Shown here one piece after another: positions 1 through 64,000 of a stretch of 64,000 nucleotides of DNA (position 1 is its first letter; each line of letters begins with the position of its first letter). A program made the position numbers and the translations under genes. Location: the sequence record PV173775. One strand, 5' to 3'. The notes below the pieces were generated by a model that did no database searches, had not been told where the DNA came from, and worked only from the letters and a program-made list of their open reading frames with translations. The stretch comes from Escherichia phage GEP001.

Positions 1-2
1 TA

Positions 3-215
3 ACAACCGGATGCAGCGGAGAATATCCATACGGTTCTGGAATAAATCTAGGGCCCATTCTGAATCATCAAGTCGCTGACTGTATAATTATATTCAACAC
101 TAAAGAAATTCATCCAGGTGTCATCCAGTACACTCCGAAGTTCATCGGTGATAGAGAAGACCTTCGCAAGGTTGTAAGAAAAAGCAACTACAACGGATGG
201 TATCTTTCCATTTAA
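3..215 (+). CDS. 3' end of an ORF that begins upstream of the window (70 codons to TAA); small early gene of the denB-ndd interval
   Basis: Frame 3 open from window edge to stop at 213-215; no start codon inside window. Confidence 0.3.
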   Translation, partial: TTGCSGEYPYGSGINLGPILNHQVADCIIIFNTKEIHPGVIQYTPKFIGDREDLRKVVRKSNYNGWYLSI

Positions 216-231
216 AAATTTTCACAAAACG

Positions 232-262
232 GTTTACATACCACAAGGACCGTGGTACTATA
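232..262 (+). promoter_or_regulatory. early (sigma70-type) promoter: GTTTAC -35, 18-nt spacer, TGgTACTAT extended -10
   Basis: Match to T4 early promoter consensus. Confidence 0.6.
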
Positions 263-288
263 CAACTATCAGCTACGGAGGAGTAAAA

Positions 289-552
289 ATGAAATTTAAA
301 TTTTATTACGCTAAACATAAAATAACTGATGAGTTTGTGTCAGTTGAATATTCTAGCGATGATGAAGGTATGATTTATACTCGCTTGGGACTATCGCATT
401 GGGAGTCTGATACGCCTTATTTTTCAACTCCTGAAGAAATTACACGCTTAGTTAATGGTCATATGAATGACCACTGGGATGTAATTCTTACAGATAGTCT
501 TAAAGCGGCTATTAATAGTAATGAAATGAAAATCGCTGAGATTGAACTATGA
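289..552 (+). CDS. hypothetical early protein, 87 aa
   Basis: ORF with GGAGG Shine-Dalgarno and early promoter 232-262 immediately upstream. Confidence 0.6.
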   Translation: MKFKFYYAKHKITDEFVSVEYSSDDEGMIYTRLGLSHWESDTPYFSTPEEITRLVNGHMNDHWDVILTDSLKAAINSNEMKIAEIEL

Positions 553-635
553 GTTCATTATGGTGGTGTTTTGTTTGGTTAATTAGTATTCCATTAATTT
601 GTTTAACATTTACTTTTGTGATGAGGTTATTATGA
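549..635 (+). CDS. tiny hydrophobic peptide, 28 aa
   Basis: ATGA start/stop overlap with upstream ORF; predicted single TM helix; very short so uncertain. Confidence 0.3.
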   Translation: MSSLWWCFVWLISIPLICLTFTFVMRLL

Positions 636-730
636 AAATTTTGAATTCTGTACTTATTGCTTGTGCGTGGTGGGTTGCGCAAGTTTCGGCAGTAGTGATT
701 GGTATTCACATTTATTACGAATATTTTTAA
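632..730 (+). CDS. tiny hydrophobic peptide, 32 aa
   Basis: ATGA overlap with preceding ORF, GAGG upstream; hydrophobic sequence. Confidence 0.3.
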   Translation: MKILNSVLIACAWWVAQVSAVVIGIHIYYEYF

Positions 731-737
731 AAAAGTT

Positions 738-767
738 GTTTACAAGACTGTTCCTCTGTGGTACTAT
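738..767 (+). promoter_or_regulatory. early promoter (GTTTAC / TGgTACTAT)
   Basis: Consensus match; followed by conserved leader cctatcaactacggagg. Confidence 0.6.
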
Positions 768-795
768 TACCCTATCAACTACGGAGGAACAGAAA

Positions 796-909
796 ATGAA
801 AAAGATTGTTAAAGCTATATGGAATGTAGTTATAATACTAGTAGTTTTGAGTATATTCCCAATCGTTTTAATGATTGATGTATTAAACGCTTACTTTGGA
901 TTTATGTGA
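796..909 (+). CDS. small membrane protein, 37 aa (short form of track ORF 661..909)
   Basis: ATG at 796 follows early promoter 738-767 and ACGGAGG ribosome site; hydrophobic. Confidence 0.5.
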   Translation: MKKIVKAIWNVVIILVVLSIFPIVLMIDVLNAYFGFM

Positions 910-916
910 GGAAAAT

Positions 917-1114
917 ATGAAGCGTAAACGCAGTGCTTTTACATTTATGGAATGGTTTTTCGATAATATTTTTCCAGCTTTATTCATTTTCATGCTGATT
1001 TTTGCCTTGGGTTCAGTTGTGGTTGGAATCTATTTGATGGCGGTTGTCGGAATGGATATTCACCAAAATGGTTTAAAATCTGTGGTTGAAACAATTTGGA
1101 ATGGTGTAAAATAA
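917..1114 (+). CDS. small membrane protein, 65 aa
   Basis: GAGG then ATG at 917; hydrophobic core. Confidence 0.5.
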   Translation: MKRKRSAFTFMEWFFDNIFPALFIFMLIFALGSVVVGIYLMAVVGMDIHQNGLKSVVETIWNGVK

Positions 1115-1221
1115 TGAATTTACTAAGCATTTGGTTTTATATTCTTGTATTTTACATTGGCGCAAATATCCCATATTGGATGGGATGGTCAACAACTGCA
1201 TTTGGATTTTATACTCCCTGA
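1114..1221 (+). CDS. small hydrophobic peptide, 35 aa
   Basis: TAATG coupling to upstream ORF; hydrophobic. Confidence 0.4.
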   Translation: MNLLSIWFYILVFYIGANIPYWMGWSTTAFGFYTP

Positions 1222-1229
1222 GGTGAATT

Positions 1230-1445
1230 ATGAAAATTTTTAAAGATGTAAAAGTTGGTGAAATTTTCTGTTTAGATAATGGTGATCAGTTAATTCGTAT
1301 TTCACCTCTTAAGAGCACTAGCGAGAAAATGACAGTTAACTCTACTTTAGCAAATAACAGTAATGAACGTTTCTGTATTGAAAATGATACTGAAACTTAT
1401 ACTGTAGAAGAATTCTGGGAATTAAGTGTCGACTGCGACGATTAA
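1230..1445 (+). CDS. hypothetical early protein, 71 aa (ndd.1-like position)
   Basis: ORF with GAGGTG ribosome site; position upstream of ndd. Confidence 0.6.
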   Translation: MKIFKDVKVGEIFCLDNGDQLIRISPLKSTSEKMTVNSTLANNSNERFCIENDTETYTVEEFWELSVDCDD

Positions 1446-1505
1446 TTTATCGGCCGTATGTATTCATGCGGCCTTGGAGTAGAAAATAATTTAGAGGAAA
1501 TCAAT

Positions 1506-1961
1506 ATGAAATACATGACTGTTACTGATCTGAATAATGCAGGCGCAACTGTTATTGGTACAATCAAGGGCGGTGAATGGGTTTTTGGAACTCCACATAA
1601 AGACATTTTGTCTAACCCTGGATTTTACTTTTTAGTGAGTAAATTTGGTGGTCCATTTGATAGTCCGTGTGTATCTGCGCGATTTTATGTAGGTAATCAG
1701 CGTTCTAAGCAAGGATTCAGCGCAGTTCTAAGTCATATTCGTCAGCGTCGGTCTCAGCTTGCGCGTACTATTGCAAATAACAATGTTCCATACACAGTAT
1801 TTTATCTACCTGCTTCTAAGATGAAACCTCTGACGACAGGATTTGGAAAGGGTCAGTTAGCTTTAGCGTTTACTCGTAATCATCATTCTGAGTATCAAAC
1901 ACTTGAAGAAATGAACCGTATGTTGGCTGATAACTTTAAATTTGTTTTGCAGGCATATTAA
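1506..1961 (+). CDS. ndd: nucleoid disruption protein Ndd (151 aa)
   Basis: Protein from [16 protein letters not shown] matches recalled T4 Ndd; start chosen at internal Met with GAGG upstream. Confidence 0.9.
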
Positions 1962-2038
1962 TGAGTAATTTCCATAATGAACATGTGATGCAGTTCTATC
2001 GTAACAATCTTAAAACTAAAGGCATCTTCGGACGCTAG
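1961..2038 (+). CDS. stp: Stp peptide (restriction/anticodon-nuclease modulating peptide), 25 aa
   Basis: [21 protein letters not shown]... matches recalled T4 Stp; TAATG coupling to ndd. Confidence 0.8.
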
Positions 2039-2048
2039 TGAGGAAAAT

Positions 2049-2204
2049 ATGAATATCGCAAAATTATTAGGAGTTATTTCATTTATTTGTTGGATAGTAG
2101 CATGTGTTTTAACTATCTGTATTGATGTCAGCAGCGTGTTTTCGCAAGCTTTAGCTCAGGGTATGTGTGCATGTTTAACATTTGCGTTGTTATCTAATGA
2201 TTAA
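2049..2204 (+). CDS. ac: Ac membrane protein (acriflavine sensitivity), 51 aa
   Basis: 51-aa hydrophobic ORF at the T4 ac position between stp and gene 52. Confidence 0.7.
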   Translation: MNIAKLLGVISFICWIVACVLTICIDVSSVFSQALAQGMCACLTFALLSND

Positions 2205-2337
2205 GAAAATCTTGGGCTACTCAGTAGCCCTTGCTGCTTTACTGGTAGCACTATATTATGGAGTAATGTTCGGATTAATTCAAGTCGTGCTTTTCATTTC
2301 TGATGTTATTATGGCACTACATTCACTAGTATGGTAA
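2197..2337 (+). CDS. small membrane protein, 46 aa (52.1-like)
   Basis: Hydrophobic ORF overlapping ac stop, directly upstream of gene 52. Confidence 0.55.
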   Translation: MIKKILGYSVALAALLVALYYGVMFGLIQVVLFISDVIMALHSLVW

Positions 2338-2341
2338 ATTT

Positions 2342-3670
2342 ATGCAACTGAATAATCGCGATTTAAAAAGTATCATTGATAATGAAGCACTGGCTTATGC
2401 TATGTACACGGTTGAAAATCGTGCTATTCCAAATATGATTGATGGATTTAAGCCAGTCCAACGATTTGTTATTGCTCGAGCTCTTGATTTGGCGCGAGGA
2501 AATAAAGATAAGTTTCACAAACTCGCTTCTATTGCAGGTGGTGTAGCTGACCTTGGATATCATCATGGTGAAAACTCTGCGCAAGACGCGGGGGCTTTGA
2601 TGGCTAATACTTGGAATAATAACTTTCCTTTGTTAGATGGTCAAGGAAACTTTGGTTCTCGTACTGTTCAAAAAGCAGCAGCAAGTCGTTATATTTTTGC
2701 TCGTGTAAGTAAAAATTTCTATAACGTATATAAAGATACTGAATATGCTCCGGTACATCAAGATAAAGAACACATTCCGCCTGCTTTCTATTTGCCTATT
2801 ATTCCTACTGTTCTTCTTAATGGTGTTTCCGGTATTGCAACTGGTTATGCAACTTACATTCTTCCTCATAGTGTTTCTTCTGTTAAGAAAGCTGTATTAC
2901 AAGCTCTTCAAGGAAAGAAAGTAACTAAACCGAAAGTAGAATTCCCAGAATTTCGTGGTGAAGTCGTTGAAATTGACGGTCAATATGAAATTCGTGGAAC
3001 GTACAAGTTTACCTCACGAACCCAAATGAATATCACTGAGATTCCGTATAAGTATGATCGTGAAACTTATGTGAGTAAAATCTTAGACCCGCTTGAAGAT
3101 AAAGGCTTCATTACATGGGATGATGCTTGTGGTGAGCATGGCTTTGGCTTTAAAGTTAAATTCCGTAAAGAATATTCTTTGAGCGATAACGAAGAAGAAC
3201 GTCACGCGAAAATTATGAAAGACTTCGGGTTGATTGAGCGTCGTTCCCAGAATATTACCGTTATTAATGAGAAAGGAAAGCTGCAAGTTTACGATAACGT
3301 AGTTGATTTAATTAAAGACTTTGTTGAAGTTCGTAAAACTTATGTCCAAAAACGAATTGATAATAAAATCAAAGAAACTGAATCAGCATTTCGTTTAGCC
3401 TTTGCCAAGGCACATTTCATTAAGAAAGTGATTTCGGGTGAAATTGTTGTACAAGGTAAAACTCGCAAAGAACTGACCGAAGAACTTTCTAAAATTGAGA
3501 TGTATTCTTCTTATGTTGATAAACTAGTCGGAATGAATATTTTTCATATGACTTCTGATGAAGCAAAGAAACTTGCTGAAGAAGCTAAAGCTAAGAAAGA
3601 AGAAAACGAATATTGGAAAACTACTGATGTAGTTACAGAATACACCAAAGATTTAGAGGAAATCAAATGA
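2342..3670 (+). CDS. 52: DNA topoisomerase II medium subunit gp52 (442 aa)
   Basis: Length and sequence match recalled T4 gp52. Confidence 0.95.
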   Translation: MQLNNRDLKSIIDNEALAYAMYTVENRAIPNMIDGFKPVQRFVIARALDLARGNKDKFHKLASIAGGVADLGYHHGENSAQDAGALMANTWNNNFPLLDGQGNFGSRTVQKAAASRYIFARVSKNFYNVYKDTEYAPVHQDKEHIPPAFYLPIIPTVLLNGVSGIATGYATYILPHSVSSVKKAVLQALQGKKVTKPKVEFPEFRGEVVEIDGQYEIRGTYKFTSRTQMNITEIPYKYDRETYVSKILDPLEDKGFITWDDACGEHGFGFKVKFRKEYSLSDNEEERHAKIMKDFGLIERRSQNITVINEKGKLQVYDNVVDLIKDFVEVRKTYVQKRIDNKIKETESAFRLAFAKAHFIKKVISGEIVVQGKTRKELTEELSKIEMYSSYVDKLVGMNIFHMTSDEAKKLAEEAKAKKEENEYWKTTDVVTEYTKDLEEIK

Positions 3671-3816
3671 GTCCATTCATTGGTATTACAAGTGCGGCGT
3701 TAGTATCTGGTAGCATTTTACTGGCGGGTTTAGGCGTTGTTCCAGCCGTAGCAGGAGGTCTTCTTGCGTTCGGCATTCAACGTGTTATCATGACAGTTAT
3801 CACAGTCATGCAGTAA
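3667..3816 (+). CDS. small membrane protein, 49 aa
   Basis: ATGA overlap with gene 52 stop; Gly/Ala-rich hydrophobic peptide. Confidence 0.5.
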   Translation: MSPFIGITSAALVSGSILLAGLGVVPAVAGGLLAFGIQRVIMTVITVMQ

Positions 3817-3817
3817 T

Positions 3818-3870
3818 TTTAGGGAGAGCCTCGGCTCTCCAAAGCATACTGTGGTACTATACAACTATCA
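3818..3870 (+). promoter_or_regulatory. stem-loop (ggagagcc..ggctctcc) plus extended -10 element upstream of motA; resembles the promoter-early-stem-loop (PeSL) cassettes described in T4-type phages
   Basis: Hairpin 3823-3840 followed by 31-mer shared with 20406-20436. Confidence 0.5.
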
Positions 3871-3901
3871 AATACTGATACAGAATTACGGAGATTAGAA
3901 A

Positions 3902-4537
3902 ATGTCTAAAGTAACTTACATCATCAAAGCTTCTAACGATGTTCTGAATGAAAAAACTGCTGCGATTTTAATTACCATTGCTAAGAAAGATTTCATTACA
4001 GCTGCAGAAGTTCGTGAGGTGCATCCAGATTTAGGTAATGCAGTAGTTAATAGTAATATTGGGGTATTGATTAAAAAAGGCCTAGTGGAGAAATCCGGTG
4101 ATGGATTAATCATTACAGGTGAAGCTCAGGATATTATTTCAAATGCGGCAACTTTATACGCACAGGAAAACGCTCCTGAACTGCTGAAAAAACGAGCAAC
4201 TCGTAAAGCTCGCGAAATTACTTCTGATATGGAAGAAGATAAAGACTTCATGTTAAAACTTTTAGATGAAAATGGATTTGTTCTTAAAAAAGTTGAAACT
4301 TATCGTAGTAACTATCTCGCTATTTTAGAAAAACGCACTCACGGAATTCGCAATTTTGAAATTAACAACAATGGAAATATGCGAATTTTTGGATACAAAA
4401 TGATGGAACATCATATTCAGAAATTTACTGATATCGGAATGTCATGTAAAATCGCTAAAAACGGTAATGTGTATCTTGACATTAAACGCTCGGCAGAAAA
4501 CATTGAAGCTGTAATCACCGTAGCATCTGAACTGTGA
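3902..4537 (+). CDS. motA: middle-transcription activator MotA (211 aa)
   Basis: Sequence and length match recalled T4 MotA. Confidence 0.95.
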   Translation: MSKVTYIIKASNDVLNEKTAAILITIAKKDFITAAEVREVHPDLGNAVVNSNIGVLIKKGLVEKSGDGLIITGEAQDIISNAATLYAQENAPELLKKRATRKAREITSDMEEDKDFMLKLLDENGFVLKKVETYRSNYLAILEKRTHGIRNFEINNNGNMRIFGYKMMEHHIQKFTDIGMSCKIAKNGNVYLDIKRSAENIEAVITVASEL

Positions 4538-4547
4538 GGAATAAATA

Positions 4548-4877
4548 ATGAACAAGTTAGAAATTATCAATGAACTTCGTCGTTGTGCAGAACCTACTCA
4601 AGAGGGATGGGGCATCTGGTACCACGGGGCTTATCTTGGAACTATCGTAAAGATTAAGACCGGTAAATACATGATTATTCGTGAAAGTAAAGATGCTCCA
4701 GTAGGTATTCGCAATAATTTTATGGCAGCGATAAGTTCATTTACGGATGCAGCTTACGAAATTTACCTTGCTGATTATAAAGAATTCCAGGAATCTCAAC
4801 CAGTTATTCGCTCAATTGGTGTTAACAAAGCTCAACAGAAAACTTTGTGGCAGCGTATTAAAGGATGGTTTAAATGA
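4548..4877 (+). CDS. hypothetical early protein, 109 aa
   Basis: ORF with ribosome site, translationally coupled to next ORF. Confidence 0.7.
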
Positions 4878-5335
4878 ATCCATTTATTAATCGTTTAAAA
4901 ATGCTGAATGTTCCTTTATCTCGTGAAACTCCAGAAAGTCTTGTTCAAAAATTTAAAGCACATGGTTATAAATGCACAGAAGAAGATATTCTTGCAGAAG
5001 TTCCGGAAATTTGTTGGCAAACCGCATACTGGGATGAAAACCAAAAGTACCAACGACGGATTGTTTGCGCAGCCAACCGTTTTAAATTAAAAGATGGACG
5101 AACTCTTGTTATTCCAGGTGCTCGTCATTATTCTAAAGATATGGCAGCAGTTTTAGATGTAGTTAAACCCCAATTAGTTACTCAGCAAGTTTGTGATGAT
5201 GACCAAGGGTTTATTGACCAATATAGTAATTATTGGACACGTGAAGAAGCAATGATTATTGCAACTTACGCTGGACAAGTACGTATTGAACGCGGCGGTA
5301 GTGAAAAAGAACTTTACTCTGAGGACCTTTACTAA
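4874..5335 (+). CDS. hypothetical early protein, 153 aa
   Basis: ORF, ATGA overlap with upstream ORF. Confidence 0.7.
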
Positions 5336-5403
5336 TGAATATTAAAAAGTTTCAAATTGATGGAATTACTAATCAAATCCAGGCGTTGTAATATGCCAAT
5401 AAA

Positions 5404-5631
5404 ATGATGTCAACTAATTGGGGAATTTATGCTAATGAACCTGCATTTCAGTTTTGTGATATGGAATTAACTAAAAAGCTCGTAGGAAAAGATTATGTAT
5501 GTCCATTTAGTTCCCCAATAAATGGAATGTTAAAACCTGCTTTACGCGATCTTTATATTGCGATGAACGAAGAGATGATAAAAGAGCTAAAACGTCAACT
5601 GAAGGTGATTCAATTTGGCCAGGGAAATTAA
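5404..5631 (+). CDS. hypothetical protein, 75 aa
   Basis: ORF in the arn-motA interval. Confidence 0.55.
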   Translation: MMSTNWGIYANEPAFQFCDMELTKKLVGKDYVCPFSSPINGMLKPALRDLYIAMNEEMIKELKRQLKVIQFGQGN

Positions 5632-5833
5632 TTCAAAATCCGATTATTTTAACTCTCTCAATGATAAAGATAAAAATCTAATACGGCACTTTATCGTTGA
5701 GATGGGATATACTGACACACGTGATTTAAGAGAACATATATTTGAATGTGGTGTAGCTAAAAAGTTTTCATTCACATGCAAATGTTTAAGAGAGGTGATT
5801 CAGCACTATGAACAATTTAGTCGCAAAACATAA
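5615..5833 (+). CDS. hypothetical protein, 72 aa
   Basis: ORF overlapping previous by 17 nt. Confidence 0.5.
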   Translation: MAREINSKSDYFNSLNDKDKNLIRHFIVEMGYTDTRDLREHIFECGVAKKFSFTCKCLREVIQHYEQFSRKT

Positions 5834-5916
5834 TTTTAATAAAGCTTCTGTTCATAAAGATAAGAAGAAAGCGTTTAAAGAATCTAATCGCAAACAGAAA
5901 CATAAGGGGAAGGTCT

Positions 5917-6195
5917 ATGATTATTGATTCTCAATCTGTGGTTCAATATACAATCAAAATTGATATTCTAGAAAAGCTATATAAGTTTCTACCAAATTTA
6001 TACCACTCAATTGTTAATGAATTAGTTGAAGAACTACATCTTGAGAATAATGATTTCTTGGTTGGAACTTATAAAGACCTCTCAAAAGCAGGATATTTTT
6101 ACGTAATTCCAGCTCCAGGAAAAAGTATTGATGATGTATTAAAAACTATAATGATTTACGTCCATGATTACGAAATTGAAGATTATTTCGAATGA
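5917..6195 (+). CDS. arn: anti-restriction nuclease Arn (92 aa)
   Basis: 92-aa ORF immediately upstream of asiA as in T4; sequence consistent with recalled Arn. Confidence 0.8.
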   Translation: MIIDSQSVVQYTIKIDILEKLYKFLPNLYHSIVNELVEELHLENNDFLVGTYKDLSKAGYFYVIPAPGKSIDDVLKTIMIYVHDYEIEDYFE

Positions 6196-6344
6196 GTCAT
6201 AATCTTGAAAAGGTAATCGAGCATAATGTAGCTCAGGAACGTGAGTCGTTCAAGGAATTCGTAGAAAAAATTTTTGAAGAAAATAACACAGACCAGTTTA
6301 CAAATCAAGTGTCTGATGGTATTATAATAAAGTCAACTAATTGA
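6192..6344 (+). CDS. hypothetical small acidic protein, 50 aa
   Basis: ATGA overlap with arn stop; between arn and asiA. Confidence 0.45.
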   Translation: MSHNLEKVIEHNVAQERESFKEFVEKIFEENNTDQFTNQVSDGIIIKSTN

Positions 6345-6356
6345 GTGGTATAGTTA

Positions 6357-6629
6357 ATGAATAAAAACATTGATACAGTTCGTGAAATTATTACTGTTGC
6401 GTCTATTTTGATTAAATTTTCCAGAGAAGATATTGTTGAGAATCGTGCTAATTTTATTGCATTTCTGAATGAGATTGGAGTAACGCATGAAGGTAGAAAG
6501 TTAAATCAGAATTCATTCCGTAAAATTGTTTCTGAATTAACCCAAGAAGATAAGAAAACCCTCATCGACGAATTCAACGAGGGTTTTGAGGGTGTATATC
6601 GATATCTAGAGATGTATACAAACAAATAA
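6357..6629 (+). CDS. asiA: anti-sigma70 factor AsiA (90 aa)
   Basis: Sequence matches recalled T4 AsiA. Confidence 0.95.
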   Translation: MNKNIDTVREIITVASILIKFSREDIVENRANFIAFLNEIGVTHEGRKLNQNSFRKIVSELTQEDKKTLIDEFNEGFEGVYRYLEMYTNK

Positions 6630-7286
6630 TTATTTAGCCCTTCCTAATATTCTGGCCGCCTGAGAACATATTGATTCAAGGCGGTCATTACTTATATGAT
6701 CATTTCTATACCAGTACATGGTTATTGTTCCAGCATAGATATTATCCAAATTGAAATATGGACAACTATACATGTAATTTATTTCGGGAGTAGGCTTTTT
6801 AGTTGGTAAAAAAGCAAATTTTGAATTGGAATAATAGTGACGTCCATTTAAATGAACTGTATATTCATCCATAGTTTTATCAACAGGATATCCTCCAAGT
6901 GATTTTTCGCTTATTGTTGAAGGTAATTTTCCTTCATATGCTATGATATCAACAAAATAGTTTAAGTTTTTAGGGCGGAAAGAATACACCGCACTAAAGT
7001 CTGCCTCAGATGATATATGAACTATCTGGAGTTGTTCCAGGGCGACAGATTCAAAGCGTGCATTTCTTTCCTTTTCAATAATTTCACTGTATGTTTCATA
7101 CTTTGATTGCTTATAGTACTCAAAGAAACTATCTCCCCTATACCAAACAATCGCCATCATAAATAAAAGAATTACGACAGCTACTCGGGAAGCAAGAACC
7201 TTCCCGGTAGCGTTATCTTTGAACAAGCGATCTAGAACACCCAACAGAATATCAGAGGGCGAAAATGATATTCTAGGTGCTGCCAT
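6630..7286 (-). CDS. t: holin T (218 aa)
   Basis: Sequence matches recalled T4 holin t (MAAPRISFSPSDIL..., single TM). Confidence 0.95.
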   Translation of the reverse strand: MAAPRISFSPSDILLGVLDRLFKDNATGKVLASRVAVVILLFMMAIVWYRGDSFFEYYKQSKYETYSEIIEKERNARFESVALEQLQIVHISSEADFSAVYSFRPKNLNYFVDIIAYEGKLPSTISEKSLGGYPVDKTMDEYTVHLNGRHYYSNSKFAFLPTKKPTPEINYMYSCPYFNLDNIYAGTITMYWYRNDHISNDRLESICSQAARILGRAK

Positions 7287-7316
7287 AGACCCTCCTTTTA
7301 AGGATATTTATTCAAA

Positions 7317-8105
7317 TTATACTCTTGGACCATATATTGCTCCAACGTTTTGCCATGTCGGTGTAGACCCTATGACGGCATAACCAGCAGCACCGCCATC
7401 GTATTCATATCCTTGACCACGAATATTACATCTACCTCCTGCGGAGCCAACTTCACCACCAGACCCGCCGCTATAGATACCGTTCACAGACCCTGCGCCA
7501 GGCGCAGAAATAGTACCAGCAGTTGCTCCTGATTGCATATCAATAGATCCGCCGGGCGCGCCAAACGGACGACCGCCGCCACCGCCAAAGGTCAATCTCA
7601 TTTGTGAAAAAGGAGAATAATATCCGCCGCCACCGCCGCCGCCGCCGCCAGCAATAGCTCCGCCATTATTAATTCTTAGTCTCCCACCAATATCATTTTG
7701 AATACAATGACCCCCAGCTGAGCCAGGACTATTGCTACCGCCATTCCCGCCACGGCCATACATCGTTACACCATGTATATTCAGTTGAACATATTCATTC
7801 GGTGTATCTCCGTACATGAAGAATAAAGGAACATCTTTAGAATATGATACTAAATCTCCAGTGATATTAAACACTATAGGTGCACTACCTGCCTCAAAAC
7901 ATCTATCTCGGAACCATTGGCCATTGAAGTTATGGTCTGCTCCAAGCGTGTGAATTATTTCAACAGATCGACCTATCATATTACTCATCCAGAACGGAAT
8001 GCCCATTCTTAATCGTTGGGCCGCGCCACCCATCCAATTTTGTCCTGTATTAACTACTGCAGACGATCCTACCCACGGTCCTGTTACTGCCATATAAACC
8101 TCCAA
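7317..8105 (-). CDS. 38: long tail fibre tip adhesin gp38, T2-type (262 aa, glycine-rich motifs)
   Basis: Position downstream of gene 37; poly-Gly motifs flanking variable segments typical of T2-like gp38 adhesins; T4 gp38 is 183 aa. Confidence 0.85.
7624..7649 (-). repeat. GGC/GCC trinucleotide tract encoding poly-Gly in gp38
   Basis: ccgccgccaccgccgccgccgccgcc on + strand; second shorter tract at 7573-7586. Confidence 0.8.
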
Positions 8106-8119
8106 GGGGCCGAAGCCCC
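8106..8119 (-). other. stem-loop in the gene 37 / gene 38 junction (ggggc-uucg-gcccc on mRNA)
   Basis: Hairpin immediately upstream of gene 38 ribosome site. Confidence 0.5.
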
Positions 8120-8124
8120 TCTTA

Positions 8125-11100
8125 TTATTTTAACAACGATTTAACTAATGCTTTAAGTTCTTCGATTTCTGATTTAAGTTCTGCAATTTCTGCAGTATGC
8201 TCATTGATTGCAGCTGTATTTAAACCAATTATACCGTTATAGTTCAAACGAAGTAAAGCTTCACCATCAGGGTCACCTTCAACCAATTCAGGTAAAATAG
8301 CTTGAACTTCTTGAGCTATCAAACCGGCGTTAGGTTCCCATTTCTGATTGCCTTCTTCATCTAGGCCTCGCTTCTGCATATAAGTGTAACCGTTAATTTT
8401 AGAAAGCTTCTCAGAAGCATTTTCAAATTTAACAAGGTCTTTTTTAACACGAATATCAGAACGGACATAAACATCGCGGACAAATGTGGAATAGGCATCG
8501 CTTTGTTGGATTAAATGACCAAAAGAAATAATAGCTCTTCCTTGTTCAGTCCACAAAGCACCAGTGGTATCCCAAAGACCTTCATGGAGATGGTAAGCGG
8601 ACGACCATGAAGCAATATGCATTCCATTTGCAACCATGTTAATACGACCGTCACCGCCATGAACTAACCCAGTGTCATTATCACCAATAACAACACATGC
8701 GCCTGTCCATGCAGGGTCACCTCCACCAGCTGATATTCTTACTCCAGCTTTAACCATGTCAGGAACGTACATGTTTCCATTATGGTGGAATTCGAAGATA
8801 GCTTGCGGATCGCTAGCATTTTCCTGGTTACCAACACGAATAATAGCCTGAGCCCATTGGTTAGTGATACGGCGCATACCAAAATCTACGCCTGATACGT
8901 ATCCTTCGTTAGTAATGACAGATTTCCCTTTGATAATTGGATAATAGCTATCATTACCTACGTAGCCAAAATCCACAAATATCGGTGCTTCTTGTCGCCA
9001 TTGGTTTGCCCAATCGCCAGCTTGGTGCGCAATCCAGTATGCTCCATTTATATAAAGACGGTCCCTATTAAAATTAAAAGTAGCAGACCCTTGAGGAGAT
9101 AAAGTAATTTCTCCGACATCATTAATGTTAACACCGCTGTTAGTTTGAAAACTATAAAACGATATAGCATTATCAGCGCCGCCATTGCCTACATACCAGT
9201 TATTAACACCACCTTTTTTACCTTTAACATAGCCAGCTTCATCTGCTGGATAATCAATAACAACAGCGTCTGAGTTGGTTTTAAGAGTTAAACGGCCTGT
9301 CATCGTGTCGCCTTCTTTAGCCACACGGGAGGCAATAGCATCATGAAGGTTGGTTATATCACCAGCAGAGCTAAATAATTTCCAAATATCAGAGAAGATA
9401 TTACCATTTCGAGCAATAGTAGCTTCACCACCACCAACCTGTACGTTATCTGGGAAGTTAACAGTACCGTCCTGATTAAAACGAGACGTATGGCCTTGTG
9501 AACCATCTTCTTTCAGATGATGAATAACGAATGTACCTGAATTAATTTCAGTACCTAAAGACCAAACGGATTTACCGTTTAGAAACTTCTGTTTAACAAT
9601 AGGATAATATTTGCTTACAGCATCATCATCGATTTCCTGGAAAATAGGAGCCGCTTGAACATATTGAATGTCATAACCGCCGGCACCCGCTCCATGACCA
9701 GTAAATTTAATATAACCGTTTGCTGCGAACGTATTGTAACTTGATTGTAAATCTGGAATAGTAACTTTACCAGTATCTAAAGCCATACTAAACGGGCGAA
9801 GTGGACCGATATCGCCATGTTTACCTTCGCCATAAGCAGTTGGAATAATATGAAGACTGCCTTCTGAACGTCTAAAAATAGCTCCATAATCTGCGTTCCA
9901 AATGCGAAGCGCATTCACTGCTCCAGATGAAATTTCGCCTGTTGTGTGAACTCCTCTATTTCCAGCAGTAACACCGGATGATTCAAATGAACCATTGACG
10001 TTCATTTCTACTTCACCAGTAGTAAGTCTTTGAATATAACTCATCCAGCTAGTTGCATCAGAAATTTCCATGACATTTTTACGATTACCTACACTAGGAT
10101 TAGTAAACGTATTACCCCATACAGAAATTGTCATATTATCAACTGAACTGCTACCAGTTGTGTTACCTCTAAACAACAGCGTAGAAGCATTATTACGACC
10201 ATCAATATTAACAGAACCACCAATAACGTCAATATTACCTGGAGTAACTAACAAACCGCCATGAGTATTAATGTTTGTGGTACCCTTACCGCGGAAATAA
10301 TGATGATAATTACCACCTTGGTAATATCCTAAAAGAGTCTGACCGTCACCGTATGCGTTATTATCATGGTAAGTAACAACAGTAGCCAAAGCATAGTTTT
10401 CAGTCGGAGGAGTAGTTAAATCTGTTCCATTAGTAGAATATCCAGCTACAAATTTTCTTAGGCTAGTTGTTTCGCTAGGGCTAAATAAAAATGTTTTCGT
10501 TCCATTATTGACGCTGAAATAATATCCATCCTGATGCCATTTAAATCCGGTATCATTATCGCCAAGAGAAATTGAAGCAGTCCCTAATTCAGAGTATCCT
10601 TTATTGCCACCAGGAGTACCAACAGAAATAGAATGGCCTGCTTTCAATCCACCGGACCAGGTAAACGACCAAAGATAAGTGTCTAAGCCATCTCCAGTAT
10701 ACCAAGTTATTCCATCATTATCTTTAACTTCATGGAATACACCAGCGCCTACAGCATTGCGCATAACACGGAGATGATTAATAGCAGTAGTGCTTTCAGA
10801 CAATGGAACGTTGTCTGCCATAGAATAAATGTCATAATCGCTCGTAGATTTATTATTAGTAATAACTCTATTTGTCAAAATCTGAGGAGTTGACATAGAT
10901 TTCCATGCTGATACTTCAGGTGAAGTAAATAGGCCACTGCCTGAAAATGCATAGGTGCTTTCATCACCCGCGGCGTAGTCTTTAACGCGGATATTAACTA
11001 CTTGCGTAGTTAATCCATCATTAGCCGGTGCATAAATGATTCCACGTTCACGATCAGCTGAATCATGAAAACGAACATGTGCTGTACCTGAACTTTTTGT

Positions 11101-11436
11101 AATAAGTTCTCCGCCTTCGGTCATAATCTGCCCGGCGGCAATAATATCGCGAGTTACTCGAGCAATACCAGTTAAATTAAAATTACCTGTCTGAGTGAAG
11201 GTGCCATTTAAAGTATAATCACCAGTTTGATTATAGTTTCCTATATGAATAACATTCCCGTCAATACTACCGCCCTTAGCAAAACCAAGATCAATGATAT
11301 TTCCTTGGTCGTCTTTAGTAAAAAGTACGCGGTCTTTTAAGTTTATAGCCAATTCACCTTCGGCTAATACTGAAGCGGCAGGACGTGCTCCTGCAGTTTT
11401 GCTTCTTTTAAATTGTATTTGTTTTAAAGTAGCCAT
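8125..11436 (-). CDS. 37: long tail fibre distal subunit gp37 (1103 aa)
   Basis: Position, size and N-terminal sequence typical of T-even gp37; differs in length from T4 (1026 aa). Confidence 0.9.
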
Positions 11437-11444
11437 AAGTCCTC

Positions 11445-12101
11445 TTAATAATAGCCGAAATCTTGAACAGAATCCTTAATAACAATTTGATCAAATCGTG
11501 GAACATGCGAAGGTTGAGATGCAGGATTCTGTGAAAAAAGGTTTGGCGCAGTTAAATTTCCTGTCATAGTATCTCCAGAGCGTAATACTCTAGAGTTTGC
11601 GTTTGCTGTAACAATATTTATTGCTCCATCAACATAATCTTTCCGTGTAAGGTCATAATTATTTACTGGAGATAATGAAGCTGCGCGTATTTGTGATGCT
11701 TCAATTACACCCTTTGAGCTAATATCTCCATTTCGCGTGTTAATTACTACAGTTCTACCTGCTGTTCCTTGTGATGATTTAAAACCAATACCATACCACG
11801 AAACAATATCCATATTTGTAGTATCATACGTGGCATTATCACCAGGACCAGCAAAAATACCATTGTCACCTGACCCTGCACCAGGAACAGTCATTCCTTT
11901 ATTAAAAATTACTTTATTTAAATACGTACCACCATTAGCTTTAGAAACGAAATCGTTATCAGTAGCTTGTGGTTTATTATATTCTGAATATATTTTAAAT
12001 GATTTATAGAGTACATCGTCACCGGCTGGATTCAATGGAAAATTTCCTTGATGCCAAATGACAGAGCCTCCAGTTGTTGAACCTACTTTTAAATCAGCCA
12101 T
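11445..12101 (-). CDS. 36: long tail fibre hinge connector gp36 (218 aa)
   Basis: Position and size; late promoter upstream. Confidence 0.9.
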   Translation of the reverse strand: MADLKVGSTTGGSVIWHQGNFPLNPAGDDVLYKSFKIYSEYNKPQATDNDFVSKANGGTYLNKVIFNKGMTVPGAGSGDNGIFAGPGDNATYDTTNMDIVSWYGIGFKSSQGTAGRTVVINTRNGDISSKGVIEASQIRAASLSPVNNYDLTRKDYVDGAINIVTANANSRVLRSGDTMTGNLTAPNLFSQNPASQPSHVPRFDQIVIKDSVQDFGYY

Positions 12102-12124
12102 TGTATGCCCCTTTATTTTAATAG

Positions 12125-12132
12125 TATTTATA
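12125..12132 (-). promoter_or_regulatory. late promoter TATAAATA for gene 36
   Basis: Exact TATAAATA on - strand about 25 nt upstream of gene 36 start, downstream of terminator hairpin. Confidence 0.65.
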
Positions 12133-12135
12133 AAG

Positions 12136-12159
12136 AAAAAGGGAACCCGAAGGCTCCCT
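12136..12159 (-). terminator. intrinsic terminator after gene 35 (UUCG-loop hairpin plus U-run)
   Basis: gggagcc-uucg-gguuccc followed by uuuuucuuu on - strand. Confidence 0.65.
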
Positions 12160-12163
12160 CAAT

Positions 12164-13279
12164 TTAAACTTCTCTAAATTCTTGCCCAAACACTTTACCA
12201 GTTTTAGACGATGCTTGCGTAGGAAGTACCATTATATCCGGAGGTGAAGCAGATTCACAGACATAATTAACTCGAATACCATTGACGCCAAATTCAGCAG
12301 GTTTTGAAATTCCGCCATTTCTTGATACTTCAGAAAAACTTAAATTCCTCATGCCACCTTGACCTGCTTGTGCAGTTCTTTGTGCATATATCGTAAATCC
12401 TACTGCATTTTCTGGAATAACTACATAATCTTCCTTTAATTCCCATGACTCAGCTTGTCCAGTAAACTCAGCATGTGTTGAAGAAATATATCCATTCGAT
12501 TCATCATAAAAACGGATAGATATATTTGTAGTTCCAAGCGCAAGTAAATCGGCATCAGCATATAGCTGTGCTTTAAGATAAAGAACATCGCCAGGAATTA
12601 AATTATAATCAGAGAGTTTACTTATCGCAGATGAAGTTGGTAAACGTGCAATTTCGTTATTAGTTCCACCAACCGCTGACATAAATTGCTCAACGCTTTC
12701 GTATGTTCTTTTAGGAAATCCTGTAGCTCCAACGTCTTCTAAACTATCAAATACAACATCTAAAATAGTTTGATAGTCATCTGTGCTTTTTCTATTACTT
12801 AGTTTAACATGTTCTAATGCAATAGCTCTTTTAGAAGAAGTGTAAAAAGCAGCATATGATACGTCAAATCTTGACAATATAGAATCAGATGGAAAAGCAG
12901 ACGTTCCTGTGGCTCTTAGCCAAGATACTACCTCAGGAGGAAAATTAACCTTTCCACTAGTTAATATAGCAACAAGTCTATTATTCGTCAAAGAGTTCAT
13001 GAAACCAACAAAAGCAGCTGATGTAGTATCATCTGAAGTCGAAAAAGCATATGACTTACTATCAACCAATGCTCCTGTAGAAGGATCAAAAACTCTTAAA
13101 TGAAGACCTGCGTTAAATGTTTGGCTTCCGATAAGATTATCCTGAAATTTGACATATGGTCCTGCTGTAGAAAGCGGGCAAGAACCCGCTATGCTTATTT
13201 TATATCTTACTGAATTGCTTTCCGATAAAAATGGCGTTTGGACATATCCTTGTCCAAACTCTGCCATAAATTTTTCCAT
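12164..13279 (-). CDS. 35: long tail fibre hinge gp35 (371 aa)
   Basis: Position and size match T4 gp35. Confidence 0.9.
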   Translation of the reverse strand: MEKFMAEFGQGYVQTPFLSESNSVRYKISIAGSCPLSTAGPYVKFQDNLIGSQTFNAGLHLRVFDPSTGALVDSKSYAFSTSDDTTSAAFVGFMNSLTNNRLVAILTSGKVNFPPEVVSWLRATGTSAFPSDSILSRFDVSYAAFYTSSKRAIALEHVKLSNRKSTDDYQTILDVVFDSLEDVGATGFPKRTYESVEQFMSAVGGTNNEIARLPTSSAISKLSDYNLIPGDVLYLKAQLYADADLLALGTTNISIRFYDESNGYISSTHAEFTGQAESWELKEDYVVIPENAVGFTIYAQRTAQAGQGGMRNLSFSEVSRNGGISKPAEFGVNGIRVNYVCESASPPDIMVLPTQASSKTGKVFGQEFREV

Positions 13280-13287
13280 AATACCTC

Positions 13288-16200
13288 TTATTCAACCCAT
13301 TCAAATTTAACCGTTTTATTCACTGGGTCAGGAATAATACGAACATTACCAATTCGTAAGAAATCACGAATAGTAAGATTCCCCATTATAGCATTATCAG
13401 ATGGTAAAGCACCAATATCAGATGGCTGAGGAGGGTTACCCCCATCAAATACCTGAACAAAACTTGACCAAGAGTTTTTAGTTTTCTGCCATGTACGCGT
13501 CCAGCGAGTGGTGCGCGCTTCTGGGGTCGTTGGATAAGTAATCCAATCTTGGTAAAGCGAATCGAGTGTGTTACCAAACTGAGTCAACGTACCAGGAGAT
13601 TTAACCTCTTCGCCGCGTTCTAAGTATGGAAGACCAGTCACTTCATTAGTTTTTTCAACCATCTTAAAATAACCCGGGAATTGGTTATAAGTGGCTGAAT
13701 CATTAATATCGATTGACCAGAATCCTACAGTATCAGATGTTGGCGCACGAGTATATAAATCAGAGGTTTTAGTACCCTGAGAACGAATTCTCGAGTTGAC
13801 AGTTAAACCACCTGAAGTTATAGTAGCACCTTTGGCAATGATTAAGCTTTCACCAATTGTAACCTGACCAGATTGATTATTAATAGCTAAAGGACGTAAT
13901 CCATTAAATCCACCAGTCTGATCGCCAGATGCAGTAAGCATAAAATAGGTGTTAGCAGCATCATTGCGAATAAAGAATCCATAATCACCGTTTATTGCTC
14001 TAAAAGCATTCGACGATTTACTGATAAATTCGCCATTAGCAGTAACTGAACTACCGAATGTTGCAACGCCATTCGCATTCAATGTTCCTGAAGCATTCAC
14101 ATTTATCGGTGTTACTGTACCATTAATGCTAAATGCTATATTACCATCTTTATTGCGTTGAGAATAAAAGTGATAAGATGTGTCATCACTAACTTCAAAT
14201 ACAGTAGAACGTGTTGTATCTGACCCGCCACCAAACTGATTTCCCCAAACTGTGATATTCATCGTCTGTGCTGGGTTAGTTCCAGTTTGAGGTCCTTTTT
14301 CAAAAATCAATTGAGTTGCTGTTCCAGTATTAGAAATAGTCAATGTACTATTTGCTGAAACTGATCCACCGAACGTAGCAGTACTAGATGATACAAGAGG
14401 GGCACTCAGATTCGTTTGTTGGGTTAAGGTTAGTGAACCATTAACCGTTTGTGCAATATCCCTACGAATGAACTGAGATGAATCTAGACCATCCAGTAAA
14501 TTACTATCTACAGCTTTTGCTTTTAACGGCAAATAATTTGCTAATACACGGTTTAATTCGTATGGCGATACTGCATAACTATTTTTCTCGTACAATTCTA
14601 ATGACTGTGTTGAACCAACTGTATCATTACCAACGAATGTAATTGAACCAGATGAAGTTTTAACAAAACCTCTTACCAGAGTAGTAGCTGCCCAAGTAGG
14701 TTCACTCTGCACAATCCATTTTAAATTTTTTGGAGATACAGCAGTATTTGCTGACGTTCCAGCTACAGTTTCAGACTGAGTTGCAACTTTAATAACGCCT
14801 TCCTGTGCTTCAGTAGATTTAGTACCTAAAAGCTTTTTAGGAGTTATTAAAACATTATCTAATGTTCCTGCAGCAGCTTCAACTTGTGTAGCCACACGAA
14901 GTGTACCACGCTGTGTCTCATTTGCTTCAAGAATATTAAGGGTATAATGGTCCCAGAGAGTTCCTGATTCAACTAATCCAGATAGAGCAACAACAGAAGT
15001 ACGATCAGTACTGTTAAATCTAGTTTTAATTTTTAATGGTGTAGAGATACGAGTATCGTCGACGCCTGCGTCGAATTCAACTTGCGTAGCAATTTCAGCT
15101 ATACCACTTAAACTTTCAGTTGCTTTACGGTCATTTAAAGTTTTAGGAGTGACTGCGCGAGTATAATCAGTTCCTGTATTAACTTCACTTTGCGTAGCAA
15201 TTTCAATTAAACCAATTCTTCCATCAGTTGATGTCTTTTTATGTAACGTTTCTGGCGTTACAACAGCATTTGCCCATCCTTCTTGGCTTTGTCCAGCAAT
15301 TACTTCACTTTCAACCGCTAAAATTACTGCACCTTGTTGCGTTGGAGTAGCTTTATACTGATCCAGAGCTTTAGGCGAAACAACTAAATTATTAGTGTTT
15401 TTATTATAAACGTTTGTACCATTTAATTCACGACTAGAAGCTGGAGTAGCTCCTGCGGTAGATACAAAGGTTACAATACCAGATAATGATTCAGAACCTT
15501 GACGAGCTTGAAGCTTTTTAGGAGTGATGATTGTAGCATCATCAGTACCTGCATTAGTTTCTTGCTGTGTAGCAATTTCAGCAACACCTCTACGAGTTTC
15601 TGTGGCAGTTCTTTCATTCAGCTTTTTAGGAGTGATGATAATATCATCAGCAAAAGAGAATGTAGTATCCTGGTTCACTTGGGCAGTAGTTGCTATTCTT
15701 GCGATACCTCTACGAGTTTCTGTAGCAGTACGGTTAGCTAATGTTTCTGGTGTAATTGCTAATTCTTTTTGTGGAGAATTTTCTAAATCAGCATTTGCTT
15801 GAGCTTGTGTAGCTAAAGCTATTACGCCTAATCTTGCTCTAGTAGAATCATTTAAAGAATCAACTCTTTCAACAGTTGGAACGTTTTGTTGTACAACCCA
15901 GTATTTTCCGTCAGAATCTTCTATGTAAGCAAGCTGTAAAACTGGAACATAATTAGTTTCACCGTTAAAAACTAATTCTTGAACAGTCACCCATTCAGCT
16001 TCAGGCGGATACTCTGAACGTTTTGGGAATTGCAACAATTGAACTGAAGAAGCAATTTTATCTTCACCGGCAGCTTTGATTTTAACTGTTTGGCCTTTTC
16101 TCATGTAATTCATGGAAATTTTAACAGTATCACCAATGGAAATATCGGTTGGAAGTTGAAGTTCAATTGTTTGGGTTGTTCCGTTATTCGCTCCAAATAC

Positions 16201-17157
16201 CATGACTTCTTCATTTGGACGAATACTAGAATTAGTTGTTATAATACGTAAACGTGCTTTACTATCCCCGTCAAACAATCTCCACAATTTTTCATTATCA
16301 TCATACATCAAGAAACCGTCAATCGATGTACGTCCTTCAATAGAATGAGTTCCATCTTCTTGTATTGAAGTAGTTTCATCGTATGTAGTAACAATTGTAT
16401 GATAAAGTGGATTTAGTTTATCTAAATCGACGAAATTAATAATATCGCCATGATTAGCAAATCTCGGAAGTTTAATATTAATCGGCGCAGCGGAAGTAAA
16501 TCTACGCACGATAAAATCGTTAGATTGCGCCTGATAAAGACTTGCCGGTGTTACAATTGCAGCTTCTCTGCTATAATCAGCAACGTACATTTGCCACAGA
16601 CGATTACTAAAAATTAAAACTATCTGTGATTTTGGATGAGTCATTAGTACTGATCGTACTTGCTGACCTCTAAAATTTACAATGCTTTGCACCGGAGCTG
16701 TAATTAAAACTTGGTTAACTCCAGGTTTTCCTCCAATGTCTTGGAGAACGATAGTATCTCCATCAATTGGGGAAGATGGTAAAGTAAATGTAATGTCATT
16801 ACCAGCTGCAGTATCAACTGAAATTGATTCGCCTGACTTTAATTGATAAGGTCCTGATGAAACAGTTGTCCAATTAGCATCAGTACGTAATGCTCTCCAG
16901 CGTACGCTATTAAAAGCTCCTGCCGGTTTTGGAATATCATTTATAGCAGCCCAAAAGCGGTTATCATAAATGATTACAAAATCTTTTAAATATCCACGAG
17001 TTGGATCGTATTGTTGAACTGTGTTTTCTTGAATTAAGTAATCAACGTTAACACCGTCAGTTCCTACGGTACGATCAGCTAAAGCTACGTTGATTATTTT
17101 ATCGCCACCTGCGTCCAGACCGTCTTCTGCTCTGAACTTTCTTTTAATCTCGGCCAT
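13288..17157 (-). CDS. 34: long tail fibre proximal subunit gp34 (1289 aa)
   Basis: Size identical to T4 gp34; internal repeats; late promoter upstream. Confidence 0.95.
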   Translation of the reverse strand: MAEIKRKFRAEDGLDAGGDKIINVALADRTVGTDGVNVDYLIQENTVQQYDPTRGYLKDFVIIYDNRFWAAINDIPKPAGAFNSVRWRALRTDANWTTVSSGPYQLKSGESISVDTAAGNDITFTLPSSPIDGDTIVLQDIGGKPGVNQVLITAPVQSIVNFRGQQVRSVLMTHPKSQIVLIFSNRLWQMYVADYSREAAIVTPASLYQAQSNDFIVRRFTSAAPINIKLPRFANHGDIINFVDLDKLNPLYHTIVTTYDETTSIQEDGTHSIEGRTSIDGFLMYDDNEKLWRLFDGDSKARLRIITTNSSIRPNEEVMVFGANNGTTQTIELQLPTDISIGDTVKISMNYMRKGQTVKIKAAGEDKIASSVQLLQFPKRSEYPPEAEWVTVQELVFNGETNYVPVLQLAYIEDSDGKYWVVQQNVPTVERVDSLNDSTRARLGVIALATQAQANADLENSPQKELAITPETLANRTATETRRGIARIATTAQVNQDTTFSFADDIIITPKKLNERTATETRRGVAEIATQQETNAGTDDATIITPKKLQARQGSESLSGIVTFVSTAGATPASSRELNGTNVYNKNTNNLVVSPKALDQYKATPTQQGAVILAVESEVIAGQSQEGWANAVVTPETLHKKTSTDGRIGLIEIATQSEVNTGTDYTRAVTPKTLNDRKATESLSGIAEIATQVEFDAGVDDTRISTPLKIKTRFNSTDRTSVVALSGLVESGTLWDHYTLNILEANETQRGTLRVATQVEAAAGTLDNVLITPKKLLGTKSTEAQEGVIKVATQSETVAGTSANTAVSPKNLKWIVQSEPTWAATTLVRGFVKTSSGSITFVGNDTVGSTQSLELYEKNSYAVSPYELNRVLANYLPLKAKAVDSNLLDGLDSSQFIRRDIAQTVNGSLTLTQQTNLSAPLVSSSTATFGGSVSANSTLTISNTGTATQLIFEKGPQTGTNPAQTMNITVWGNQFGGGSDTTRSTVFEVSDDTSYHFYSQRNKDGNIAFSINGTVTPINVNASGTLNANGVATFGSSVTANGEFISKSSNAFRAINGDYGFFIRNDAANTYFMLTASGDQTGGFNGLRPLAINNQSGQVTIGESLIIAKGATITSGGLTVNSRIRSQGTKTSDLYTRAPTSDTVGFWSIDINDSATYNQFPGYFKMVEKTNEVTGLPYLERGEEVKSPGTLTQFGNTLDSLYQDWITYPTTPEARTTRWTRTWQKTKNSWSSFVQVFDGGNPPQPSDIGALPSDNAIMGNLTIRDFLRIGNVRIIPDPVNKTVKFEWVE

Positions 17158-17192
17158 TCTCCCGGGCTCCTATTGTGTTTTCAATAATAAGT

Positions 17193-17200
17193 ATTTATAC
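17193..17200 (-). promoter_or_regulatory. late promoter TATAAATA for gene 34
   Basis: Exact match on - strand upstream of gene 34 start. Confidence 0.65.
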
Positions 17201-17202
17201 TT

Positions 17203-17232
17203 GTTTACTTTAAGATTCGGATGGTATATAAT
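17203..17232 (+). promoter_or_regulatory. early promoter for rnh (GTTTAC / TATAAT)
   Basis: Consensus match with 18-nt spacer. Confidence 0.6.
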
Positions 17233-17261
17233 AGAAATCTCACTAATTGAACGAGGTTCAT

Positions 17262-18179
17262 ATGGATTTAGAAATGATGCTGGATGAAGATTACAAAGAA
17301 GGAATTTGCTTAATTGACTTTAGTCAGATTGCGCTTTCAACTGCTTTAGTAAACTTCCCAGATAAAGAAAAAATTAATTTATCAATGGTTCGTCATTTGA
17401 TATTGAACTCAATTAAGTTTAATGTCAAAAAAGCAAAAACTCTTGGATACACTAAAATTGTGTTGTGTATCGATAACGCGAAATCTGGATACTGGCGTCG
17501 TGATTTTGCTTATTATTATAAGAAAAACCGTGGAAAAGCACGAGAAGAATCTACTTGGGACTGGGAAGGTTATTTTGAATCCAGTCATAAAGTTATAGAT
17601 GAATTGAAAGCTTATATGCCATACATTGTTATGGATATTGATAAGTATGAAGCAGATGACCATATTGCTGTTCTTGTTAAAAAGTTCTCTTTAGAAGGGC
17701 ACAAGATTTTAATCATTTCATCGGATGGTGACTTTACTCAACTTCACAAGTATCCAAATGTTAAGCAATGGTCACCGATGCACAAGAAATGGGTTAAAAT
17801 TAAAAGCGGTTCTGCTGAAATTGACTGCATGACTAAAATCCTTAAAGGCGACAAAAAGGATAACGTTGCTTCAGTTAAAGTACGATCTGACTTTTGGTTT
17901 ACCAGAGTTGAAGGTGAACGAACTCCTTCAATGAAAACATCTGTTGTTGAAGCTATTGCTAATGACCGTGAGCAAGCTAAGGTGCTTCTCACTGAATCTG
18001 AATATAATCGATATAAAGAAAATTTAGTTCTAATTGATTTTGATTATATTCCTGATAATATTGCTTCAAACATTGTGAATTACTATAATTCATATAAATT
18101 ACCACCGCGTGGCAAAATTTATTCATATTTTGTAAAAGCGGGTCTTTCTAAATTAACTAATAGCATTAATGAATTTTGA
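17262..18179 (+). CDS. rnh: RNase H / 5'-3' exonuclease (305 aa)
   Basis: Sequence from MDLEMMLDEDYKEG matches recalled T4 RNase H; start at internal Met with GAGG site. Confidence 0.9.
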   Translation: MDLEMMLDEDYKEGICLIDFSQIALSTALVNFPDKEKINLSMVRHLILNSIKFNVKKAKTLGYTKIVLCIDNAKSGYWRRDFAYYYKKNRGKAREESTWDWEGYFESSHKVIDELKAYMPYIVMDIDKYEADDHIAVLVKKFSLEGHKILIISSDGDFTQLHKYPNVKQWSPMHKKWVKIKSGSAEIDCMTKILKGDKKDNVASVKVRSDFWFTRVEGERTPSMKTSVVEAIANDREQAKVLLTESEYNRYKENLVLIDFDYIPDNIASNIVNYYNSYKLPPRGKIYSYFVKAGLSKLTNSINEF

Positions 18180-18187
18180 GGTGAATA

Positions 18188-18457
18188 ATGGCTAAAAAAG
18201 AAATGGTTGAATTTGATGAAGCTATCCATGGCGAAGACTTGGCTAAATTTATCAAAGAAGCATCTGATCATAAACTGAAAATTTCTGGTTATAATGAATT
18301 GATTAAAGATATTCGAATTCGCGCCAAAGATGAACTTGGCGTTGATGGTAAGATGTTTAATCGTCTTTTAGCTTTGTATCATAAAGATAACCGTGATGTG
18401 TTTGAAGCTGAAACCGAAGAGGTAGTTGAACTTTATGACACAGTTTTCTCTAAATGA
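18188..18457 (+). CDS. dsbA: dsDNA-binding protein DsbA (89 aa)
   Basis: Size and position between rnh and gene 33. Confidence 0.85.
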   Translation: MAKKEMVEFDEAIHGEDLAKFIKEASDHKLKISGYNELIKDIRIRAKDELGVDGKMFNRLLALYHKDNRDVFEAETEEVVELYDTVFSK

Positions 18458-18773
18458 TATTCGTCCGGTCGATGAGACCGGTCTTTCAGAAAAAGAACTT
18501 TCAATTAAGAAAGAAAAGGATGAAATAGCAAAGCTTCTTGATCGTCAAGAAAATGGATTTATTATTGAAAAAATGGTAGAAGAGTTTGGAATGAGTTATC
18601 TTGAAGCTACAACAGCATTCTTGGAAGAAAATTCTATTCCTGAAACTCAATTTGCTAAATTTATTCCTTCGGGTATAATTGAAAAAATTCAGTCAGAAGC
18701 TATTGACGAAAATCTTTTACGTCCTTCTGTTGTTCGTTGTGAAAAAACTAATACATTAGATTTTCTACTATGA
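18435..18773 (+). CDS. 33: late transcription accessory protein gp33 (112 aa)
   Basis: Sequence matches recalled T4 gp33 from MTQFSLNDIRPV. Confidence 0.85.
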   Translation: MTQFSLNDIRPVDETGLSEKELSIKKEKDEIAKLLDRQENGFIIEKMVEEFGMSYLEATTAFLEENSIPETQFAKFIPSGIIEKIQSEAIDENLLRPSVVRCEKTNTLDFLL

Positions 18774-19423
18774 TTAAACTCCGCATGCCTGCTGGTGGTG
18801 AAAGATATATTGATGGTAAATCAGTTTATAAATTATACTTAATGATAAAACAACATATGAATGGAAAGTATGATGTAATTAAGTATAATTGGTGCATGCG
18901 GGTGTCTGATGCCGCTTATCAAAAGCGAAGGGATAAGTATTTTTTCCAGAAGTTATCAGAAAAATATAAATTAAAGGAACTTGCTTTAATCTTTATAAGC
19001 AATCTTGTTGCTAACCAAGATGCTTGGATTGGTGACATCTCTGACGCTGATGCACTTGTGTTTTATCGTGAATATATCGGACGCTTAAAGCAAATTAAAT
19101 TTAAGTTTGAAGAAGATATTCGCAACATTTATTATTTTAGTAAAAAAGTTGAAGTTTCTGCTTTTAAAGAAATCTTTGAATATAATCCAAAAGTTCAATC
19201 AAGTTATATTTTTAAACTACTTCAATCGAATATAATTTCGTTTGAGACGTTTATCTTGCTTGATTCGTTTTTAAATATAATTGATAAACATGATGAACAG
19301 ACTGATAATTTAGTCTGGAATAATTATTCTATAAAGTTAAAGGCTTATAGAAAAATTTTAAATATTGATTCGCAGAAAGCTAAAAGTGTTTTCATTGAAA
19401 CTGTGAAATCCTGCAAGTATTAA
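18770..19423 (+). CDS. 59: helicase loader gp59 (217 aa)
   Basis: Size and position; translationally coupled to gene 33. Confidence 0.9.
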   Translation: MIKLRMPAGGERYIDGKSVYKLYLMIKQHMNGKYDVIKYNWCMRVSDAAYQKRRDKYFFQKLSEKYKLKELALIFISNLVANQDAWIGDISDADALVFYREYIGRLKQIKFKFEEDIRNIYYFSKKVEVSAFKEIFEYNPKVQSSYIFKLLQSNIISFETFILLDSFLNIIDKHDEQTDNLVWNNYSIKLKAYRKILNIDSQKAKSVFIETVKSCKY

Positions 19424-19432
19424 TTGCTTATT

Positions 19433-19440
19433 ATAAATAG
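19433..19440 (+). promoter_or_regulatory. late promoter TATAAATA upstream of gene 32
   Basis: Exact TATAAATA. Confidence 0.5.
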
Positions 19441-19456
19441 ATTATAATTATCTCAC

Positions 19457-19522
19457 TGACCAGCTATGAGGTCATACATCGTCATAGCACCAACTGTTAA
19501 TTAAATTAAAAAGGAAATAAAA
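19457..19522 (+). promoter_or_regulatory. gene 32 translational operator: H-type pseudoknot followed by unstructured A/U-rich leader
   Basis: tgacc..ggtca and gctatga..tcatagc interleaved stems followed by ttaaattaaaaaggaaataaaaATG, as in the T4 gene 32 autoregulatory leader. Confidence 0.8.
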
Positions 19523-20701
19523 ATGTTTAAACGTAAATCTACTGCTGAACTCGCTGCACAAATGGCTAAACTGGCTGGAAATAAAGGTGGTTTTTCTTCT
19601 GAAGATAAAGGCGAGTGGAAACTGAAACTCGACAATGCGGGTAACGGTCAAGCAGTAATTCGTTTTCTTCCGTCTAAAAATGATGAACAAGCACCATTCG
19701 CAATTCTTGTAAATCACGGTTTCAAGAAAAATGGTAAATGGTATATTGAAAACTGTTCATCTACCCACGGTGATTACGATTCTTGTCCAGTATGTCAGTA
19801 CATCAGTAAAAATGATTTGTATAACACTGACAATAAAGAGTACGGTCTTGTTAAACGCAAAACTTCTTACTGGGCTAACATTCTTGTAGTAAAAGACCCA
19901 GCTGCTCCAGAAAATGAAGGTAAAGTATTTAAATACCGTTTCGGTAAGAAAATCTGGGATAAAATCAATGCAATGATTGCAGTTGATGTTGAAATGGGTG
20001 AAACTCCGGTTGATGTAACTTGTCCGTGGGAAGGTGCTAACTTTGTACTGAAAGTTAAACAAGTTTCTGGTTTTAGTAACTACGACGAATCTAAATTCCT
20101 GAATCAATCTGCGATTCCAAACATTGATGATGAATCTTTCCAGAAAGAACTGTTCGAACAAATGGTTGACCTTTCTGAAATGACTTCTAAAGATAAATTC
20201 AAATCGTTTGAAGAACTGAGCACTAAGTTCAGTCAAGTTATGGGAACTGCTGCTATGGGTGGTGCCGCAGCAACTGCCGCTAAGAAAGCTGATAAAGTTG
20301 CTGATGATTTGGATGCATTCAATGTTGATGACTTCAAAACAAAAACTGAAGATGATTTTATGAGCTCAAGTTCTGGCAGTTCATCTAGTGCTGATGACAC
20401 GGACCCCAAAGCATACTGTGGTACTATACAACTATCGGCAATACTGCTGATGATGATTAAAGAGGAAAATAACATGGCTAAAATTGATATTGATGTTGTT
20501 GATTTTGAATATATTGAAGAAATTATTCGTAATCGTTATCCTGAACTCCGTATCATAAGCGCACTAAATGATCCTAATTGCAATGTTTCAGTTGTTATTG
20601 AAGGTCCTTTAAATCGTCTTAAACAATTTATGATTAATGAATATTGTGACGGTATGGATGCTAAAGATGTAGAATTTTACACAGGATTTATTGAGCAGTA
20701 A
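19523..20701 (+). CDS. 32: ssDNA-binding protein gp32; ORF is 392 aa because residues after ADDTD read through a promoter cassette into the next gene (T4 gp32 is 301 aa)
   Basis: First 293 aa match recalled T4 gp32; canonical C-terminal LDDLLNDL and stop absent; frame continues through 20406-20473 into ATG at 20474. Confidence 0.85.
20406..20436 (+). promoter_or_regulatory. promoter-cassette 31-mer (ccaaagcatactgtggtactatacaactatc) embedded in the gene 32 reading frame
   Basis: Identical to 3839-3869. Confidence 0.45.
20474..20701 (+). CDS. hypothetical 75-aa protein (frd.3-like), in frame with and possibly also translated separately from gp32
   Basis: Own AAAGAGGAAAA ribosome site and ATG at 20474 inside the extended gene 32 frame. 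Confidence 0.5.
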
Positions 20702-20745
20702 TTATCAAGGGGCTATCAAGCCCCTATTAAAATGAGGAAAAGAAA

Positions 20746-21111
20746 ATGTATATCGGTAAAAAGTATGAACTTGTTCCAAGACTTATTGATACATTTATTA
20801 ATTATCGTCCACGTTCTAATTCAGCAATAGTTAAAATTATTCAAGAAAATGGCGGATGGTTTGAAGTTAAAGAAGCTTTCTTTGTTGATGGATTTAGAGT
20901 AATAAAACACATTGAATGCGCAAATGGAAAGCATTTTTACTTTAACGTTTGCGAAGACGAATTTCATTGTTTTCGTGAGTATAAAGAACCGACTTTTGAA
21001 GAAGATGAAGTCGAAGACAAGGTTTCTGGCGTAACAAAAATTCACTGCATTGTAGATGAAAACAATGTAGACGAAATCATTGAACTTTTGCGAAAAACTT
21101 TCAAAAAGTAG
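20746..21111 (+). CDS. hypothetical early protein, 121 aa
   Basis: ORF with GAGGAAAA ribosome site. Confidence 0.7.
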   Translation: MYIGKKYELVPRLIDTFINYRPRSNSAIVKIIQENGGWFEVKEAFFVDGFRVIKHIECANGKHFYFNVCEDEFHCFREYKEPTFEEDEVEDKVSGVTKIHCIVDENNVDEIIELLRKTFKK

Positions 21112-21140
21112 TTTACAGTAGGGTAGTAGTGTGATACTAT
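21111..21140 (+). promoter_or_regulatory. early promoter (GTTTAC / TGaTACTAT)
   Basis: Consensus match; leader nearly identical to that at 768-790. Confidence 0.6.
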
Positions 21141-21165
21141 TACCCTATCAACTAAGGAGAATAAA

Positions 21166-21408
21166 ATGAGATTACAACGCCAGAGCATCAAAGATTCGGA
21201 AGTTAGAGGTAAATGGTATTTTAATATCATCGGTAAAGATTCTGAACTTGTTGAAAAAGCTGAACAACTTTTACGTGATATGGGATGGGAAGATGAATGC
21301 GATGGATGCCCTCTTTATGAGGATGGAGAAAGCGCAGGATTCTGGATTTACCATTCTGACGTCAATCAGTTTAAAGCTGATTGGAAAATTGTGAAAAAGT
21401 CTGTTTGA
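21166..21408 (+). CDS. hypothetical early protein, 80 aa
   Basis: ORF preceded by early promoter 21111-21140 and AAGGAG. Confidence 0.7.
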   Translation: MRLQRQSIKDSEVRGKWYFNIIGKDSELVEKAEQLLRDMGWEDECDGCPLYEDGESAGFWIYHSDVNQFKADWKIVKKSV

Positions 21409-21418
21409 GGAAAATATT

Positions 21419-21754
21419 ATGTCTGACATTCACGTAACTGGAATTGCCCAAGTAAATATCCGCTGCCAATTTAAAACTGTACCTGGGGTGACTCATATTA
21501 CTTTATCACACGACCCATATTCTCGTGGAAGACAGTTAACTGGCGTAATTAAGTTTTTTGGTGGAATTGGCGGAAACGAATTTACTATAGGCGATGACGA
21601 AATTGTTGGCTGTAAATTAAAAGTTCAGAAGGGCGTGTTAGAACTTTTTAGTGATGAAGTTTTTGATGAAATTTCACAAGCAGTTAATAAAGGAATGTTA
21701 ACGTTAATTAAAATGATTAAAGCTAGTGGATATGTTCCCGATCCTTTATATTAG
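21419..21754 (+). CDS. hypothetical protein, 111 aa
   Basis: ORF with GAGG site. Confidence 0.7.
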   Translation: MSDIHVTGIAQVNIRCQFKTVPGVTHITLSHDPYSRGRQLTGVIKFFGGIGGNEFTIGDDEIVGCKLKVQKGVLELFSDEVFDEISQAVNKGMLTLIKMIKASGYVPDPLY

Positions 21755-21762
21755 GAGATAAT

Positions 21763-22005
21763 ATGATTTTTGTTTTTGAATTTATGAATGATGAATTTGA
21801 TTATGCAATTTTTAACGCATTGCATAATCCTGATTTAAATGAATTTAATGAAATGTTTTCTGACGCTTTGAGTATGTCAGAAGAATACTGTGGAGAATGT
21901 CAACGTGTTTGCGTGACAGTCTTTGAAAACAAAGAAAAGACATATGAAGAATTATTCTTTGATGCTAATAAAGCCACTGAATGGTTTATTGAAAGGGGGT
22001 TTTGA
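21763..22005 (+). CDS. hypothetical protein, 80 aa
   Basis: ORF with GGAG site, directly upstream of frd. Confidence 0.65.
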   Translation: MIFVFEFMNDEFDYAIFNALHNPDLNEFNEMFSDALSMSEEYCGECQRVCVTVFENKEKTYEELFFDANKATEWFIERGF

Positions 22006-22593
<588 letters not shown>

Positions 22594-22601
22594 AATAACA
22601 C

Positions 22602-22961
22602 GTGGCGGAAAATATGAATTTTAATTACTACCCTATTCTATTAGAAAAAGACGCGAAACAACCAAAATGGCAGGGTCCTCAGTTTATTAAAGGTGTCTAT
22701 CAATTAGTAGTTCCTAAAGACAAAATTTATAGCAGTTGTTTCACTGAATCCGCTTGTAGTATTTTTGGTAATAATTCTCCGTATTGGAATTTTGATATAA
22801 AGCTTGACAGAAATATCGATATTTGGTTGAAAGCTATGGATATCGGCAATATCACGTTTGATGAGAATAATTATCATATTATTGGTCGCTTTTCCAAGCG
22901 TGGTAAAGAATTGTATTTTACGCCTGAAATTGAAAGAAAATTTGATGCTAAACCGTATTGA
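22602..22961 (+). CDS. hypothetical protein, 119 aa, inserted between frd and td
   Basis: Complete ORF 8 nt after frd stop; no recognisable motifs. Confidence 0.7.
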   Translation: MAENMNFNYYPILLEKDAKQPKWQGPQFIKGVYQLVVPKDKIYSSCFTESACSIFGNNSPYWNFDIKLDRNIDIWLKAMDIGNITFDENNYHIIGRFSKRGKELYFTPEIERKFDAKPY

Positions 22962-23006
22962 TTATTTAGCTTCATAAAATGTATTATAATTTATATAAGG
23001 TACTAA

Positions 23007-23867
23007 ATGAAACAATACCAAGATTTAATTAAAGACATTTTTGAAAATGGCTATGAAACCGATGACCGAACAGGCACAGGAACAATTGCTTTGTTCGGTA
23101 CTAAATCACGCTGGGATTTAACTAAAGGTTTTCCTGCAGTAACGACTAAGAAACTCGCTTGGAAAGCTTGCATCGCTGAGCTAATATGGTTTTTATCAGG
23201 AAGCACAAATGTCAATGATTTGCGTTTAATTCAGCATGATTCATTAATTCAAGGCAAAACAGTCTGGGATGAAAATTACGAAAATCAAGCAAAAGATTTA
23301 GGATATCATAGTGGTGAACTTGGTCCAATTTATGGAAAACAGTGGCGTGATTTTGGCGGTGTAGACCAAATTGTAGAAGTTGTTGATCGTATTAAAAAAC
23401 TGCCAAATGATAGACGTCAAATTGTTTCAGCATGGAATCCAGCTGAACTTAAATATATGGCATTACCGCCTTGTCATATGTTCTATCAGTTTAATGTGCG
23501 TAATGGCTATTTGGATTTGCAGTGGTATCAAAGAAGTGTTGACGTGTTCTTGGGCTTGCCATTCAACATTGCATCATATGCTGCATTAGTTCATATTGTA
23601 GCTAAGATGTGTAATCTTATTCCAGGAGATTTGATATTTTCTGGTGGTAATACTCATATCTATATGAATCACGTGGAACAATGTAAAGAAATTTTACGTC
23701 GTGAACCTAAAGAGCTTTGTGAACTGGTAATAGGCGGATTGCCTTATAAATTCCGCTATCTTTCTACTAAAGAACAATTGGAATACATTCTTAAACTCAG
23801 GCCTAAAGATTTCGTTCTTAAAGGTTACGAATCACACCCTCCTATTAAAGGAAAAATGGCGGTGTAA
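23007..23867 (+). CDS. td: thymidylate synthase (286 aa), uninterrupted (no group I intron)
   Basis: Continuous 286-aa ORF with thymidylate synthase motifs (PPCH active-site region). Confidence 0.95.
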   Translation: MKQYQDLIKDIFENGYETDDRTGTGTIALFGTKSRWDLTKGFPAVTTKKLAWKACIAELIWFLSGSTNVNDLRLIQHDSLIQGKTVWDENYENQAKDLGYHSGELGPIYGKQWRDFGGVDQIVEVVDRIKKLPNDRRQIVSAWNPAELKYMALPPCHMFYQFNVRNGYLDLQWYQRSVDVFLGLPFNIASYAALVHIVAKMCNLIPGDLIFSGGNTHIYMNHVEQCKEILRREPKELCELVIGGLPYKFRYLSTKEQLEYILKLRPKDFVLKGYESHPPIKGKMAV

Positions 23868-23890
23868 TTAATTATTAATTGTGAGGATAT

Positions 23891-24154
23891 ATGATTTTAC
23901 GATTTAAAGATACTTCTGGTGTAGTTCTTTTTACACTTCCTAACCCAAGCGAATTAGAAGTTCCAGGACCAAATCAGCCTATTATCATTTACGGCAAAAA
24001 ATATTATACTCATAAAATGACTCGTGAGTATTTTGATAATAAAATTTCTACAGTTAAAACTTCTTCAGATTGTTACTATGATATTACTGTTTTAACGGAA
24101 AAACAATATGACGAATTATTACCGCGCGGGCCGTCTATGCCAAGTAGTGAATAA
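23891..24154 (+). CDS. hypothetical protein, 87 aa
   Basis: ORF with GAGG site; overlaps next ORF by 47 nt. Confidence 0.55.
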
Positions 24155-24434
24155 ATATAAATCCGACTTTGATGTTAATATTCACCGTGGTACATTTTGG
24201 GGAAATTACGTCGGTAAAGATGCTGGCAGCCGGGAGGCTGCCATTGAATTATTCAAAAAAGATTTTATACGTCGAATTAAATCCGGAGAAATAACTAAAG
24301 CACATTTAGAGCCTTTACGTGGAATGAGGCTAGGATGCACATGTAAACCAAAGCCGTGTCATGGTGATATAATAGCTCATATAGTTAACCGATTGTTTAA
24401 AGACGATTTTCAAGTTGAGGACTTATGCAATTAA
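24108..24434 (+). CDS. hypothetical protein, 108 aa, DUF4326-like (WGN...CxC...CHGD pattern)
   Basis: Motif pattern recalled for DUF4326 family; not verified by search. Confidence 0.55.
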
Positions 24435-26689
24435 TTAATGTTATCAAAAGTAGTGGTGTTTCTCAAAGCTTTGACCCGCAAAAAATTATTAAAGTTTTAT
24501 CTTGGGCAGCTGAAGGAACATCTGTAGATCCTTATGAATTATATGAAAATATTAAATCATATCTCCGTGATGGAATGACCACTGATGACATTCAAACCAT
24601 TGTAATTAAGGCTGCTGCGAATTCTATTTCAGTTGAAGAGCCTGATTACCAATATGTAGCTGCACGCTGTTTAATGTTTGCTCTTCGTAAGCATGTTTAC
24701 GGGCAATATGAACCACGTTCATTTATTGACCATATTTCTTACTGTGTAAATGAAGGTAAATATGACCCTGAATTGTTGTCAAAATATTCAGCAGAAGAAA
24801 TTACATTTTTAGAATCAAAAATTAAGCATGAGCGGGATATGGAATTTACTTATTCCGGAGCGATGCAATTAAAAGAAAAATATCTAGTTAAAGATAAAAC
24901 CACTGGTCAAATTTATGAAACTCCACAGTTTGCATTTATGACTATTGGAATGGCATTGCATCAAGATGAACCTGTTGACAGATTAAAACACGTTATCCGT
25001 TTTTATGAAGCAGTATCCACTCGACAGATTTCATTGCCAACTCCTATTATGGCTGGATGTCGTACTCCAACTCGGCAATTTAGTTCATGTGTTGTTATTG
25101 AGGCAGGTGATTCGCTGAAGTCTATCAATAAGGCTTCTGCTTCAATTGTTGAATATATCTCCAAACGAGCTGGAATCGGCATTAACGTTGGTATGATTCG
25201 TGCCGAAGGTTCTAAGATTGGCACAGGTGAAGTACGCCATACTGGTGTTATTCCTTTTTGGAAACATTTTCAGACTGCTGTTAAATCATGTTCACAGGGC
25301 GGAATTCGTGGCGGCGCTGCTACTGCTTATTATCCTATTTGGCATTTGGAAGTTGAAAATCTTCTCGTTTTGAAAAATAACAAAGGTGTAGAAGAAAACC
25401 GTATCCGTCATATGGATTATGGCGTCCAGCTGAATAACCTAATGATGGAACGTTTTGGAAAGAACGACTACATTACTTTGTTCAGTCCGCATGAAATGGG
25501 TGGCGAGCTTTATTATTCTTATTTTAAAGACCAAAACCGTTTCCGCGAATTATACGAAGCAGCAGAAAAAGACCCTAATATTCGCAAAAAGCGTATTAAA
25601 GCCCGTGAACTATTTGAATTACTCATGACTGAACGATCAGGAACAGCAAGGATTTATGTGCAGTTCATTGATAATACGAATAATTATACTCCGTTTATTC
25701 GTGAAAAGGCACCTATTCGTCAGAGTAACTTGTGTTGTGAAATTGCTATTCCAACAAATGATGTGAATAGTCCTGATGCCGAAATTGGATTGTGTACGTT
25801 ATCTGCATTTGTGTTGGATAACTTCGATTGGCAAGACCAAGATAAAATTAATGAATTAGCAGAAGTTCAAGTTCGCGCTCTTGATAATCTTTTGGATTAC
25901 CAAGGATATCCAGTTCCTGAAGCAGAAAAAGCTAAAAAGCGTCGAAATCTTGGTGTAGGTGTTACCAACTATGCAGCTTGGCTGGCAAGTAACTTTGCTT
26001 CTTATGAAGATGCTAACGATTTAACACATGAACTATTTGAGAGATTACAGTATGGACTCATTAAAGCATCCATTAAGCTCGCCAAAGAAAAAGGACCTTG
26101 CGAATATTATTCAGACACTCGTTGGTCTCGAGGCGAATTACCTATCGACTGGTACAATAAAAAGATTGACCAAATCGCAGCTCCAAAATACGTTTGTGAC
26201 TGGTCGTCGCTGCGGGAAGACCTTAAGCTCTTTGGCATCCGTAATAGCACATTATCAGCACTTATGCCATGTGAGTCATCTTCCCAAGTTTCTAACAGTA
26301 CAAACGGTATCGAGCCTCCACGTGGACCAGTCTCTGTTAAAGAGTCAAAAGAGGGCTCCTTTAATCAAGTCGTGCCCAATATTGAGCATAACATAGACCT
26401 ATATGATTATACATGGAAATTAGCTAAGAAAGGTAATAAACCTTATCTTACGCAGGTAGCTATTATGCTTAAATGGGTATGTCAATCAGCTTCAGCGAAT
26501 ACATATTATGACCCGCAGATTTTTCCAAAAGGAAAGGTTCCAATGTCTGTAATGATTGATGACCTTTTGTACTTTTGGTATTTTGGCGGAAAAAATTTCT
26601 ATTATCATAATACCCGCGACGGTTCTGGTACTGATGATTATGAAATAGAAACTCCAAAAGCTGAAGATTGTTCATCCTGTAAATTATGA
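24425..26689 (+). CDS. nrdA: aerobic ribonucleotide reductase large subunit (754 aa)
   Basis: Size identical to T4 NrdA; class I RNR motifs. Confidence 0.95.
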   Translation: MQLINVIKSSGVSQSFDPQKIIKVLSWAAEGTSVDPYELYENIKSYLRDGMTTDDIQTIVIKAAANSISVEEPDYQYVAARCLMFALRKHVYGQYEPRSFIDHISYCVNEGKYDPELLSKYSAEEITFLESKIKHERDMEFTYSGAMQLKEKYLVKDKTTGQIYETPQFAFMTIGMALHQDEPVDRLKHVIRFYEAVSTRQISLPTPIMAGCRTPTRQFSSCVVIEAGDSLKSINKASASIVEYISKRAGIGINVGMIRAEGSKIGTGEVRHTGVIPFWKHFQTAVKSCSQGGIRGGAATAYYPIWHLEVENLLVLKNNKGVEENRIRHMDYGVQLNNLMMERFGKNDYITLFSPHEMGGELYYSYFKDQNRFRELYEAAEKDPNIRKKRIKARELFELLMTERSGTARIYVQFIDNTNNYTPFIREKAPIRQSNLCCEIAIPTNDVNSPDAEIGLCTLSAFVLDNFDWQDQDKINELAEVQVRALDNLLDYQGYPVPEAEKAKKRRNLGVGVTNYAAWLASNFASYEDANDLTHELFERLQYGLIKASIKLAKEKGPCEYYSDTRWSRGELPIDWYNKKIDQIAAPKYVCDWSSLREDLKLFGIRNSTLSALMPCESSSQVSNSTNGIEPPRGPVSVKESKEGSFNQVVPNIEHNIDLYDYTWKLAKKGNKPYLTQVAIMLKWVCQSASANTYYDPQIFPKGKVPMSVMIDDLLYFWYFGGKNFYYHNTRDGSGTDDYEIETPKAEDCSSCKL

Positions 26690-26740
26690 TATAATTTGAC
26701 TCACGGACGAGTCACTATCTATTAACTAAGCGGAAAATTT

Positions 26741-27919
26741 ATGAGCACAGTTTTTAATACAAATCCAGTTGATGTTTTAAAAGAACCTATGTTCTTCGGT
26801 TCAGGTCTTGGTATTGCGCGTTATGATATTCAACGTCATAAAGTTTTTGAAGATTTAACCGAAAAGCAGTTGTCATTTTTCTGGCGTCCTGAAGAAGTAA
26901 ACTTAATGATGGATGCTGCACAATTTAACAAGCTTCCTCAATATCAGCAAGATATTTTTACTAATAATCTGAAGTATCAATCACTTCTAGATAGCATTCA
27001 GGGTCGTGCGCCATCTGCTGTACTTATGTCATTAATTTCAGACCCAAGTCTTGATACATGGGTTGCTACATGGACTTTTAGTGAAACTATTCACAGTCGT
27101 TCATATACTCATATCATGCGAAATCTTTATACTGATCCATCGAAGGTATTTGATGAGATTGTACTAGATGAAGCTATCATGAAACGTGCTGAATCTATCG
27201 GTCGCTATTATGATGATGTTCTGACTAAAACCCGTGAATGGGAAAATGCTAAAGAATTTACAGAACTAGCTAAAGAATCTCCTGATGCTGTTTTTCGTTT
27301 AAATCGAGCTATTAAACAAGAAGCCGAAGCTAAACGAGCACTAATGAAATCTCTTTACCTCTGTTTGCACGTTATTAATGCCTTAGAAGCTATTCGTTTT
27401 TATGTATCTTTTGCATGTACCTTTAACTTCCATAAGAACATGGAAATCATGGAAGGTAATGCCAAGATTATGAAGTTCATTGCACGTGATGAGCAGCTTC
27501 ACCTTAAAGGCACCCAATATATTATTCGTCAACTTCAATCCGGTACTGATGGCGATGAATGGGTTAAAATTGCTCAAGAGTGTGAACAAGAAGCAGTTGA
27601 TATTTTCATGGAAGTTAACCGCCAAGAAAAAGATTGGGCAGTTCATTTATTTAAAGATGGCGATGTTCCTGGATTAAATACAAATAGCATGTGGAGCTTT
27701 ATTGATTACTTAACTGTATCTCGTATGAAACAGTGTGGTCTTCCATGCCCAATTACCGATGCTCCGGTTAAACATCCATATCCTTGGATTCGTGAATACC
27801 TTAATTCTGATAATGTTCAATCCGCGCCACAAGAAGTAGAACTGTCATCTTACCTTGTTGCACAGATTGATAATGATGTTGATGATAAAGTTATGATGAG
27901 TTTTAAAAAATACTTTTAA
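26741..27919 (+). CDS. nrdB: aerobic ribonucleotide reductase small subunit (392 aa), uninterrupted (no intron)
   Basis: Continuous ORF with R2 di-iron motifs; adjacent to nrdA. Confidence 0.95.
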   Translation: MSTVFNTNPVDVLKEPMFFGSGLGIARYDIQRHKVFEDLTEKQLSFFWRPEEVNLMMDAAQFNKLPQYQQDIFTNNLKYQSLLDSIQGRAPSAVLMSLISDPSLDTWVATWTFSETIHSRSYTHIMRNLYTDPSKVFDEIVLDEAIMKRAESIGRYYDDVLTKTREWENAKEFTELAKESPDAVFRLNRAIKQEAEAKRALMKSLYLCLHVINALEAIRFYVSFACTFNFHKNMEIMEGNAKIMKFIARDEQLHLKGTQYIIRQLQSGTDGDEWVKIAQECEQEAVDIFMEVNRQEKDWAVHLFKDGDVPGLNTNSMWSFIDYLTVSRMKQCGLPCPITDAPVKHPYPWIREYLNSDNVQSAPQEVELSSYLVAQIDNDVDDKVMMSFKKYF

Positions 27920-27924
27920 GGAGT

Positions 27925-27946
27925 GGGCCGCAAGGCCCATTTTATT
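27925..27946 (+). terminator. stem-loop after nrdB (gggcc-gcaa-ggccc plus T-rich)
   Basis: GNRA-type loop hairpin followed by attttatt. Confidence 0.5.
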
Positions 27947-29534
<1,588 letters not shown>

Positions 29535-29537
29535 GCT

Positions 29538-29591
29538 GTTTACAAGTCCCTCGTGTTGTGTTATAGTAGACTTACTGACATAACATGAGGA
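29538..29591 (+). promoter_or_regulatory. early promoter cassette upstream of alc (GTTTAC / TATAGT) with conserved leader
   Basis: Near-identical to 45212-45265. Confidence 0.6.
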
Positions 29592-29595
29592 CTTT

Positions 29596-30102
29596 ATGAT
29601 GGATTTACAGCTTATTACTACTGAAATGGTCGTTGAAGCATACGGTGATACTACAGATGGGATTTCTGTATTTAAAGGAAATCGTCGAGTTGGATATATC
29701 ACCGATCTTAAGAAAGATTTAGCTAAGCAAGTCAAGCGGAAAACGACCATCAAAGAATATCGAAATCGTCGTCTTGAGCAAGCCCGTGATATGCTTCCTG
29801 ACGCAGTTGAGGAGATGAAAGTCTTTTTAGAAAATCAGCTTGCGAAATATGATTGTGATGTGTTCATTAATCAGACTCAACCTAATGTTCATATTAACAA
29901 CTGTAAATGCTACATCATCGTTAATCCTTTGACGGGAAAACATCGTCTTGGAATTAGTAATCCAAATCGTAGTGCATCAGATATGGCAGAAGATGTTGAG
30001 GCATGCTTTAAAATTTCTAAATCTCCGGCTGAACATCATATTTTAATTAACGGTCTTTCTCAAGACGATATTGTAGAGGTTATTAAAACTTTATGCATGT
30101 AA
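29596..30102 (+). CDS. alc: Alc, inhibitor of host transcription on cytosine DNA (168 aa)
   Basis: Size and position between rnlA and pseT cluster; sequence consistent with recalled Alc. Confidence 0.85.
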   Translation: MMDLQLITTEMVVEAYGDTTDGISVFKGNRRVGYITDLKKDLAKQVKRKTTIKEYRNRRLEQARDMLPDAVEEMKVFLENQLAKYDCDVFINQTQPNVHINNCKCYIIVNPLTGKHRLGISNPNRSASDMAEDVEACFKISKSPAEHHILINGLSQDDIVEVIKTLCM

Positions 30103-30446
30103 GTAATTTTACAGCTGGATTGCTATTACTTGTAATAGCATTTGGCGGAACATCTATTATTTTAAAAAATAAGGTAGAAAGATTAGAAACATCGGTTACT
30201 GAAATTACAAAAACGGCCAATGAAAACGCTTTAGCATTAGATAATTTGCGAATTCAGTATAATTATATTGATGCGATGAATAATAAAAATCGTGAGGCAA
30301 TTGCTGCTATTGAGCGTGAAAATGAAAAACTGCGCAAAGATGCAAAGAAGGCGGATGTGGTGGCTCATAAGCCAGGATTGGTTGAAAAACAAATCAACAA
30401 CTCCTTCAACAAGTTCGCAGAAGACATCCAGGACCTTTCTAAATGA
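30093..30446 (+). CDS. inner-membrane spanin (pseT.3-like), 117 aa
   Basis: N-terminal TM helix followed by coiled-coil-like region; position as T4 pseT.3. Confidence 0.7.
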   Translation: MHVSNFTAGLLLLVIAFGGTSIILKNKVERLETSVTEITKTANENALALDNLRIQYNYIDAMNNKNREAIAAIERENEKLRKDAKKADVVAHKPGLVEKQINNSFNKFAEDIQDLSK

Positions 30447-30742
30447 TTAAACTATCAGCAGTAATATTATCTATTGGTCTTCTAGTTGGTTGTTCGACAA
30501 AGCCTCTAGAAGTAAAGAAAGAAACAGTTCATCCTAATTGGCCTGTGCAAATAAAGTCATATGATGAAGCTAAACTATCCTGGCAAGTTAAAGTTATTGA
30601 TGGTAAAGCTTGGGTTGGTATGCCATTCGAAGATTCCCAGGAATTTCGTATTTGGCTTAATGATGTAAAACGATATGTACATGATCAGAAAACTATGATA
30701 TGTTATTATCGTCAAGAGCTAAAAGAGGATAAATGCAAATGA
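30443..30742 (+). CDS. outer-membrane lipoprotein spanin (pseT.2-like), 99 aa
   Basis: Signal peptide with lipobox LVGC; overlaps i-spanin gene end. Confidence 0.75.
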   Translation: MIKLSAVILSIGLLVGCSTKPLEVKKETVHPNWPVQIKSYDEAKLSWQVKVIDGKAWVGMPFEDSQEFRIWLNDVKRYVHDQKTMICYYRQELKEDKCK

Positions 30743-30965
30743 TTTCATGGCATCAATTTGAACATCTCAAAGGATTGATTTATGAATCCGAAATGGCTGC
30801 AATGATTTATGGACGCCAGATTCAACGATTAGAATCTTTACCTCCAACTAATGATGTTTTATTAGCTCAATCTCGGGCTAATCTTAAAAATGAATACCAA
30901 AATAAGTGGGGTAAAGCATCTAAAGACCTGCATGATTATATTCAATCATTGGTTGAGAAAAATAA

Positions 30966-30969
<4 letters not shown>
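30733..30969 (+). CDS. hypothetical protein, 78 aa
   Basis: ORF in pseT upstream cluster. Confidence 0.6.
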
Positions 30970-32169
<1,200 letters not shown>

Positions 32170-32170
<1 letters not shown>

Positions 32171-32367
32171 TGGCTTGGCATCATGAAACTTGGGCTATTG
32201 TTATTGTAAATAGCGATTTAGTTGGTACTAGTAATGGGCAATTTTGCGTATTCACTAGTGAAATTAGGGCTTGGGAGGAATGTCTTAAATTAAGAGAAAA
32301 GAATCCTGATGTTGAACTAACAGTAAAGAAAACTAAACTGCCTTTACCATGGAAAACTTATGAATAA
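32170..32367 (+). CDS. hypothetical protein, 65 aa
   Basis: ORF, ATGG overlap with pseT stop. Confidence 0.55.
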
Positions 32368-32560
32368 TCTAGAAAAGATTTATCGTCTTTGCGATAAAAT
32401 CGAAAAAGAAAAGAAATACCTATTTTGTCTATGGCCTATTGTTGACGGAAGAGTGGGCTTAGATGTTCTTGATTATGAAACAGAAGACAAAGTAGATGGT
32501 TCAATTTTTGATAACGCTTTGGATGTTATTGATTGGCTTGAAGAAAATTATGTGAGGTAA
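32360..32560 (+). CDS. hypothetical protein, 66 aa
   Basis: ORF. Confidence 0.55.
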   Translation: MNNLEKIYRLCDKIEKEKKYLFCLWPIVDGRVGLDVLDYETEDKVDGSIFDNALDVIDWLEENYVR

Positions 32561-32562
32561 AT

Positions 32563-32838
32563 ATGTTTCCGACTTACTCTAAAATCGTAGAAGTAGTGTT
32601 TAGTCAAATTATCGCTAATAACATGTTTGAAAAGCTTGATAATGCAGCTGAACTTCGAATCCACGCTCAAGTGACTCATGTATTGAACACTTTGCTTCCA
32701 GACCAGGTGGATTCTATCGCCATTACGCTGTATCCAGGTTCCGCGCATATCATTGTCGTATTTGGTCTTGATGCTGAGTTAGTTATCAAAGGCGATATTC
32801 GTTTTGAATCGCAGACATCAGAATTCAAAGCAATTTAA
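32563..32838 (+). CDS. hypothetical protein, 91 aa
   Basis: ORF. Confidence 0.55.
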   Translation: MFPTYSKIVEVVFSQIIANNMFEKLDNAAELRIHAQVTHVLNTLLPDQVDSIAITLYPGSAHIIVVFGLDAELVIKGDIRFESQTSEFKAI

Positions 32839-32840
32839 CA

Positions 32841-32870
32841 GTTTACTTTACAGTAGAGTTGTGATATTAT
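32841..32870 (+). promoter_or_regulatory. early promoter (GTTTAC / TGaTATTAT)
   Basis: Consensus match. Confidence 0.6.
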
Positions 32871-32900
32871 AGCTCTACCAAAACAAATGAGGAAATTGAA

Positions 32901-33428
32901 ATGAGCGAATGGTTTGAAGAAGGTAAGGTTTATCGCTTTAAAGCTGGATATAAAGATATTTTTAATGAAACTTGCGGGGCTAATAAACGAATTGCCCAGT
33001 TTATTGGGGAAAATTCATTTAAAGTAAAAATAGATCCTGCGAAAAATGTTATTAGCATTAAACGCGAAATTGATGATTGCTGGTATAAAGCTGTTGATGT
33101 AATGGGTGAATCCTATAAAGTTAGTCCGTTATTTTCAATTGCTTATATGTTAGAATATTCTTTTTTCGAAGAAGTTCAAAAAGATGATTCTGCCAGTAAA
33201 TTTGAAATTAAAGCTGATAAAGAAATTAAGTGGAAAGTAGTAGGTATTACTGGTTGTATGTTCTATATCTATGCTCAAACTGATACGAAGGAAGAAGCTA
33301 AACAGAAAGCTCTAGAATATCTTGAAGAGTATGAAGAAGGTCCGGTAATGATTACTCAAGATGCTGAATTAGTTTCTGTCAAATTAGTTAAAAACGTTGA
33401 AAGTAAGGAGCTAGGATCAACATGCTAA
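32901..33428 (+). CDS. hypothetical protein, 175 aa
   Basis: ORF after early promoter 32841-32870. Confidence 0.7.
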   Translation: MSEWFEEGKVYRFKAGYKDIFNETCGANKRIAQFIGENSFKVKIDPAKNVISIKREIDDCWYKAVDVMGESYKVSPLFSIAYMLEYSFFEEVQKDDSASKFEIKADKEIKWKVVGITGCMFYIYAQTDTKEEAKQKALEYLEEYEEGPVMITQDAELVSVKLVKNVESKELGSTC

Positions 33429-33658
33429 GCGAAAAACCAATTACTGTTAAAGAATTTCAAGAAAAAGTTAAACTATTTGCTCAGGAATTGGTAAATAAGG
33501 TTTCTGAACGATTTCCAGAAACATCAGTTCGTGTTATTACCGAAACTCCTCGTTCAGTATTAGTAATTGTGAATCCAGGTGATGGTGACCAAATAACACA
33601 TCTTAAACTGGATTTTGATGGATTAGTTGAAGCACAAAGGGTGTATGGCGTACTATGA
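33422..33658 (+). CDS. hypothetical protein, 78 aa
   Basis: ORF. Confidence 0.6.
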   Translation: MLSEKPITVKEFQEKVKLFAQELVNKVSERFPETSVRVITETPRSVLVIVNPGDGDQITHLKLDFDGLVEAQRVYGVL

Positions 33659-33993
33659 TGAATTTAACTGATATAATTGATAATTGTCTTGAAAATGATA
33701 CTGGTGATCATAGAGCGCTTGATTCTGAAACAGCACAGTTCATTAGAATAACTTTAATGAATGATACTCTAGTGAATAGTATTCATCCTTCTGTGTATGA
33801 TGCTATTATTGTGACGAAGTATCCAGTTGAGCTTCGCAAAAAGATGGCTGGTGCAATTTTTATTGATAAGAAAAACCGCTTTAAAGATGGGCAGAATATA
33901 ATTAGTTCTGTTATTAAAAGTATAACTAAACTTCGTCACGAAATTTATCGTGTTGAAACTGCTAAATCTGCTTATCTGGTGATTATGAAATGA
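33655..33993 (+). CDS. hypothetical protein, 112 aa
   Basis: ORF coupled to cd. Confidence 0.6.
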   Translation: MMNLTDIIDNCLENDTGDHRALDSETAQFIRITLMNDTLVNSIHPSVYDAIIVTKYPVELRKKMAGAIFIDKKNRFKDGQNIISSVIKSITKLRHEIYRVETAKSAYLVIMK

Positions 33994-34571
33994 AAGCGAG
34001 TACAGTACTTCAAATTGCATATTTAGTATCACAAGAATCAAAATGTTGCTCCTGGAAGGTAGGAGCAGTAATTGAAAAGAATGGACGTATTATTTCTACC
34101 GGATATAATGGTTCACCTGCCGGGGGTGTGAACTGTTGTGATTATGCTGCTGAGCAAGGTTGGTTGCTGAATAAGCCTAAACATACTATCATTCAAGGTC
34201 ATAAGCCCGAATGTGTATCGTTTGGTTCAACTGATCGTTTTGTTTTGGCGAAAGAACACCGTAGCGCGCACTCTGAATGGTCGTCTAAAAATGAAATTCA
34301 CGCTGAACTAAATGCGATTTTGTTTGCTGCGCGAAATGGTTCTTCAATTGAAGGTGCTACTATGTATGTAACACTTTCTCCTTGCCCAGATTGCGCAAAA
34401 GCAATAGCTCAATCTGGAATTAAAAAGCTGGTTTATTGCGAAACATACGATAAAAATAAACCTGGCTGGGATGATATTCTGCGAAATGCGGGTATTGAAG
34501 TGTTTAATGTTCCTAAGAAAAACTTAAATAAGTTAAACTGGGAAAATATCAACGAATTCTGTGGTGAATAA
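33990..34571 (+). CDS. cd: dCMP deaminase (193 aa)
   Basis: Zinc-binding HAE and PCxxC deaminase motifs; size identical to T4 Cd. Confidence 0.95.
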   Translation: MKASTVLQIAYLVSQESKCCSWKVGAVIEKNGRIISTGYNGSPAGGVNCCDYAAEQGWLLNKPKHTIIQGHKPECVSFGSTDRFVLAKEHRSAHSEWSSKNEIHAELNAILFAARNGSSIEGATMYVTLSPCPDCAKAIAQSGIKKLVYCETYDKNKPGWDDILRNAGIEVFNVPKKNLNKLNWENINEFCGE

Positions 34572-34807
34572 TGAAATTTCGTTTGGTACAGCTCACAGCA
34601 ATTAGTTCTTATTCTAATGAGAACATTTCATTTGCTGTAGAGTATAAGAAGTATTTTTTCTCTAAATGGAAACAGTATTATAAAACTGATTGGACTAGTA
34701 TTGATAGGCCGTATAGTTGGAAATCTGATTTAGAAAAATGCCAAAAATTGCTTTCCACTCTTAAAGAACGTGGAACAACCCATATTAAAACTGTAATAGG
34801 TAAATAA
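34571..34807 (+). CDS. hypothetical protein, 78 aa
   Basis: ORF. Confidence 0.6.
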   Translation: MKFRLVQLTAISSYSNENISFAVEYKKYFFSKWKQYYKTDWTSIDRPYSWKSDLEKCQKLLSTLKERGTTHIKTVIGK

Positions 34808-35116
34808 ATGAAACTGACAACTGAACAAAAAGTAGCAATTCGTGAAATTTTGAAAACTAAATTGTCCATGGGGGTTTCAAACATAGTTTTTGAAAAGTCT
34901 GATGGTACTATTCGTACTATGAAAGGTACTCGTGATGCTGATTTTATGCCAACCATGCAAACCGGTAAATTGACTGAATCTACTCGGAAAGAATCTACTG
35001 ATATGATTCCAGTATTTGATGTTGAGCTTGGTGCATGGCGAGGTTTTTCTATTGACAAATTGATTTCCGTTAATGGTATGAAAGTTGAGCATTTGCTTCA
35101 ATTTATTGGTAAATAA
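34808..35116 (+). CDS. hypothetical protein, 102 aa
   Basis: ORF. Confidence 0.6.
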   Translation: MKLTTEQKVAIREILKTKLSMGVSNIVFEKSDGTIRTMKGTRDADFMPTMQTGKLTESTRKESTDMIPVFDVELGAWRGFSIDKLISVNGMKVEHLLQFIGK

Positions 35117-35172
35117 ATGCTTTAAGAATTATTTGTTATTATTAATTCATCTGTTAACAAAAAGGAAAAACG

Positions 35173-35508
35173 ATGTCTGAAGTACAACAGCTACCAATTC
35201 GTGCTGTCGGTGAATTTGTTATTTTAGTTTCTGAACCTGCGCAAGCCGGTGATGAAGAAGTTACAGAATCAGGACTTATTATCGGTAAACGTGTTCAAGG
35301 TGAAGTTCCTGAACTGTGTGTAGTTCACTCCGTTGGTCCTGATGTTCCTGAAGGTTTCTGCGAAGTTGGTGATTTGACTTCTCTTCCAGTTGGTCAAATT
35401 CGAAACGTTCCGCATCCTTTTGTAGCTCTGGGACTTAAGCAGCCAAAAGAAATTAAACAAAAATTCGTTACCTGTCACTATAAAGCTATTCCGTGTCTTT
35501 ATAAGTGA
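35173..35508 (+). CDS. 31: co-chaperonin gp31 (GroES analogue), 111 aa
   Basis: Sequence matches recalled T4 gp31. Confidence 0.95.
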
Positions 35509-35516
35509 TATAAATA
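35509..35516 (+). promoter_or_regulatory. late promoter TATAAATA upstream of rIII
   Basis: Exact match. Confidence 0.5.
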
Positions 35517-35655
35517 ATAATATGAATTGGGTGTCGGAATAATAAGTTAACCGAACAATTCTACGTGGTAGTCTACAACTGAGAGATCTGTCGAAAGAAG
35601 ATGAAATTCAGAAGAACGTGACTACCGAGTTTTAATCTCTAATGAGAATTTTTAA

Positions 35656-35904
35656 ATGATTAAACAATTACAACACGCTCTTGAACTGCAACGAAACGCA
35701 TGGAATAATGGTCACGAAAACTATGGCGCATCTATTGATGTTGAAGCCGAAGCTCTTGAAATCCTGCGTTATTTCAAACATCTGAATCCTGCTCAAACTG
35801 CATTAGCTGCTGAGCTTCAGGAAAAAGATGAACTTAAATATGCTAAGCCTTTGGCTTCTGCCGCACGAAAAGCAGTTCGTCACTTTGTGGTAACACTGAA
35901 GTAA
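35656..35904 (+). CDS. rIII: lysis-inhibition accessory protein RIII (82 aa)
   Basis: Size and position after gene 31. Confidence 0.85.
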   Translation: MIKQLQHALELQRNAWNNGHENYGASIDVEAEALEILRYFKHLNPAQTALAAELQEKDELKYAKPLASAARKAVRHFVVTLK

Positions 35905-35982
35905 GTATGATGACGGGTTTATGGTTATCCTGGTCGTTAAATATTCAAAAACCTATGTTCCCCTTGAGGGCTTGCGCAGGCA

Positions 35983-36201
35983 ATGCCAATAAGTCCTGCA
36001 TTTTCATTTAAAAGAGAATTTATAATGGCAAAACAAGCTAAAGCAAAGAAAGCAGTTGAAAAGAAAGTTGGTGATTCTAAACGCGCTGGTTACAAGCGTG
36101 GGTCGAACTCTCGTATCAATCAAACTGTTGAGAAGATCATGCGCCGAGCACGTGCGGTTCTTCGAGATGATGCTTCTCGTTTTGGTAAGCAGAAAGCATA
36201 A
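35983..36201 (+). CDS. small basic protein, 72 aa (alternative start at 36026 gives 58 aa)
   Basis: Lys/Arg-rich ORF followed by strong terminator hairpin. Confidence 0.5.
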   Translation: MPISPAFSFKREFIMAKQAKAKKAVEKKVGDSKRAGYKRGSNSRINQTVEKIMRRARAVLRDDASRFGKQKA

Positions 36202-36206
36202 GTTGA

Positions 36207-36234
36207 GGACTCCTTCGGGAGTCCTTTTTTATTT
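36207..36234 (+). terminator. intrinsic terminator (ggactcc-ttcg-ggagtcc plus T-run)
   Basis: Perfect 7-bp stem, UUCG loop, 10-nt T-rich tail. Confidence 0.7.
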
Positions 36235-36254
36235 TCCAAAGATTGCACAAAGTT

Positions 36255-36284
36255 GTTTACAGTATGGTTCCTTTGTGATAGTAT
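36255..36284 (+). promoter_or_regulatory. early promoter following terminator hairpin (PeSL-like)
   Basis: GTTTAC, 18-nt spacer, TAGTAT; hairpin 36207-36234 just upstream. Confidence 0.6.
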
Positions 36285-36311
36285 TATCTTACACAAACAA
36301 AGGAGAATAAA

Positions 36312-36644
36312 ATGAAAACGATTAATCTAAACGCTGCGGTTAAAACTAAATGCTTCAATGGTAAATATGATGAAACTATGTGGTTCTTAATGGCAGTTGA
36401 AGGTGATATTATTGAAGTAGAAACAACAGAAGGTATGGGAACAGATTTCACCTTTACAATTCAAGTTCATAATTTCTTTACTGGTTGGATTTATGAATTG
36501 AATACAGTAATCGTTGGAAAAATTGAACAAAATGAATCAGGTGAATGGTATTATGTTACAGCTCGCCAACGTGCCGAACGCTTAATTGAGAAGATGAAAA
36601 AAGTTGGTAAACTTGACATGCAACATTGGAAAGTAGTAAAATAA
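36312..36644 (+). CDS. hypothetical protein, 110 aa
   Basis: ORF after early promoter 36255-36284. Confidence 0.7.
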   Translation: MKTINLNAAVKTKCFNGKYDETMWFLMAVEGDIIEVETTEGMGTDFTFTIQVHNFFTGWIYELNTVIVGKIEQNESGEWYYVTARQRAERLIEKMKKVGKLDMQHWKVVK

Positions 36645-36646
36645 TT

Positions 36647-36675
36647 GTTTACTTTGGTACAGGATATGATATTAT
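36647..36675 (+). promoter_or_regulatory. early promoter (GTTTAC / TGaTATTAT)
   Basis: Consensus match. Confidence 0.6.
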
Positions 36676-36712
36676 ATACCTGTACCGCAATTAAACATCT
36701 CGGAGAATAAAA

Positions 36713-37078
36713 ATGAACTACATCAATTTTGAACGTAAATATGTTTCTAATGGTATTGCAGGTTCTATTGATACTATCTGCCTTTGGAAACATCAAAATG
36801 GATCAGTATGCGAAATTGAACAGTATATGACTCCTAACTACGTTTATATGCGATTTGAAAATGGCATCACGGTTTCAATCACGAAAGAAGGTTCTTCTTT
36901 TAAAATCGCATTAGATGATGATTTCCGTCAACGCGATTTAGGGACTCATCCTTGCTGGAATGGTGTTAATCGTAAGCTTCTGGTTAAAACTTGGATTCGT
37001 CATATTCTGAGCAACAGAGCTAAACCTGAGCATCTTGAAGCAATCTTTGATGTAGTTCTTAACGAATTTGATATTTAA
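36713..37078 (+). CDS. hypothetical protein, 121 aa
   Basis: ORF after early promoter 36647-36675. Confidence 0.7.
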   Translation: MNYINFERKYVSNGIAGSIDTICLWKHQNGSVCEIEQYMTPNYVYMRFENGITVSITKEGSSFKIALDDDFRQRDLGTHPCWNGVNRKLLVKTWIRHILSNRAKPEHLEAIFDVVLNEFDI

Positions 37079-37119
37079 AATAAAATAAGGGGCTTCGGCC
37101 CCTTACTGAGGAAAATATT

Positions 37120-37407
37120 ATGTTTATGACTACTTATTTTGATACCCGTAAAAATTTCTGTGAAGTGGTTTTCTCTAAGGCACCTAAAGGCCTTCCTGCT
37201 CATTTGCAACCTACCAGTGAATCGATTAAAAACTACGTTAATGTAGTATGTCCTTTAGAGTTCCGTACTGTAAATGGACGTGATACTCTAGCAATCATTA
37301 AACTCAATCGTGAAATTGACATTGACCCTTCAATTGCGCGTGAAATTAATATTTCTGACATTGGTGGTGGTAATGTTAAATCGCATGGTTTTCAGATGAG
37401 GTTCTAA
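37120..37407 (+). CDS. hypothetical protein, 95 aa
   Basis: ORF. Confidence 0.6.
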   Translation: MFMTTYFDTRKNFCEVVFSKAPKGLPAHLQPTSESIKNYVNVVCPLEFRTVNGRDTLAIIKLNREIDIDPSIAREINISDIGGGNVKSHGFQMRF

Positions 37408-37604
37408 TGAAATTCTTTTTGGGTCAAACTGTTGAATTAAAGGGAGTCGGTATACCTGGATTAATTTCTAAGGTTTTGCCTGCATTTAAATGGAGAGACG
37501 TTCAAATAAAAGAAGCTTATATTGTTTCCTGGGTAGATGGAAATGAAGACCTTCGTATGGGTGATGAATTATCTCCTATCTATGGATTAAAGGAATTAGT
37601 ATGA
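37407..37604 (+). CDS. hypothetical protein, 65 aa
   Basis: ORF. Confidence 0.55.
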   Translation: MKFFLGQTVELKGVGIPGLISKVLPAFKWRDVQIKEAYIVSWVDGNEDLRMGDELSPIYGLKELV

Positions 37605-37807
37605 ATATAATTAATAAGATTTTTGGAATTCAGTACATTAAGGTCACATATAAAGTAACATATAAAGGTCCGTATACCGATGAACATGAAGAACCACAAG
37701 TTATGTCTATTATATTAGAAAAGGACCCTAACTGGCCAGTTGAATTTCGTCTTCCTTGCTATGGTCATTGGGCTGATGTTGAAATTATAAGTATTGAAAA
37801 TGTCTGA
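37601..37807 (+). CDS. hypothetical protein, 68 aa
   Basis: ORF. Confidence 0.55.
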   Translation: MNIINKIFGIQYIKVTYKVTYKGPYTDEHEEPQVMSIILEKDPNWPVEFRLPCYGHWADVEIISIENV

Positions 37808-38258
37808 GCTAGAAATAAGAAGCAATTTTAGATGGCCATCATGTGCATTAAGCAATTTCGCCCAATGGCCTTTCGTTATGGATGGTATCCAATTTGGAGG
37901 TCTCGAAGGATTCCTCCAAGGATGTAAGGTGAAAAATGTTGAACAGCAAAGACGTATATTTGGGTTATCCGGGCTTGCCGCCCAACAAGCTGGAAGGTCT
38001 TATGCTAGAGCTCAGGACCGTGGCACGTTGTTCTGGCTTGGAACTCCGTTTTCAAGATATTCCGAAGCATGGAAAGAATTATACACAAATGCATATTTTG
38101 AAGCAGCGATCCAAAACAGGGGTTTTCGTGATGCATTACAAGCCTCGAAAGGAAAAGTTTTGAAGCACAGCATGGCTAGTGGTCTAACAAAAGATGATAC
38201 AATACTAACCGAAGCTGAATTTATTGATGTGTTAAACCTATTAAGAGACTCTCTATGA
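37794..38258 (+). CDS. NADAR/YbiA-like (DUF1768) protein, 154 aa (30.3-like)
   Basis: Pattern LSNF...PF..DG..F...E...Q..K resembling NADAR family; no search run. Confidence 0.5.
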   Translation: MKMSELEIRSNFRWPSCALSNFAQWPFVMDGIQFGGLEGFLQGCKVKNVEQQRRIFGLSGLAAQQAGRSYARAQDRGTLFWLGTPFSRYSEAWKELYTNAYFEAAIQNRGFRDALQASKGKVLKHSMASGLTKDDTILTEAEFIDVLNLLRDSL

Positions 38259-39094
38259 AGCCAACTATTTTAACTGATATTGATGGAGTTTGTTTAAGCT
38301 GGCAATCAGGCCTTCCTTATTTTGCTCAAAAATATAATCTTCCATTAGAACATATTTTAAAAATGATCCAAGATGAGAAATTTATTTCTCCAGGTAAACT
38401 CTTTAATTGTGACGAAGAACTTGGCGTCAAGTTAATTGAAAAATACAATCGTTCAGATTTTATTCGTTACTTGTCTCCGTATAAAGATGCCCTGTGTGTA
38501 ATTAACAAATTAAAAGAAGATTATAATTTTGTAGCTGTTACAGCATTGGGTGATTCTATTGACGCTCTGTTGAATCGTCAATTTAATTTGAATGCTCTTT
38601 TTCCCGGTGCCTTCTCAGAAGTAATGATGTGTGGTCATGATTCTTCAAAAGAAGAGCTGTTCAAAAAGGCAAAAGAGAAATATAACGTAATTTGTTATAT
38701 TGACGATCTCGCTCATCACTGCGATCATGCGAGTGAAATATTAAATGTTCCTGTTTATTGGATGGCTCGAGGAGAGCGTGACAATATTCCAAAAACTGCA
38801 CAGCGAGTTTATACATGGAATGATGTAGAAAATAAGCTTTTTTCGCCGAAGGAAAATAAAGAAAGTTTTGATAGTGAAAAAGCTATAAAAGATTTAATTG
38901 AGAAGATGGTTAAAAACGATTCTTTTCCTTGGAACACTACCTGGAGAACGCCTGGATTTAATCCTTATAATCATCTATATCATCCATATCAGACACATCC
39001 GTTTCAGACATGGAACTATATTAAACCTGGTGGCATAGAGTATTTGTATAATAGACCTACTTGTGGTGATAATATTTTCCAAGGAGCATTCTAA
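38255..39094 (+). CDS. HAD-superfamily hydrolase-like protein, 279 aa (30.2-like)
   Basis: N-terminal DxDGV motif (TDIDGV). Confidence 0.6.
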   Translation: MKPTILTDIDGVCLSWQSGLPYFAQKYNLPLEHILKMIQDEKFISPGKLFNCDEELGVKLIEKYNRSDFIRYLSPYKDALCVINKLKEDYNFVAVTALGDSIDALLNRQFNLNALFPGAFSEVMMCGHDSSKEELFKKAKEKYNVICYIDDLAHHCDHASEILNVPVYWMARGERDNIPKTAQRVYTWNDVENKLFSPKENKESFDSEKAIKDLIEKMVKNDSFPWNTTWRTPGFNPYNHLYHPYQTHPFQTWNYIKPGGIEYLYNRPTCGDNIFQGAF

Positions 39095-39363
39095 TGTTTG
39101 TTGTTCACACTATTTATGAAAATGAAGGTAATACTACACGTGATTATGGTCACGTAAATCAATTTTTTAGATGCAATCCAGAATTCCGAGCTCAAAAAGA
39201 CGAACGAATTTTTAAAAAATGTGTAGAGCAAGGTTTCATTTACGTCAAGCACTGGATGCAAGGAAATAAAGTTAGAACTACATATCATAAGTCTTTGCCT
39301 GAGCTTAATGATGAATTGATTTATAATAGAGCTGTAAATCAAACTCTGAAGGATGAACAATGA
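39094..39363 (+). CDS. hypothetical protein, 89 aa
   Basis: ORF coupled to gene 30. Confidence 0.6.
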   Translation: MFVVHTIYENEGNTTRDYGHVNQFFRCNPEFRAQKDERIFKKCVEQGFIYVKHWMQGNKVRTTYHKSLPELNDELIYNRAVNQTLKDEQ

Positions 39364-40820
39364 TTCTTAAAATTCTGAATGAAATAGCATCTATTGGATC
39401 AACTAAGCAGAAGCAAGCAATTCTTGAAAAGAATAAAGATAATGAATTGCTTAAACGAGTATATCGTCTGACTTATTCTCGTGGGTTACAGTATTATATC
39501 AAGAAATGGCCTAAACCTGGTATTGCTACCCAGAGTTTTGGAATGCTGACTATTACCGATATGCTTGACTTCATTGAATTCACGTTAGCTACTCGGAAAT
39601 TGACTGGAAATGCAGCAATTGAGGAATTAACTGGATATATCACTGACGGTAAAAAGGATGATGTTGAAGTTTTACGTCGAGTTATGATGCGAGACCTTGA
39701 ATGCGGTGCTTCAGTATCTATTGCAAACAAAGTTTGGCCAGGTTTAATTCCTGAACAACCTCAAATGCTGGCAAGTTCTTATGATGAAAAAGGCATTAGT
39801 AAGAATATCAAGTTTCCAGCTTTTGCGCAGTTAAAAGCAGATGGAGCTCGGTGTTTTGCTGAAGTTAGAGGTGATGAATTAGATGATGTTCGTCTTTTAT
39901 CACGAGCTGGCAATGAATATCTAGGATTAGATCTTCTTAAGGAAGAGTTAATCAAAATGACTGCTGAAGCCCGCCAGATTCATCCAGAAGGTGTGTTAAT
40001 TGATGGCGAATTGGTATACCATGAGCAAGTTGAAAAGGAACCAGAAGGCCTAGATTTTCTTTTTGATGCTCCTGAAATCAGTAAAGCTAAAGAGTTTGCC
40101 GAAGTAGCTGAATCTCGTACTGCTTCTAATGGAATCGCCAATAAATCTTTAAAGGGAACTATTTCAGAAAAAGAAGCCAAATGCATGAAGTTTCAGGTCT
40201 GGGATTATGTTCCGTTGGTAGAAATATACGGTCTTCCGGCGTTTCGTTTAAAATATGATGTACGTTTTTCTAAACTAGAACAAATGACATCAGGATATGA
40301 TAAAGTAATTTTAATTGAAAACCAGCTAGTAAATAACCTAGATGAAGCTAAGGTAATTTATAAAAAGTATATTGACCAAGGTCTTGAAGGTATTATTCTC
40401 AAAAATACCGATGGATTGTGGGAAAATGCTCGTTCAAAAAATCTCTATAAATTTAAAGAAGTAATTGATGTTGATTTAAAAATTGTAGGAATTTATCCTC
40501 ACCGTAAAGACCCTACTAAAGCAGGTGGATTTATTCTTGAATCAGAGTGTGGAAAAATTAAAGTAAATGCAGGTTCAGGCTTAAAAGATAAAGCTGGTGT
40601 AAAATCACATGAACTTGACCGTACTCGCATTATGGAAAACCAAAATTATTATATTGGAAAAATTCTAGAGTGCGAATGCAACGGTTGGTTAAAATCTGAT
40701 GGCCGCACTGATTACGTTAAATTATTTCTTCCGATTGCGATTCGTTTACGTGAAGATAAAACTAAAGCTAATACATTCGAGGATGTATTTGGTGATTTTC
40801 ATGAGGTAACTGGTCTATGA
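39360..40820 (+). CDS. 30: ATP-dependent DNA ligase gp30 (486 aa)
   Basis: Adenylation motif KADGAR; size matches T4 ligase. Confidence 0.95.
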   Translation: MILKILNEIASIGSTKQKQAILEKNKDNELLKRVYRLTYSRGLQYYIKKWPKPGIATQSFGMLTITDMLDFIEFTLATRKLTGNAAIEELTGYITDGKKDDVEVLRRVMMRDLECGASVSIANKVWPGLIPEQPQMLASSYDEKGISKNIKFPAFAQLKADGARCFAEVRGDELDDVRLLSRAGNEYLGLDLLKEELIKMTAEARQIHPEGVLIDGELVYHEQVEKEPEGLDFLFDAPEISKAKEFAEVAESRTASNGIANKSLKGTISEKEAKCMKFQVWDYVPLVEIYGLPAFRLKYDVRFSKLEQMTSGYDKVILIENQLVNNLDEAKVIYKKYIDQGLEGIILKNTDGLWENARSKNLYKFKEVIDVDLKIVGIYPHRKDPTKAGGFILESECGKIKVNAGSGLKDKAGVKSHELDRTRIMENQNYYIGKILECECNGWLKSDGRTDYVKLFLPIAIRLREDKTKANTFEDVFGDFHEVTGL

Positions 40821-41005
40821 AAGCTTACTTAGAAACAATTGTTATAGCTCAAAAAGAAGGTGGAGATGTTTCTACTTCTGTATCACAAGTCATTCTCGAA
40901 TTTGTAGATGCATATGCTTATAATAAATTTACAGAAACATTTGATGCCTATGAAAAAGGGCCAAAGTTTGAAATATATCGTACTCTCTTACCATTAGATT
41001 ATTAA
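40817..41005 (+). CDS. hypothetical protein, 62 aa
   Basis: ORF. Confidence 0.55.
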   Translation: MKAYLETIVIAQKEGGDVSTSVSQVILEFVDAYAYNKFTETFDAYEKGPKFEIYRTLLPLDY

Positions 41006-41026
41006 AGGCCTTCGGGCCTTTAATTT

Positions 41027-41034
41027 TATAAATA
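41027..41034 (+). promoter_or_regulatory. late promoter TATAAATA for alt
   Basis: Exact match 21 nt upstream of alt start; alt is a late packaged protein. Confidence 0.7.
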
Positions 41035-41057
41035 GAATAAACACTAGAGAGGATATG

Positions 41058-43151
41058 ATGGAACTCATTACAGAATTATTTGACGAAGATACTACTCTTC
41101 CGATTACAAACTTAAATCCAAAGAAGAAAATACCGCAAATTTTTTCAGTTCATGTTGATGACGCAATTGAACAACCAGGCTTTCGTTTATGTACCTATAC
41201 ATCTGGAGGTGATACTAACCGTGATTTAAAGATGGGCGATAAAATGATGCATATTGTTCCTTTTACATTAACTGCTAAAGGTTCAATTGCTAAATTAAAA
41301 GGTCTCGGTCCAAGCCCAATTAATTACATCAATTCAGTTTTTACTGTTGCAATGCAGACGATGCGCCAGTATAAAATTGATGCCTGTATGCTTCGTATTC
41401 TTAAGTCTAAAACTGCTGGTCAAGCTCGACAAATTCAAGTTATTGCTGATAGACTTATCCGTAGTCGTTCAGGCGGCAGATACGTCCTTCTTAAGGAACT
41501 CTGGGATTACGATAAAAAGTATGCATATATTCTTATACATCGCAAAAATGTATCACTAGAAGACATTCCAGGAGTTCCAGAAATTAGTACCGAGCTCTTT
41601 ACTAAAGTTGAATCGAAGGTCGGCGATGTTTATATCAATAAAGATACTGGAGCTCAAGTAACTAAAAATGAGGCAATTGCAGCATCTATTGCGCAAGAAA
41701 ATGATAAACGTTCTGACCAAGCTGTAATCGTTAAAGTTAAAATTTCCCGTAGAGCAATTGCACAAAGTCAGTCATTGGAATCTTCTAGATTTGAAAGTGA
41801 ATTATTCCAGAAATATGAATCTACCGCAGCTAATTTCAATAAACCTGCTACAGCTCCTTTAATTCCCGAAGCAGAAGAAATGAAGCTTGGAATTAATTCA
41901 TTAGCTTCTAAAACTAAGGCAGCAAAAATTATTGCCGAAGGAACCGCAGATGAACTTCACTATGACTATAAATTCTTTTCAAAAAGTGATGTTAATGAAG
42001 TTTCTGAAAAAATTAAAGATGTAATTCTTAATGCGATTAAAAATGAACCAACTACTTCAATAAAATGTTTAGAGAAGTATGCAGCAGCTATTAATAAATT
42101 CTTTGAAGAATATAAAGATACTTGGCTTGATAAACATAATAAAACTCGTAAAGGGCAGCCAGATGAAGTCTGGGAAGAAATAACTAAAAATTCCTGGAAC
42201 GCAGCAAAAACTAAATTCCTCAAACGAATGATTTATAGCTTTTCTGGAATTGGTGCAGGTCCAATGATTGATATTACTATTGCCCGTGATGGTTCTAAAT
42301 ATACTCCATCACAAAAGCGCGGCATTAGAGAGTATTGTGGTTCAGGATATACTGACATCAATAATCTTCTTTTGGGTCGTTACAATCCAGAACGATATGA
42401 TGTAATGAGTGAAAAAGAAATTGAATCTGCGATAAATAATTTAGATTCAGCTTTTGAAAATGGTGACCGTATACCAGAAGGCATTACAGTTTATCGTGCT
42501 CAAAGTATGACTGCTCCTATATACGAAGCGCTAGTTAAAAATAAAGTGTTCTATTTCAGAAATTTTGTATCTACTTCTTTAACTCCTATCATTTTTGGAC
42601 GTTTTGGAATTACACATGCTGGTATCGGTCTTTTAGAACCAGAAGCTCGTAATGAATTAACAGTTGATAAAAATGAAGAAGGAATAACTATTAATCCAAA
42701 CGAAATAAGAGCGTATAAAGAAAATCCTGAATACGTTAAAGTTCAAATAGGATGGGCAATTGATGGAGCTCATAAAGTTAATGTTGTATATCCAGGAAGT
42801 CTCGGAATAGCAACAGAAGCTGAAGTAATTCTACCACGCGGATTGATGGTCAAAGTTAATAAAATAACTGATGCTTCTAATAATGACGGAACAACATCTA
42901 ATAATACAAAACTCATTCAAGCTGAAGTTATGACTACGGAAGAACTCACCGAATCAGTCATTTATGACGGTGACCGTCTAATGGAAACCGGCGAAGTAGT
43001 TGCAATGACAGGTGATATTGAAATAGAAGACAGAGTTGACTTTGCATCATTTGTTTCATCAAATGTTAAACAGAAAGCAGAATCATCTCTCGGAATTATT
43101 GCGTCTTGCATAGATATTACAAACATGCCTTACAAGTTCGTTCAAGGATAA
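41058..43151 (+). CDS. alt: capsid-packaged ADP-ribosyltransferase Alt (697 aa)
   Basis: N-terminus MELITELFDEDTTLPITNL and body match recalled T4 Alt; R/STS/EAE-type motifs (YRAQ, FVSTSL, EAEVIL); late promoter upstream. Confidence 0.9.
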   Translation: MELITELFDEDTTLPITNLNPKKKIPQIFSVHVDDAIEQPGFRLCTYTSGGDTNRDLKMGDKMMHIVPFTLTAKGSIAKLKGLGPSPINYINSVFTVAMQTMRQYKIDACMLRILKSKTAGQARQIQVIADRLIRSRSGGRYVLLKELWDYDKKYAYILIHRKNVSLEDIPGVPEISTELFTKVESKVGDVYINKDTGAQVTKNEAIAASIAQENDKRSDQAVIVKVKISRRAIAQSQSLESSRFESELFQKYESTAANFNKPATAPLIPEAEEMKLGINSLASKTKAAKIIAEGTADELHYDYKFFSKSDVNEVSEKIKDVILNAIKNEPTTSIKCLEKYAAAINKFFEEYKDTWLDKHNKTRKGQPDEVWEEITKNSWNAAKTKFLKRMIYSFSGIGAGPMIDITIARDGSKYTPSQKRGIREYCGSGYTDINNLLLGRYNPERYDVMSEKEIESAINNLDSAFENGDRIPEGITVYRAQSMTAPIYEALVKNKVFYFRNFVSTSLTPIIFGRFGITHAGIGLLEPEARNELTVDKNEEGITINPNEIRAYKENPEYVKVQIGWAIDGAHKVNVVYPGSLGIATEAEVILPRGLMVKVNKITDASNNDGTTSNNTKLIQAEVMTTEELTESVIYDGDRLMETGEVVAMTGDIEIEDRVDFASFVSSNVKQKAESSLGIIASCIDITNMPYKFVQG

Positions 43152-43154
43152 ATC

Positions 43155-45212
43155 ATGGAACTTATTACAGAATTATTTGACGGCGCTTCGGCGCCGGTTG
43201 TTAACTTAAATCCTAAGCATAAAATACCTCAAATTTTTGCTATTCAAGCCGGTGAAGAAAGCGTGCTTCCTGGATTTAGATTTTGTACATACACCTCTGG
43301 CGGTGATACAAATAAAAACGTTAAGCCAGGCGATAAAATGATGCATATCGTAATGATAGGTGTTAATGAGAAACTATCATTAGTTAAACTTAAAAACTTA
43401 GGTGGAAATCCAATTGGTGTCATTAATGCGGTTTTTGATACTGCTCTTCAGACAATGAAACAGTACAAAATTGACGCATGCTTATTCCGCGTACTAAAGA
43501 GTAAAACAAATGGCGCAGCTCGACAAATTCAAGTTATTGCTGACCGTTTAGTACGTACTAAAGGAGCAGGTCGATATGTTCTTTTAAAAGAAATCTGGGA
43601 TTACGATAAAAAGTACGCATATATTATGGTTTACCGTAAAAATGCTAATTTAGAAGACATTCCAGGTGTACCTCCTATTTCAACTGAGTTATTCACAAAA
43701 GTTGAATCAAAGGTTGGTGATGTTTATGTAGATGTTAAAACAGGTAATGCTGTTCCTAAAGCTGTTGCTGTTGCTGCTTCTATTGCTTTAGAAAATGATA
43801 AGCGCACGGATCAAGCTGTTATTCAGAAAACTAAAATTAGTCGTCGATTAGCAGCACAAGCTCAATACTCTACTGTCGATGCTTCACTTCAGGGTGATAG
43901 CTTCGCTGCTAAGAAATATCAAGAGTTTGAATCTAAAGTTCCGGTATATAAAGCAGAAGGACCAATGAACTCCGGCGTTATTCAGGTTGGTTCAAACTTC
44001 AGCAAAGGAGCTATCGGTGGTATGAGAAGTGCTTCTCGTTTTAAATCTAATGATTATGAACTAGAAAGCTTCCGAAATCATATTGCATTGGCTCATGCAC
44101 GTTTACGTGATCCATCTATCAAGTTACAGAGCGATATAACATATCAAGGTTCTCAAGAATATTTAAAGAATAAAGAATTTTTTGATTATAAAACTGATAA
44201 AATTTTAAGCGATCTTGCTGACATTAATATTTCTAATAGCTTTGATGTTATTAAGAAAATTGTCAATGATTTAGTTAAAGGTTCTAAAGCCACACCAGAT
44301 GAAAAGGTAGCTATTGTTCAATTTGTCATGAATGGCATTTATAAATTGATTAATGAGTCTGCTTCTCAAGCGTATGAATATGCAAGTACTGAAGTACCCC
44401 CAAAAGGATTAACTCAAGCTGAGTCTGATGTAATTGAAGATTATTGCGCAGATTCATATGTTGAAATGAACTCGTTCCTTTTAGGTAAACCAGATTCTAC
44501 TCGTGAAGAATATATGGAACGAGCTATTAAACACATCGAGACAATGGATTCTGCTTTTGCCAAAGGATCAGTTCTTCCTCCAGGAACTACGCTTTACCGT
44601 GGCCAAGAAGTTACCTTTAAAACTTTACGTCATAATATTGAAAATAAAATGTTCTATTTTAAGAACTTCGTATCCACATCGCTTAAACCAAATATCTTCG
44701 GTGAGTATGGTAAAAACTATATGGCCCTAGATGATTCCGGCACAGTATTTTCTGGTGAAGGAGAAGGTTCAGTTGATGCTGAAGATTTGATGCATATGGG
44801 CAGTCATTCTGCGTATGCCAATGAAGATGCTGAAACTAGCGTTGGTATGGTAATTAAAGGAGCTGAGCGAATCAAAGTTATCGTTCCAGGTCATTTATCA
44901 GGATTTCCATCAGAAGCTGAAGTTATTTTACCGCGTGGAATTTTGCTGAAGATTAATAAAGTGAGTACGTACATGATGAAAGAAACTGCTTATAACAAGT
45001 ATCTAATCGAAGGCACAATCGTTCCTCCTTCTGAACAATTAGAAGAATCGGTATATGATGGTGACCATCTGATGGAAACTGGTGAAGTTCGTCCAATGAC
45101 TGGATTTAACCAATTCCTTGTAGAAGAATCAAAAGAAGAGGAAAACGAAGTTTCTCAAATCTTGGCTTCTTTGGTTAACATCAACGGAATGTCTAAAAAG
45201 TTCAAGATGTAG
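43155..45212 (+). CDS. second Alt-like ADP-ribosyltransferase paralogue (685 aa) with divergent central region
   Basis: Shares Alt N-terminal region and C-terminal catalytic motifs (YRGQ, FVSTSL, EAEVIL) but central ~250 aa differ. Confidence 0.8.
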   Translation: MELITELFDGASAPVVNLNPKHKIPQIFAIQAGEESVLPGFRFCTYTSGGDTNKNVKPGDKMMHIVMIGVNEKLSLVKLKNLGGNPIGVINAVFDTALQTMKQYKIDACLFRVLKSKTNGAARQIQVIADRLVRTKGAGRYVLLKEIWDYDKKYAYIMVYRKNANLEDIPGVPPISTELFTKVESKVGDVYVDVKTGNAVPKAVAVAASIALENDKRTDQAVIQKTKISRRLAAQAQYSTVDASLQGDSFAAKKYQEFESKVPVYKAEGPMNSGVIQVGSNFSKGAIGGMRSASRFKSNDYELESFRNHIALAHARLRDPSIKLQSDITYQGSQEYLKNKEFFDYKTDKILSDLADINISNSFDVIKKIVNDLVKGSKATPDEKVAIVQFVMNGIYKLINESASQAYEYASTEVPPKGLTQAESDVIEDYCADSYVEMNSFLLGKPDSTREEYMERAIKHIETMDSAFAKGSVLPPGTTLYRGQEVTFKTLRHNIENKMFYFKNFVSTSLKPNIFGEYGKNYMALDDSGTVFSGEGEGSVDAEDLMHMGSHSAYANEDAETSVGMVIKGAERIKVIVPGHLSGFPSEAEVILPRGILLKINKVSTYMMKETAYNKYLIEGTIVPPSEQLEESVYDGDHLMETGEVRPMTGFNQFLVEESKEEENEVSQILASLVNINGMSKKFKM

Positions 45213-45265
45213 TTTACAAGTCCCTCGTGTTGTGTTATAGTAATTTTACTTACATAACATGAGGA
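45212..45265 (+). promoter_or_regulatory. early promoter cassette (copy of 29538-29591)
   Basis: 31 nt identical to 29538-29568 plus similar leader and GAGGA site. Confidence 0.6.
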
Positions 45266-45272
45266 ACACAAA

Positions 45273-45563
45273 ATGAAATCTTCTTTGCGCTTTTTAGGTC
45301 AAGAACTTGTAGTTGAAGGCGTTATTCCTGCTGATAATGCTTTTAATGAAGCAGTTTATGATGAATTTATCAAAATTTTTGGAACAGATAAAAAGTTTGG
45401 AATTTTTCCTTCTGAAAATTTTTCAAAGCCACAGCAGACTGAAAGCATTTTCCAAGGTGTAGTAACAGGTAAATTTGAGTCAGAAGCTCCGGTAAAAATT
45501 GAAGTTTATATTGAAGACAGTTTAGTTGCTTCAGTTGCTGCTTTTATTTCATTCCGTAAATAA
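45273..45563 (+). CDS. hypothetical protein, 96 aa
   Basis: ORF after early promoter cassette 45212-45265; terminator hairpin downstream. Confidence 0.7.
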   Translation: MKSSLRFLGQELVVEGVIPADNAFNEAVYDEFIKIFGTDKKFGIFPSENFSKPQQTESIFQGVVTGKFESEAPVKIEVYIEDSLVASVAAFISFRK

Positions 45564-45569
45564 AAATAT

Positions 45570-45597
45570 GGGGACCGAAAGGTCCCCATTGTTTTAT
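45570..45597. terminator. bidirectional terminator hairpin between convergent ORF 45273-45563 and gene 54
   Basis: ggggacc-gaaa-ggtcccc flanked by A-run and T-run. Confidence 0.65.
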
Positions 45598-46559
45598 ATT
45601 GCTCCTAATATTTTACTTTGCGAGTTGACAATTCCCGTCATAGTATTAATGTTTGAAATGCTTCCAGCAGTTCCTCCTAATCTACTAAGTCGTGAAAGCG
45701 AATTAGATAGTCCAGTAACGCCTCCGCTATTTCCGAGAACGCTTTGAATGCCATTTATAGCAGCAGATTCAAGCCACTCAAGCGCAGCTTGTCTATCAAC
45801 TGCTCCAGCCTGCATAACTCTATACGCAAAAGTAACATCAAATGTAGTTATTTGGTTATCTCCATCATATGATAACTCAGGAGCGCTCACTGACACTGGA
45901 ATGCATCCGGTGAACATCACTGCAGTATGAGGTAATCCATTACGAGCATGAAGATTAACTTGAATATCTGCCTCGACATCTTGTGGTAAAGCACGCAGTC
46001 CAGTTACTGGGTCTTGAACAGAGTTAACCCAGTCTTGCATTGCACGATAGTTACATGCTTCTGAATCCATTCTAAATGAAATAACCAAAGGGTCTAATTC
46101 TCTCCCAGTTATACGAATATTAGGAGAATTATAGTTCCAGTCAGTTTCATAGGATAATCTATTCTCTGGCATTTTTACAGAATATATCATCAATCCAGAT
46201 GAGTTATATGCCATGTTAAAGAAGTCAATTAAATATGTACCAACTGTAAATGAGCCCAATAAACTTTGAACTGTACGTTGACTCATGGCACCAATAAGAT
46301 ATTTACTAACCCCTGATTTTCTTATCAGTTTTTGTGTGCCAGCTGTAATTAGCGTGGTAATTCCCTGATTAATATCGCCTTGAGTCAATCCTAACCAATC
46401 TGAATTTAGACCCAAGTTATTATAAGAAAAGTTGCTAATTGAACTTATCAACGAAGAGCTTTTAGTTGATGGAGTTGTCGCAAAAACGCAGCTAAACATA
46501 TTATTACGTTGGAAATCTGCGTTTATTGCTTGATTATTAAATTCCTCTAAAGAATACAT
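45594..46559 (-). CDS. 54: baseplate tail-tube initiator gp54 (321 aa)
   Basis: Size and position in baseplate hub cluster. Confidence 0.9.
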   Translation of the reverse strand: MYSLEEFNNQAINADFQRNNMFSCVFATTPSTKSSSLISSISNFSYNNLGLNSDWLGLTQGDINQGITTLITAGTQKLIRKSGVSKYLIGAMSQRTVQSLLGSFTVGTYLIDFFNMAYNSSGLMIYSVKMPENRLSYETDWNYNSPNIRITGRELDPLVISFRMDSEACNYRAMQDWVNSVQDPVTGLRALPQDVEADIQVNLHARNGLPHTAVMFTGCIPVSVSAPELSYDGDNQITTFDVTFAYRVMQAGAVDRQAALEWLESAAINGIQSVLGNSGGVTGLSNSLSRLSRLGGTAGSISNINTMTGIVNSQSKILGAI

Positions 46560-47653
46560 TAAAAAGTCCCCGCATATAAAGAAGCACGGTTTAACGTGAT
46601 AATTTCTCTCATAGTAATCTCAAGAGTAAATGTACTAGGGAGGTTTGGAGCAATAGCTAATCCGTTAAAGTTACCATTAGGTGTTTTATCAAATCTGATG
46701 CTCTGTATTTGGCATGGGCCAAATATTTCCGTTTTTCCATCAAACTTAGATGTTGCACCAAAGTTTTTCACCATCCAAATTGTCGGGTTTGAAACTACTA
46801 GAACGTTAGTTAAACTCGATGTCATTTTCTCAAATAGTGTTTTATTTTTAGCTGCGTCTTCCGGAGATAAAGGTTCAATTAACGTAGAACGATACCAATC
46901 ATCTAAATACCCCTTTATTTCAGCAGCATATTGAGATTTGCCAGTTTCACCATAAGAAAAATAGTTAAAATATTGATAGATATTAATAATAGCCATCAAA
47001 TCTTCTGTTGAACGTGGAGTCAAATCCCATGTAAACACTTTAGTTCTATTCTCAGCACCACCATACATACTTCTGGCTGTCGTATAAATCTGTTCATTAT
47101 TATCAGCCATTATACCTTGTGTTATACTTTCCAGTGCCCCAAATACTGCAGTTGAAGCAATATTACTTAGCACACCAGTAGCAGTACCTCCGCCTCTGCT
47201 GATAAGACTTTCTTGAACATCATTAAATCTATGTGATGATGTATCAACATCAGATTTAGATCTCGGTAAAAGAATGTTTGCGACAGGGGCTTTACTTATT
47301 GTTCCTGAATTATTATCTGATATTAATCCATTTGACAGTTTTGATACTGTATTACTGATAGTGTTTCTGGCTGTACGTAAAATACTCGAAGATGAAGAAG
47401 AGTAGTTAGATCTCATCGATCTAAGACTTCCAGAATCCCTAGATGACATATTGTATGCAGTAAATAATAATCCATTCTTATATAGATCTGTTACCTGGAA
47501 GTCCCCTGTAGTGTCATTACCACTAGCACGCCCAGTTGGAAACTGGGCAGTGTATGTTTTAGTTGCTACTTCTGATTTAGTACTCTGTCCGGCTGAAATT
47601 TTCTCACCGGACTTTTTAATTAAATCAGCAGTTATTTCTTTAACAATTGCCAT
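46559..47653 (-). CDS. 48: baseplate tail-tube cap gp48 (364 aa)
   Basis: Size identical to T4 gp48; position. Confidence 0.9.
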   Translation of the reverse strand: MAIVKEITADLIKKSGEKISAGQSTKSEVATKTYTAQFPTGRASGNDTTGDFQVTDLYKNGLLFTAYNMSSRDSGSLRSMRSNYSSSSSSILRTARNTISNTVSKLSNGLISDNNSGTISKAPVANILLPRSKSDVDTSSHRFNDVQESLISRGGGTATGVLSNIASTAVFGALESITQGIMADNNEQIYTTARSMYGGAENRTKVFTWDLTPRSTEDLMAIINIYQYFNYFSYGETGKSQYAAEIKGYLDDWYRSTLIEPLSPEDAAKNKTLFEKMTSSLTNVLVVSNPTIWMVKNFGATSKFDGKTEIFGPCQIQSIRFDKTPNGNFNGLAIAPNLPSTFTLEITMREIITLNRASLYAGTF

Positions 47654-47661
47654 ATTATTCC

Positions 47662-49434
47662 TTAATTAACTCCTGTCGCGTCAAATACACCGGGAGCAGT
47701 TGTACTCGTAACAGGTGTCATATTATGAACGACAGTATTTTTCTTAATAACATTATTAGTATTATTGATCGAAGGAGATGCTTGTTGAACAGGAGCTTGT
47801 TGTGCTTTGTTCTTTTCTATTACCTGGACTTGTTTTGCTTCTGGCGATTTAGCAGAAGTTTCAGGTTTGGCATTAGGCTGATTTTTCTTGAGCTCTTGAT
47901 AAGTAGCATCAATTTTAGAAAATCTAGCAGCAAGTTCTTTTTTAACTGCCGGTGAATTATTTAAATCCGGGTCATCCATCCGTTTTTTAAGGTCTTCATA
48001 GGCAGCTTCAACTGATTTAACTGTTGAGTCTTTACTCATGTCAGCTGAATCAGCATATTTTTCAAAGCGAATCATCGCGGCGCGCGCTTCATTAGCCTTC
48101 ATTAAAGCATTTTTTCTTTCTTCAGGTGAAAGTTGCTTTAATTTTTCTTCTTCTGCTGCACGTTCTTCGTCGGTAGTTAGTGCTTCTTTATTATCAACTC
48201 CACGAATCCAGTTAGATGCACGAGTTTTCCAATTAGCAATTTTATCTAATCCTTTTGCTATCGGACCAAGGTCTCCGTTCATTCGTTTATCTTGATAATT
48301 TGCAACTTTTTCCTGGTCTTCTTTATTGAGAGATGCTCCAGTAGAATTTTGGAAATTTTCTAGTGCTCTTCCTTCTACTTCATCAGCGGTATCCTTCATG
48401 CCAGGAATGACTCGAAGAATTGCAGCAGATAATTTAGCCATTCCAAGCTGAATAAGTTCTCCTAAATTATAAAGAACCTTTCCAAGCCCTTCTACAATAG
48501 CTACCGTCAAACCGCCCCAATCTCCCTCTTCCCAGAATTTTTTAATTTCATCAATAGAACTAAAGATGCTCTGTAATAAAGGACCCCATGTTCCGGTTTC
48601 GCTAGAGAATTTAGTAAAGTTTGAACTAAACAAATCCCAAGCCTGCGAAAATTTATCTGACCAATATTTAAAGTGAACCATCAGCAGATCTATTCCAACA
48701 ACAACAGCCAATATCATTGCAGTCATTTTAGCGGCTTCAATAGCAGCACTGACGGTGTACTTAAATAACATGCTTGATATTTTATCAGTAATTGAAATGG
48801 ACTTCTTAAATCCAAAATCAACAGTCTTCGTTAATTTATCTAAAGCTTGAGATAATTTTAAGTTAAATGCGTCTTTTTTCTGTTTTTCTTCTGGTGATTC
48901 TTGTTTGGGTTCAACTGGCTGAGGGGTAGGGAAAAAATCAGCATCAGGATCATTATTAACTGCTTCAGGAGCCGGTAATAAAGGACCCACAGATTCAGCT
49001 GTATCATCCTCAACAACTTTAACAGGAATAGCGCTTTCAACCGTGGCTAAACTGGTTCCTGTTTGTTGAATTCCAGCTGTCTGAATTTTTTGCTCTAGTA
49101 AACTTGTTAATTTATCTAATTTGCTCCCGAGTGATTCACCGATTTCTTTATTAATATTGTTGCCAATTTCAACAGTTTCAGCAATTAACTCAGAACCGGC
49201 AGTAGTATCACTCACTGCGTTTTCTACGTTGTCAATTGCTCCAATTATTTCATTCGATTTTTCTTCGACAGTTTGAGCAATTAATTCAGAAGCAGCTTGA
49301 GCATCATCCAATTTCGTAGATATATCGTTAAGTCCAGATAAAGTGTTAGAAGCGGATTTAGCCGCTTCCTGTGTTGGTTTATTATCTGAAATAACTTTTC
49401 TACGCATCGTTTGCATTTCTTGTGGCTTTTTCAT
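47662..49434 (-). CDS. 29: tail length tape-measure / baseplate hub protein gp29 (590 aa)
   Basis: Size identical to T4 gp29; position. Confidence 0.9.
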   Translation of the reverse strand: MKKPQEMQTMRRKVISDNKPTQEAAKSASNTLSGLNDISTKLDDAQAASELIAQTVEEKSNEIIGAIDNVENAVSDTTAGSELIAETVEIGNNINKEIGESLGSKLDKLTSLLEQKIQTAGIQQTGTSLATVESAIPVKVVEDDTAESVGPLLPAPEAVNNDPDADFFPTPQPVEPKQESPEEKQKKDAFNLKLSQALDKLTKTVDFGFKKSISITDKISSMLFKYTVSAAIEAAKMTAMILAVVVGIDLLMVHFKYWSDKFSQAWDLFSSNFTKFSSETGTWGPLLQSIFSSIDEIKKFWEEGDWGGLTVAIVEGLGKVLYNLGELIQLGMAKLSAAILRVIPGMKDTADEVEGRALENFQNSTGASLNKEDQEKVANYQDKRMNGDLGPIAKGLDKIANWKTRASNWIRGVDNKEALTTDEERAAEEEKLKQLSPEERKNALMKANEARAAMIRFEKYADSADMSKDSTVKSVEAAYEDLKKRMDDPDLNNSPAVKKELAARFSKIDATYQELKKNQPNAKPETSAKSPEAKQVQVIEKNKAQQAPVQQASPSINNTNNVIKKNTVVHNMTPVTSTTAPGVFDATGVN

Positions 49435-49964
49435 TCAAATAATCCAATAATATTGCCAATTCCGGTTATTGGACCATTAGGGCCAGGAATTGCTAAAGTT
49501 GTAAAAATATCATTTGCCCATTTTAAAACGAATGCTGGCATCTCAAGAAAATTAATTTCTTTAACTTCATCATTGACCTTAAGCAAGCATTTGGATAACA
49601 TATCGCTCACAGTTAAAAATTGTTCAAATTTTCCAGGCGGTCTAAAATAAAATGTATTTCCTTGGTATTGAAATTCCAATCTTTGGCATACATAAACATC
49701 ATTAATGTCATAAGTATAACCATCTATTTCTTTGCGAGATTTAATCTTTCCATTAAATTCCAATAAATGAATAGAAACGAAATCAACTTCTGCCGGTGAT
49801 AAATTTGGACAAATAGAATCGATCAAAAGTTTTAAATTTTCATCAGGACCTTTAACATCTTTTAAAATGTTATAATGTTTAAGACCCATTTTAGGAATAG
49901 AAACTTCTTTATTGCTTATTGGAAGAACTACTTTCTTCAGTGGTAGTATCAGATTTAAATTCAT
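49431..49964 (-). CDS. 28: baseplate hub distal subunit gp28 (177 aa)
   Basis: Size and position. Confidence 0.85.
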
Positions 49965-51084
49965 TTTTAACCTTAACTGGGTCTATTGTTTCCAGTTTCG
50001 TTGCATTAGTGAACATATATAGATGAGTTACTGAATTATTATTGGATAATTCATGGATGACTTCATCAACGTAAAATTCTGTTTTAAATTGGTTTTTACT
50101 ATCATTAAAAATAATTTTAACGCCAGGTGTCAAGTTAAAATTACCGACAGTAGAACATTTAGCATAGCCATCGTATTGTGCCATAGTTTGAAGACGAATA
50201 GCTTCTTCATATCCATTCCTATAAGTCATTTCAGAATAAGCACCTGACCTTGACACTACAATAGAGTTTTCGCCTTTTCCTGTAGTAATCATTGGCAATG
50301 AAGAATCTAAAAATGAATGCGCGTAGATAGTAGCGTTTTTCATTGGGTCGCGTTTGTGAGGATTCGATTTAGTCAACCAAACGAAATCATACGCTAATGG
50401 ATATTTTAATTCTTGGATGAATTGACCTATTAAAGATGGCTCACCGACAATCATTGGATAGGGTTCTTGATTTATCATCATATCATAGTCCATCATGTTA
50501 ACTCCCATGATGTCTTGCCATACAAATACAAATTTGTCACTTCCTACAGCTAGAGCAACTTCTCTAACATATGACAAATAGTTTTCAAATGTGCTAGTCC
50601 ACGGAATATCAGGAACATAAGCATTTATAGCATTTATTGCTGGAGTTAATAACGTGCGATCCTGATAAATGACACCAAGCATTTCCTTTATAGATTCACC
50701 TGCATCAGAGAAAAACGGTCTGCCAAATTTAAGATTTTCTATAGAATGAATAGTTCCCAATTCAATAGCAATGATGTTATCACCCTTTGAATCTACTGAC
50801 ACGGAAAAATGCTTACATCCATAAATTCTTGTTTTAACATTATTAATATCGTTTGCATTAGCTACAGAAATCTGAATTATTTCATTTCCATCCATTTTTG
50901 TATGGATGTTTTTAGAATCATAAAACTGCAGCATTCCTTCATTTCGGCCATAAAGAGAATCCCGCATAGTTAATGTGGTAATAGTAGCAGCTAATTCAAC
51001 AAATCTATTATTACTCCAAGCGTCGTAGCTATCAAACAATTTAACGCTGAGATTTGGATATCCTGGGCGTTGCAACATACTCAT
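49909..51084 (-). CDS. 27: baseplate hub subunit gp27 (391 aa)
   Basis: Size identical to T4 gp27. Confidence 0.9.
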
Positions 51085-51833
51085 TATTGTTTATCCTTCT
51101 CAATCAGTTTTAATACGAATCCGCGCTCGGCAGGAATCATTTTCATTATTGAATTTAAACTATAATTACTTTTTACGAGTGTGTGATTAATTTGATAAAA
51201 AGTAAATATCTCATCTGGGTTAACTAATAGCTTAAACACATCTACTATATCAGTGTATTTTTTTACATACTTATCACAGCATGACATGTGTAGCGTTAAA
51301 TTAATAGGATTCATTGCATCGAGAATTTTTTCTAATGTTTCTATCTCGATGGCGTCAACAAGTTCTATTTGACTTGATTCACTAATTTCCTTCCAATCAT
51401 ACCATGTTTCATCTACTTGAACAGAATGAATATTTTCAGTAATCATCTTTGCTTTATTTTCATAAAACTCAGAAGGAAACTTTAATTTAATTTTAACATT
51501 AGCTACATCAAAAACAGGTTCCTTTAGTTCTTTTTGATATATTTCAAATGGAACTGTCTTTTCTTTTTTACATTTTGGACATACAAATGTGACCGGTACT
51601 TTAGTTTTACCTATTGACCCTACAAATACCTGCAAAAATATAAATGGTTGCCAAGTCTTCGGATAGTCTCCAAAATAATCAGCAATTAAATCAGCAATTA
51701 TTTCTTTTTGTTCTTGTGGTGACCGATGTTCTATATCGTTTCGAACTAACAAAAAATCTCGATAATCTTCTACCGTAAATGGTTTAAAACGATGAACACC
51801 ATCTGGTAATTTACAACGAATAATGTTTGCCAT
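51084..51833 (-). CDS. 51: baseplate hub assembly catalyst gp51 (249 aa)
   Basis: Size identical to T4 gp51; late promoter upstream. Confidence 0.9.
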
Positions 51834-51850
51834 AGATGCTCCTTTTATTC

Positions 51851-51862
51851 TATTTATAAATA
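51851..51862. promoter_or_regulatory. overlapping divergent late promoters: TATAAATA on - strand (gene 51) and + strand (gene 26) within TATTTATAAATA
   Basis: Palindromic-like 12-mer in the 51/26 divergent intergenic region. Confidence 0.65.
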
Positions 51863-51883
51863 TGATAAATAAAGGAGCTAAAT

Positions 51884-52510
51884 ATGTATGAATACAAATT
51901 TGACGTGAGAGTTGGTTCTAAAATAATCAACTGTCGCGCATTTACTCTTAAAGAATATCTAGAACTTATTACTGCTAAAAAGAACGGTTCAGTAGAAGAG
52001 ATCGTTAAAAAGCTAATCAAAGACTGTACAAATGCAAAAGATTTAAACCGTCAAGAATCAGAACTACTATTGATTCATTTATGGGCGCATTCTCTTGGAG
52101 AAGTTAATCACGAAAACTCCTGGAAGTGCACCTGTGGAACTGAAATACCAACCCATATAAATCTATTACATACACAAATAGATGCACCAGAAGACCTCTG
52201 GTATACACTGGGTGACATTAAAATTAAGTTCCATTACCCTAAAATTTTTGATGATAAAAACATAGCCCACATGATAGTATCATGTATAGAAACAATTCAT
52301 GCTAACGGTGAAAGCATTCCAATTGAAGACTTGAATGAAAAAGAGTTGGAAGATTTATATTCTATCATCACAGAGTCAGATATTGTAGCTATAAAAGATA
52401 TGCTTTTAAAGCCTACTGTTTATTTGGCTGTTCCAATTAAATGTCCAGAGTGTGGAAAATCTCACGCTCATGTAATAAGAGGACTCAAAGAATTCTTTGA
52501 GCTATTGTAA
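51884..52510 (+). CDS. 26: baseplate hub subunit gp26 (208 aa)
   Basis: Size identical to T4 gp26; late promoter upstream. Confidence 0.9.
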
Positions 52511-52908
52511 TGGCAAATATTAATAAGCTTTATTCTGACATTGACCCGGAAATGAAAATGGATTGGAACAAAGATGTTTCCAGATCACTTGGATTAAGGT
52601 CAATTAAAAACAGTCTTTTGGGAATTATTACAACAAGAAAAGGTTCAAGACCGTTTGACCCTGAATTTGGATGTGATTTATCAGACCAGCTTTTTGAAAA
52701 TATGACTCCTCTTACTGCTGACACAGTTGAGCGTAACATCGAAAGCGCAGTAAGAAACTACGAGCCACGTATTGATAAATTAGCAGTTAATGTAATACCA
52801 GTTTATGATGATTATACTTTGATAGTAGAAATACGCTTTTCGGTCATCGATAACCCTGATGATATTGAGCAGATAAAACTACAACTAGCTTCCAGTAACA
52901 GAGTATAA
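52510..52908 (+). CDS. 25: baseplate wedge subunit gp25 (132 aa)
   Basis: Size identical to T4 gp25. Confidence 0.9.
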   Translation: MANINKLYSDIDPEMKMDWNKDVSRSLGLRSIKNSLLGIITTRKGSRPFDPEFGCDLSDQLFENMTPLTADTVERNIESAVRNYEPRIDKLAVNVIPVYDDYTLIVEIRFSVIDNPDDIEQIKLQLASSNRV

Positions 52909-52934
52909 TGCTTCACGTATAAACGTGGTATAAT
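52909..52934 (+). promoter_or_regulatory. MotA-dependent middle promoter for uvsY (TGCTTCA box, 13-nt spacer, TATAAT)
   Basis: MotA box plus -10; uvsY is a middle/late gene in T4. Confidence 0.55.
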
Positions 52935-52974
52935 GAATCTAAGTCCATCCAATAACAATTGAATAGAGAACAAT

Positions 52975-53388
52975 ATGAAATTAGAAGATCTTCAAGAAGA
53001 ATTGAAGAAAGATGTGTTTATAGATTCGACTAAATTGCAGTATGAAGCAGCTAATAATGTGATGTTATATAGTAAATGGCTTAATAAGCATTCAAGTATT
53101 AAAAAGGAAATGCTTAGAATTGAAGCACAGAAAAAAGTTGCTCTTAAAGCTAAATTAGACTACTACTCGGGACGAGGAGATGGTGATGAATTTAGTATGG
53201 ATCGTTATGAAAAATCAGAAATGAAGACAGTTCTATCAGCTGATAAGGACGTTTTAAAAGTTGATACTTCATTACAATATTGGGGAATTTTATTAGATTT
53301 CTGTAGCGGAGCTCTTGATGCTATTAAATCACGCGGATTTGCTATTAAGCATATTCAAGACATGCGAGCATTTGAGGCTGGAAAATAA
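52975..53388 (+). CDS. uvsY: recombination mediator UvsY (137 aa)
   Basis: Size identical to T4 UvsY; MotA-type middle promoter upstream. Confidence 0.9.
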   Translation: MKLEDLQEELKKDVFIDSTKLQYEAANNVMLYSKWLNKHSSIKKEMLRIEAQKKVALKAKLDYYSGRGDGDEFSMDRYEKSEMKTVLSADKDVLKVDTSLQYWGILLDFCSGALDAIKSRGFAIKHIQDMRAFEAGK

Positions 53389-53603
53389 TGAAATATAGCA
53401 TTGATGATGCTTTTAATTATGAAGAAGAATTCGAAACGGAAATTCAATTCTTAATGAAAAAGTATAATCTCAAGCGTCAGGATATTCGTATCCTGGCCGA
53501 CCACCCATGCGGTGAAGATGTACTTTATATTAAAGGAAAATTTGCCGGATATCTTGATGAATATTTTTATTCTAAAGATATGGGCATTGATATGCGCATA
53601 TGA
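53388..53603 (+). CDS. hypothetical protein, 71 aa (uvsY.-1-like)
   Basis: ORF coupled to uvsY. Confidence 0.65.
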   Translation: MKYSIDDAFNYEEEFETEIQFLMKKYNLKRQDIRILADHPCGEDVLYIKGKFAGYLDEYFYSKDMGIDMRI

Positions 53604-53609
53604 GAGTTA

Positions 53610-53617
53610 TATAAATA
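53610..53617 (+). promoter_or_regulatory. late promoter TATAAATA
   Basis: Exact match upstream of ORF 53643. Confidence 0.55.
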
Positions 53618-53642
53618 GATATATAATTTAGAGGAGACAATC

Positions 53643-53810
53643 ATGTCAGATAAGATTTGTGTTGTCTGTAAAACTCCAATCGATTCTGCATTGGTTGTTG
53701 AAACAGACAAAGGTCCTGTACATCCTGGGCCTTGCTATAATTACATTAAAGAACTACCAGTTTCAGAAAGTTCGGAAGAACAATTAAATGAAACTCAACT
53801 TTTGCTATAG
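53643..53810 (+). CDS. small Cys-containing protein, 55 aa (uvsY.-2-like)
   Basis: ORF with GAGGAG site and late promoter 53610-53617; CxxC...C pattern. Confidence 0.6.
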   Translation: MSDKICVVCKTPIDSALVVETDKGPVHPGPCYNYIKELPVSESSEEQLNETQLLL

Positions 53811-53833
53811 TGTGACCTTTAGTCTATAGTTTT

Positions 53834-53862
53834 GGCCCTTCCTTTTTGGTTGGGCCTTTTTT
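53834..53862. terminator. terminator hairpin between convergent ORF 53643-53810 and uvsW.1
   Basis: ggccc..gggcc stem with T-run. Confidence 0.5.
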
Positions 53863-53865
53863 AAT

Positions 53866-54108
53866 TTAAAAGCTTTCTTCTACTTCATCGTCTGAATCTT
53901 CTAATTCAGCTCTTTTTCCTGCCAAAGCATCTCTCACGGAGATGTCATCAGTATCTTTTAATTCAGTTTCTTTAACTCTTTTCTTATAATAAGCTTCAAG
54001 TTCTTCTAGACCTTCTAATGTTTGGCAAGAGGCAATTTTACCCATAAATTCATCAATAGAAGCTTCATAAAGAAATTGTTTAAATTCTAGTAACATCTTT
54101 TTCTCCAA
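53866..54108 (-). CDS. UvsW.1 small acidic protein (80 aa)
   Basis: Position immediately downstream of uvsW. Confidence 0.7.
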   Translation of the reverse strand: MEKKMLLEFKQFLYEASIDEFMGKIASCQTLEGLEELEAYYKKRVKETELKDTDDISVRDALAGKRAELEDSDDEVEESF

Positions 54109-54121
54109 AGGGCCGAAGCCC

Positions 54122-55633
54122 TTATAAATTAACTGTTTTCATTACGTAATTAAATTTTTCATCTGCGTATCGCTGAATACGATCAATGCCGTGTTTTAAA
54201 AGATAGTTCAAATGAACATATTTCTTTTTCGTATTAGCAGATTTTGGCTTAACACCGCAATCATCTATGAGGTCCCAGACCGTTGCAATTGTTTTAGAAC
54301 CATGCTTACGTAATACACGACCTATTGTTTGCAATACAATAATTTTAGATTTAACACCGTGCGCTAAAACAACGTGATGCAGATTTTTAACTGAAATACC
54401 AGTAGAAAATACACCATAACTAGCTACTATAATTATTCCTTTACCGTTTTCAGCTAAGGTTTTCATTACGTTGCGTGTTTCAGTATCAACTTCCCCTGAT
54501 ACGTAATAAACTTTATCGTATTCATTTTTAATTAAATCGAAAATAGCTTTACCATGTGATACATGCTTAAACATGACAAAAGTGTTTTCATCTTTTTGCG
54601 CAAGTTTAATAGCTAATTTAGCGATCCATTTATTTCTTTTACTGAGTCCAGTAATAATTTTTATTTCTTCTTGGTAAGTTTTTCCCTTTAATTTAGTAGT
54701 GAACTCATCAGGATAGCGAAGAAAAATACTATTAATTTTTAACTCAGTTACTTGTCCATCTTCCATTAATTTAGAAGTCGTTACTGGCTTAAATATTTCA
54801 CCAAACATTCCAACATACTGCATGATATTAGCTTTGCCATCACGTAATGAACCTGATAGACCAAATTTGAACATGCAGTTATTTAAACCTGATATGATAG
54901 ATGAAATACTTTTTCCTGTGGCAAGATGGCATTCATCATTCATCATCATTCCAAACTGTGAGAACCATTCTTTTGGTTGTTTTACTACAGTTTGCCATGT
55001 ACCAACAATTACCGGTGCATCATTTTTATATTTATCATCTTTTGATGCTCCACCACCGATTTTCTTTATCATTGCATGACTGAATAAACGATAGTCAACA
55101 AAGTCATCAGCCATCTGAGTTGTCAGAGCAGTTGTTGGAACAATGATAAGAATTTTACCTTCATAATTTTCCAAATAATAACGTGCAAGCAAAGCTTGAA
55201 TTAAAGATTTACCTGCGGATGTTGGAAGATTAAGAATTCTACGACGATTAACTAATCCTTCGAACACTGCATCTTTTTGATACCAGTGTGGTTCAATTCT
55301 TTTATTTCCTGAATAGATTTCTAACTTAGAAAGCCATTCATCAAAATCTTTTCTTGATAATTCTTCTTTTTCGTTAATTTGCGGGTCAATCCAAGCTTTA
55401 TAGCCAAAGTTATCGCAGAACTTTTTAATTTGCCCAACTAAGCCGAATGGAAGAAGGCGATTATAATCTAAAAGACGGATTCGTCCATCCCAGTGACCAT
55501 ATTTGTATTTCGGATTAAAACGATACCCATCAGCTTCAAAGCTAAAGAAATCACGGAGTTCATGAAATGTACTTTCTTCACAATCAATTCTCACGTGACT
55601 AAAATCATAAAAATGTACTTTAATGTCAGTCAT
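54122..55633 (-). CDS. uvsW: DNA/RNA helicase UvsW (503 aa)
   Basis: SF2 helicase motifs (GKS Walker A, DECH); size matches T4 UvsW. Confidence 0.9.
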   Translation of the reverse strand: MTDIKVHFYDFSHVRIDCEESTFHELRDFFSFEADGYRFNPKYKYGHWDGRIRLLDYNRLLPFGLVGQIKKFCDNFGYKAWIDPQINEKEELSRKDFDEWLSKLEIYSGNKRIEPHWYQKDAVFEGLVNRRRILNLPTSAGKSLIQALLARYYLENYEGKILIIVPTTALTTQMADDFVDYRLFSHAMIKKIGGGASKDDKYKNDAPVIVGTWQTVVKQPKEWFSQFGMMMNDECHLATGKSISSIISGLNNCMFKFGLSGSLRDGKANIMQYVGMFGEIFKPVTTSKLMEDGQVTELKINSIFLRYPDEFTTKLKGKTYQEEIKIITGLSKRNKWIAKLAIKLAQKDENTFVMFKHVSHGKAIFDLIKNEYDKVYYVSGEVDTETRNVMKTLAENGKGIIIVASYGVFSTGISVKNLHHVVLAHGVKSKIIVLQTIGRVLRKHGSKTIATVWDLIDDCGVKPKSANTKKKYVHLNYLLKHGIDRIQRYADEKFNYVMKTVNL

Positions 55634-55662
55634 GTCTAAATACCATGTAATAAATATATCTA

Positions 55663-55670
55663 TATTTATA
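55663..55670 (-). promoter_or_regulatory. late promoter TATAAATA for uvsW
   Basis: Exact match on - strand upstream of uvsW start. Confidence 0.55.
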
Positions 55671-55683
55671 CTGAGGAAATATT

Positions 55684-56364
55684 ATGATAGATAAAGATTA
55701 TATTGCAGAGCTGAAGGCTCTTGATGATAATAAAGAAGCTAAGGCTAAATTAGCTGAATATGCTGAACAGTTTGGTATAAAGGTCAAAAAGAATAAATCT
55801 TTTGATAATATCGTTAATGATATTGAAGAAGCCCTCCAGAAGCTCGCTAGTGAACCTATGCCAGAGACTGATGGGTTATCTATTAAAGACTTAATTAATG
55901 CTGCTGATGCTGCAGAGGGATTAAAATATGACGATGAAGAAGTCAATCCAGAAGCAGCACTTCTGATTGATTCTCCGGTTAAATCTGATATTAAAATTGA
56001 AGTAGTAGAAACGGATAAAATTCCTGAAAATACCGATGTTTTGATTGAAGATACTCCTTTTGTTGAAGAAAAATTCGAACAGGCTGTAGCTGAGATTATT
56101 GAATCTGAAAAACCGTCTGTATTTACTCTTCCGGAAAACTTTAGTCCGAATCTTCAGCTGATTGGGAAAAATCCAGGATTTTGTACTGTTCCTTGGTGGA
56201 TTTACCAGTGGATTGCTGAAACTCCGGATTGGAAATCTCACCCAACTAGTTTTGAACACGCGTCAGCACACCAAACTTTATTTAGCTTAATTTACTACAT
56301 TAACCGTGACGGATCAGTTTTAATTCGTGAAACACGCAACTCTTCTTTCGTAACATTAAAATAA
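55684..56364 (+). CDS. inh: inhibitor of prohead protease Inh (226 aa)
   Basis: Size and position upstream of hoc. Confidence 0.8.
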   Translation: MIDKDYIAELKALDDNKEAKAKLAEYAEQFGIKVKKNKSFDNIVNDIEEALQKLASEPMPETDGLSIKDLINAADAAEGLKYDDEEVNPEAALLIDSPVKSDIKIEVVETDKIPENTDVLIEDTPFVEEKFEQAVAEIIESEKPSVFTLPENFSPNLQLIGKNPGFCTVPWWIYQWIAETPDWKSHPTSFEHASAHQTLFSLIYYINRDGSVLIRETRNSSFVTLK

Positions 56365-56373
56365 GGATAACTT

Positions 56374-57504
56374 ATGGCTTTTACAGTTGATATAACTCCT
56401 AAAACACCTACTGGAGTTATAGATCAGACTCAGCAGTTTACTGCTACACCCAGTGGTGAAACTGGAGGTGGAACTATTACCTATGCTTGGACTGTAGATA
56501 ATGTTCCACAAGATGGAGCTGAAGCAACTTTTAGTTATGTACTAAAAGGACCTGCCGGTCAAAAGACTATTAAAGTAGTTGCAACAAACACAGTTCCAGA
56601 AGCTGAGGCTGAAACAGCAGAAGCTTCTACAACTATCACAGTTCAAAATAAGACACAGACAACTACCTTAGCTGTAACTCCTGCTAGTCCTGCTGCTGGA
56701 GTAATTGGAACTCCTGTTGAATTTACCGCTGCCTTAGCTTCTCAACCATCAGGTGCATCTGCTACGTATCAGTGGCATGTAGATGGTTCTCCTGTGAGCG
56801 AAGCAACTAGTGCTACATTCAATTACACTCCTACTACAAGCGGAGTTAAAAAAATTAAGTGTGTAGCCCAAGTAACAGCGACAGATTATGATGCAAAGGA
56901 AGTTACTTCTAATGAAGTATCATTGACGGTTAATAAGAAGACAATGAATCCACAGATTGCATTGACTCCTCCTTCTATTAACGTTCAGCAAGATGCTTCG
57001 GCTACATTTACTGCTAATGTTACTGGCGCACCTGACGCAGCACAAATTACTTACTCGTGGAAGAAAGATTCTTCTCCTGTAGAAGGGTCAACTAACGTAT
57101 ACACTGTTGATACATCATCTATTGGAAGCCAAACCATTGAAGTTACTGCAACTGTTACCGCCGCTGATTATGATAGCAAAACTATTACAGCAGAAGGCCA
57201 AGTTCAAGTGACTGATAAAGTTGCTCCGGAACCAGAAGGTGAATTACCTTATGTTCATCCTCTTCCACATCGTACTTCAGCTTATATCTGGTGCGGTTGG
57301 TGGGTTATGGATGAAATCCAAAAAATGACTGAAGAAGGTAAAGATTGGAAAACTGACGACCCAGATAGTAAGTACTACTTGCATCGTTACACTCTTCAGA
57401 AGATGATGAAAGACTATCCAGAAGTTGATGTTCAAGAATCGCGTAATGGATACATCATTCATAAAACTGCTTTAGAAACTGGTATAATCTATACCTATCC
57501 ATAA
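56374..57504 (+). CDS. hoc: highly immunogenic outer capsid protein Hoc (376 aa, Ig-like repeats)
   Basis: Size identical to T4 Hoc; repeated Thr/Ala-rich Ig-like modules. Confidence 0.9.
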   Translation: MAFTVDITPKTPTGVIDQTQQFTATPSGETGGGTITYAWTVDNVPQDGAEATFSYVLKGPAGQKTIKVVATNTVPEAEAETAEASTTITVQNKTQTTTLAVTPASPAAGVIGTPVEFTAALASQPSGASATYQWHVDGSPVSEATSATFNYTPTTSGVKKIKCVAQVTATDYDAKEVTSNEVSLTVNKKTMNPQIALTPPSINVQQDASATFTANVTGAPDAAQITYSWKKDSSPVEGSTNVYTVDTSSIGSQTIEVTATVTAADYDSKTITAEGQVQVTDKVAPEPEGELPYVHPLPHRTSAYIWCGWWVMDEIQKMTEEGKDWKTDDPDSKYYLHRYTLQKMMKDYPEVDVQESRNGYIIHKTALETGIIYTYP

Positions 57505-57509
57505 TCTCA

Positions 57510-57535
57510 GGGGCTTCGGCCCCTTTCTTCATTTT
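57510..57535 (+). terminator. terminator-like hairpin after hoc (ggggc-ttcg-gcccc, T-rich tail)
   Basis: Stem-loop with UUCG tetraloop. Confidence 0.55.
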
Positions 57536-57592
57536 GAAAGCACATAAAACACAATCAGAAAACGATGTATATAATGGCACCAACTCGATAAC

Positions 57593-57808
57593 ATGAGATT
57601 GATTATGAGAACTGAGGTTGTGGTGTTTACACTCCATGAGTCTGGAAAGTCATTCATTGAAATTGCTCGTGAATTGAACTTACAGGCAAAGGAAGTGGCT
57701 GTATTATGGGCTCGAGCTATGACTGCTAAGAATAAATTTGAGACTCGAGAAAAAGTTGTCTATAGAAAAAGACATATTAATAAGAAGGTGAAAAATGGAA
57801 CAGTATGA
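57593..57808 (+). CDS. hypothetical protein, 71 aa
   Basis: ORF. Confidence 0.55.
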   Translation: MRLIMRTEVVVFTLHESGKSFIEIARELNLQAKEVAVLWARAMTAKNKFETREKVVYRKRHINKKVKNGTV

Positions 57809-58073
57809 TCTTTATGAAAATGAATCTTTTGCTAATCAATTACGCGAAAAAGCACTTAAAAGCAAACAGTTTAAACTAGAGTGTTTTATTAAAGATTTTT
57901 CGGAACTTGCTAATAAAGCAGCTGAACAAGGTAAAACATATTTTAGTTATTATTGTACTGCTCGCGATAAATTGATTACTGAAGAAATTGGTGATTGGCT
58001 GAGAAAAGAAGGATTTAGCTTTAAAGTCAATAGTGATCAGCGTGATGGTGATTGGTTAGAAATTACATTTTGA
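57795..58073 (+). CDS. hypothetical protein, 92 aa
   Basis: ORF. Confidence 0.6.
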   Translation: MEQYDLYENESFANQLREKALKSKQFKLECFIKDFSELANKAAEQGKTYFSYYCTARDKLITEEIGDWLRKEGFSFKVNSDQRDGDWLEITF

Positions 58074-58082
58074 GGATTAATT

Positions 58083-59087
58083 ATGTTTAAAAAGTATAGC
58101 AGTCTTGAAAATCATTACAATTCTAAATTCATTGAAAAACTTTATAGTTTAGGATTGACTGGCGGCGAATGGGTAGCTCGCGAAAAGATTCACGGTACAA
58201 ACTTTTCATTGATTATTGAGCGTGATAAAGCAACTTGTGCTAAACGTACTGGACCGATTCTTCCTGCTGAAGATTTCTTTGGGTATGAAATTATTCTAAA
58301 GAATTATACTGATTCCATTAAAGCAGTACAAGATATTATGGAAACTTCAGCAGTTGTATCTTATCAAGTCTTTGGCGAATTCGCTGGACCTGGTATTCAG
58401 AAGAATGTCGATTATGGCGATAAAGATTTTTATGTATTTGACATTATTGTTACTACCGAAAGTGGTGATGTGACTTATGTCGATGATTATATGATGGAAT
58501 CATTCTGTAATACATTTAAATTTAAAATGGCTCCACTTTTAGGTCGCGGTAAATTTGAAGAGCTTATTAAATTGCCAAATGATTTAGATTCTGTCGTTCA
58601 AGATTATAATTTTACAGTAGACCATGCTGGATTAGTTGATGCAAATAAATGCGTTTGGAATGCCGAAGCAAAAGGCGAAGTATTTACCGCTGAAGGTTAT
58701 GTATTGAAACCTTGTTATCCTTCTTGGATGCCTAACGGAAATCGTGTAGCTATTAAATGCAAGAACTCTAAATTTAGTGAAAAGAAAAAGTCTGATAAGC
58801 CTATTAAAGCTAAAGTTGAGCTGTCAGAAGCTGATAATAAATTGCTGGGAATTTTAGCTTGCTACGTTACACTGAACCGAGTAAATAACGTTATTTCTAA
58901 AATTGGCGAAATTGGTCCAAAGGATTTTGGAAAGGTGATGGGACTAACTGTTCAAGATATTTTGGAAGAAACTTCTCGTGAAGGTATTACTTTAACTCAA
59001 GCGGATAATCCTTCTTTGATTAAGAAGGAATTAGTTAAAATGGTACAAGATGTACTTCGTCCGGCTTGGATTGAATTAGTGAGTTAA
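58083..59087 (+). CDS. rnlB: RNA ligase 2 (334 aa)
   Basis: Sequence [24 protein letters not shown]...KIHGTNFS matches recalled T4 Rnl2 with KxHG adenylation motif. Confidence 0.9.
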
Positions 59088-59093
59088 ATAAAA

Positions 59094-59120
59094 AGGGACC
59101 GAAAGGTCCCTTTGTTTTAT
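59094..59120. terminator. bidirectional terminator hairpin between convergent rnlB and gene 24
   Basis: agggacc-gaaa-ggtccct flanked by A-run and T-run; same stem as 45570. Confidence 0.65.
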
Positions 59121-60400
59121 TCATCAACGATAATTTTTGGTAGCTTAACACCCAATAAAACAGACAAATCTGAACGACCCGCCATTTTATCCATGTCTCC
59201 ACCATCAATTATTCTTGCTTCTTTTTCATCTTTTGCTACAGTGTAAGGATTTGCAGATAAAGCATATCTAACCAATAAACCGATAGATGGCTGCAAACTT
59301 TCTGGATCAACTACAACTTTAAATGCACCTACATGTTCAGGGTCATCTAAGTCAAGACCTTCTGTATACGGAGCATAGAAAATTGATCCAACAATTTCTT
59401 TTTCGCCAATATTTTCTACCACACCGACGATTACATAATCTAATGGGCTGTTAGTATCGCAATAAAGCGGTAAACCATTAGCTAAAAACCCGTAGGCATT
59501 TTGTGAAAGATATTTATCATCTTCTGGTTTATGTTTTAACCAACCTGATGCAGCAAGAATCGCAGCAGCACGAGCTGAAGCAACACAGAACGTTGCTGTA
59601 TAAGTTGATTCTTTTTGGATATGTGAAACCATTTCACATACCATTCGGTATAATGAACGACCAGCTTCAGGTGCAGATGCATAGCTCAAATCAATGAATC
59701 CAGTGTCAGTAATTCCTGTAACTTTATATCGTTTTGATACTGTAATCAAAGACTGTAGAATATCTTTATTGATTTCATCCGCCATTTCAGTTGCAAGCAA
59801 ATCTTCCAAGAAATTAGGAGCATCGAATCCATTTGCTTCTAAATCTTGTGCTAATTCAACTGTGATGCCAGTTTTAAGTTTACGAGATTTAACTGCGGTT
59901 TGCCATTTATTAATCTGGAATCTAGCATCCGCAATTTCGCTATCAGAGCTTTCAAATTTGCTCGTTGACGCTGCGTCAGAAAATAGACGAACCTTTAAAA
60001 GAACAATTGCAATCTGAAGAGCTAATTCTAAATCGCTTTCTTCAATAGTAGCAAATGGTGTATCTTCTAATACTTTATAGACGATATTATTGTATTTGAA
60101 TAAATCGCCTTTATTGAGAGTTAATTTAGACTCTTCTGTTAATTCTGTGATTTGTTCTCGGTCTACATATCCAGCTTCGCCAGCGTAAGTAGCACCAGTT
60201 TTAAATGTAAATTCGTTATCTGGATTAAGGTATTTGATACCATAAAAAGCAGCAACAGGTTGATTAGTTCTTTGCGTTGCTACAATGTCAGAATATATTA
60301 ATTTAGTGGTAGCGCGAGTCAAAGCAACGAGATTTGGGCGACCGATTGAGTTGCTATTCGTTGTGGTTGATTCGCGCAGAAGTTCGTTGATTTTAGCCAT
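59117..60400 (-). CDS. 24: capsid vertex protein gp24 (427 aa)
   Basis: Size identical to T4 gp24; similarity to gp23 fold region; late promoter upstream. Confidence 0.9.
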   Translation of the reverse strand: MAKINELLRESTTTNSNSIGRPNLVALTRATTKLIYSDIVATQRTNQPVAAFYGIKYLNPDNEFTFKTGATYAGEAGYVDREQITELTEESKLTLNKGDLFKYNNIVYKVLEDTPFATIEESDLELALQIAIVLLKVRLFSDAASTSKFESSDSEIADARFQINKWQTAVKSRKLKTGITVELAQDLEANGFDAPNFLEDLLATEMADEINKDILQSLITVSKRYKVTGITDTGFIDLSYASAPEAGRSLYRMVCEMVSHIQKESTYTATFCVASARAAAILAASGWLKHKPEDDKYLSQNAYGFLANGLPLYCDTNSPLDYVIVGVVENIGEKEIVGSIFYAPYTEGLDLDDPEHVGAFKVVVDPESLQPSIGLLVRYALSANPYTVAKDEKEARIIDGGDMDKMAGRSDLSVLLGVKLPKIIVDE

Positions 60401-60428
60401 TGCGCTTTCCTTGTTGAGAGTATATGTT

Positions 60429-60436
60429 TATTTATA
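60429..60436 (-). promoter_or_regulatory. late promoter TATAAATA for gene 24
   Basis: Exact match about 30 nt upstream of gene 24 start. Confidence 0.65.
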
Positions 60437-60442
60437 AAAGTT

Positions 60443-60472
60443 GTTTACAGCAAGGTTATCACATGTTACTAT
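60443..60472 (+). promoter_or_regulatory. early promoter for the 88-aa ORF between genes 23 and 24
   Basis: GTTTAC, 18-nt spacer, TGtTACTAT. Confidence 0.6.
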
Positions 60473-60502
60473 AGACCTATCAAAAACATGAGGAGATTAA
60501 AA

Positions 60503-60769
60503 ATGAACAAGTTAAACTTTATTCGTACTACTCTGTCCGCTCTTGATAAAGACATCAAAGCCCTGGTAGAAAAATATGGTTCCAATCCTAACGGTAATGC
60601 AGTGAATGCCCTAGTTAAGAAATATGAAACCATGGCTTATGCTACTGACTTCTGGTGGAACGGTGAATATTCTACCCATACCAAAGACAAATCTGGTAAC
60701 TGGCTGAAAATCCAAGAAAATCGTATTGACTTCCGTGACATCATCAACCGTCGAGTTAAGATTGCGTAG
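60503..60769 (+). CDS. hypothetical early protein, 88 aa, between head genes 23 and 24
   Basis: ORF with GAGGAG site and early promoter 60443-60472; opposite strand to flanking late genes. Confidence 0.65.
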   Translation: MNKLNFIRTTLSALDKDIKALVEKYGSNPNGNAVNALVKKYETMAYATDFWWNGEYSTHTKDKSGNWLKIQENRIDFRDIINRRVKIA

Positions 60770-60784
60770 TATAGAAACAAGAAT

Positions 60785-60802
60785 GGGAGACCGAAGTCTC
60801 CC
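60785..60802. terminator. hairpin between convergent ORF 60503-60769 and gene 23 (gggagac-cgaa-gtctccc)
   Basis: Perfect 7-bp stem. Confidence 0.5.
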
Positions 60803-60818
60803 ATAATAAGGTTATATC

Positions 60819-62384
60819 TTAGATACCTTTAACATATACACGGCGGAAGTAAGCGTTTTTACCAAGGCTATTCAGAATAGAAGGCATACCGCTCTGGATG
60901 CGAGAAGCCGGAGCCTGAGCAGCGGATTCTGCAAATGGGTTGATACCGATACCGTAACGAGTTTTGAATCCCATTACTGGTTGGAAGTTCTTCGGATCAG
61001 AACCACGCAGCGGAGTCAGAGCTACATATGGAGCATAGTAAATACCAGCATCCATTTCGTTCGGACCTTTATAACCTACAGTGAAATAATCCTGTTTAGC
61101 ATACTGGTCGATATATACACGGTATTTACCACCCAGAACACCAGCAAATACTGACTTGGTAGTATCAGTGTTAAAGCCGGTAGCCAGACCCTGTGCAGCA
61201 TAAGAAATGCCAGTATCAACTGAAGCCAGAACGTTAACTACGTTACGGGAAGCGATAATGAAGTTACCTTCACCACGACCGGTCTGACGAGCAATTTCAA
61301 CTGCTTCTTTGTCAATCTGGAACAACAGAGCTTTAAAGGATTCACCCGCCCAGCGAGCACCACGAATATCAATCGGATCCTGGAAGTCAAATACACCAGC
61401 TTTAGAACCCGGAGTCAGGGTCATACCAGATTTACCAACCTGAGCTGAGTAGTTAATCCAATCAACAACTTCACGGTTGATTTCCAGCATGATTTCGGTA
61501 GCCAGAATACCAGACAGTTCAGCATCAGCATCCATACCGTGAACAGCGCGGAGGTCTTGTGCTAATTCGATAGAGTAAGCAGCTTTCAGCTGACGAGATT
61601 TAGCTTCGATAACTTGTTTATCGATACGGAAGCCCATTTCATTCCATGGGTTATCGGTAGAACCGTTGAAACCTTCCTGGAGTTCAGCGATAGAAGTAGC
61701 CATACCTTCAGCGATTTCTACCAATGCACCAGCTTCCATTTGTTTCTTAATTTCAGCATCTAATTTAGCTGCATCAGTTGCGCTTGCACTAATTGTTACT
61801 TGAGCAGAAGCCTGCAGATACACAGTACCAGTGTCCTGGAAGAAGTGAGTATAGATATCACCTACTGTGGTTTCTGTGCTAGCAGCCAGAGCCGGGAATT
61901 TCTTAGCAGCGCCCTGACCAGAGAACATTGCATCTGGACCATACATTGGGTGGAATGCTTCTTTAGCGCCGGCAGCGATTGGGTCTTTACCATATACTGC
62001 GCGCAGTGCGAATACCTGACCGGTCGGGCTGTTCATCGGCTGAACACCGCAAATATCGAAAGCAATCAGGTTAGGAATAGCACGACGTACCATACCCATA
62101 ACAGCTGGGCCAATCTGAGTTACTGCGCCAGAAGTCTGACCAGCAGCGATGTTAGTAGCGTTGTAACCGTGGTCACCACCGATTTCAGCTTCTGTTAAGA
62201 AAGAACCGAATGCCTGAGCAATTTTTTCGTCTTTGTACTCTGGAGCTGTCTGGAAATCTTTTTCCTGGTTTTCAAAGATTTTAGCGATAATCGCTTGTTT
62301 GCTATTAGCAATTTCCGGTAAACCTTCACCTTCCAGTAATGGCTTCCATTTGTTCAAAAGTTCAGCTTTAGTTTTGATAGTCAT
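60819..62384 (-). CDS. 23: major capsid protein gp23 (521 aa)
   Basis: Size identical to T4 gp23; higher GC/codon bias typical of gene 23. Confidence 0.95.
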   Translation of the reverse strand: MTIKTKAELLNKWKPLLEGEGLPEIANSKQAIIAKIFENQEKDFQTAPEYKDEKIAQAFGSFLTEAEIGGDHGYNATNIAAGQTSGAVTQIGPAVMGMVRRAIPNLIAFDICGVQPMNSPTGQVFALRAVYGKDPIAAGAKEAFHPMYGPDAMFSGQGAAKKFPALAASTETTVGDIYTHFFQDTGTVYLQASAQVTISASATDAAKLDAEIKKQMEAGALVEIAEGMATSIAELQEGFNGSTDNPWNEMGFRIDKQVIEAKSRQLKAAYSIELAQDLRAVHGMDADAELSGILATEIMLEINREVVDWINYSAQVGKSGMTLTPGSKAGVFDFQDPIDIRGARWAGESFKALLFQIDKEAVEIARQTGRGEGNFIIASRNVVNVLASVDTGISYAAQGLATGFNTDTTKSVFAGVLGGKYRVYIDQYAKQDYFTVGYKGPNEMDAGIYYAPYVALTPLRGSDPKNFQPVMGFKTRYGIGINPFAESAAQAPASRIQSGMPSILNSLGKNAYFRRVYVKGI

Positions 62385-62402
62385 TTGTGTTAACCTTTAA
62401 AA

Positions 62403-63212
62403 TTAGAAACGAGATGCGACTTTCGCATATACACTTACAATATCTTCTGCACCAGGTGCAGCTTTATCTTCTACAGCTTCAGTGACGAAATTCAGTCCGG
62501 CTGCTTCAGTATCAGGAGTATTTATACCCTCAGTAATAGTGCTTTCATCTTTATTAGACTTCTTCACCATTTCTACGATGGCACTCAATTTATTTGAGAA
62601 TTCATCTGAATAATCCATACCTTCGACCAGAGCAGAGACTTTTTCTTTTTGAGACTCAGTCAGATCTTTAGTACTTTCGCTCAATGCCACTTCACGCTGC
62701 ACATAATTGATATATGCGTCGCGCATATTGAGTTCTTCGAACAGACGAGCTGATTCTTCTTTATGTTCTTGCAGCTCTTCTTCCATTTCAGCCACAACAT
62801 CAACTGATTCTTCTGGAACAACAACGTTGTGTTCAACAAAGAGCTCTTTTAATCCACCAAGCATGGATTCAAACAGTTCGGCTTTGATGCCTTTATCAAC
62901 TGCTAATTTATTTTCAGCGAGCCATTCTTTCGCAAGATGGTCAATGAATTTAGAAGCTTGCTCAGCGATTTTCTTCTCAGCTTTTTCTTCGGCTTCTTCT
63001 TTATTTTTTTCTACTTCTTCTTCTGCTTTTTCAGCAATTTTAGCGATATGAGATTCAGCTAATTTAACGGCGTGCTGCTTGACGGTAGCTTCGAATACAG
63101 TGCCGAAAGTTTCTTTTGCTTCCGGAGAAATATTAACTGATTCGAAAATACTATCAAGAGCAACGGAAGCATCAATTTTTTGCGCTTCAGCAATCAGTTG
63201 TTCTTTAAGCAT
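62403..63212 (-). CDS. 22: prohead core scaffold protein gp22 (269 aa)
   Basis: Size identical to T4 gp22; acidic coiled-coil-rich. Confidence 0.9.
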   Translation of the reverse strand: MLKEQLIAEAQKIDASVALDSIFESVNISPEAKETFGTVFEATVKQHAVKLAESHIAKIAEKAEEEVEKNKEEAEEKAEKKIAEQASKFIDHLAKEWLAENKLAVDKGIKAELFESMLGGLKELFVEHNVVVPEESVDVVAEMEEELQEHKEESARLFEELNMRDAYINYVQREVALSESTKDLTESQKEKVSALVEGMDYSDEFSNKLSAIVEMVKKSNKDESTITEGINTPDTEAAGLNFVTEAVEDKAAPGAEDIVSVYAKVASRF

Positions 63213-63239
63213 TTTGTAGTCCTGTTGTTTAGATAATAA

Positions 63240-63247
63240 TATTTATA
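63240..63247 (-). promoter_or_regulatory. late promoter TATAAATA for gene 22 (inside 3' end of gene 21)
   Basis: Exact match about 30 nt upstream of gene 22 start. Confidence 0.6.
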
Positions 63248-63881
63248 ACGCTTTTTTCATGGCCTCTGCGAGAGCCATATAGGCGTCATCGGCACTTGTA
63301 TCGGCTTCCGCCGTCTGTGATTCGGTAATTTCCTTAGGAGTTACCCATGCATCTGGAGCACTTGGACCCCATACTGCATCAACACCTACAGTTAATTTGA
63401 ATCCTTCGTTTACGATACGATAACCTTTATTTGTGTCAGTCAATGAACCTAATCCACGAGAAGAAACTCCTGGAATCCATCCGGCACGAATATTAGCTGC
63501 TAATTTATCTCCAGGACCGTGGTCACCTTCAATAACACGAGCTCGTCCGTATACGTCATTTCCTTTCCACCACATATCTTCTATAATGATAGCGGCTTGC
63601 ATCGGGTCAACATTAGCGCGTGGAGGATGATTTAATTCTCCGAGAGCTTGTTTAGTTAAAACTTGCTCATTAATATAGTCTTTTACCGCTTTTTCTAATA
63701 TGCGTTTTGGATAAAGACGTTTATTTCTATTGACGACTTCTGCTTGCATGAATATTCCTTCGATGTATAAACCCGGTTTTAAACCTAAGTCTTTTCCATC
63801 GTGGGATTCAAGCATTGGCACACCATCAATAATTTCGCCAGGTTGACCCCAAGTTTCAATTAGTAATTGGGGTTCATTCAT
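63243..63881 (-). CDS. 21: prohead core protease gp21 (212 aa)
   Basis: Size identical to T4 gp21; position. Confidence 0.9.
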   Translation of the reverse strand: MNEPQLLIETWGQPGEIIDGVPMLESHDGKDLGLKPGLYIEGIFMQAEVVNRNKRLYPKRILEKAVKDYINEQVLTKQALGELNHPPRANVDPMQAAIIIEDMWWKGNDVYGRARVIEGDHGPGDKLAANIRAGWIPGVSSRGLGSLTDTNKGYRIVNEGFKLTVGVDAVWGPSAPDAWVTPKEITESQTAEADTSADDAYMALAEAMKKAL

Positions 63882-64000
63882 TAGCTTAATCCTAATGCTT
63901 TACGGCGTTTAAGAGCTTTTTTACGCTTACGCTGAGCACGAGATTGACCTGCTGGATTGGCAATCTTCGTTTTGGTAGCTTTGCGAGCAATTTGTCTACG
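63881..64000 (-). CDS. 68: C-terminal 39 codons of upstream head gene (probably prohead core protein gp68); truncated by window end
   Basis: Open frame to TAA overlapping gene 21 ATG (TAATG); basic C-terminus. Confidence 0.5.

Follow-up and report, generated by a model that had tools for sequence, protein, structure and literature searches.

The dispersed near-identical repeats in the early regions of Escherichia phage GEP001 are probably sigma-70-dependent early promoters that have exchanged segments among themselves and have served as crossover points for the genes adjoining them. The analysis covered a stretch of 64,000 nucleotides of this genome (record PV173775), hereafter the window. 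Positions 3000-9000 gave megablast matches of 95-97% to many Tequatrovirus (T4-like) genomes, and by these matches the window is assigned to Tequatrovirus. A blastn comparison against T4 positions 100001-168903 revealed that the window is collinear with T4 from 167317 down to 103329, its + strand corresponding to the minus strand of T4 and reading in the direction in which early genes are transcribed. By their position on this map the repeats are identified as orthologues of the T4 early promoters for ndd.6, ndd.4, motA, frd.3, frd.1, alc and alt.-3, and it is from this orthology that we infer that transcription starts at them early in infection.

An early-promoter pattern (GTTTAC-N16-18-TAnnnT) was scanned, and 11 exact GTTTAC-N17/18-TAnnnT sites were found on the + strand (positions 232, 738, 6296, 17203, 21111, 29538, 32841, 36255, 36647, 45212 and 60443). 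Ten of them map to the T4 promoters before ndd.6, ndd.4, asiA, rnh, frd.1, alc, cd.2, 30.8, 30.7 and alt.-3, and the two copies of a 31-mer, at 3839 and 20406, correspond to the T4 motA and frd.3 promoters. Positional orthology, as judged from the blastn map and a promoter scan of T4, thus extended to 12 of the 13 sites (T4 counterparts at 167086, 166807, 163673, 161211, 150763, 146875, 146143, 136336, 133331, 130310, 129918 and 123093). The 13 copies were confined to early-strand blocks (1-6.6 kb, 17-45 kb and 60.4 kb), with none in the late-gene blocks, and all were followed by a Shine-Dalgarno sequence (GGAG/GAGG) and an ATG within about 20-50 nt. A/T-rich UP regions and the TG of an extended -10 were also present, the TG being flagged at 233, 739, 6297, 21112 and 29539, while the copies at 3839 and 20406 lack a paired -35 and -10, the -35 having been deleted. 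A generic sigma-70 scan gave no enrichment over shuffled sequences (24 sites against 26.3 expected, and 78 against 79.1 expected), indicating that only the T4-specific pattern discriminates these promoters.

The intact promoters, all on the + strand, share one anatomy. Pe232 (209-289), the orthologue of T4 Pe167086, follows denB and consists of an UP region, GTTTAC at 232-237, an ndd.6-type spacer, TACTAT at 256-261, the start region ACAACTATC and an ndd.4-like leader that extends to the ATG at 290. Pe738 (715-795; T4 Pe166807, ndd.4) has the segment TACTATTACCCTATCAACTA-GGAG in common with Pe21111 (21088-21165; T4 Pe146143, frd.1). Pe6296 (6273-6340) and Pe17203 (17180-17245) are the orthologues of T4 Pe161211 (asiA) and Pe150763 (rnh), Pe32841 (32818-32900; T4 Pe133331) lies between cd.3 and cd.2, and Pe36647 (36624-36700; T4 Pe129918) belongs to gene 30.7. 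The alc promoter (29538-29595; T4 Pe136336) and the alt.-3 promoter (45212-45272; T4 Pe123093) form a pair sharing a cassette of 54 nt, and the -35 of the latter overlaps the stop codon of the second of two alt paralogues. These paralogues are full-length and in tandem (41055-43151 and 43155-45212; 698 and 685 aa), and were recovered as repeat families D3, D6 and D16 with a spacing of 2094-2097 nt; T4 has a single alt plus the remnants alt.-1/alt.-2, termed an old partial duplication in the T4 record. The last site, Pe60443 (60420-60500), stands at the segD site, and its similarity to T4 stops right after the -35 hexamer, at 60449.

The two copies of the 31-mer are truncated promoters. What survives at motA (3839-3902, + strand) is a 16-nt spacer followed by an extended -10, TGgTACTAT, whose -10 hexamer occupies 3855-3860; start region and leader are also kept, as far as the motA start codon (ATG) at 3903. 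Compared with T4, RB27 and P8, a deletion of 41-42 bp has removed the T-tract of the preceding terminator, the UP element and the -35, leaving the junction GGCTCT/CCAAAGC with a microhomology of 2 nt (CC); in IME537 the corresponding allele reads CTCCCT/CCAAAGC. The frd.3 remnant (20406-20473, + strand) consists of the same 16-nt motA-type spacer, a -10 (TACTAT, 20422-20427) and the leader of frd.3, including the Shine-Dalgarno sequence. The native order, as found in JE01 and JB75, is the gene 32 stop codon, a hairpin (GGGGACC…GGTCCCC), six T residues, the UP region, GTTTAC, the spacer AACCAAAGCATACTGTGG, TACTAT and the frd.3 leader. Compared with these two phages, the window and phiC600P9 lack 106 bp, from …GACACGGACC to CCAAAGC, so that the last eight codons and the stop of gene 32, the terminator, the UP element and the -35 are all missing, and the ends are joined bluntly (ACGGACC/CCAAAGC, the four C's being two from each side). 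Both remnants keep the extended -10 TGgTACTAT, and neither has a -35 hexamer or an UP element. Since each upstream terminator has been disabled, motA and frd.3 would probably be expressed by read-through together with weak activity of the remaining promoter.

As a result of the second deletion, gene 32 runs in frame through the promoter remnant into frd.3, generating a gp32-Frd.3 fusion ORF of 392 aa (19523-20701, + strand) without the conserved C-terminal LDDLLNDL. The same ORF (1179 nt) is annotated as 'single stranded DNA-binding protein' in phiC600P9, CrRp10 and vB_Eco-B1.1, and IME537 carries a Frd.3 fusion of 402 aa that arises through a different junction; in TB004, Sfk20 and EO1, gp32 ends in 12 residues translated from promoter sequence. 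The native cassettes have about 70 nt in common and lie behind strong hairpins, a combination that is hard for some library preparations and assemblers, and the remnants and the fusion could be imagined as artefacts of assembling or sequencing a repeat of about 100 bp with GC-rich hairpins. This is hardly credible, given that the same junctions occur in independent isolates from France, Poland and China (CrRp10, vB_Eco-B1.1 and phiC600P9), that variant junctions are found in TB004, Sfk20, SP21535, EO1, IME537 and ZN18, and that the junctions join unique gene 32 coding sequence to a spacer, unlike a repeat collapse.

The repeats reported by the initial annotation were all recovered. The 31-mer at 3839-3869 and 20406-20436 is identical without a mismatch (matches in 0 of 100 shuffles), and its 19-nt core recurs at 252-270; the 54-nt cassette has an exact 31-nt head at 29538 and 45212 and 93% identity over its full length (family D7); and the 19-nt leader is present at 762-780 and 21135-21153. 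An unbiased repeat search returned the same repeats as families D1, D2, D5 and D7. Contrary to their description as lying at early-gene junctions, the copy at 20406 lies inside the 392-aa ORF.

The 13 promoters were aligned on the -10, yielding 78 pairs for comparison. Spacer identity had a median of 39%, or 29% when the TG motif was left out, whereas the alc/alt.-3 spacers were 100% identical (z=4.3) and those of motA and frd.3 were 94% identical over an 18-nt frame (z=3.9) and fully identical over the 16 nt retained by both; outside the TG motif the identity of these two pairs was 93-100%. The leaders of Pe738 and Pe21111 were 90% identical, against a median of 43% (z=3.3). Independent promoters built on a common consensus would show an identity ending at the -10, and here the leaders and spacers of the flagged pairs were more alike than the consensus accounts for, so the repeats are best read, from these alignments, as homologous and not convergent copies.

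That the promoters converged independently on a strong T4 early consensus, with no sequence passing between them, is nevertheless partly reflected in the alignment. The column consensus of the 13 sites (AAaaTt..A.AaAg.. GTTTAC a......t..t..TGTG. TA.TAT A.a.cTATCaA) places TATC after the -10 in at least 9 of the 13 promoters, with GTTTAC and the TG motif near-universal, and part of what had been noted as the leader (…CTATCAA) is therefore a general promoter feature. The published T4 early consensus is also unusually long, with GTTTAC at -36 to -31, a GT-rich segment 5' of -12 and UP elements (Nolan et al. 2006, PMC1524935), and the window consensus matches these features. Convergence of this kind is still highly unlikely, as the spacers outside the TG motif agree at a median of 29% in general and at 93-100% in the two flagged pairs. 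It is further opposed by the T4 motA and frd.3 promoters, which are identical over 38 nt upstream through GTTTAC, non-consensus positions included, and again over TACTATACAACTATC, while their spacers differ, and by the spacer families of the frd.3 locus, each matching a promoter at another locus.

At least four such spacer families were recognised at the frd.3 locus among relatives, three of them matching promoters at other loci. The spacer is of the T4 type in T4 itself; of the motA type in JE01, JB75 and the window; ndd.6-like in IME537 and Sfk20 (15/18 and 15/17 identical to the T4 ndd.6 spacer); and ndd.4-like in ZN18 (15/18), with a looser likeness in SP21535 and EO1. The UP region of the frd.3 promoter is ndd.6-like in ZN18 and IME537, and the leader of the ndd.6 promoter is motA-like in T4 and ndd.4-like in the window. 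The presence of mosaic spacers, leaders and UP regions at these loci points to exchange between cassettes, and the pattern is that expected from recombination within conserved blocks.

The identities might instead be held by function, through a common regulator, ADP-ribosylation of RNA polymerase by Alt/ModA or the 5' end of the transcript, the duplicates themselves being ancient. In this case a requirement at the 5' end, for example for NAD-capping or RegB processing, would be a candidate, and the start region may indeed matter, given that, of the T4 RNAs bearing an NAD cap, those of frd.3 rank among the most abundant (bioRxiv 10.1101/2024.04.04.588121). The alc/alt.-3 pair is compatible with this explanation: its two copies differ at one position in T4 and at four in the window, the -35 to -10 segment does not vary in either of them, and comparison of paralogues and orthologues between T4 and the window gave no sign of ongoing homogenisation, so that the invariance of this segment could be explained by functional constraint. 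Function fails to explain, however, why the frd.3 spacer switches family among close relatives and why divergence blocks and indels end at cassettes, and as a general account of the repeats it is improbable.

For the preferred explanation, exchange between promoters, the following course is proposed. In each cassette an AT-rich UP region is followed by GTTTAC, by a spacer of 17/18 nt with TG at its end, by TAnTAT and by the start region cTATCaA, after which come a leader containing a Shine-Dalgarno sequence and the ATG; in a few cases the terminator of the preceding transcription unit stands in front. The conserved blocks (UP/-35, and -10/start region) would act as homology patches of 20-70 nt dispersed over the early regions, between which the highly active T4 recombination machinery could swap spacers, leaders and upstream halves, and the cassettes would double as crossover points for the deletion, replacement and insertion of adjoining genes. 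The outcome would be sub-families of near-identical cassettes, with breakpoints of gene content and divergence at promoters, and the copies of the 31-mer would be degraded products of the same recombination, extended -10 stumps left after deletions, with motA and frd.3 transcribed in the manner suggested above. Homologous or ectopic recombination is the cause that we infer from the mosaic alleles and the breakpoints.

The association of breakpoints with promoters was evaluated by comparing the window with T4, CrRp10, vB_Eco-B1.1 and IME537, leaving out differences due to homing endonucleases, introns and the tail fibre. Seven of the 11 structural differences had a boundary within -60 to +55 of a -10 (boundaries at 279, 20405, 21161, 32903, 45193, 60449 and 36332/36630), an association with P=0.006-0.04 when breaks are placed at random on gene junctions and 7e-6 when they are placed at random positions, for a small set of 11 events in four comparison genomes that were classed after inspection of the data. 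The break from T4 at 279 falls 23 nt past the first base of the Pe232 -10. The frd.3-frd.2 block (20419-21161), with Pe21111 at its right edge, was only 76-78% identical to T4 and IME537, whereas its flanks were 95-99% identical, and the 95th percentile of the background for such identity jumps was 16 points; this block between two cassettes is a divergent allele. IME537 carries a replacement for gene 30.8, the gene that Pe36255 and Pe36647 enclose, and a 519-bp ORF after Pe32841 (~32901-33425) is absent from T4. Gene content relative to T4 and other relatives does change at cassettes, as the seven events and the switches of divergence at frd.3 and frd.1 attest, and as had been anticipated. 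The clustering of indels at promoters may, for its part, stem from the need of new or retained genes for a promoter and not from recombination.

The further claim that the cassettes mark where this genome differs from T4 was overstated: breaks do fall at promoters, but about half of the differences from T4 are homing endonucleases and introns unrelated to them. The window lacks the T4 segG, the td intron with I-TevI, mobE/nrdB.1, the nrdB intron with I-TevIII, segE and segD (sites 19424-19460, 23554-23559, 26685-26741, 27414-27417, 55627-55647 and 60449-60811), and the segD site holds a different sequence of 361 bp behind Pe60443. The distal tail-fibre region (7311-11270; gp38 and the gp37 tip) could not be aligned with T4, a difference that corresponds to the usual host-range mosaic, since a gp38-type adhesin is annotated there in relatives. 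Small ORFs absent from T4 were found at 21419-22005 (between frd.1 and frd), 22601-23004 (between frd and td) and 30972-31268 (between pseT.1 and pseT), and no early promoter adjoins them.

The notion of mobile modules found no support in the comparison with relatives. The ORF behind Pe232 (290-553) and that behind Pe32841 are present in most relatives, always at a single locus, the former also in RB69-like phages, and T4 retains the last eight codons of the 290-553 ORF. No second cassette was found after the variable ORF at either promoter. As both ORFs are widespread and occupy one locus in every record, they are to be regarded as ancestral genes lost by T4, and their movement between cassettes was rejected on the same ground.

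Stem-loops, which the initial annotation had placed before several copies, were present at both of the sites it named, but the T-tract is kept only at 36205-36226, and elsewhere no stem-loop was found. The hairpin at 36205-36226 has 9 bp and a T-rich tail, and our own hairpin search and an independent scanner agreed on it. It opens the Pe36255 composite (36205-36311, + strand; T4 Pe130310, gene 30.8), where the hairpin and T-tract are followed by an AT-rich region, GTTTAC at 36255, TAGTAT, a Shine-Dalgarno sequence and the ATG at 36312; this is the sole intact terminator and promoter composite in the window (1/13 promoters). At motA, the hairpin of the motA.1 terminator (3823-3840, + strand; GGAGAGCC-TCGG-CTCTCC) directly abuts the promoter stump; it is a real hairpin that has lost its T-tract, and the scanner made no terminator call. 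The hairpin upstream of frd.3 exists in relatives and is deleted in the window, and no upstream hairpin was detected at the ten remaining promoters. The full composite of a promoter early stem-loop (PeSL) is thus the exception in the window, and an upstream terminator is not a general part of its cassettes. Two similar hairpins of another kind (GGGACCGAAAGGTCCC; family D9) were found at 45540-45586 and 59064-59110, each with an A-rich run before it, and are probably terminators of late minus-strand genes or bidirectional terminators.

In ZN18 and in one metagenomic contig, an ORF of 75 aa (MKFKIENEIVKAKNALTANKLV...; ZN18 locus ~2178-2405 on the minus strand, contig locus ~1366-1593) is inserted between the motA promoter and motA, followed by a second full early promoter, with the same 23-nt repeat downstream of both cassettes; in its layout, the ZN18 insertion matches the cassette-ORF-cassette unit of the PeSL model. 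A CAAATA variant upstream of the 75-aa ORF is also present in the motA leader of the window. Active mobile PeSLs, in which a pair of cassettes excises a gene as a mini-circle that can reinsert, possibly with the help of a dedicated protein recognising the stem-loop, would account for this arrangement, for the cassette-ORF-cassette arrangement with direct repeats at gene 30.8 in the window and for the recurrence of precise breakpoints at the gene 32 and motA cassettes, and mini-circles have been shown experimentally for RB49/phi1. Such elements are decidedly improbable here, however, considering that an intact stem-loop is missing at 12 of the 13 promoters, that each variable ORF tested was found at a single locus in every genome, and that ordinary T4 recombination, with a homology need of <50 bp (PMC2839356), suffices.

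The screening of relatives for the stumps revealed that a truncated motA promoter is present in about 2% of Tequatrovirus records. The truncation of the window type was found in six distinct phages (nine records) among ~490 records, these allele counts being taken from the GenBank phage collection, while an IMG/VR scan for the 31-mer gave just four contigs, a number too small for allele statistics; TB004 and IME537 carry variant alleles of the motA truncation. In all of the eight phages examined, and in the window, the truncated motA promoter occurred together with a non-native end of gene 32, whereas EO1 has a remodelled gene 32 end and an intact motA promoter. The break in gene 32 falls invariably at …GACACGGAC(C), joined to at least six right-hand partners, four of which leave a spacer of exactly 17 nt. 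The -35 is lost with a 16 nt spacer in the window type, CrRp10, vB_Eco-B1.1 and phiC600P9, and with a 17 nt spacer, from three different spacer families, in TB004, Sfk20, SP21535 and EO1; it is kept at the gene 32 junction in ZN18 and IME537. Within a genome the right-hand edge co-varies between the motA and gene 32 loci (3823-3869 and 20399-20436 in the window), being CCAAAGC at both in the window and ACCAAAGC at both in TB004.

Several candidate causes of these deletions were considered. Hairpin slippage was rejected for the 106-bp deletion, as the predicted fold leaves the endpoints apart. Microhomology at the gene 32 and motA junctions is absent or amounts to 2 nt. An interrupted ACGG..AC patch is common to gene 32 and the UP/-35 boundary and might guide the deletions; it does not predict the retained C. 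Cleavage by SegG was not adopted as the cause of the gene 32 hot spot, its site being one that we take to lie far upstream in gene 32. The two loci could possibly be coupled as old alleles that have stayed linked across the tail-fibre block of 16.5 kb; geometry may instead have been selected, with CGGACC serving as a pseudo -35 at 17 nt, and templated repair between the motA and gene 32 loci or a site-directed break are further possibilities. The stumps may even be non-random, produced by directed break-and-repair or templated copying, or maintained by selection for a rewired early programme, a conceivable but rather unlikely reading. If it were true, motA and frd.3 would depend on read-through and gp32 would bear a new C-terminus, either the 12 residues read from promoter sequence or the in-frame Frd.3 fusion.

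The type of element is known from other T4-type phages. Comeau, Arbiol & Krisch (2014, PMC4122927) described PeSLs for the T-even pair T4/PST, giving TTTACW-N17-TAYWAT as their promoter, placing stem-loops shortly before it and noting degraded '1/2' forms close to indels. The window agrees with them in phage group, promoter consensus, AT-rich upstream region and the Shine-Dalgarno sequence and ATG at the 3' end, and also in the location of the elements in variable early regions, near indels between close relatives, and in having degraded '1/2' elements; the ndd region, from which that paper draws an example, lies at the start of the window. In contrast, the window keeps a stem-loop with a T-tract at 1/13 promoters, and its stumps have lost the -35 and kept the -10, whereas the degraded T4/PST forms keep the -35. 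The text of PMC4122927 makes no mention of motA, frd or gene 32. The PeSL reading of the initial annotation is upheld in part: for the promoters, for their identity beyond the consensus, for the breaks of gene content and divergence and for the published T4/PST precedent, and not for the full layout, found at one promoter, or for the 31-mers, which are stumps; the window is a further, well-resolved case of a kind already published for T4/PST.

In RB49/phi1, PeSLs combine a strong early promoter with a terminator stem-loop and serve modular shuffling (Arbiol et al. 2010, PMC2839356), and the RB49 crossovers were located to the interval from the -10 to the ATG (PMC2839356). The window shares with them composite linker cassettes for modular exchange and cassette-ORF-cassette units, and its breaks at 279, 21161 and 32903 likewise lie between the -10 and the ATG. 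The RB49 promoters, unlike those of the window, are near-perfect TTGACA/TATAAT with GGGG...CCCC stem-loops, and the RB49/phi1 mini-circles were demonstrated experimentally. The T4 early promoters (Pe) have been catalogued and compared across T4-like phages (Nolan et al. 2006, PMC1524935), and the T4 record itself annotates Pe133295; the window agrees with this class in positional orthology (12/13), GTTTAC, the GT-rich extended -10 and UP elements, and differs from it in its two stumps without the defining -35 and UP features. Shuffling at the T-even internal-protein locus (Repoila et al. 1994, as cited in PMC4122927) appears from that citation to be comparable, involving gene replacement between conserved regulatory sequences in T-even phages, at a separate locus that lies outside the window.

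The finding re-identifies published T4 early promoters and the PeSL idea, and its importance is modest; what it adds is a quantified example of spacer swapping at one locus, a divergent block bounded by cassettes and the cassette-ORF-cassette insertion at motA. The unexplained by-product at motA and gene 32 may matter more than the finding itself. An essential textbook protein, gp32, exists in natural forms in which the conserved acidic tail at its C-terminus is replaced or in which the protein is fused to Frd.3, and this change is coupled to the loss of the strong early promoter of MotA, the activator of middle transcription. If the coupling is functional, it would offer a natural handle on the tuning of the early-to-middle switch and on the protein-interaction tail of gp32; if it is mechanistic, it would point to a recombination hot spot with nucleotide-level precision.

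Follow-up and report, generated by a model that had tools for sequence, protein, structure and literature searches.

The frd–td junction of phage GEP001

The window, that is the whole stretch of DNA analysed, comprises 64,000 nucleotides of the record of Escherichia phage GEP001 (PV173775). The phage is a T2/T6/RB32-like Tequatrovirus, and its frd–td stretch shares about 96% identity with phages JE01 and 132. A preliminary description of this DNA had placed a complete open reading frame (ORF) between frd and td, and the ORF is indeed present at 22602–22961 on the plus strand, with a GTG start and a length of 119 aa. The features of the junction, in window coordinates, are as follows:

22009–22593, plus strand: frd (dihydrofolate reductase, DHFR), 194 aa, TGA stop at 22591–22593
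22587–22601, plus strand: direct repeat copy 1, TAAATGAAATAACAC, spanning the frd stop (repeat search and T4 alignment)
22604–22609, plus strand: weak Shine–Dalgarno-like GGCGGA, 4–5 nt 5′ of ATG 22614, read from the sequences
22614–22961, plus strand: small gene, most likely coding sequence, 115 aa, 13.7 kDa, pI 8.5, PHROG 1928
22962–23006, plus strand: spacer to td, 45 nt
22965–22974, plus strand: MotA-box-like TTTAGCTTCA, a consensus match only
22985–22990 and 22987–22992, plus strand: candidate −10 hexamers TATAAT and TAATTT, 10–12 nt after TTTAGCTTCA, consensus matches
22997–23000, plus strand: td Shine–Dalgarno AAGG, within the spacer
23004–23018, plus strand: direct repeat copy 2, TAAATGAAACAATAC, spanning the td start (repeat search and T4 alignment)
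23007–23867, plus strand: td (thymidylate synthase, TS), 286 aa, uninterrupted

The mechanical ORF call begins at GTG 22602 (119 aa); the conserved start is ATG 22614 (115 aa). The GTG was rejected as the start codon: it is out of frame in phage FelixPlatter, which has a 1-nt deletion between the GTG and the ATG, and phage Shf125875 carries CTG at the equivalent position. The GGCGGA motif before the ATG is kept in T2, FelixPlatter, PHB12 and Shf125875. A ribosome site belonging to the ORF, as proposed earlier, can be found in this motif, but it is a weak one only.

The GEP001 ORF was compared with four orthologues, those of T2, FelixPlatter, Shf125875 and PHB12. Synonymous differences number 17–30 of about 63 sites (dS 0.34–0.75) and non-synonymous differences 1–10 of about 282 sites, with a dN/dS of 0.009–0.052. 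The ORF codes for a protein under strong purifying selection, and these ratios mark the small gene as real and not a chance reading frame. An ambiguous start codon, a weak Shine–Dalgarno sequence and an interval left without annotation in the T2 GenBank entry AY310907 might suggest a fortuitous ORF within an AT-rich spacer holding td regulatory signals. This explanation is scarcely credible in view of the low dN/dS with up to 30 synonymous changes, the 46 clusters in which a profile search recovers the protein family and the confident AlphaFold model (pLDDT 91.9).

Judged by consensus, the spacer segment 22965–22992 may be a middle-mode promoter of td. Promoter-like sites are no commoner than in shuffled sequence, no terminator-like site was found, and an Rfam scan of 21500–24500 gave sub-threshold noise only. 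The candidate promoter is missing from T4 (by deletion) and from the copies in two phages classified as Mosigvirus, Shf125875 and PHB12, which lack about 31 nt of the td spacer. A group I intron with I-TevI is present in the td genes of T4, JE01, KMB39, FL33 and many other close relatives and is not found in GEP001; the td intron and the frd–td junction allele assort independently.

Two small genes, both missing from T4, are situated between frd.1 and frd. The T4 frd neighbourhood, lacking both, is therefore a reduced version on both sides. The GEP001 genes upstream of frd are:

21166–21408: frd.1 (DUF5417)
21419–21754: DUF7247 protein, 111 aa
21763–22005: small protein without a Pfam match, 80 aa

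Elsewhere in the cluster, a 392-aa ORF (19523–20701, junction near 20413–20420) joins gene 32 (ssDNA-binding protein) and frd.3 in one frame. About 106 bp are deleted relative to T2 and T4, comprising the last eight codons of gp32 (LDDLLNDL), the stop, the terminator hairpin GGGGACC...GGTCCCC-T6 and the −35 element of the frd.3 promoter. This junction occurs in one piece in three of 501 phage records, namely phiC600P9 (two entries) and vB_Eco-B1.1. In T4, gp32 makes protein contacts through its acidic C-terminal tail, and a natural gp32–frd.3 fusion is therefore odd.

Family, synteny and alleles of the small gene

The ORF is a full member of PHROG 1928 (labelled ‘RB32ORF229c hypothetical protein’), and no difference from the family was found. 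Residues 8–115 match positions 2–125 of the 126 in the profile (E 7.1e-36), and the same profile is matched by all 62 of the 62 collected homologues. Members occur in T2, T6, RB14, RB32, AR1, JD18-like Klebsiella phages and others, in the same frd–td position; the family is without an assigned function, Pfam model or solved structure. It is a small family: when 1.84 billion representative proteins were searched exhaustively with HMMER, 46 clusters matched. The matches P0031 and P0062, to giant proteins with Ig-like repeats, were discarded as spurious. All members with a checked source come from a T4-like phage or a phage-like contig. An HMM search of the window matches the ORF alone, with no paralogue elsewhere in it.

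The earlier remark that the ORF shows no GIY-YIG or HNH pattern and no recognisable domain is borne out by the searches, with zero Pfam matches to the ORF at E ≤ 10 and no nuclease or other domain among 62 family members at E ≤ 1. Nothing meaningful came out of scans against Pfam, NCBIfam and PADLOC with the ORF and 16–62 family members; PADLOC, a library of defence and not anti-defence proteins, yielded one stray match (E 0.009) in one of 16 members. PDB sequence-profile searches with the ORF returned noise only (E 0.14–0.32). A literature search found no publication on RB32ORF229c, phrog_1928 or an ORF between frd and td. The SegG and marker-exclusion literature contains nothing on the frd–td ORF, and neither does the mention of frd in Petrov et al. 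(2010).

The gene is not new, since it belongs to an already catalogued PHROG family, with function-less annotation. Hundreds of annotated phage genomes list it as a hypothetical protein, and its discovery value is small. The annotation is inconsistent. The T2 gene 32–nrdA entry AY310907.2 leaves the gene (L001 3505–3917) unannotated; BASEL genomes, such as that of FelixPlatter (L010 1504–1851), label it ‘putative homing endonuclease’ and a few other records ‘putative dihydrofolate reductase’.

The DNA of the ORF occurs in 364 phage records, among them T2, T6, RB14, RB32 (as RB32ORF229c), RB33 and AR1; the flanking frd sequence is present in about 510–514. Of the 580 records retrieved by a tblastn search with the ORF, 218 belong to other genera and show less than 60% identity. 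In all the genomes of this set that were inspected, a homologue is located directly behind DHFR, namely in phages CIP9 (Kanagawavirus), JD18 (Jiaodavirus), Moon (Moonvirus), CHI14 (Winklervirus), EcS1 (Kagamiyamavirus), CF-SP2 (Gelderlandvirus), Potts1 (Marfavirus) and Providencia phage PSTRCR_127 (Gualtarvirus). In these genomes, the homologue overlaps the DHFR stop by 1–23 nt, the arrangement expected for translational coupling. The metagenomic contigs encoding the nearest outgroup proteins (63–66% identical) have the gene in the same slot behind DHFR, as do more distant members. The position directly 3′ of frd and 5′ of td is found in GEP001 and 15 of 16 other contexts examined; in the sole exception, P0036, the contig ends right after the gene.

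Cross-genus identity to the GEP001 proteins is 30–66% for the small gene, 45–57% for frd and 73–80% for td, and these parallel values indicate that the small gene has diverged in step with its neighbours. The idea of an insertion into a conserved operon has to be abandoned, given that the same slot is filled by homologues in eight other genera and in metagenomic contigs. The preliminary description would, by its own account, be refuted if T4 and most of its relatives carried a conserved orthologue at this position; half of this is borne out, since most relatives do and T4 does not.

The T4 junction has the ATGA overlap that had been described for it: in NC_000866, the td start (145112) and the frd end (145109) overlap by 4 nt, and the alignment agrees. 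What T4 lacks corresponds precisely to the 417 bp from one direct repeat to the other. The copies TAAATGAAATAACAC and TAAATGAAACAATAC, 417 nt apart, match at 13 of 15 positions, the first nine exactly; T4 retains a single copy, and hence its ATGA overlap. In the alignment, T4 looks just as it would if 417 bp had been deleted between the 15-nt direct repeats. No family member was found elsewhere in T4 in the 135 kb searched, which is all but the late structural-gene block at 76–110 kb. As the gene is conserved behind dihydrofolate reductase in most T4-like phages, T4 has lost it.

Comparison of frd–td junctions across T-even genomes, proposed earlier as a check, distinguishes three alleles in Tequatrovirus:

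A-type: this gene between frd and td, 364 records
C-type: a 68-aa gene (PD112, PYPS2T, pSs-1, ACG-C40), 147 records
T4-type: nothing between frd and td, five of 60 evenly sampled records

The five T4-type records are two T4 entries, vB_EcoM_112, SG1 and FN. Three alleles of one locus explain the presence/absence polymorphism within Tequatrovirus. The term ‘accessory gene’ can be kept in the sense that the gene is dispensable or variable within the genus, but not in the sense of an insertion.

Shf125875 (L022 205–1159) and PHB12 (L023), both classified as Mosigvirus, possess a Tequatrovirus-like frd (97% aa identity; GEP001 Frd is 97% identical to that of Shf125875 and 45–57% to those of other genera) and a copy of the ORF that is 93% identical. 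Frd of Shf125875 is 11 residues longer owing to an additional A ahead of the frd stop, and thereby reaches into the start of the ORF. On sequence grounds, these copies look like an inter-genus exchange of alleles.

A recent insertion, in which a mobile cassette or a free-standing homing endonuclease entered a T4-like ATGA junction, would account for several features: the flanking 15-nt imperfect direct repeat resembles a duplicated td start, the T4 neighbourhood is rich in homing endonucleases (I-TevI, mobE, segG), near-identical copies are present in the two Mosigvirus-classified phages, and the BASEL label, although given without a supporting note, names such an enzyme. No GIY-YIG, HNH, LAGLIDADG, His-Cys, PD-(D/E)xK or EDxHD motif occurs in the ORF or the 62 members, however, nor does any nuclease family, and a 115-aa protein with only Trp, Lys and Gly as invariant residues is too small and featureless for a homing endonuclease. 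Homologues 27–66% identical occupy the same slot in distant genera. The Mosigvirus-classified copies adjoin the 97% Tequatrovirus-like frd, which argues for allele exchange by homologous recombination and not for transposition. No mobility independent of the flanking genes was seen: the gene keeps to one slot, and its divergence is parallel to that of frd and td. A recent mobile insertion is thus very improbable, and the BASEL label was rejected, neither the motifs nor the mobility of a homing endonuclease having been found.

The preferred reading, an old and vertically inherited gene of the Straboviridae frd–td operon that was lost in T4, is highly probable. The ancestor would have had three genes at the junction (A, a paralogue B and the 68-aa gene C), as in CIP9 and contig L013. 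In the simplest history, lineages would have lost A, B and C differentially and would then have exchanged alleles via homologous recombination in frd and td. The Tequatrovirus A-type allele may have been re-acquired by recombination. Repeat copy 1 contains a two-codon mini-ORF (ATG AAA TAA) resembling the td start, and this mini-ORF behind frd could be a footprint of such a re-acquisition; with or without it, the gene is old at this locus. At the frd–td junction, T4 with its 417-bp deletion is the exception and not the norm, and T4-centred annotation therefore misleads here, as in the T2 entry and the BASEL label.

Paralogues, predicted structure and possible function

A second family member (type B) follows type A in 11 of 16 contexts. 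Type B proteins have about 113–125 aa and are marked by a conserved 19-residue insert. Its motif, ALVxQGxxPTIxxYKRNPxxY, stands after the Trp motif and before the HGIY motif. Type B follows type A in most non-Tequatrovirus genera, which suggests that the two form a heterodimeric pair. In CIP9 and contig L013, the order is frd–A–B–C–td, with every junction overlapping. Gene C, of 68/69 aa, is unrelated to the ORF family and was rejected as a member of it; it has zero Pfam matches. At each end the 68-aa gene overlaps a neighbour, the stop of frd through ATGA and the start of td through TAATG. The PYPS2T annotation wrongly calls it a ‘flagellar biosynthesis protein’. The positions of these genes are:

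Type B paralogues: L003 2832–3191; L005 2787–3134; L006 2814–3188; L007 2814–3185; L009 2790–3143; L013 4332–4673
68-aa gene, beginning MSNKLKVKDVPNAM: L011 3291–3497 (PD112); L012; L003 3188–3394; L013 4670–4879

An AlphaFold model built with 23 sequences has a pLDDT of 76.8; with 57 sequences the pLDDT is 91.9 and the pTM 0.84, the topology being unchanged. The predicted elements (115-aa numbering) are strands b1 (6–12), b2 (27–34) and b3 (62–64), a helix (68–77), a short strand (80–82) and a b4–b5 hairpin (86–96 and 99–104). The DSSP element order in both models fits the OB-fold order b1–b2–b3–helix–b4–b5. A Foldseek search against the PDB gave no significant match, the scores being OB-flavoured, and a BFVD fold search retrieved uncharacterised T4-like phage proteins only. 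The models therefore do not establish OB-fold membership: the element order fits, but superposition on solved OB folds is non-significant.

Only W19, G91, K95 and G97 are invariant across 57 members; L9, G27, Y29, F93 and F102 are nearly so, and the common His26 of the family is Lys in GEP001. The 57 members share no conserved constellation of acidic, His, Cys or Ser residues, which points to a binding protein rather than an enzyme. With a pI of 8.5 (family median 8.6), the protein is basic and not acidic, and a DNA-mimic role was rejected.

The product is predicted to be a non-enzymatic, mildly basic small β-barrel with one helix and an OB-like strand order, probably working by binding and made together with DHFR. 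It would be helpful yet dispensable, as its absence from T4 implies. T4 Frd and Td belong to a dNTP-synthetase complex that reportedly interacts with gp32. The grounds for proposing an OB-like binding subunit are that the gene is tightly linked to frd, often with an overlap, and strongly constrained, that paralogues frequently come in pairs and that the predicted barrel is non-catalytic. Most likely, the protein would serve the phage machinery for thymidylate/dNTP synthesis and replication as an adaptor or accessory binding subunit, heterodimeric with its paralogue where both exist and alone in T2-like phages. This adaptor role is a tentative proposal; the best explanation as a whole, evolutionary and functional parts together, falls a little short of an even chance of being right.

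Two other functions deserve weighing. A small binding protein might serve in anti-defence or host takeover, as the preliminary description suggested, inhibiting a host enzyme or an immune sensor and being kept or lost according to the host. The small size, the lack of an enzymatic motif, the place in an early/middle gene region, a presence that is polymorphic within Tequatrovirus (T4 lacking the gene) and the lack of an annotated function anywhere are compatible with this. The synteny behind DHFR is, however, fixed in many genera, with a divergence matching the neighbours, and a dN/dS of 0.01–0.05 is unlike the rapid turnover usual in counter-defence genes. The basic pI excludes a DNA mimic, and PADLOC gave nothing meaningful, though its library does not cover anti-defence proteins. 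A role in anti-defence is accordingly rather unlikely. Marginally less likely still is an OB-like regulator that binds ssDNA or RNA and is unrelated to DHFR, acting on translation (frd–td–nrd mRNAs) or as an ssDNA-binding accessory at the fork. Against it, none of the structural scores reaches significance, the searches matched neither a known RNA- or DNA-binding motif nor a Pfam family, and OB-like barrels bind proteins and sugars too.

A more specific form of the adaptor proposal is more doubtful than either. In this version, the T-even thymidylate-synthesis module would have a dedicated, unrecognised subunit consisting of A and B, an OB-like homo- or heterodimer whose production keeps step with that of DHFR and which docks DHFR/TS onto gp32-coated ssDNA or the dNTP-synthetase complex. 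If this is true, T4, in which the dNTP-synthetase complex was defined, is an atypical reduced variant without the subunit. With a conservation equal to that of DHFR, close linkage to it and a confidently predicted fold, the protein is a reasonable target for studies of the T4 dNTP-synthetase complex.

Comparison with known systems

Among the closest known systems are small OB-fold binding proteins that work as homo- or heterodimers, namely RPA32/RPA14, Stn1–Ten1, PriB and the cores of bacterial SSB. The small ORFs of the T4 cluster, namely frd.1/DUF5417, frd.2/PF03197, frd.3/PF05798, DUF7247, nrdA.1/DUF4326 and nrdA.2/DUF5496, resemble the present gene in being early/middle, small and without an assigned function, in lying among nucleotide-metabolism enzymes and in being variably present in relatives. 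Unlike them, the ORF family is without a Pfam entry, and there is no sequence similarity between them. The free-standing T-even homing endonucleases (seg, mob, I-TevI) are likewise presence/absence-polymorphic inside nucleotide-metabolism clusters. The ORF differs from these in having no nuclease motif or domain, in being half their usual size and in its deep, vertical conservation in one syntenic slot.

Follow-up and report, generated by a model that had tools for sequence, protein, structure and literature searches.

A gene orthologous to T4 30.3 (adfN), predicted to encode a phage-type NADAR ADP-ribosylglycohydrolase, in Escherichia phage GEP001

Results

The window analysed here, a stretch of 64,000 nucleotides from Escherichia phage GEP001 (sequence record PV173775), carries an uninterrupted ORF at positions 37794-38258 of the + strand, in the place that gene 30.3 occupies in T4. 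It lies between 30.4 (37601-37807) and 30.2 (38255-39094) and upstream of the DNA ligase gene 30 (39360-40820; PF01068), where a sequence-only reading of the window had put it. The surrounding + strand genes follow the T4 order (NC_000866), namely 31 (35173-35508), rIII (35656-35904), 30.9 to 30.1, 30, alt.1 and alt. Gene 30.9, which was placed by order alone, and then 30.8 and 30.7 fill the interval between rIII and 30.6 (37120-37407); 30.5 (37407-37604), 30.4, 30.3, 30.2, 30.1 (39094-39363) and gene 30 come after it. All junctions from 30.6 through gene 30 overlap or abut directly, so that these genes form one tightly packed string, and around 30.3 both the order and the overlaps are those of NC_000866.

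Positions 36000-42000 of the window share 98% nucleotide identity with Escherichia phage vB_EcoM_JE01, and at least 80% of this segment is covered in 492 phage records, mostly from Escherichia and Shigella Tequatrovirus. Genes flanking 30.3 showed 94-98% identity by tblastn. On these similarities we assign the window to a Tequatrovirus, that is, a T4-like phage.

Downstream of gene 30, alt.1 (+) is followed by two full-length Alt-type ADP-ribosyltransferase genes on the + strand, alt (41055-43151) and a second gene directly after it (43155-45212, 685 aa). Both match PF03496 (E 1e-37 and 3e-20), and their products share 41% identity. The pair begins 2.8 kb downstream of 30.3, in agreement with the earlier statement that two ADP-ribosyltransferase genes lie about 3 kb away. 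At the site of the second Alt gene T4 has only short remnants, alt.-1 and alt.-2, annotated as an old duplication of the first part of alt.

A scan for promoters and terminators over 35500-41200 was uninformative (24 promoter-like sites versus 21.5 expected; 4 terminator-like sites versus 3.3 expected). We did observe a perfect GC-rich hairpin of the AATAAGGGGC-TTCG-GCCCCTTATT type with 10 pairs at 37084-37107, between 30.7 and 30.6, in the sole sizeable gap of the 30.x string; it scored as terminator-like on the - strand. A similar hairpin is found on the + strand at 36205-36226, after 30.9.

The ORF as read previously was 154 aa long, its TTG at 37794 having been picked mechanically as the start. 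In the T4 record, 30.3 is annotated at 459 nt (152 aa), and close homologues are called at 152 aa with MSELEI as their first residues. The published residue numbers E36 and K43 (PMC11825919) fit only the ATG at 37800, so we place the gene, adfN, at 37800-38258 (+; 152 aa plus stop). The in-frame TTG-AAA extension at 37794-37799 (+), which the earlier coordinates had included, is probably untranslated; the TTG start was rejected since the ATG is the start both in the T4 annotation and in the 152-aa homologues. The ORF itself therefore stands, with a six-base correction of its 5′-end to the ATG at 37800, the likely start.

Both ends of the gene overlap its neighbours in the same way as in T4. 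At the upstream end, ATGTCTGA (37800-37807, +) contains both the 30.3 start codon and the 30.4 stop codon, an 8-nt overlap that is identical in T4 and suggests that 30.4 and 30.3 may be translationally coupled. At the other end, the 30.3 stop codon shares the ATGA at 38255-38258 (+) with the start of 30.2, which encodes a HAD-like protein.

The window protein and T4 gp30.3 are equal in length and identical at 148 of 152 residues (97%), and a translated sequence in phage vB_EcoM_BMB16 matches the window protein completely (100% identity by tblastn). The Pfam family PF08010 (Phage_30_3) is matched over its full length (profile positions 1-138 of 138) with E 4.3e-69 and 231.1 bits against a cut-off of 36. 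As measures of sequence similarity, this match and the 148/152 identity are far beyond chance. E36, K43, H123 and the C-terminal helix are common to the T4 and window proteins. The four substitutions from T4 to the window (V82T, P89E, K106R and I125M) spare the invariant and near-invariant columns of a family alignment of 44 sequences, in which M is the consensus residue at position 125. By sequence comparison, we consider the gene to be the orthologue of T4 30.3, published as adfN (anti-DarT factor NADAR).

To place the protein in a superfamily, we used profile and structure searches. By itself, the window protein gave no match to the NADAR model PF08719, even with the threshold relaxed to E<=1. 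Apart from PF08010, single-sequence searches gave no PDB sequence at E<=10 and no NCBIfam or PADLOC match, and the only PHROGs match was phrog_652, 'unknown function'. We collected 93 homologues and aligned 44 of them (alignment A1; identity down to 35%). Seventeen of these 44 family members match PF08719 individually (best E 1.5e-7), one homologue cluster bears the two Pfam labels together, and several homologues are named 'YbiA (DUF1768 family)' by JGI. When the A1 profile was compared with PDB sequences, the single significant match was E. coli YbiA (2b3w; E 0.0017). In the resulting alignment L-S-N-F is paired with F-S-N-F, and s-m-E-G-F-L-Q-s-l-K-f with t-s-E-H-Y-F-Q-A-Q-K-F. At the sequence level, the proposed membership of the NADAR superfamily rests on profiles and transitivity. 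A comparison with NADAR/DUF1768 profiles was one check that the sequence-only reading had named, with the lack of a significant hit counting against it. The direct match was lacking, so this test, naively applied to the window protein, would wrongly reject the NADAR idea, which the individual family members and the A1 profile support.

An AlphaFold2 model built on A1 was confident (pLDDT 93.5, pTM 0.88), and structure searches with it returned the three solved NADARs and nothing else. With Foldseek, the best match was 2b3w (E 1.4e-5, TM 0.67), followed by 8bau and 8bat and then by noise at E>3. The predicted structure has the fold of YbiA, a helical core flanked by small sheets. Family profiles and structure together uphold the assignment to NADAR/YbiA-type enzymes that had been made from a motif, and we conclude from profiles and model that the protein is a predicted minimal, core-only NADAR-fold glycohydrolase.

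The motif in question is present as it had been written, with C15-A-L-S-N-F20, P24-F25, D28-G29, F32 and E36-G-F-L-Q-G-C-K43 in ATG numbering. CALSNF (codons C15-F20; 37842-37859, +) is the conserved N-terminal NADAR motif; L17, S18, N19 and F20 are invariant in A1 and align with the FSNF of YbiA. The catalytic residues, whose absence would have spoken against a NADAR enzyme, are intact: the Glu and Lys of the E-x-x-x-Q-x-x-K motif are both present and aligned with those of YbiA. Glu36 (GAA, 37905-37907, +), catalytic and in contact with ADP-ribose, is invariant in the 44 sequences and corresponds to the Glu of YbiA 'SEHYFQAQKF'. Lys43 (AAG, 37926-37928, +), the conserved catalytic-site lysine, is at least 90% conserved in A1. 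In T4 AdfN, E36A abolishes activity in vitro and K43A impairs the enzyme (PMC11825919). A third position, His123 (CAC, 38166-38168, +), is invariant in A1; the model places it in the last beta-strand (residues 120-123). The classes are defined by the residue in the last strand: phage NADARs have His there, YbiA-type proteins Glu and DarT1-associated NADARs Asp (PMC11125620, PMC11543638). Through H123 the window protein would belong to the phage NADAR class, the equivalence of this residue to the Glu/Asp position following the same two studies.

The model ends in a predicted C-terminal alpha-helix (residues 138-151; 38211-38252, +), which has no counterpart in the RB69 allele. In RB69, a 1-nt insertion in 30.3, absent from the window and from T4, leads to a stop after residue 137. 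RB69 gp30.3 is 95% identical over residues 1-137, but it is an inactive allele that has lost the last helix, whereas the window allele is intact. RB69 is the one T-even phage that is sensitive to DarTG1. Truncation of the C-terminus reduces activity, and the helix is needed for full activity (PMC11825919).

Disrupted adfN alleles also occur in some natural T-even genomes or contigs (homologues P0014, P0015, P0016, P0041 and P0092; compare window positions 36312-38258). In three of them the N-terminus of 30.7, 30.8 or 30.4 is joined in frame to the C-terminal part of 30.3 by a deletion that removes E36 and K43; the other two change frame between 30.3 and 30.3′. These sequences suggest that the block from 30.3 to 30.8 may be prone to deletion and that AdfN may have been lost in some lineages; sequencing errors are also possible.

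The 30.3′ frame is an internal ORF of 75 aa (37936-38163, +) in the +1 frame of 30.3, annotated in the T4 record as 'internal translation in a different reading frame' and open in the window too. Between T4 and the window it is identical at 62 of 75 residues, compared with 148 of 152 for the overlapping 30.3 frame. Changes that leave the 30.3 protein unaltered do change 30.3′, an observation that speaks against purifying selection on the latter; as its sequence drifts much faster than that of 30.3, we set it aside as a second product of the locus. Judged by length, two distant 30.3 homologues have a similar open stretch (76-100 codons) in the +1 frame.

The neighbouring gp30.2 (38255-39094, +; 279 aa) has an N-terminal DIDGV motif, which we take to be HAD-like and typical of HAD phosphatases, and in some GenBank records its homologues are annotated as HAD-like hydrolase or phosphoserine phosphatase. 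It gave no Pfam, NCBIfam, PADLOC or PDB sequence match; in PHROGs it matched phrog_420 (unknown function) and showed weak similarity to a polynucleotide kinase family (E 0.002). A 30.2 homologue directly follows the 30.3 homologue, or lies within about 0.6 kb of it, in T4, RB69, Acinetobacter KARL-1, Klebsiella Slopekvirus and Aeromonas Aeh1. The pairing is thus found in every one of the five genera of Straboviridae that were examined (Tequatrovirus, Mosigvirus, Lazarusvirus, Slopekvirus and Cinqassovirus). No 30.2 homologue was found within 3 kb of the NADAR gene in Vibrio phage 6E35-1b, or within 6 kb of it in two metagenomic phage lineages. The tblastn match of gp30.2 ends at about residue 175-196 of 279 in Lazarusvirus, Slopekvirus and Cinqassovirus and at residue 234 in RB69, and judging by these matches the C-terminal part of the protein appears to be specific to close relatives of T4.

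By tblastn, a 30.3 homologue was detected in 1510 GenBank phage records. About 730 of these are at least 80% identical and form the T-even group; in about 780, found in Klebsiella, Acinetobacter, Aeromonas, Vibrio, Enterobacter and other phages (mostly Straboviridae), identity is below 60%. Among the matches listed (40 of 1510), none is named NADAR or AdfN and almost all are annotated as 'hypothetical protein'. PF08010 is described only as 'Bacteriophage protein GP30.3', and a plain Pfam scan returns only the name 'Phage_30_3', without pointing to NADAR. We also found a 30.3 homologue (41% identity) in an unrelated-looking metagenomic phage on Logan contigs SRR26596529 and SRR26596527 (L005/L006; 690-6456). 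An ATP-dependent DNA ligase gene (28% identical to gp30) is located there 3.8 kb upstream of it, with a weakly T5-dNMPase-like gene in between, a layout that echoes the T4 ligase-30.x neighbourhood in reversed order.

Discussion

The T4 orthologue of the window gene has been characterised experimentally. Recombination between RB69 and T2 or T4 mapped resistance to gene 30.3, and T4 gp30.3, named AdfN, is necessary and sufficient for DarTG1 counter-defence (PMC11825919). In vitro, AdfN removes ADP-ribose from DarT1-modified DNA and does so without binding to DarT1 (PMC11825919). Resistance to DarTG1 during infection has been reported for the T4 and T2 alleles (PMC11825919; HIDEN-SEQ preprint, main text of bioRxiv 10.1101/2025.11.20.689424). 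The T4 NADAR strips guanosine-ADPr from DNA and leaves thymidine-ADPr untouched (PMC11125620), and a 2026 study again found it active on G-ADPr (PMC12945103). It is also active on RNA guanosine-ADPr, less efficiently than E. coli C7 NADAR (PMC11833690).

Two suggestions of the sequence-only reading, that the protein removes ADP-ribose from guanine in DNA and that it could counter host toxins that ADP-ribosylate DNA, are borne out by these experiments on the 97%-identical T4 orthologue (PMC11825919 and PMC11125620 for the former; for the latter, against DarT1, PMC11825919 and the preprint's main text), and by homology would hold for the window protein. Once the host DarTG1 system is triggered, its DarT1 toxin puts ADP-ribose on guanine in phage DNA, blocking replication (PMC11825919). 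In the mechanism that we propose, AdfN would then cut the N-glycosidic bond from the ribose to the guanine amino group, and the unmodified DNA so produced would allow phage replication. The enzyme would act as an orphan enzymatic 'antitoxin', without toxin binding. We infer that the window allele, with its four conservative substitutions outside conserved columns, behaves like T4 AdfN. Orthology to T4 adfN, together with a NADAR glycohydrolase that counters DarTG1 by guanine de-ADP-ribosylation, is very probably the right explanation of this locus.

Comparison with other NADARs places the window protein apart from the toxin-associated ones. DarG1, the DarT1-associated NADAR antitoxin (for example E. 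coli C7 NADAR and Geobacter lovleyi NADAR, PDB 8bat), differs in several respects. The window gene has no adjacent darT1: no ADP-ribosyltransferase domain was found in the ORFs flanking 30.3 (36312-39360), the nearest being those of the Alt genes (PF03496), 2.8 kb off. The window protein is core-only, with 152 aa versus 219 aa and without the N-terminal extension; it has His123 instead of Asp in the last strand and no PADLOC match, and its T4 orthologue AdfN fails to protect uninfected cells from DarT1 (PMC11825919, PMC11125620). The AdfN proteins of Bas32/Bas33 and Bas60-62 share the superfamily and the anti-DarTG1 role, but they fall in different NADAR clades, stem from independent acquisitions and need no T-even-specific helper (PMC11825919).

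We considered whether the protein might instead be a metabolic N-glycosidase that detoxifies reactive intermediates of the riboflavin pathway, the first role assigned to E. coli YbiA/COG3236, and take no part in nucleic-acid repair. E. coli YbiA (YbiA-type, PF08719) is after all its best Foldseek match and the only PDB match of its sequence profile, the SNF and E..Q..K motifs are common to both, and the JGI labels point the same way. At 18-21% identity, however, the likeness stops short of the class-defining residue: the last-strand Glu of YbiA is His123 in the window protein and His in all 44 family members. There are no riboflavin genes near 30.3, and whereas YbiA acts as a riboflavin-intermediate N-glycosidase and in swarming (PMC11125620), the T4 protein hydrolyses guanine-ADPr and has resistance to DarTG1 as its sole known phenotype (PMC11825919, PMC11125620; main text of bioRxiv 10.1101/2025.11.20.689424). 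We regard a metabolic role as extremely unlikely. A broader nucleic-acid guanosine de-ADP-ribosylase, with RNA guanosine-ADPr or the lesions of other guanine-specific toxins (pierisin/ScARP-like or YarT-like) as main targets, would fit the removal of ScARP-made guanosine-ADPr from DNA and RNA by T4 NADAR in vitro (PMC11125620, PMC12945103, PMC11833690) and the presence of the gene in at least 1510 phage records, with hosts that include Escherichia, Klebsiella, Acinetobacter, Aeromonas, Vibrio and Desulfovibrio. Yet in vivo a phenotype has been reported only against DarTG1 (PMC11825919; main text of the same preprint), and the RNA activity is weaker than that of E. coli C7 NADAR (PMC11833690). 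Such main targets seem to us very improbable, and this reading extends rather than replaces the explanation by AdfN and DarTG1.

Alt enzymes are protein ADP-ribosyltransferases that target RNA polymerase and other host proteins, as the T4 record also annotates them. With two PF03496 genes 2.8 kb downstream of 30.3, and an Alt-like gene also near the 30.3 homologue of Acinetobacter phage KARL-1, the NADAR could be thought to erase the ADP-ribosylation that the phage's own Alt paralogues (or ModA/ModB) place on host proteins or nucleic acids, as a writer-eraser pair. The 2.8 kb spacing, however, is conserved T4 gene order, and in other phage lineages no ADP-ribosyltransferase lies within 3-6 kb of distant 30.3 homologues. 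The NADAR activities reported in the cited literature are all on ADP-ribosylated nucleobases, thymidine-ADPr and phosphate-end ADPr not being substrates (PMC11125620, PMC12945103, PMC11833690). On these three grounds we rejected a functional link between 30.3 and Alt, and we rate the pairing as highly unlikely. The earlier suggestion that the phage both writes and erases ADP-ribosylation holds in so far as the genome encodes writers and an eraser; the proposed joint function with Alt is unsupported.

For the preferred reading, guanine de-ADP-ribosylation by an AdfN orthologue, a further question is what else the enzyme needs in vivo. T4 AdfN leaves uninfected E. coli unprotected from DarT1 (PMC11825919, PMC11125620) and only partially rescues T5 and Bas25, which are not T-even phages (PMC11825919). 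A T-even factor is therefore apparently needed for AdfN in vivo, and DNA hypermodification has been excluded as this factor (PMC11825919). It is unlikely, in our estimate, that the helper is the translationally coupled gp30.2. Adjacency of 30.3 and 30.2 in Straboviridae neither supports nor excludes gp30.2 as an obligatory partner of AdfN, since plain conserved synteny explains it equally well. The main text of the transposon-screen preprint (bioRxiv 10.1101/2025.11.20.689424) contains no mention of '30.2'.

The feature is already published and experimentally characterised in T4, and no new biology is claimed here. Annotation lags behind this work: among the matches listed, homologues go unnamed as NADAR or AdfN despite the characterisation of 2024-2025. 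By its sequence, the window has this characterised counter-defence gene in intact form, and the phage is predicted to resist the DarTG1 abortive-infection system, which is useful for host-range prediction and phage therapy.

Follow-up and report, generated by a model that had tools for sequence, protein, structure and literature searches.

The locus described here raises a simple question: what use does a T-even phage have for a second alt gene placed immediately behind the first? We have analyzed it in a window of 64,000 nt from Escherichia phage GEP001 (PV173775), a T-even segment of the Tequatrovirus type; "the window" means this whole stretch. The first copy, alt (41058-43151, + strand), encodes 697 aa, is of the T2/T6 type and matches PF03496 with 129.5 bits. 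An earlier sequence-only reading had noticed a tandem Alt paralogue of 685 aa directly after it, and this description holds. The ORF at 43155-45212 (+ strand; ATG start, 685 aa plus stop), which we name alt2 here, encodes a protein that aligns with the alt product over its full length at 41% identity (BLASTP, E 3e-160) and matches PHROG 802 (phrog_802), again over its full length, with E 4.5e-255. As a sequence finding alt2 is ordinary. Hundreds of public records contain it, and from these and the literature it is already known where the gene lies, to which family it belongs and how it is related to the T4 ORFs alt.-1 and alt.-2; this last link was published in 2006.

Gene order and expression signals of the alt unit

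The alt2 locus lies between gene 30 (DNA ligase gp30, 39360-40820, + strand) and gene 54, reads toward gene 54 and has a late promoter upstream. Gene 30 is followed by an alt.1-type ORF (40817-41005, + strand; 62 aa, Pfam Phage_blade), after which come alt and alt2, with only 3 nt separating the stop codon of alt from the ATG of alt2. The unit ends with a homologue of alt.-3 (45273-45563, + strand; 96 aa), assigned by DUF5498, phrog_1739 and synteny. Genes 54 (45594-46559) and 48 (46559-47653) are both on the - strand and are convergent with the alt unit.

As read from the sequence, AAAGGCC-TTCG-GGCCTTT (41004-41021, + strand) forms a terminator-like hairpin with a T-rich run behind it. This hairpin closes the upstream early unit of gene 30 and alt.1, immediately ahead of the late promoter of alt. 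Five of six T4-like genomes have been described as sharing a conserved terminator in front of alt (Nolan 2006, PMC1524935). The late promoter itself is predicted from the T4 late-promoter consensus: a pattern search placed the box TATAAATA at 41027-41034 (+ strand), 24 nt upstream of the alt start, and found no second exact copy on the + strand from 35509 to 51855. Reading on from this promoter, one meets nothing terminator-like on the + strand before 45568, where a bidirectional intrinsic terminator (45568-45589) lies between alt.-3 (+) and gene 54 (-). The Shine-Dalgarno sequence of alt2, a weak AAGGA, lies within the end of alt. Because there is a single late box, no terminator between the two genes, so short a gap and so weak a Shine-Dalgarno sequence, the simplest reading is that alt2 is co-transcribed with alt from the 41027 promoter, and its translation may be coupled to that of alt. 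The absence of a separate promoter had been claimed for alt2, and it indeed has no late promoter of its own, the only exact box being that at 41027. An early-type sigma-70 promoter directly 3' of the alt2 stop codon ((G)TTTACA-17-TGTTATAGT, 45213-45241, + strand; matching at 10 of 12 positions, with an extended -10) probably serves the alt.-3 homologue.

Domain layout, predicted processing and catalytic site

Identity between the alt and alt2 proteins is unevenly distributed. In 30-residue sliding windows it amounts to 50-83% over aa 1-235, to 4-20% in the middle and to 30-55% in the ADP-ribosyltransferase (ART) domain. The motifs that had been listed as common to the N-terminal regions (MELITELFD, NLNPK.KIPQIF, CTYTSGGDTN and GDKMMHIV) were all found, as were the C-terminal signatures LYRGQ, FVSTSL (44667-44684) and EAEVILPRG. 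The centre is unrelated at sequence and profile level, as had been proposed, but it is shorter than the ~250 residues then estimated and comprises ~180 aa (236-415).

The Alt-family N-terminal alpha/beta domain (aa 7-235; 43173-43859, + strand) is basic (pI 9.7) and ~68% identical to that of alt; it also shares 68% identity with the N-domain of T4 Alt. Its assignment to PF26846 comes by way of the precomputed annotation of the cluster representative P0001, which is 98% identical to the alt2 ORF. A search of NCBIfam with the alt and alt2 proteins gave no match. We also considered a MuF-fused or polyvalent-protein phage ART and rejected it, as Pfam shows only PF03496 in alt2; Alt has been placed outside the polyvalent proteins (Iyer et al. 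2017, PMC5512222).

Both ends of the protein carry motifs of the prohead protease gp21. T4 Alt is cut by this protease at ITE-6 (PMC5694885), a cleavage that is also noted in GenBank record X15811, and a second time at LTE-619, which takes 63 residues off the C-terminus (Ali et al. 2017, PMC5694885). In alt2 the first six codons, MELITE (43155-43172, + strand), form a predicted N-terminal propeptide that ends in the gp21 motif I4-T5-E6, and E6 is invariant among 42 family members. At the other end L629-E630-E631 (45039-45047, + strand) aligns with the LTE-619 motif of T4 Alt; E631 is invariant in the family, L629 is conserved in at least 90%, and the C-terminal LxE cleavage motif of the Alt family lies ~55-65 residues before the C-terminus. 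The segment beyond it (aa 632-685; 45048-45209, + strand), the predicted C-terminal propeptide, keeps the SVYDGDxLMETGE motif together with F651, F654, K682 and F683. It is of low confidence or disordered in the structural model, as expected for a propeptide. By analogy with T4 Alt, gp21 would trim alt2 after E6 and after E631, leaving a predicted mature protein of residues 7-631 and 69.1 kDa.

The ART domain, of the R-S-ExE class (aa 416-631; 44400-45047, + strand), was delimited from PF03496, the family alignment and Foldseek. PF03496 (ADPrib_exo_Tox) scores 72.8 bits on aa 414-620 of alt2, against a cut-off of 23.4. The catalytic residues R482 (44598-44600, in LYRGQ), S507-T508-S509 (44673-44681) and E587-A-E589 (44913-44921), all on the + strand, are invariant in the 42-sequence family alignment and align with R480, S505-T-S507 and E587-A-E589 of alt. 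The sequence-only reading had spoken of an intact second ADP-ribosyltransferase and had made its case depend on the alignment of these residues; alt2 proved to be a full-length paralogue with its R-S-ExE site whole. Enzymes of the C3/VIP2 class in which the last motif reads ExE are the arginine-specific ones. Between STS and ExE, a loop at about aa 514-565 is poorly conserved and cannot be aligned with alt.

An AlphaFold2 (AF2) model of alt2 built on the 42-sequence alignment has a mean pLDDT of 77, with the ART domain mostly at 75-93. It is divided into an alpha/beta module (~12-235), an all-helical module (~240-410), the ART module (~415-625) and a low-confidence tail (630-685). Fold prediction had been recommended as a check, and in this model the C-terminal part adopts the R-S-E ART fold. 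The best PDB matches of the ART model in Foldseek are Vis, C3bot, Certhrax, CDTa and VIP2, all of the R-S-E class, with E 2.4e-7 and TMt 0.62 for Vis (4xzk) and TMt 0.64 for C3bot (2c89). A sequence search of the PDB with alt2 returned only Vis, at E 0.79, and therefore no Alt structure has been solved.

The middle region, selection and loss of alt2

The divergent middle (aa 236-415; 43860-44399, + strand) is predicted to be all-helical, with pLDDT 80-93. Profile-profile comparison (hhalign) with the middle of alt gave a probability of 0.1-0.6%, that is, no detectable similarity. Nothing was found at E <= 1e-3 when aa 236-415 were compared exhaustively by phmmer with 1.84 billion cluster representatives, so that no source of the alt2 middle can be recognised beyond the family. 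Within the family, 119 full-length homologues share 41-100% identity in the N-domain and 33-65% in the ART domain; their middle regions comprise ~8 types, with 10-33% mutual identity, which belong to at least three sequence-unrelated classes. Class A middles occur in alt2 and in the JS10-type and KM16-type proteins (hhalign probability within the class 96-100%). Class B unites T4 alt, the alt of the window (T2/T6 type) and the P0016-type (98-99.5%), and P0017 is a singleton, to which a within-class probability does not apply. Between classes A and B the hhalign probability is again 0.1-0.6%. The cluster to which alt2 itself belongs is represented by a protein with another centre.

The first gene, alt, is biallelic in its centre. 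The alt of the window is 100% identical to T4 Alt in the N-domain, but in the middle their identity falls to 11-35%; at the DNA level, 95% identity with T4 breaks off abruptly at 41864, and so sharp a break points to a cassette-like recombination. The T2/T6 type of centre is found in 320 records and the T4 type in 176. Since the centre varies among orthologous alt genes as well, a divergent centre is a trait of the whole family and is not specific to alt2. The middles of alt and alt2 are nevertheless both all-helical in the AF2 models and ~175-180 aa long, and in BFVD both models are collinear with one and the same group of full-length Alt homologues. The TM-score of the alt model is low (0.36-0.39) because of a poorly predicted inter-domain hinge, and the cross-correlation of helix patterns between the two middles is weak (r at most 0.26). 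Judged from these models, the two middles could be one fold diverged past recognition, and if they share a fold, their divergence need not imply a different target.

Selection on alt2 was estimated as dN/dS (Nei-Gojobori) from five orthologues, those of the window, NBG2, T6, T2 and RB51, all of which have 685 codons without stops. The mean is 0.050 at dS 0.21, compared with 0.059 for alt, and by module it is 0.024 for the N-domain, 0.10 for the middle, 0.042 for the ART domain and 0.027 for the tail. This is purifying selection, and alt2 is therefore a functional gene; its interpretation as a pseudogene or a chance ORF was rejected on the same values.

The gene is widespread. Megablast of alt2 against 50,697 phage records matched 497; in 401 of them the match covers at least 80% of the gene, with 94-98% DNA identity, and the best one reaches 97.9% in DNA and 99.4% in protein. 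Carriers include T2, T6, RB51, RB10, RB33 and ime09 (where the gene is named alt.-2), and in RefSeq both copies bear the same name, "Alt-like RNA polymerase ADP-ribosyltransferase". At 90% identity the alt2 protein cluster has 772 member sequences, and across phages in general the Alt family turns up in 1,222 records, where a genome often has it at 2-3 places. N-terminal DNA of alt is present in 499 records; set against the 401 intact alt2 genes, this indicates that ~80% of Tequatrovirus genomes carry alt2 whole.

The remaining ~20%, T4 among them, have lost the gene through at least two independent deletions, so that alt2 must be dispensable, at least on laboratory hosts. T4 had been described as having one alt with small ORFs behind it, and its genome bears this out. 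It retains only nt 1-348 of alt2, the rest having been removed by a deletion of 1,690 bp (1.69 kb) between the imperfect 9-nt repeats CTAAAGAGT (43494) and CTAAAAAGT (45193), and the loss of 1 nt from an A-run (window 43311-43319) splits this remnant into alt.-1 and alt.-2. The alt.-1 product (61 aa, phrog_23015) corresponds to residues 1-56 of alt2 (E 2e-40) and that of alt.-2 (67 aa, phrog_15247) to residues 62-117 (E 3e-38), and both PHROG families match alt2 better than alt. A comparison with these two ORFs had been called for, and by sequence both are the frameshifted, decayed 5' remnant of alt2. They had already been called paralogous duplications of alt, in a work that also reports a full-length alt duplicate in phage 44RR (Nolan et al. 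2006, PMC1524935). Phage sutha has lost alt2 separately, by a deletion between AAGTTCGTTCAA (43134) and AAGTTCGTCCAA (45085). A linkage between the T4-type alt centre and the loss of alt2 was considered and rejected: G4507 and phiC600P9 combine a 682-aa T4-type alt with an intact alt2, and the 401 intact alt2 genes outnumber the 320 T2/T6-type centres.

Proposed role and comparison with known systems

We put at about 0.6 the probability that alt2 encodes an arginine-specific mono-ART which is expressed late, packaged in the head, processed by gp21 and injected, and whose substrate range is unlike that of alt. The gene is an old paralogue of alt. On the model of T4 Alt, its product would be made late on the alt mRNA, enter the prohead core by way of its conserved N-domain and terminal propeptides, be trimmed there by gp21 and reach the next host together with the injected DNA, where it would ADP-ribosylate host proteins on arginine. 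Packaging is suggested because the N-domain and the two gp21 motifs are conserved. A different target is suggested because the helical middle and the STS-ExE loop are divergent; these share nothing recognisable with alt, and the substrate range is probably different.

The same family membership, the arginine-type ExE, the predicted expression and processing signals and the common RefSeq name would also suit a redundant second dose of Alt, which would deliver more injected enzyme to the same main target, Arg265 of the RNA polymerase alpha subunit, and T4 grows well on alt alone. We regard this as unlikely, since identity between the ART domains is no more than 30-55% and the middles are unrelated in sequence. 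Moreover, the alt and alt2 lineages have been distinct since before the split between Tequatrovirus and Dhakavirus and both are under strong purifying selection, a pattern that fits subfunctionalised paralogues, whereas copies kept for dosage tend toward homogenisation or loss. An enzyme that is active but unpackaged, working late in the producing cell on, for example, host, defence or phage proteins, would agree with the late-promoter context and has precedents in T4 ModA and ModB, ARTs of the Alt clade that act unpackaged (PMC5512222). No functional or proteomic study of a second Alt copy, virion proteomics included, came up in the literature searched, which is also compatible with such a role. 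That role seems to us quite improbable, however, as it would hardly explain the constraint on the Alt-specific N-domain (68% identity; dN/dS 0.024), on the gp21 motifs and on the tail (0.027). That alt2 is a decaying duplicate without function in this phage is very hard to believe. At least two losses, in the T4 lineage and in sutha, could be cited for it, but the gene has 685 codons without stops or frameshifts, a dN/dS of 0.05 at dS 0.21, invariant catalytic residues and 401 full-length copies among phages.

The packaged enzyme with its own substrates allows a broader, more tentative proposal, which we consider possible though doubtful. The T-even Alts may be modular effectors delivered by the virion, in which the N-domain and ART core are constant and an exchangeable helical cassette sets the target; alt2, with its class A cassette, might then act on a host protein that T4 Alt leaves untouched, such as a factor in defence or translation. 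If this is true, the loss of alt2 in T4 hid an activity from model-phage work for 50 years. Nearly all knowledge of injected ADP-ribosyltransferases comes from T4, which lost alt2. T2, T6 and many therapeutic isolates of Tequatrovirus probably inject two Alt enzymes, and some dhakaviruses three. Should alt2 have targets of its own, host takeover by these phages departs from the T4 textbook account and the label "RNA polymerase ADP-ribosyltransferase" is misleading.

The closest known system is T4 Alt itself (gpAlt, NAD+--arginine ADP-ribosyltransferase, UniProt P12726), which belongs like alt2 to PHROG 802, lies at the same gene 30-gene 54 locus and has a late promoter. The layout is also the same, with an ITE propeptide, an alpha/beta N-domain, a helical middle, an R-S-ExE ART and a propeptide behind LxE. 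T4 Alt is present in ~40 copies per head and loses its N-terminal peptide to gp21 (PMC9958956), and it modifies Arg265 of RNA polymerase alpha together with other proteins (PMC2988021). In contrast, alt2 is only ~41% identical to the 682-aa T4-type Alts, has a middle of 180 aa with no similarity detected and an STS-ExE loop that cannot be aligned with that of Alt, and is second in its operon. The targets of T4 Alt cannot be assumed for alt2, and in view of the divergence of the middle and of the loop on the substrate side, carrying the name of T4 Alt over to alt2 seems uncertain.

More distant relatives are the C3, VIP2, iota-CDTa and Vis toxins, which share with alt2 the ART fold, the catalytic R, STS and ExE at 15-21% identity. 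Unlike alt2, they have no Alt N-domain, no helical middle and no propeptides for a prohead protease, and their delivery depends on secretion or on binary-toxin pores, not on a phage head. The true counterparts of alt2 are found in other phages with a tandem. In T2, T6, RB51, ime09, NBG2 and ~400 second copies of Tequatrovirus, orthologues of 685 aa occupy the same position and differ from the alt2 of the window by point substitutions only. The arrangement extends to a second genus: Dhakavirus JS10 has an Alt of 707 aa (YP_002922542) in second position of the same tandem, with the same 3-nt gap, whose identity to alt2 is 48% in the middle (hhalign 100%), 56% in the ART domain and 47% overall. 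Dhakavirus MX01 has this tandem too, with a third copy inserted between the two.

Loss of alt2 in T4 and phage sutha

The small T4 ORFs alt.-1 and alt.-2 are derived from alt2, the second, paralogous copy of alt. T4 (locus L002, 4001-4386) carries two lesions of alt2: a single nucleotide is deleted within an A-run (window 43311-43319), and 1,690 bp are deleted between two imperfect direct repeats of 9 nt each, CTAAAGAGT at window 43494-43502 and CTAAAAAGT at 45193-45201. The loss of alt2 in phage sutha was an independent event. The sutha deletion (locus L003, about 5001-5015) lies between 12-nt near-repeats, AAGTTCGT[T/C]CAA, one at the 3' end of each gene (alt, window 43134-43145; alt2, 45085-45096), and leaves a 39-codon alt2 fragment that is annotated as 'Alt-like'.

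Divergent and conserved regions of the Alt proteins

Across Tequatrovirus, the first alt gene has two alleles of its middle (window 41865-42293), with 320 records of one type, which includes the window, T2 and T6, and 176 of the other, to which T4 belongs. The two types share only 11-35% protein identity between flanks that are 95-100% identical, and DNA identity ends sharply at 41864, on entering this region; the pattern looks like a cassette exchange. Because the middle differs in type, target data from T4 Alt may not be transferable even to the first alt of the window.

The C-terminal tails of alt (aa 633-697) and alt2 (aa 632-685, window 45048-45209) are predicted to be disordered and are presumably removed by the prohead protease gp21. 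Nevertheless, the motif SV(I)YDGDxLMETGE is invariant in both tails, F..F and KF residues are conserved, and dN/dS for the tail is 0.027, which suggests that the tail has a separate role, for example in targeting, tethering or auto-inhibition. The role of the Alt tail is a question left standing by Ali et al. 2017 (PMC5694885).

Neighbouring genes

Upstream of alt lies a 62-aa ORF (window 40817-41005; Pfam PF24647 'Phage_blade', phrog_1976), which RB51 and JS10 annotations call alt.1. It shares 4 nt (ATGA) with the ligase gene at the ligase stop codon, and between it and alt come first a stem-loop, then the late promoter of alt. The T6 RefSeq label of this ORF, 'siderophore-interacting protein', looks like an annotation error. 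Downstream, the alt.-3 homologue (96 aa, DUF5498; window 45213-45563 with its promoter) has a separate, strong promoter of the early type, GTTTACA-17-TGTTATAGT, immediately 3' of the alt2 stop codon. Wild-type T4 Alt.-3 has no known function; T4 mutants whose Alt.-3 is extended at the C-terminus evade CmdTAC defence (PMC11618068).

Copy number of alt in other phages

'Split' Alt genes of Acinetobacter phages are found in BFVD. Tandem alt paralogues occur in the dhakaviruses, as two copies in JS10 (locus L007, 2913-7124) and three in MX01 (locus L008, 1364-7624), each spaced by 3 nt; these arrays show that the alt array is old and that its copy number varies across Tevenvirinae.

Follow-up and report, generated by a model that had tools for sequence, protein, structure and literature searches.

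A small early-type gene between capsid genes 24 and 23 of T-even phages, exchanged across genera with its whole intergenic region

The 418-bp region between the capsid genes 24 and 23 of Escherichia phage GEP001 carries an 88-aa open reading frame (ORF) on the strand opposite to both genes, and the whole region was imported from a JS98-like (Dhakavirus-type) source into a T4-type capsid block. Our analysis covered a stretch of 64,000 nucleotides (nt) of sequence record PV173775, hereafter the window, in which the region of interest matches Tequatrovirus vB_EcoM-G28 and phages JE01, EP01 and KIT06 at 100% identity; the phage is a T4-like Tequatrovirus. The promoter, short leader, strong ribosome site, 88-codon gene and hairpin probably constitute a self-contained early transcription unit that fills the space between the two capsid genes, and a mobile early accessory module with a dispensable product is the overall explanation that we favour, with reasonable but far from full confidence. 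The gene itself is not new, being already catalogued as an annotated hypothetical protein of family PHROG 6003; the new content is the clean exchange of the whole intergenic region across genera, as read from sequence comparison, and a tandem link with SegD-type genes. The features of the locus, in window coordinates, are as follows.

58083–59087, plus strand: rnlB (ORF list, G28 annotation)
59117–60400, minus strand: gene 24, capsid vertex protein, left flank and putative recombination arm (ORF list, annotation of the identical G28, T4-type sequence up to the start codon)
60401–60818, no strand: gene 24–gene 23 intergenic region, 418 bp, an imported JS98-type module (identity profiles)
60436..60429, minus strand: gene 24 late promoter TATAAATA (exact match; back to back with the early promoter)
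60443–60472, plus strand: T4-type early (sigma-70) promoter (promoter scan match)
60443–60449, plus strand: −35 element GTTTAC(A) (TTTACA at 60444–60449 in the sigma-70 register)
60464–60472, plus strand: extended −10 element TGtTACTAT (TG at 60464–60465, TACTAT at 60467–60472)
60490–60495, plus strand: Shine-Dalgarno GAGGAG (read from the sequence; 7 nt 5′ of the ATG)
60503–60769, plus strand: 88-aa ORF, stop codon counted in the coordinates, PHROG 6003 (protein starts MNKLNFIRTTLSAL; TAG at 60767–60769)
60783–60804, both strands: 9-bp G+C-rich hairpin (terminator scan and folding)
60819–62384, minus strand: gene 23, major capsid protein, right flank and putative recombination arm (ORF list, annotation, T4-type sequence from the stop codon onward)
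62403–63212, minus strand: gene 22 (ORF list, annotation)
63243–63881, minus strand: gene 21 (ORF list, annotation)

This layout agrees with the original prediction, which had placed genes 24 and 23 on the minus strand behind late promoters, with a GAGGAG ribosome site and an 88-aa plus-strand ORF between them: the coordinates match, the gene 24 late promoter is exact, and both the ribosome site and the ORF are present. The late promoter is kept in all aligned phages, including those in which the space between the two genes is empty. The ORF lies about 100 nt from the start of gene 24. A mechanically made ORF list begins it at an in-frame ATG at 60488, giving 93 aa; that ATG sits within the ribosome site and is not kept in other alleles.

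The ORF is a real protein-coding gene under purifying selection. Its product matches the PHROG 6003 profile with an E value of 5.8e-50 (residues 1–88 against profile positions 1–88 of 90), and its exact sequence is in GenBank as hypothetical protein G28 gp231, itself a member of PHROG 6003 together with JS98 gp173 (99% identical) and VR7 ORF190c. A tblastn search found the ORF in 237 phage records. Pairwise dN/dS is 0.03–0.13 at an unsaturated dS of 0.16–0.47 and stays below 0.45 at larger distances. Alleles at only 30–37% identity keep the length (84–93 aa) and an invariant core of F6, L11, L14, L21, G26, N30-G31-N32-A33, A45, W51, Q71 and I80. The prediction that the ORF is unrelated to GIY-YIG enzymes was borne out, with a BLASTP E value of 2.7 against T4 SegD and no Pfam match above noise; this lack of similarity, together with the purifying selection, rules out a degenerate segD remnant.

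Database names within the family are all ‘hypothetical’ or ‘uncharacterized’. Literature searches on the locus tags and the PHROG identifier found no paper, and nothing relevant came up on T-even screens for accessory or anti-defence functions. Several public labels at this locus are annotation errors: the ORF is called ‘glycosyl hydrolase family 25’ in EAWsc9 and ‘capsid vertex protein’ in JQD51, and in ATK47 gene 24 is labelled ‘homing endonuclease’, while the ORF and the real nuclease gene of that phage are unannotated.

The promoter ahead of the ORF is one of a stereotyped set. The pattern GTTTAC-N14-16-TGNTANNNT has ten matches in the 64-kb window, all on the plus strand, against 0.17 expected from shuffles. 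Ten plus-strand modules of promoter, leader, Shine-Dalgarno and ATG, at window positions 232, 738, 6296, 21111, 29538, 32841, 36255, 36647, 45212 and 60443, each lie about 30–40 nt 5′ of a start codon, and all ten are built alike: aaaagtt-GTTTACa, TGnTAyTAT, a leader of about 25–35 nt, a GGAG-type ribosome site and aaaATG. The site at 60443 is a typical member, its upstream aaaagtt and its leader agreeing with the other nine, and it has the hallmarks of a T4-type early promoter: GTTTAC(A), a spacer of about 17 nt, an extended −10 of the form TGnTAnnaT, an A/T-rich upstream region and a place on the early-gene strand. The original prediction had named GTTTAC and TGtTACTAT as its elements, and both stand; the 18-nt spacer given there becomes the canonical 17 nt when the −35 is read in the TTGACA (sigma-70) register. 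Across Dhaka-, Gapriver- and Mosigviruses and upstream of T4 segD, the −35 and −10 are kept in position and sequence while the spacer sequence is unrelated, which indicates that constraint acts on the hexamers themselves. Transcription would start near 60479. The GAGGAG ribosome site is conserved across alleles, and folding of the leader found no sequestering structure (z = 0.12), ruling out occlusion of the ribosome site by leader structure.

A comparable site, ATTTACA-17 nt-TGATATTAT, lies in T4 at an equal distance from gene 24, upstream of segD, where we located this early-type promoter at L004:1234–1323 (T4 NC_000866 107233–107322). A promoter specific to segD could not be identified according to a 2010 review (PMC2988022). 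Contrary to that review, our alignment and later omics data suggest that T4 segD is preceded by its own early-type promoter. In these published data the segD RNA falls in the early class and its protein in the middle class, with SegD detected by mass spectrometry (PMC9697503 supplements). Because the gene behind the homologous T4 promoter gives an early RNA and a detected protein, early expression of the 88-aa ORF is a well-supported, albeit indirect, prediction. The early class originally assigned to the promoter is thus in keeping with its stereotyped form, its restriction to the early strand, the conservation of its hexamers and the class of the T4 transcript made from the homologous position.

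On the 3′ side, a hairpin with a 9-bp stem lies between the two stop codons, 13 nt from that of the ORF and 14 nt from that of gene 23, with fold energies of −15.2 and −16.1 kcal/mol (the latter on the plus strand) and z of about −4 to −5. An identical hairpin is found 3′ of the ORF, or of the ORF and a nuclease gene, in JS98 and the Mosigviruses. Its UUCG loop and U-rich tail are present only on the gene 23 strand, the tail on the plus strand being AUAAUAAGG, and a terminator scan makes a call here on the minus strand only. Since the U-tract is confined to that strand, the hairpin is the intrinsic terminator of gene 23 and only possibly also stops the ORF transcript, the 3′ end of which is therefore uncertain. 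The original prediction that the ORF ends at a hairpin shared with the gene 23 terminus holds for the hairpin itself; its role in terminating the ORF transcript is only a possible one.

The unit occupies one slot in at least four T-even lineages. Besides the window, the ORF is found between genes 24 and 23 in Dhakavirus JS98 (99% amino-acid identity), in the Gapriverviruses VR26, CJ20 and EAWsc9 (about 65%) and in the Mosigviruses Shf125875 and moskry (about 37%), and likewise in LF82-5 and three metagenomic lineages. It is encoded there, too, opposite to the capsid genes, and in the named groups it begins roughly 100 nt from the start of gene 24. We measured slot size by searching with 1 kb of each flank only; the flank query matched about 1,200 T-even genomes, and the frequencies of slot states refer to 25 sampled Tequatrovirus records. 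In 23 of these 25, for example fPS-2, the slot is an empty 83 bp with only the late promoter and the terminator, and the remaining two are PYPS2T, with segD like T4, and G28, with the ORF. That T4 itself carries segD here had been stated in the original prediction and is correct, and its orientation equals that of the ORF. In RB69, the Mosigvirus allele is split by a frameshift, ORF188c and ORF189c (L005:5292–5532) being its N- and C-terminal halves; this is a pseudogene or else reflects a sequencing error. Truncated copies of the ORF occur in other phages as well. The many empty slots, the RB69 frameshift and these truncated copies indicate that the gene, although widespread, is dispensable.

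One family member lies outside the Tevenvirinae, in Acinetobacter phage ABPH49 (Vequintavirinae; L014:3995–4261). It sits among small hypothetical genes in an early-type region, with G+C-rich hairpins between them, far from the capsid genes. As a separate observation on the flanks, two tandem gene 24 paralogues stand beside the slot in JS98 (L001:1454–4018), VR26 (L003:330–2894) and a metagenomic relative (L018:337–2901), and gene 24 is single copy in the window and in Mosigviruses.

Identity profiles set the intergenic region apart from its flanks. Compared with T4, the window is 96–98% identical up to 60449 and again from 60811; compared with JS98, it is 96–100% identical over 60400–60849 and 60–80% identical in genes 24 and 23. 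In a site-by-site comparison, one junction falls at the start codon of gene 24 and the other at the stop codon of gene 23, and the JS98-type stretch takes in the gene 24 late-promoter leader and the gene 23 terminator. It is this position of a JS98-type intergenic region between T4-type capsid genes that shows the import, and the pattern is the one left by homologous recombination when crossovers fall in the conserved capsid gene ends. Comparison of the 23–24 intergenic region among T-even phages, which had been suggested as a check, thus reveals a variable slot and an import across genera, and the proposal that the ORF is mobile accessory cargo agrees with both the empty slots of most Tequatroviruses and the JS98-like sequence between T4-like capsid genes.

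The link to SegD-type nucleases comes from the Mosigviruses LF82-5 and ATK47. Here, a JS98-type allele of the ORF (93% amino-acid identity) is followed, through TAA-AAT-ATG, by a gene for a 219-aa GIY-YIG protein, an orthologue of SegD with 57% identity to the T4 enzyme (E value of 3e-86). The LF82-5 enzyme scores 20 bits on Pfam SegE_GIY-YIG, below the curated cut-off of 25 bits, yet is a clear orthologue by this alignment; T4 SegD, used as a positive control, scores 27.8 bits. The nuclease gene starts 3 nt past the ORF stop and has no ribosome site of its own. Its insertion point is exact: the ORF stop lies on one side and, on the other, TATAGAAACAAG, the sequence that comes before the hairpin in alleles lacking a nuclease gene. 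Up to a point just 5′ of the ribosome site, LF82-5 is 96–100% identical to nuclease-free Mosigviruses, and this identity resumes about 40 nt into gene 23; between those borders it has a foreign ORF allele and the nuclease gene. As the borders enclose both genes, the two entered the Mosigviruses as one block, replacing a resident allele that is 37% identical.

Because ORF and segD stand in tandem in these phages, they are neighbours, probably in one expression unit, and not alternatives to each other. In the metagenomic lineage L015, an ORF allele lies between a T4-type promoter and a T4-type hairpin, which suggests that the segD-only state of T4 may have arisen from an ORF-bearing slot. About 33–38 records have the Mosigvirus-type nuclease, against the 237 with the ORF, and the ORF list and Pfam gave no endonuclease gene in the slot of the window. 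We infer that a nuclease may have driven the transfers in the lineages of these relatives.

Units of a related kind are known. The PeSL/ORFan cassettes of T4-type phages are small genes of unknown function with their own early promoter and stem-loop that are shuffled as units (Arbiol et al. 2010, PMC2839356; Comeau et al. 2014, PMC4122927), and a few such units are described inside the virion module, nearly always joined to genes without a known function (2010, PMC2839356). The present unit behaves similarly, and its promoter and leader resemble the other early promoters of the genome. Unlike in those cassettes, however, promoter and stem-loop lie here on opposite sides of the ORF and form no composite motif, the stem-loop doubles as the gene 23 terminator with no second flanking PeSL, and conserved ends of genes 24 and 23, in place of repeated PeSLs, serve as exchange arms. 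A scan reported no stem-loop 5′ of the ORF as far back as gene 24, folding showed no significant structure in the leader, and the only hairpin is 3′ of the ORF. Strict PeSL membership is ruled out by this layout, in which a composite motif is missing and the flanks are capsid genes.

Two pairs of repeats were seen elsewhere in the window. A 54-nt stretch of early promoter, leader and ribosome site is repeated on the plus strand at 29538–29591 and 45212–45265, 15.7 kb apart and with 93% identity; these copies could be a recombination pair of the PeSL kind. A 158-nt direct repeat with 72% identity lies at 41100–41257 and 43194–43351, 2.1 kb apart.

The segD locus of T4 resembles the window in slot, orientation, promoter type, distance from gene 24 and the hairpin before the gene 23 stop. 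It differs in its product, since the window encodes an unrelated 88-aa protein and no nuclease, and the tandem arrangement in Mosigviruses places the segD orthologue beside the ORF and not in its stead. The T4 seg endonucleases SegG, SegF, SegE and SegB are associated with marker exclusion, in which flanking markers are co-converted (PMC2988022). LF82-5 and ATK47 are reminiscent of this, a short block of nuclease and adjacent gene having replaced the resident allele with sharp borders in conserved flanks. Here, by contrast, co-conversion is read from sequence mosaics alone, and the adjacent endonuclease is confined to LF82-5 and ATK47.

The protein is predicted to be small and basic, with three helices. 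An AlphaFold2 model based on a 12-sequence alignment (pLDDT 83.6) places helices at residues 3–25, 31–48 and 77–87, with an extended Trp-rich segment between the second and the third. The pI is about 9.6 for the window protein; eight of the nine alleles tested are basic, with a pI of 9.5–9.9 and a net charge of +4 to +7, and the ninth, P0018, has a pI of 8.0. All nine are hydrophilic (negative hydropathy score) and free of cysteine. The conserved basic charge hints weakly at nucleic-acid binding.

The homology and structure searches that had been proposed as a check led to PHROG 6003 only and to no informative relative. Foldseek matched only a family member among viral models and nothing in the PDB, a profile sequence search of the PDB gave a best E value of 0.12, and searches of Pfam, NCBIfam and PADLOC returned noise only. 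An exhaustive profile search of 1.84 billion representative proteins found only a few true relatives, of 84–90 aa; those whose source was checked are encoded by phage genomes, with no named cellular protein among them. The long matches to P0017, an Ig-like repeat protein, and P0020, a repeat protein, were set aside as compositional or repeat artefacts. A third protein, P0021 (160 aa, metagenome), ends in about 35 residues that are an exact stretch of the ORF fused to unrelated sequence and is most likely an assembly chimera.

In the explanation that we favour, host RNA polymerase would start at the early promoter in the first minutes of infection, and, with its short unstructured leader and strong ribosome site, the message would be translated efficiently into a soluble, basic protein of roughly three helices. 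This product would be a dispensable accessory factor that binds a macromolecule of the host or of a rival phage (nucleic acid or an acidic protein) during takeover, with no role in capsid assembly. The unit would spread between T-even genera in mixed infections, the conserved gene 23 and gene 24 ends being where homologous recombination takes place, sometimes with stimulation by an adjoining endonuclease; SegD-type genes would lodge behind the ORF and borrow its promoter and probably its translation.

A narrower reading, to which we give perhaps a minor share of the weight, is that the protein is a specific factor of counter-defence or competition between phages, which inhibits a bacterial immune system or excludes co-infecting phages. 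A small, early, dispensable, fast-evolving and exchanged gene has the profile typical of known T-even anti-defence genes. The ORF would fit it, being small, horizontally exchanged, dispensable and, by inference, expressed early, and its identity of 30–37% between genera against at least 80% in the capsid flanks marks it as fast-evolving; such a role would also explain its patchy, exchanged distribution. The protein nevertheless resembles none that has been characterised, and its locus tags have drawn no literature. Somewhat less likely again is a functional tie of the ORF to the SegD-type nuclease, either as the ‘host gene’ of the homing site, with its 3′ end and terminator junction as the target, or as a partner or cargo that helps the cassette to persist, the window copy being a nuclease-free target or a relic after nuclease loss. 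The exact insertion point, the 3-nt spacing without a ribosome site and the joint import into Mosigviruses speak for such a tie, as does the finding that nuclease-bearing and nuclease-free alleles differ at 5–6 of the 15 nt beside the insertion point, with the rest of the ORF about 94–96% identical. A T4-type promoter and hairpin, moreover, enclose segD in T4 but an allele of the ORF in one of the metagenomic lineages. Most ORF loci have no nuclease gene, though, T4 keeps segD without the ORF, the Vequintavirinae relative has no nuclease neighbour, and T4 SegD reportedly does not home (Sokolov et al. 2018, as cited in PMC9523250).

We consider the two remaining readings very improbable. At the level of DNA or RNA, the ORF would be incidental to an antisense RNA against the gene 23 3′ end or to insulation between two late genes. 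The promoter does aim into gene 23, read-through is plausible because the hairpin has no U-tract on that strand, and in T4 the promoter is present although the ORF is not. Strong purifying selection at the amino-acid level, the retention of protein length and motif at 30% identity, and a strong and conserved ribosome site are all difficult to reconcile with this, and most Tequatroviruses have no promoter here at all. Least credible of all is a helper of capsid assembly, for which only the position within the head gene block argues. The ORF has the opposite orientation and an early, not a late, promoter; most Tequatroviruses lack it and RB69 has a broken copy, yet these phages build normal capsids, and its distant relative lies outside any structural module. 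A mobile accessory module with an early product is thus the reading that we retain.

With these phages included, the 23–24 slot of T-evens has at least four states: empty, ORF alone, segD alone, and ORF with segD. The family is a conserved orphan, so far in phages only, and its protein is a reasonable low-cost candidate for early accessory or anti-defence screens; the locus, in turn, offers a concrete candidate substrate for SegD-type homing. All of this is ordinary T-even biology and leaves current understanding unchanged, with a complete promoter–gene–terminator unit that has crossed genus borders using conserved capsid genes as recombination arms. It is conceivable, if rather doubtful, that the 88-aa gene and the SegD-type nuclease form a natural two-gene mobile unit, in which SegD-type enzymes would in truth home to the ORF 3′ end and its junction with the terminator, and the ORF product, perhaps acting in anti-defence or exclusion, might confer the benefit behind the spread of the unit across four T-even genera. 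Were this so, the reported failure of T4 SegD to home could be explained by tests in phages that lack the ORF.
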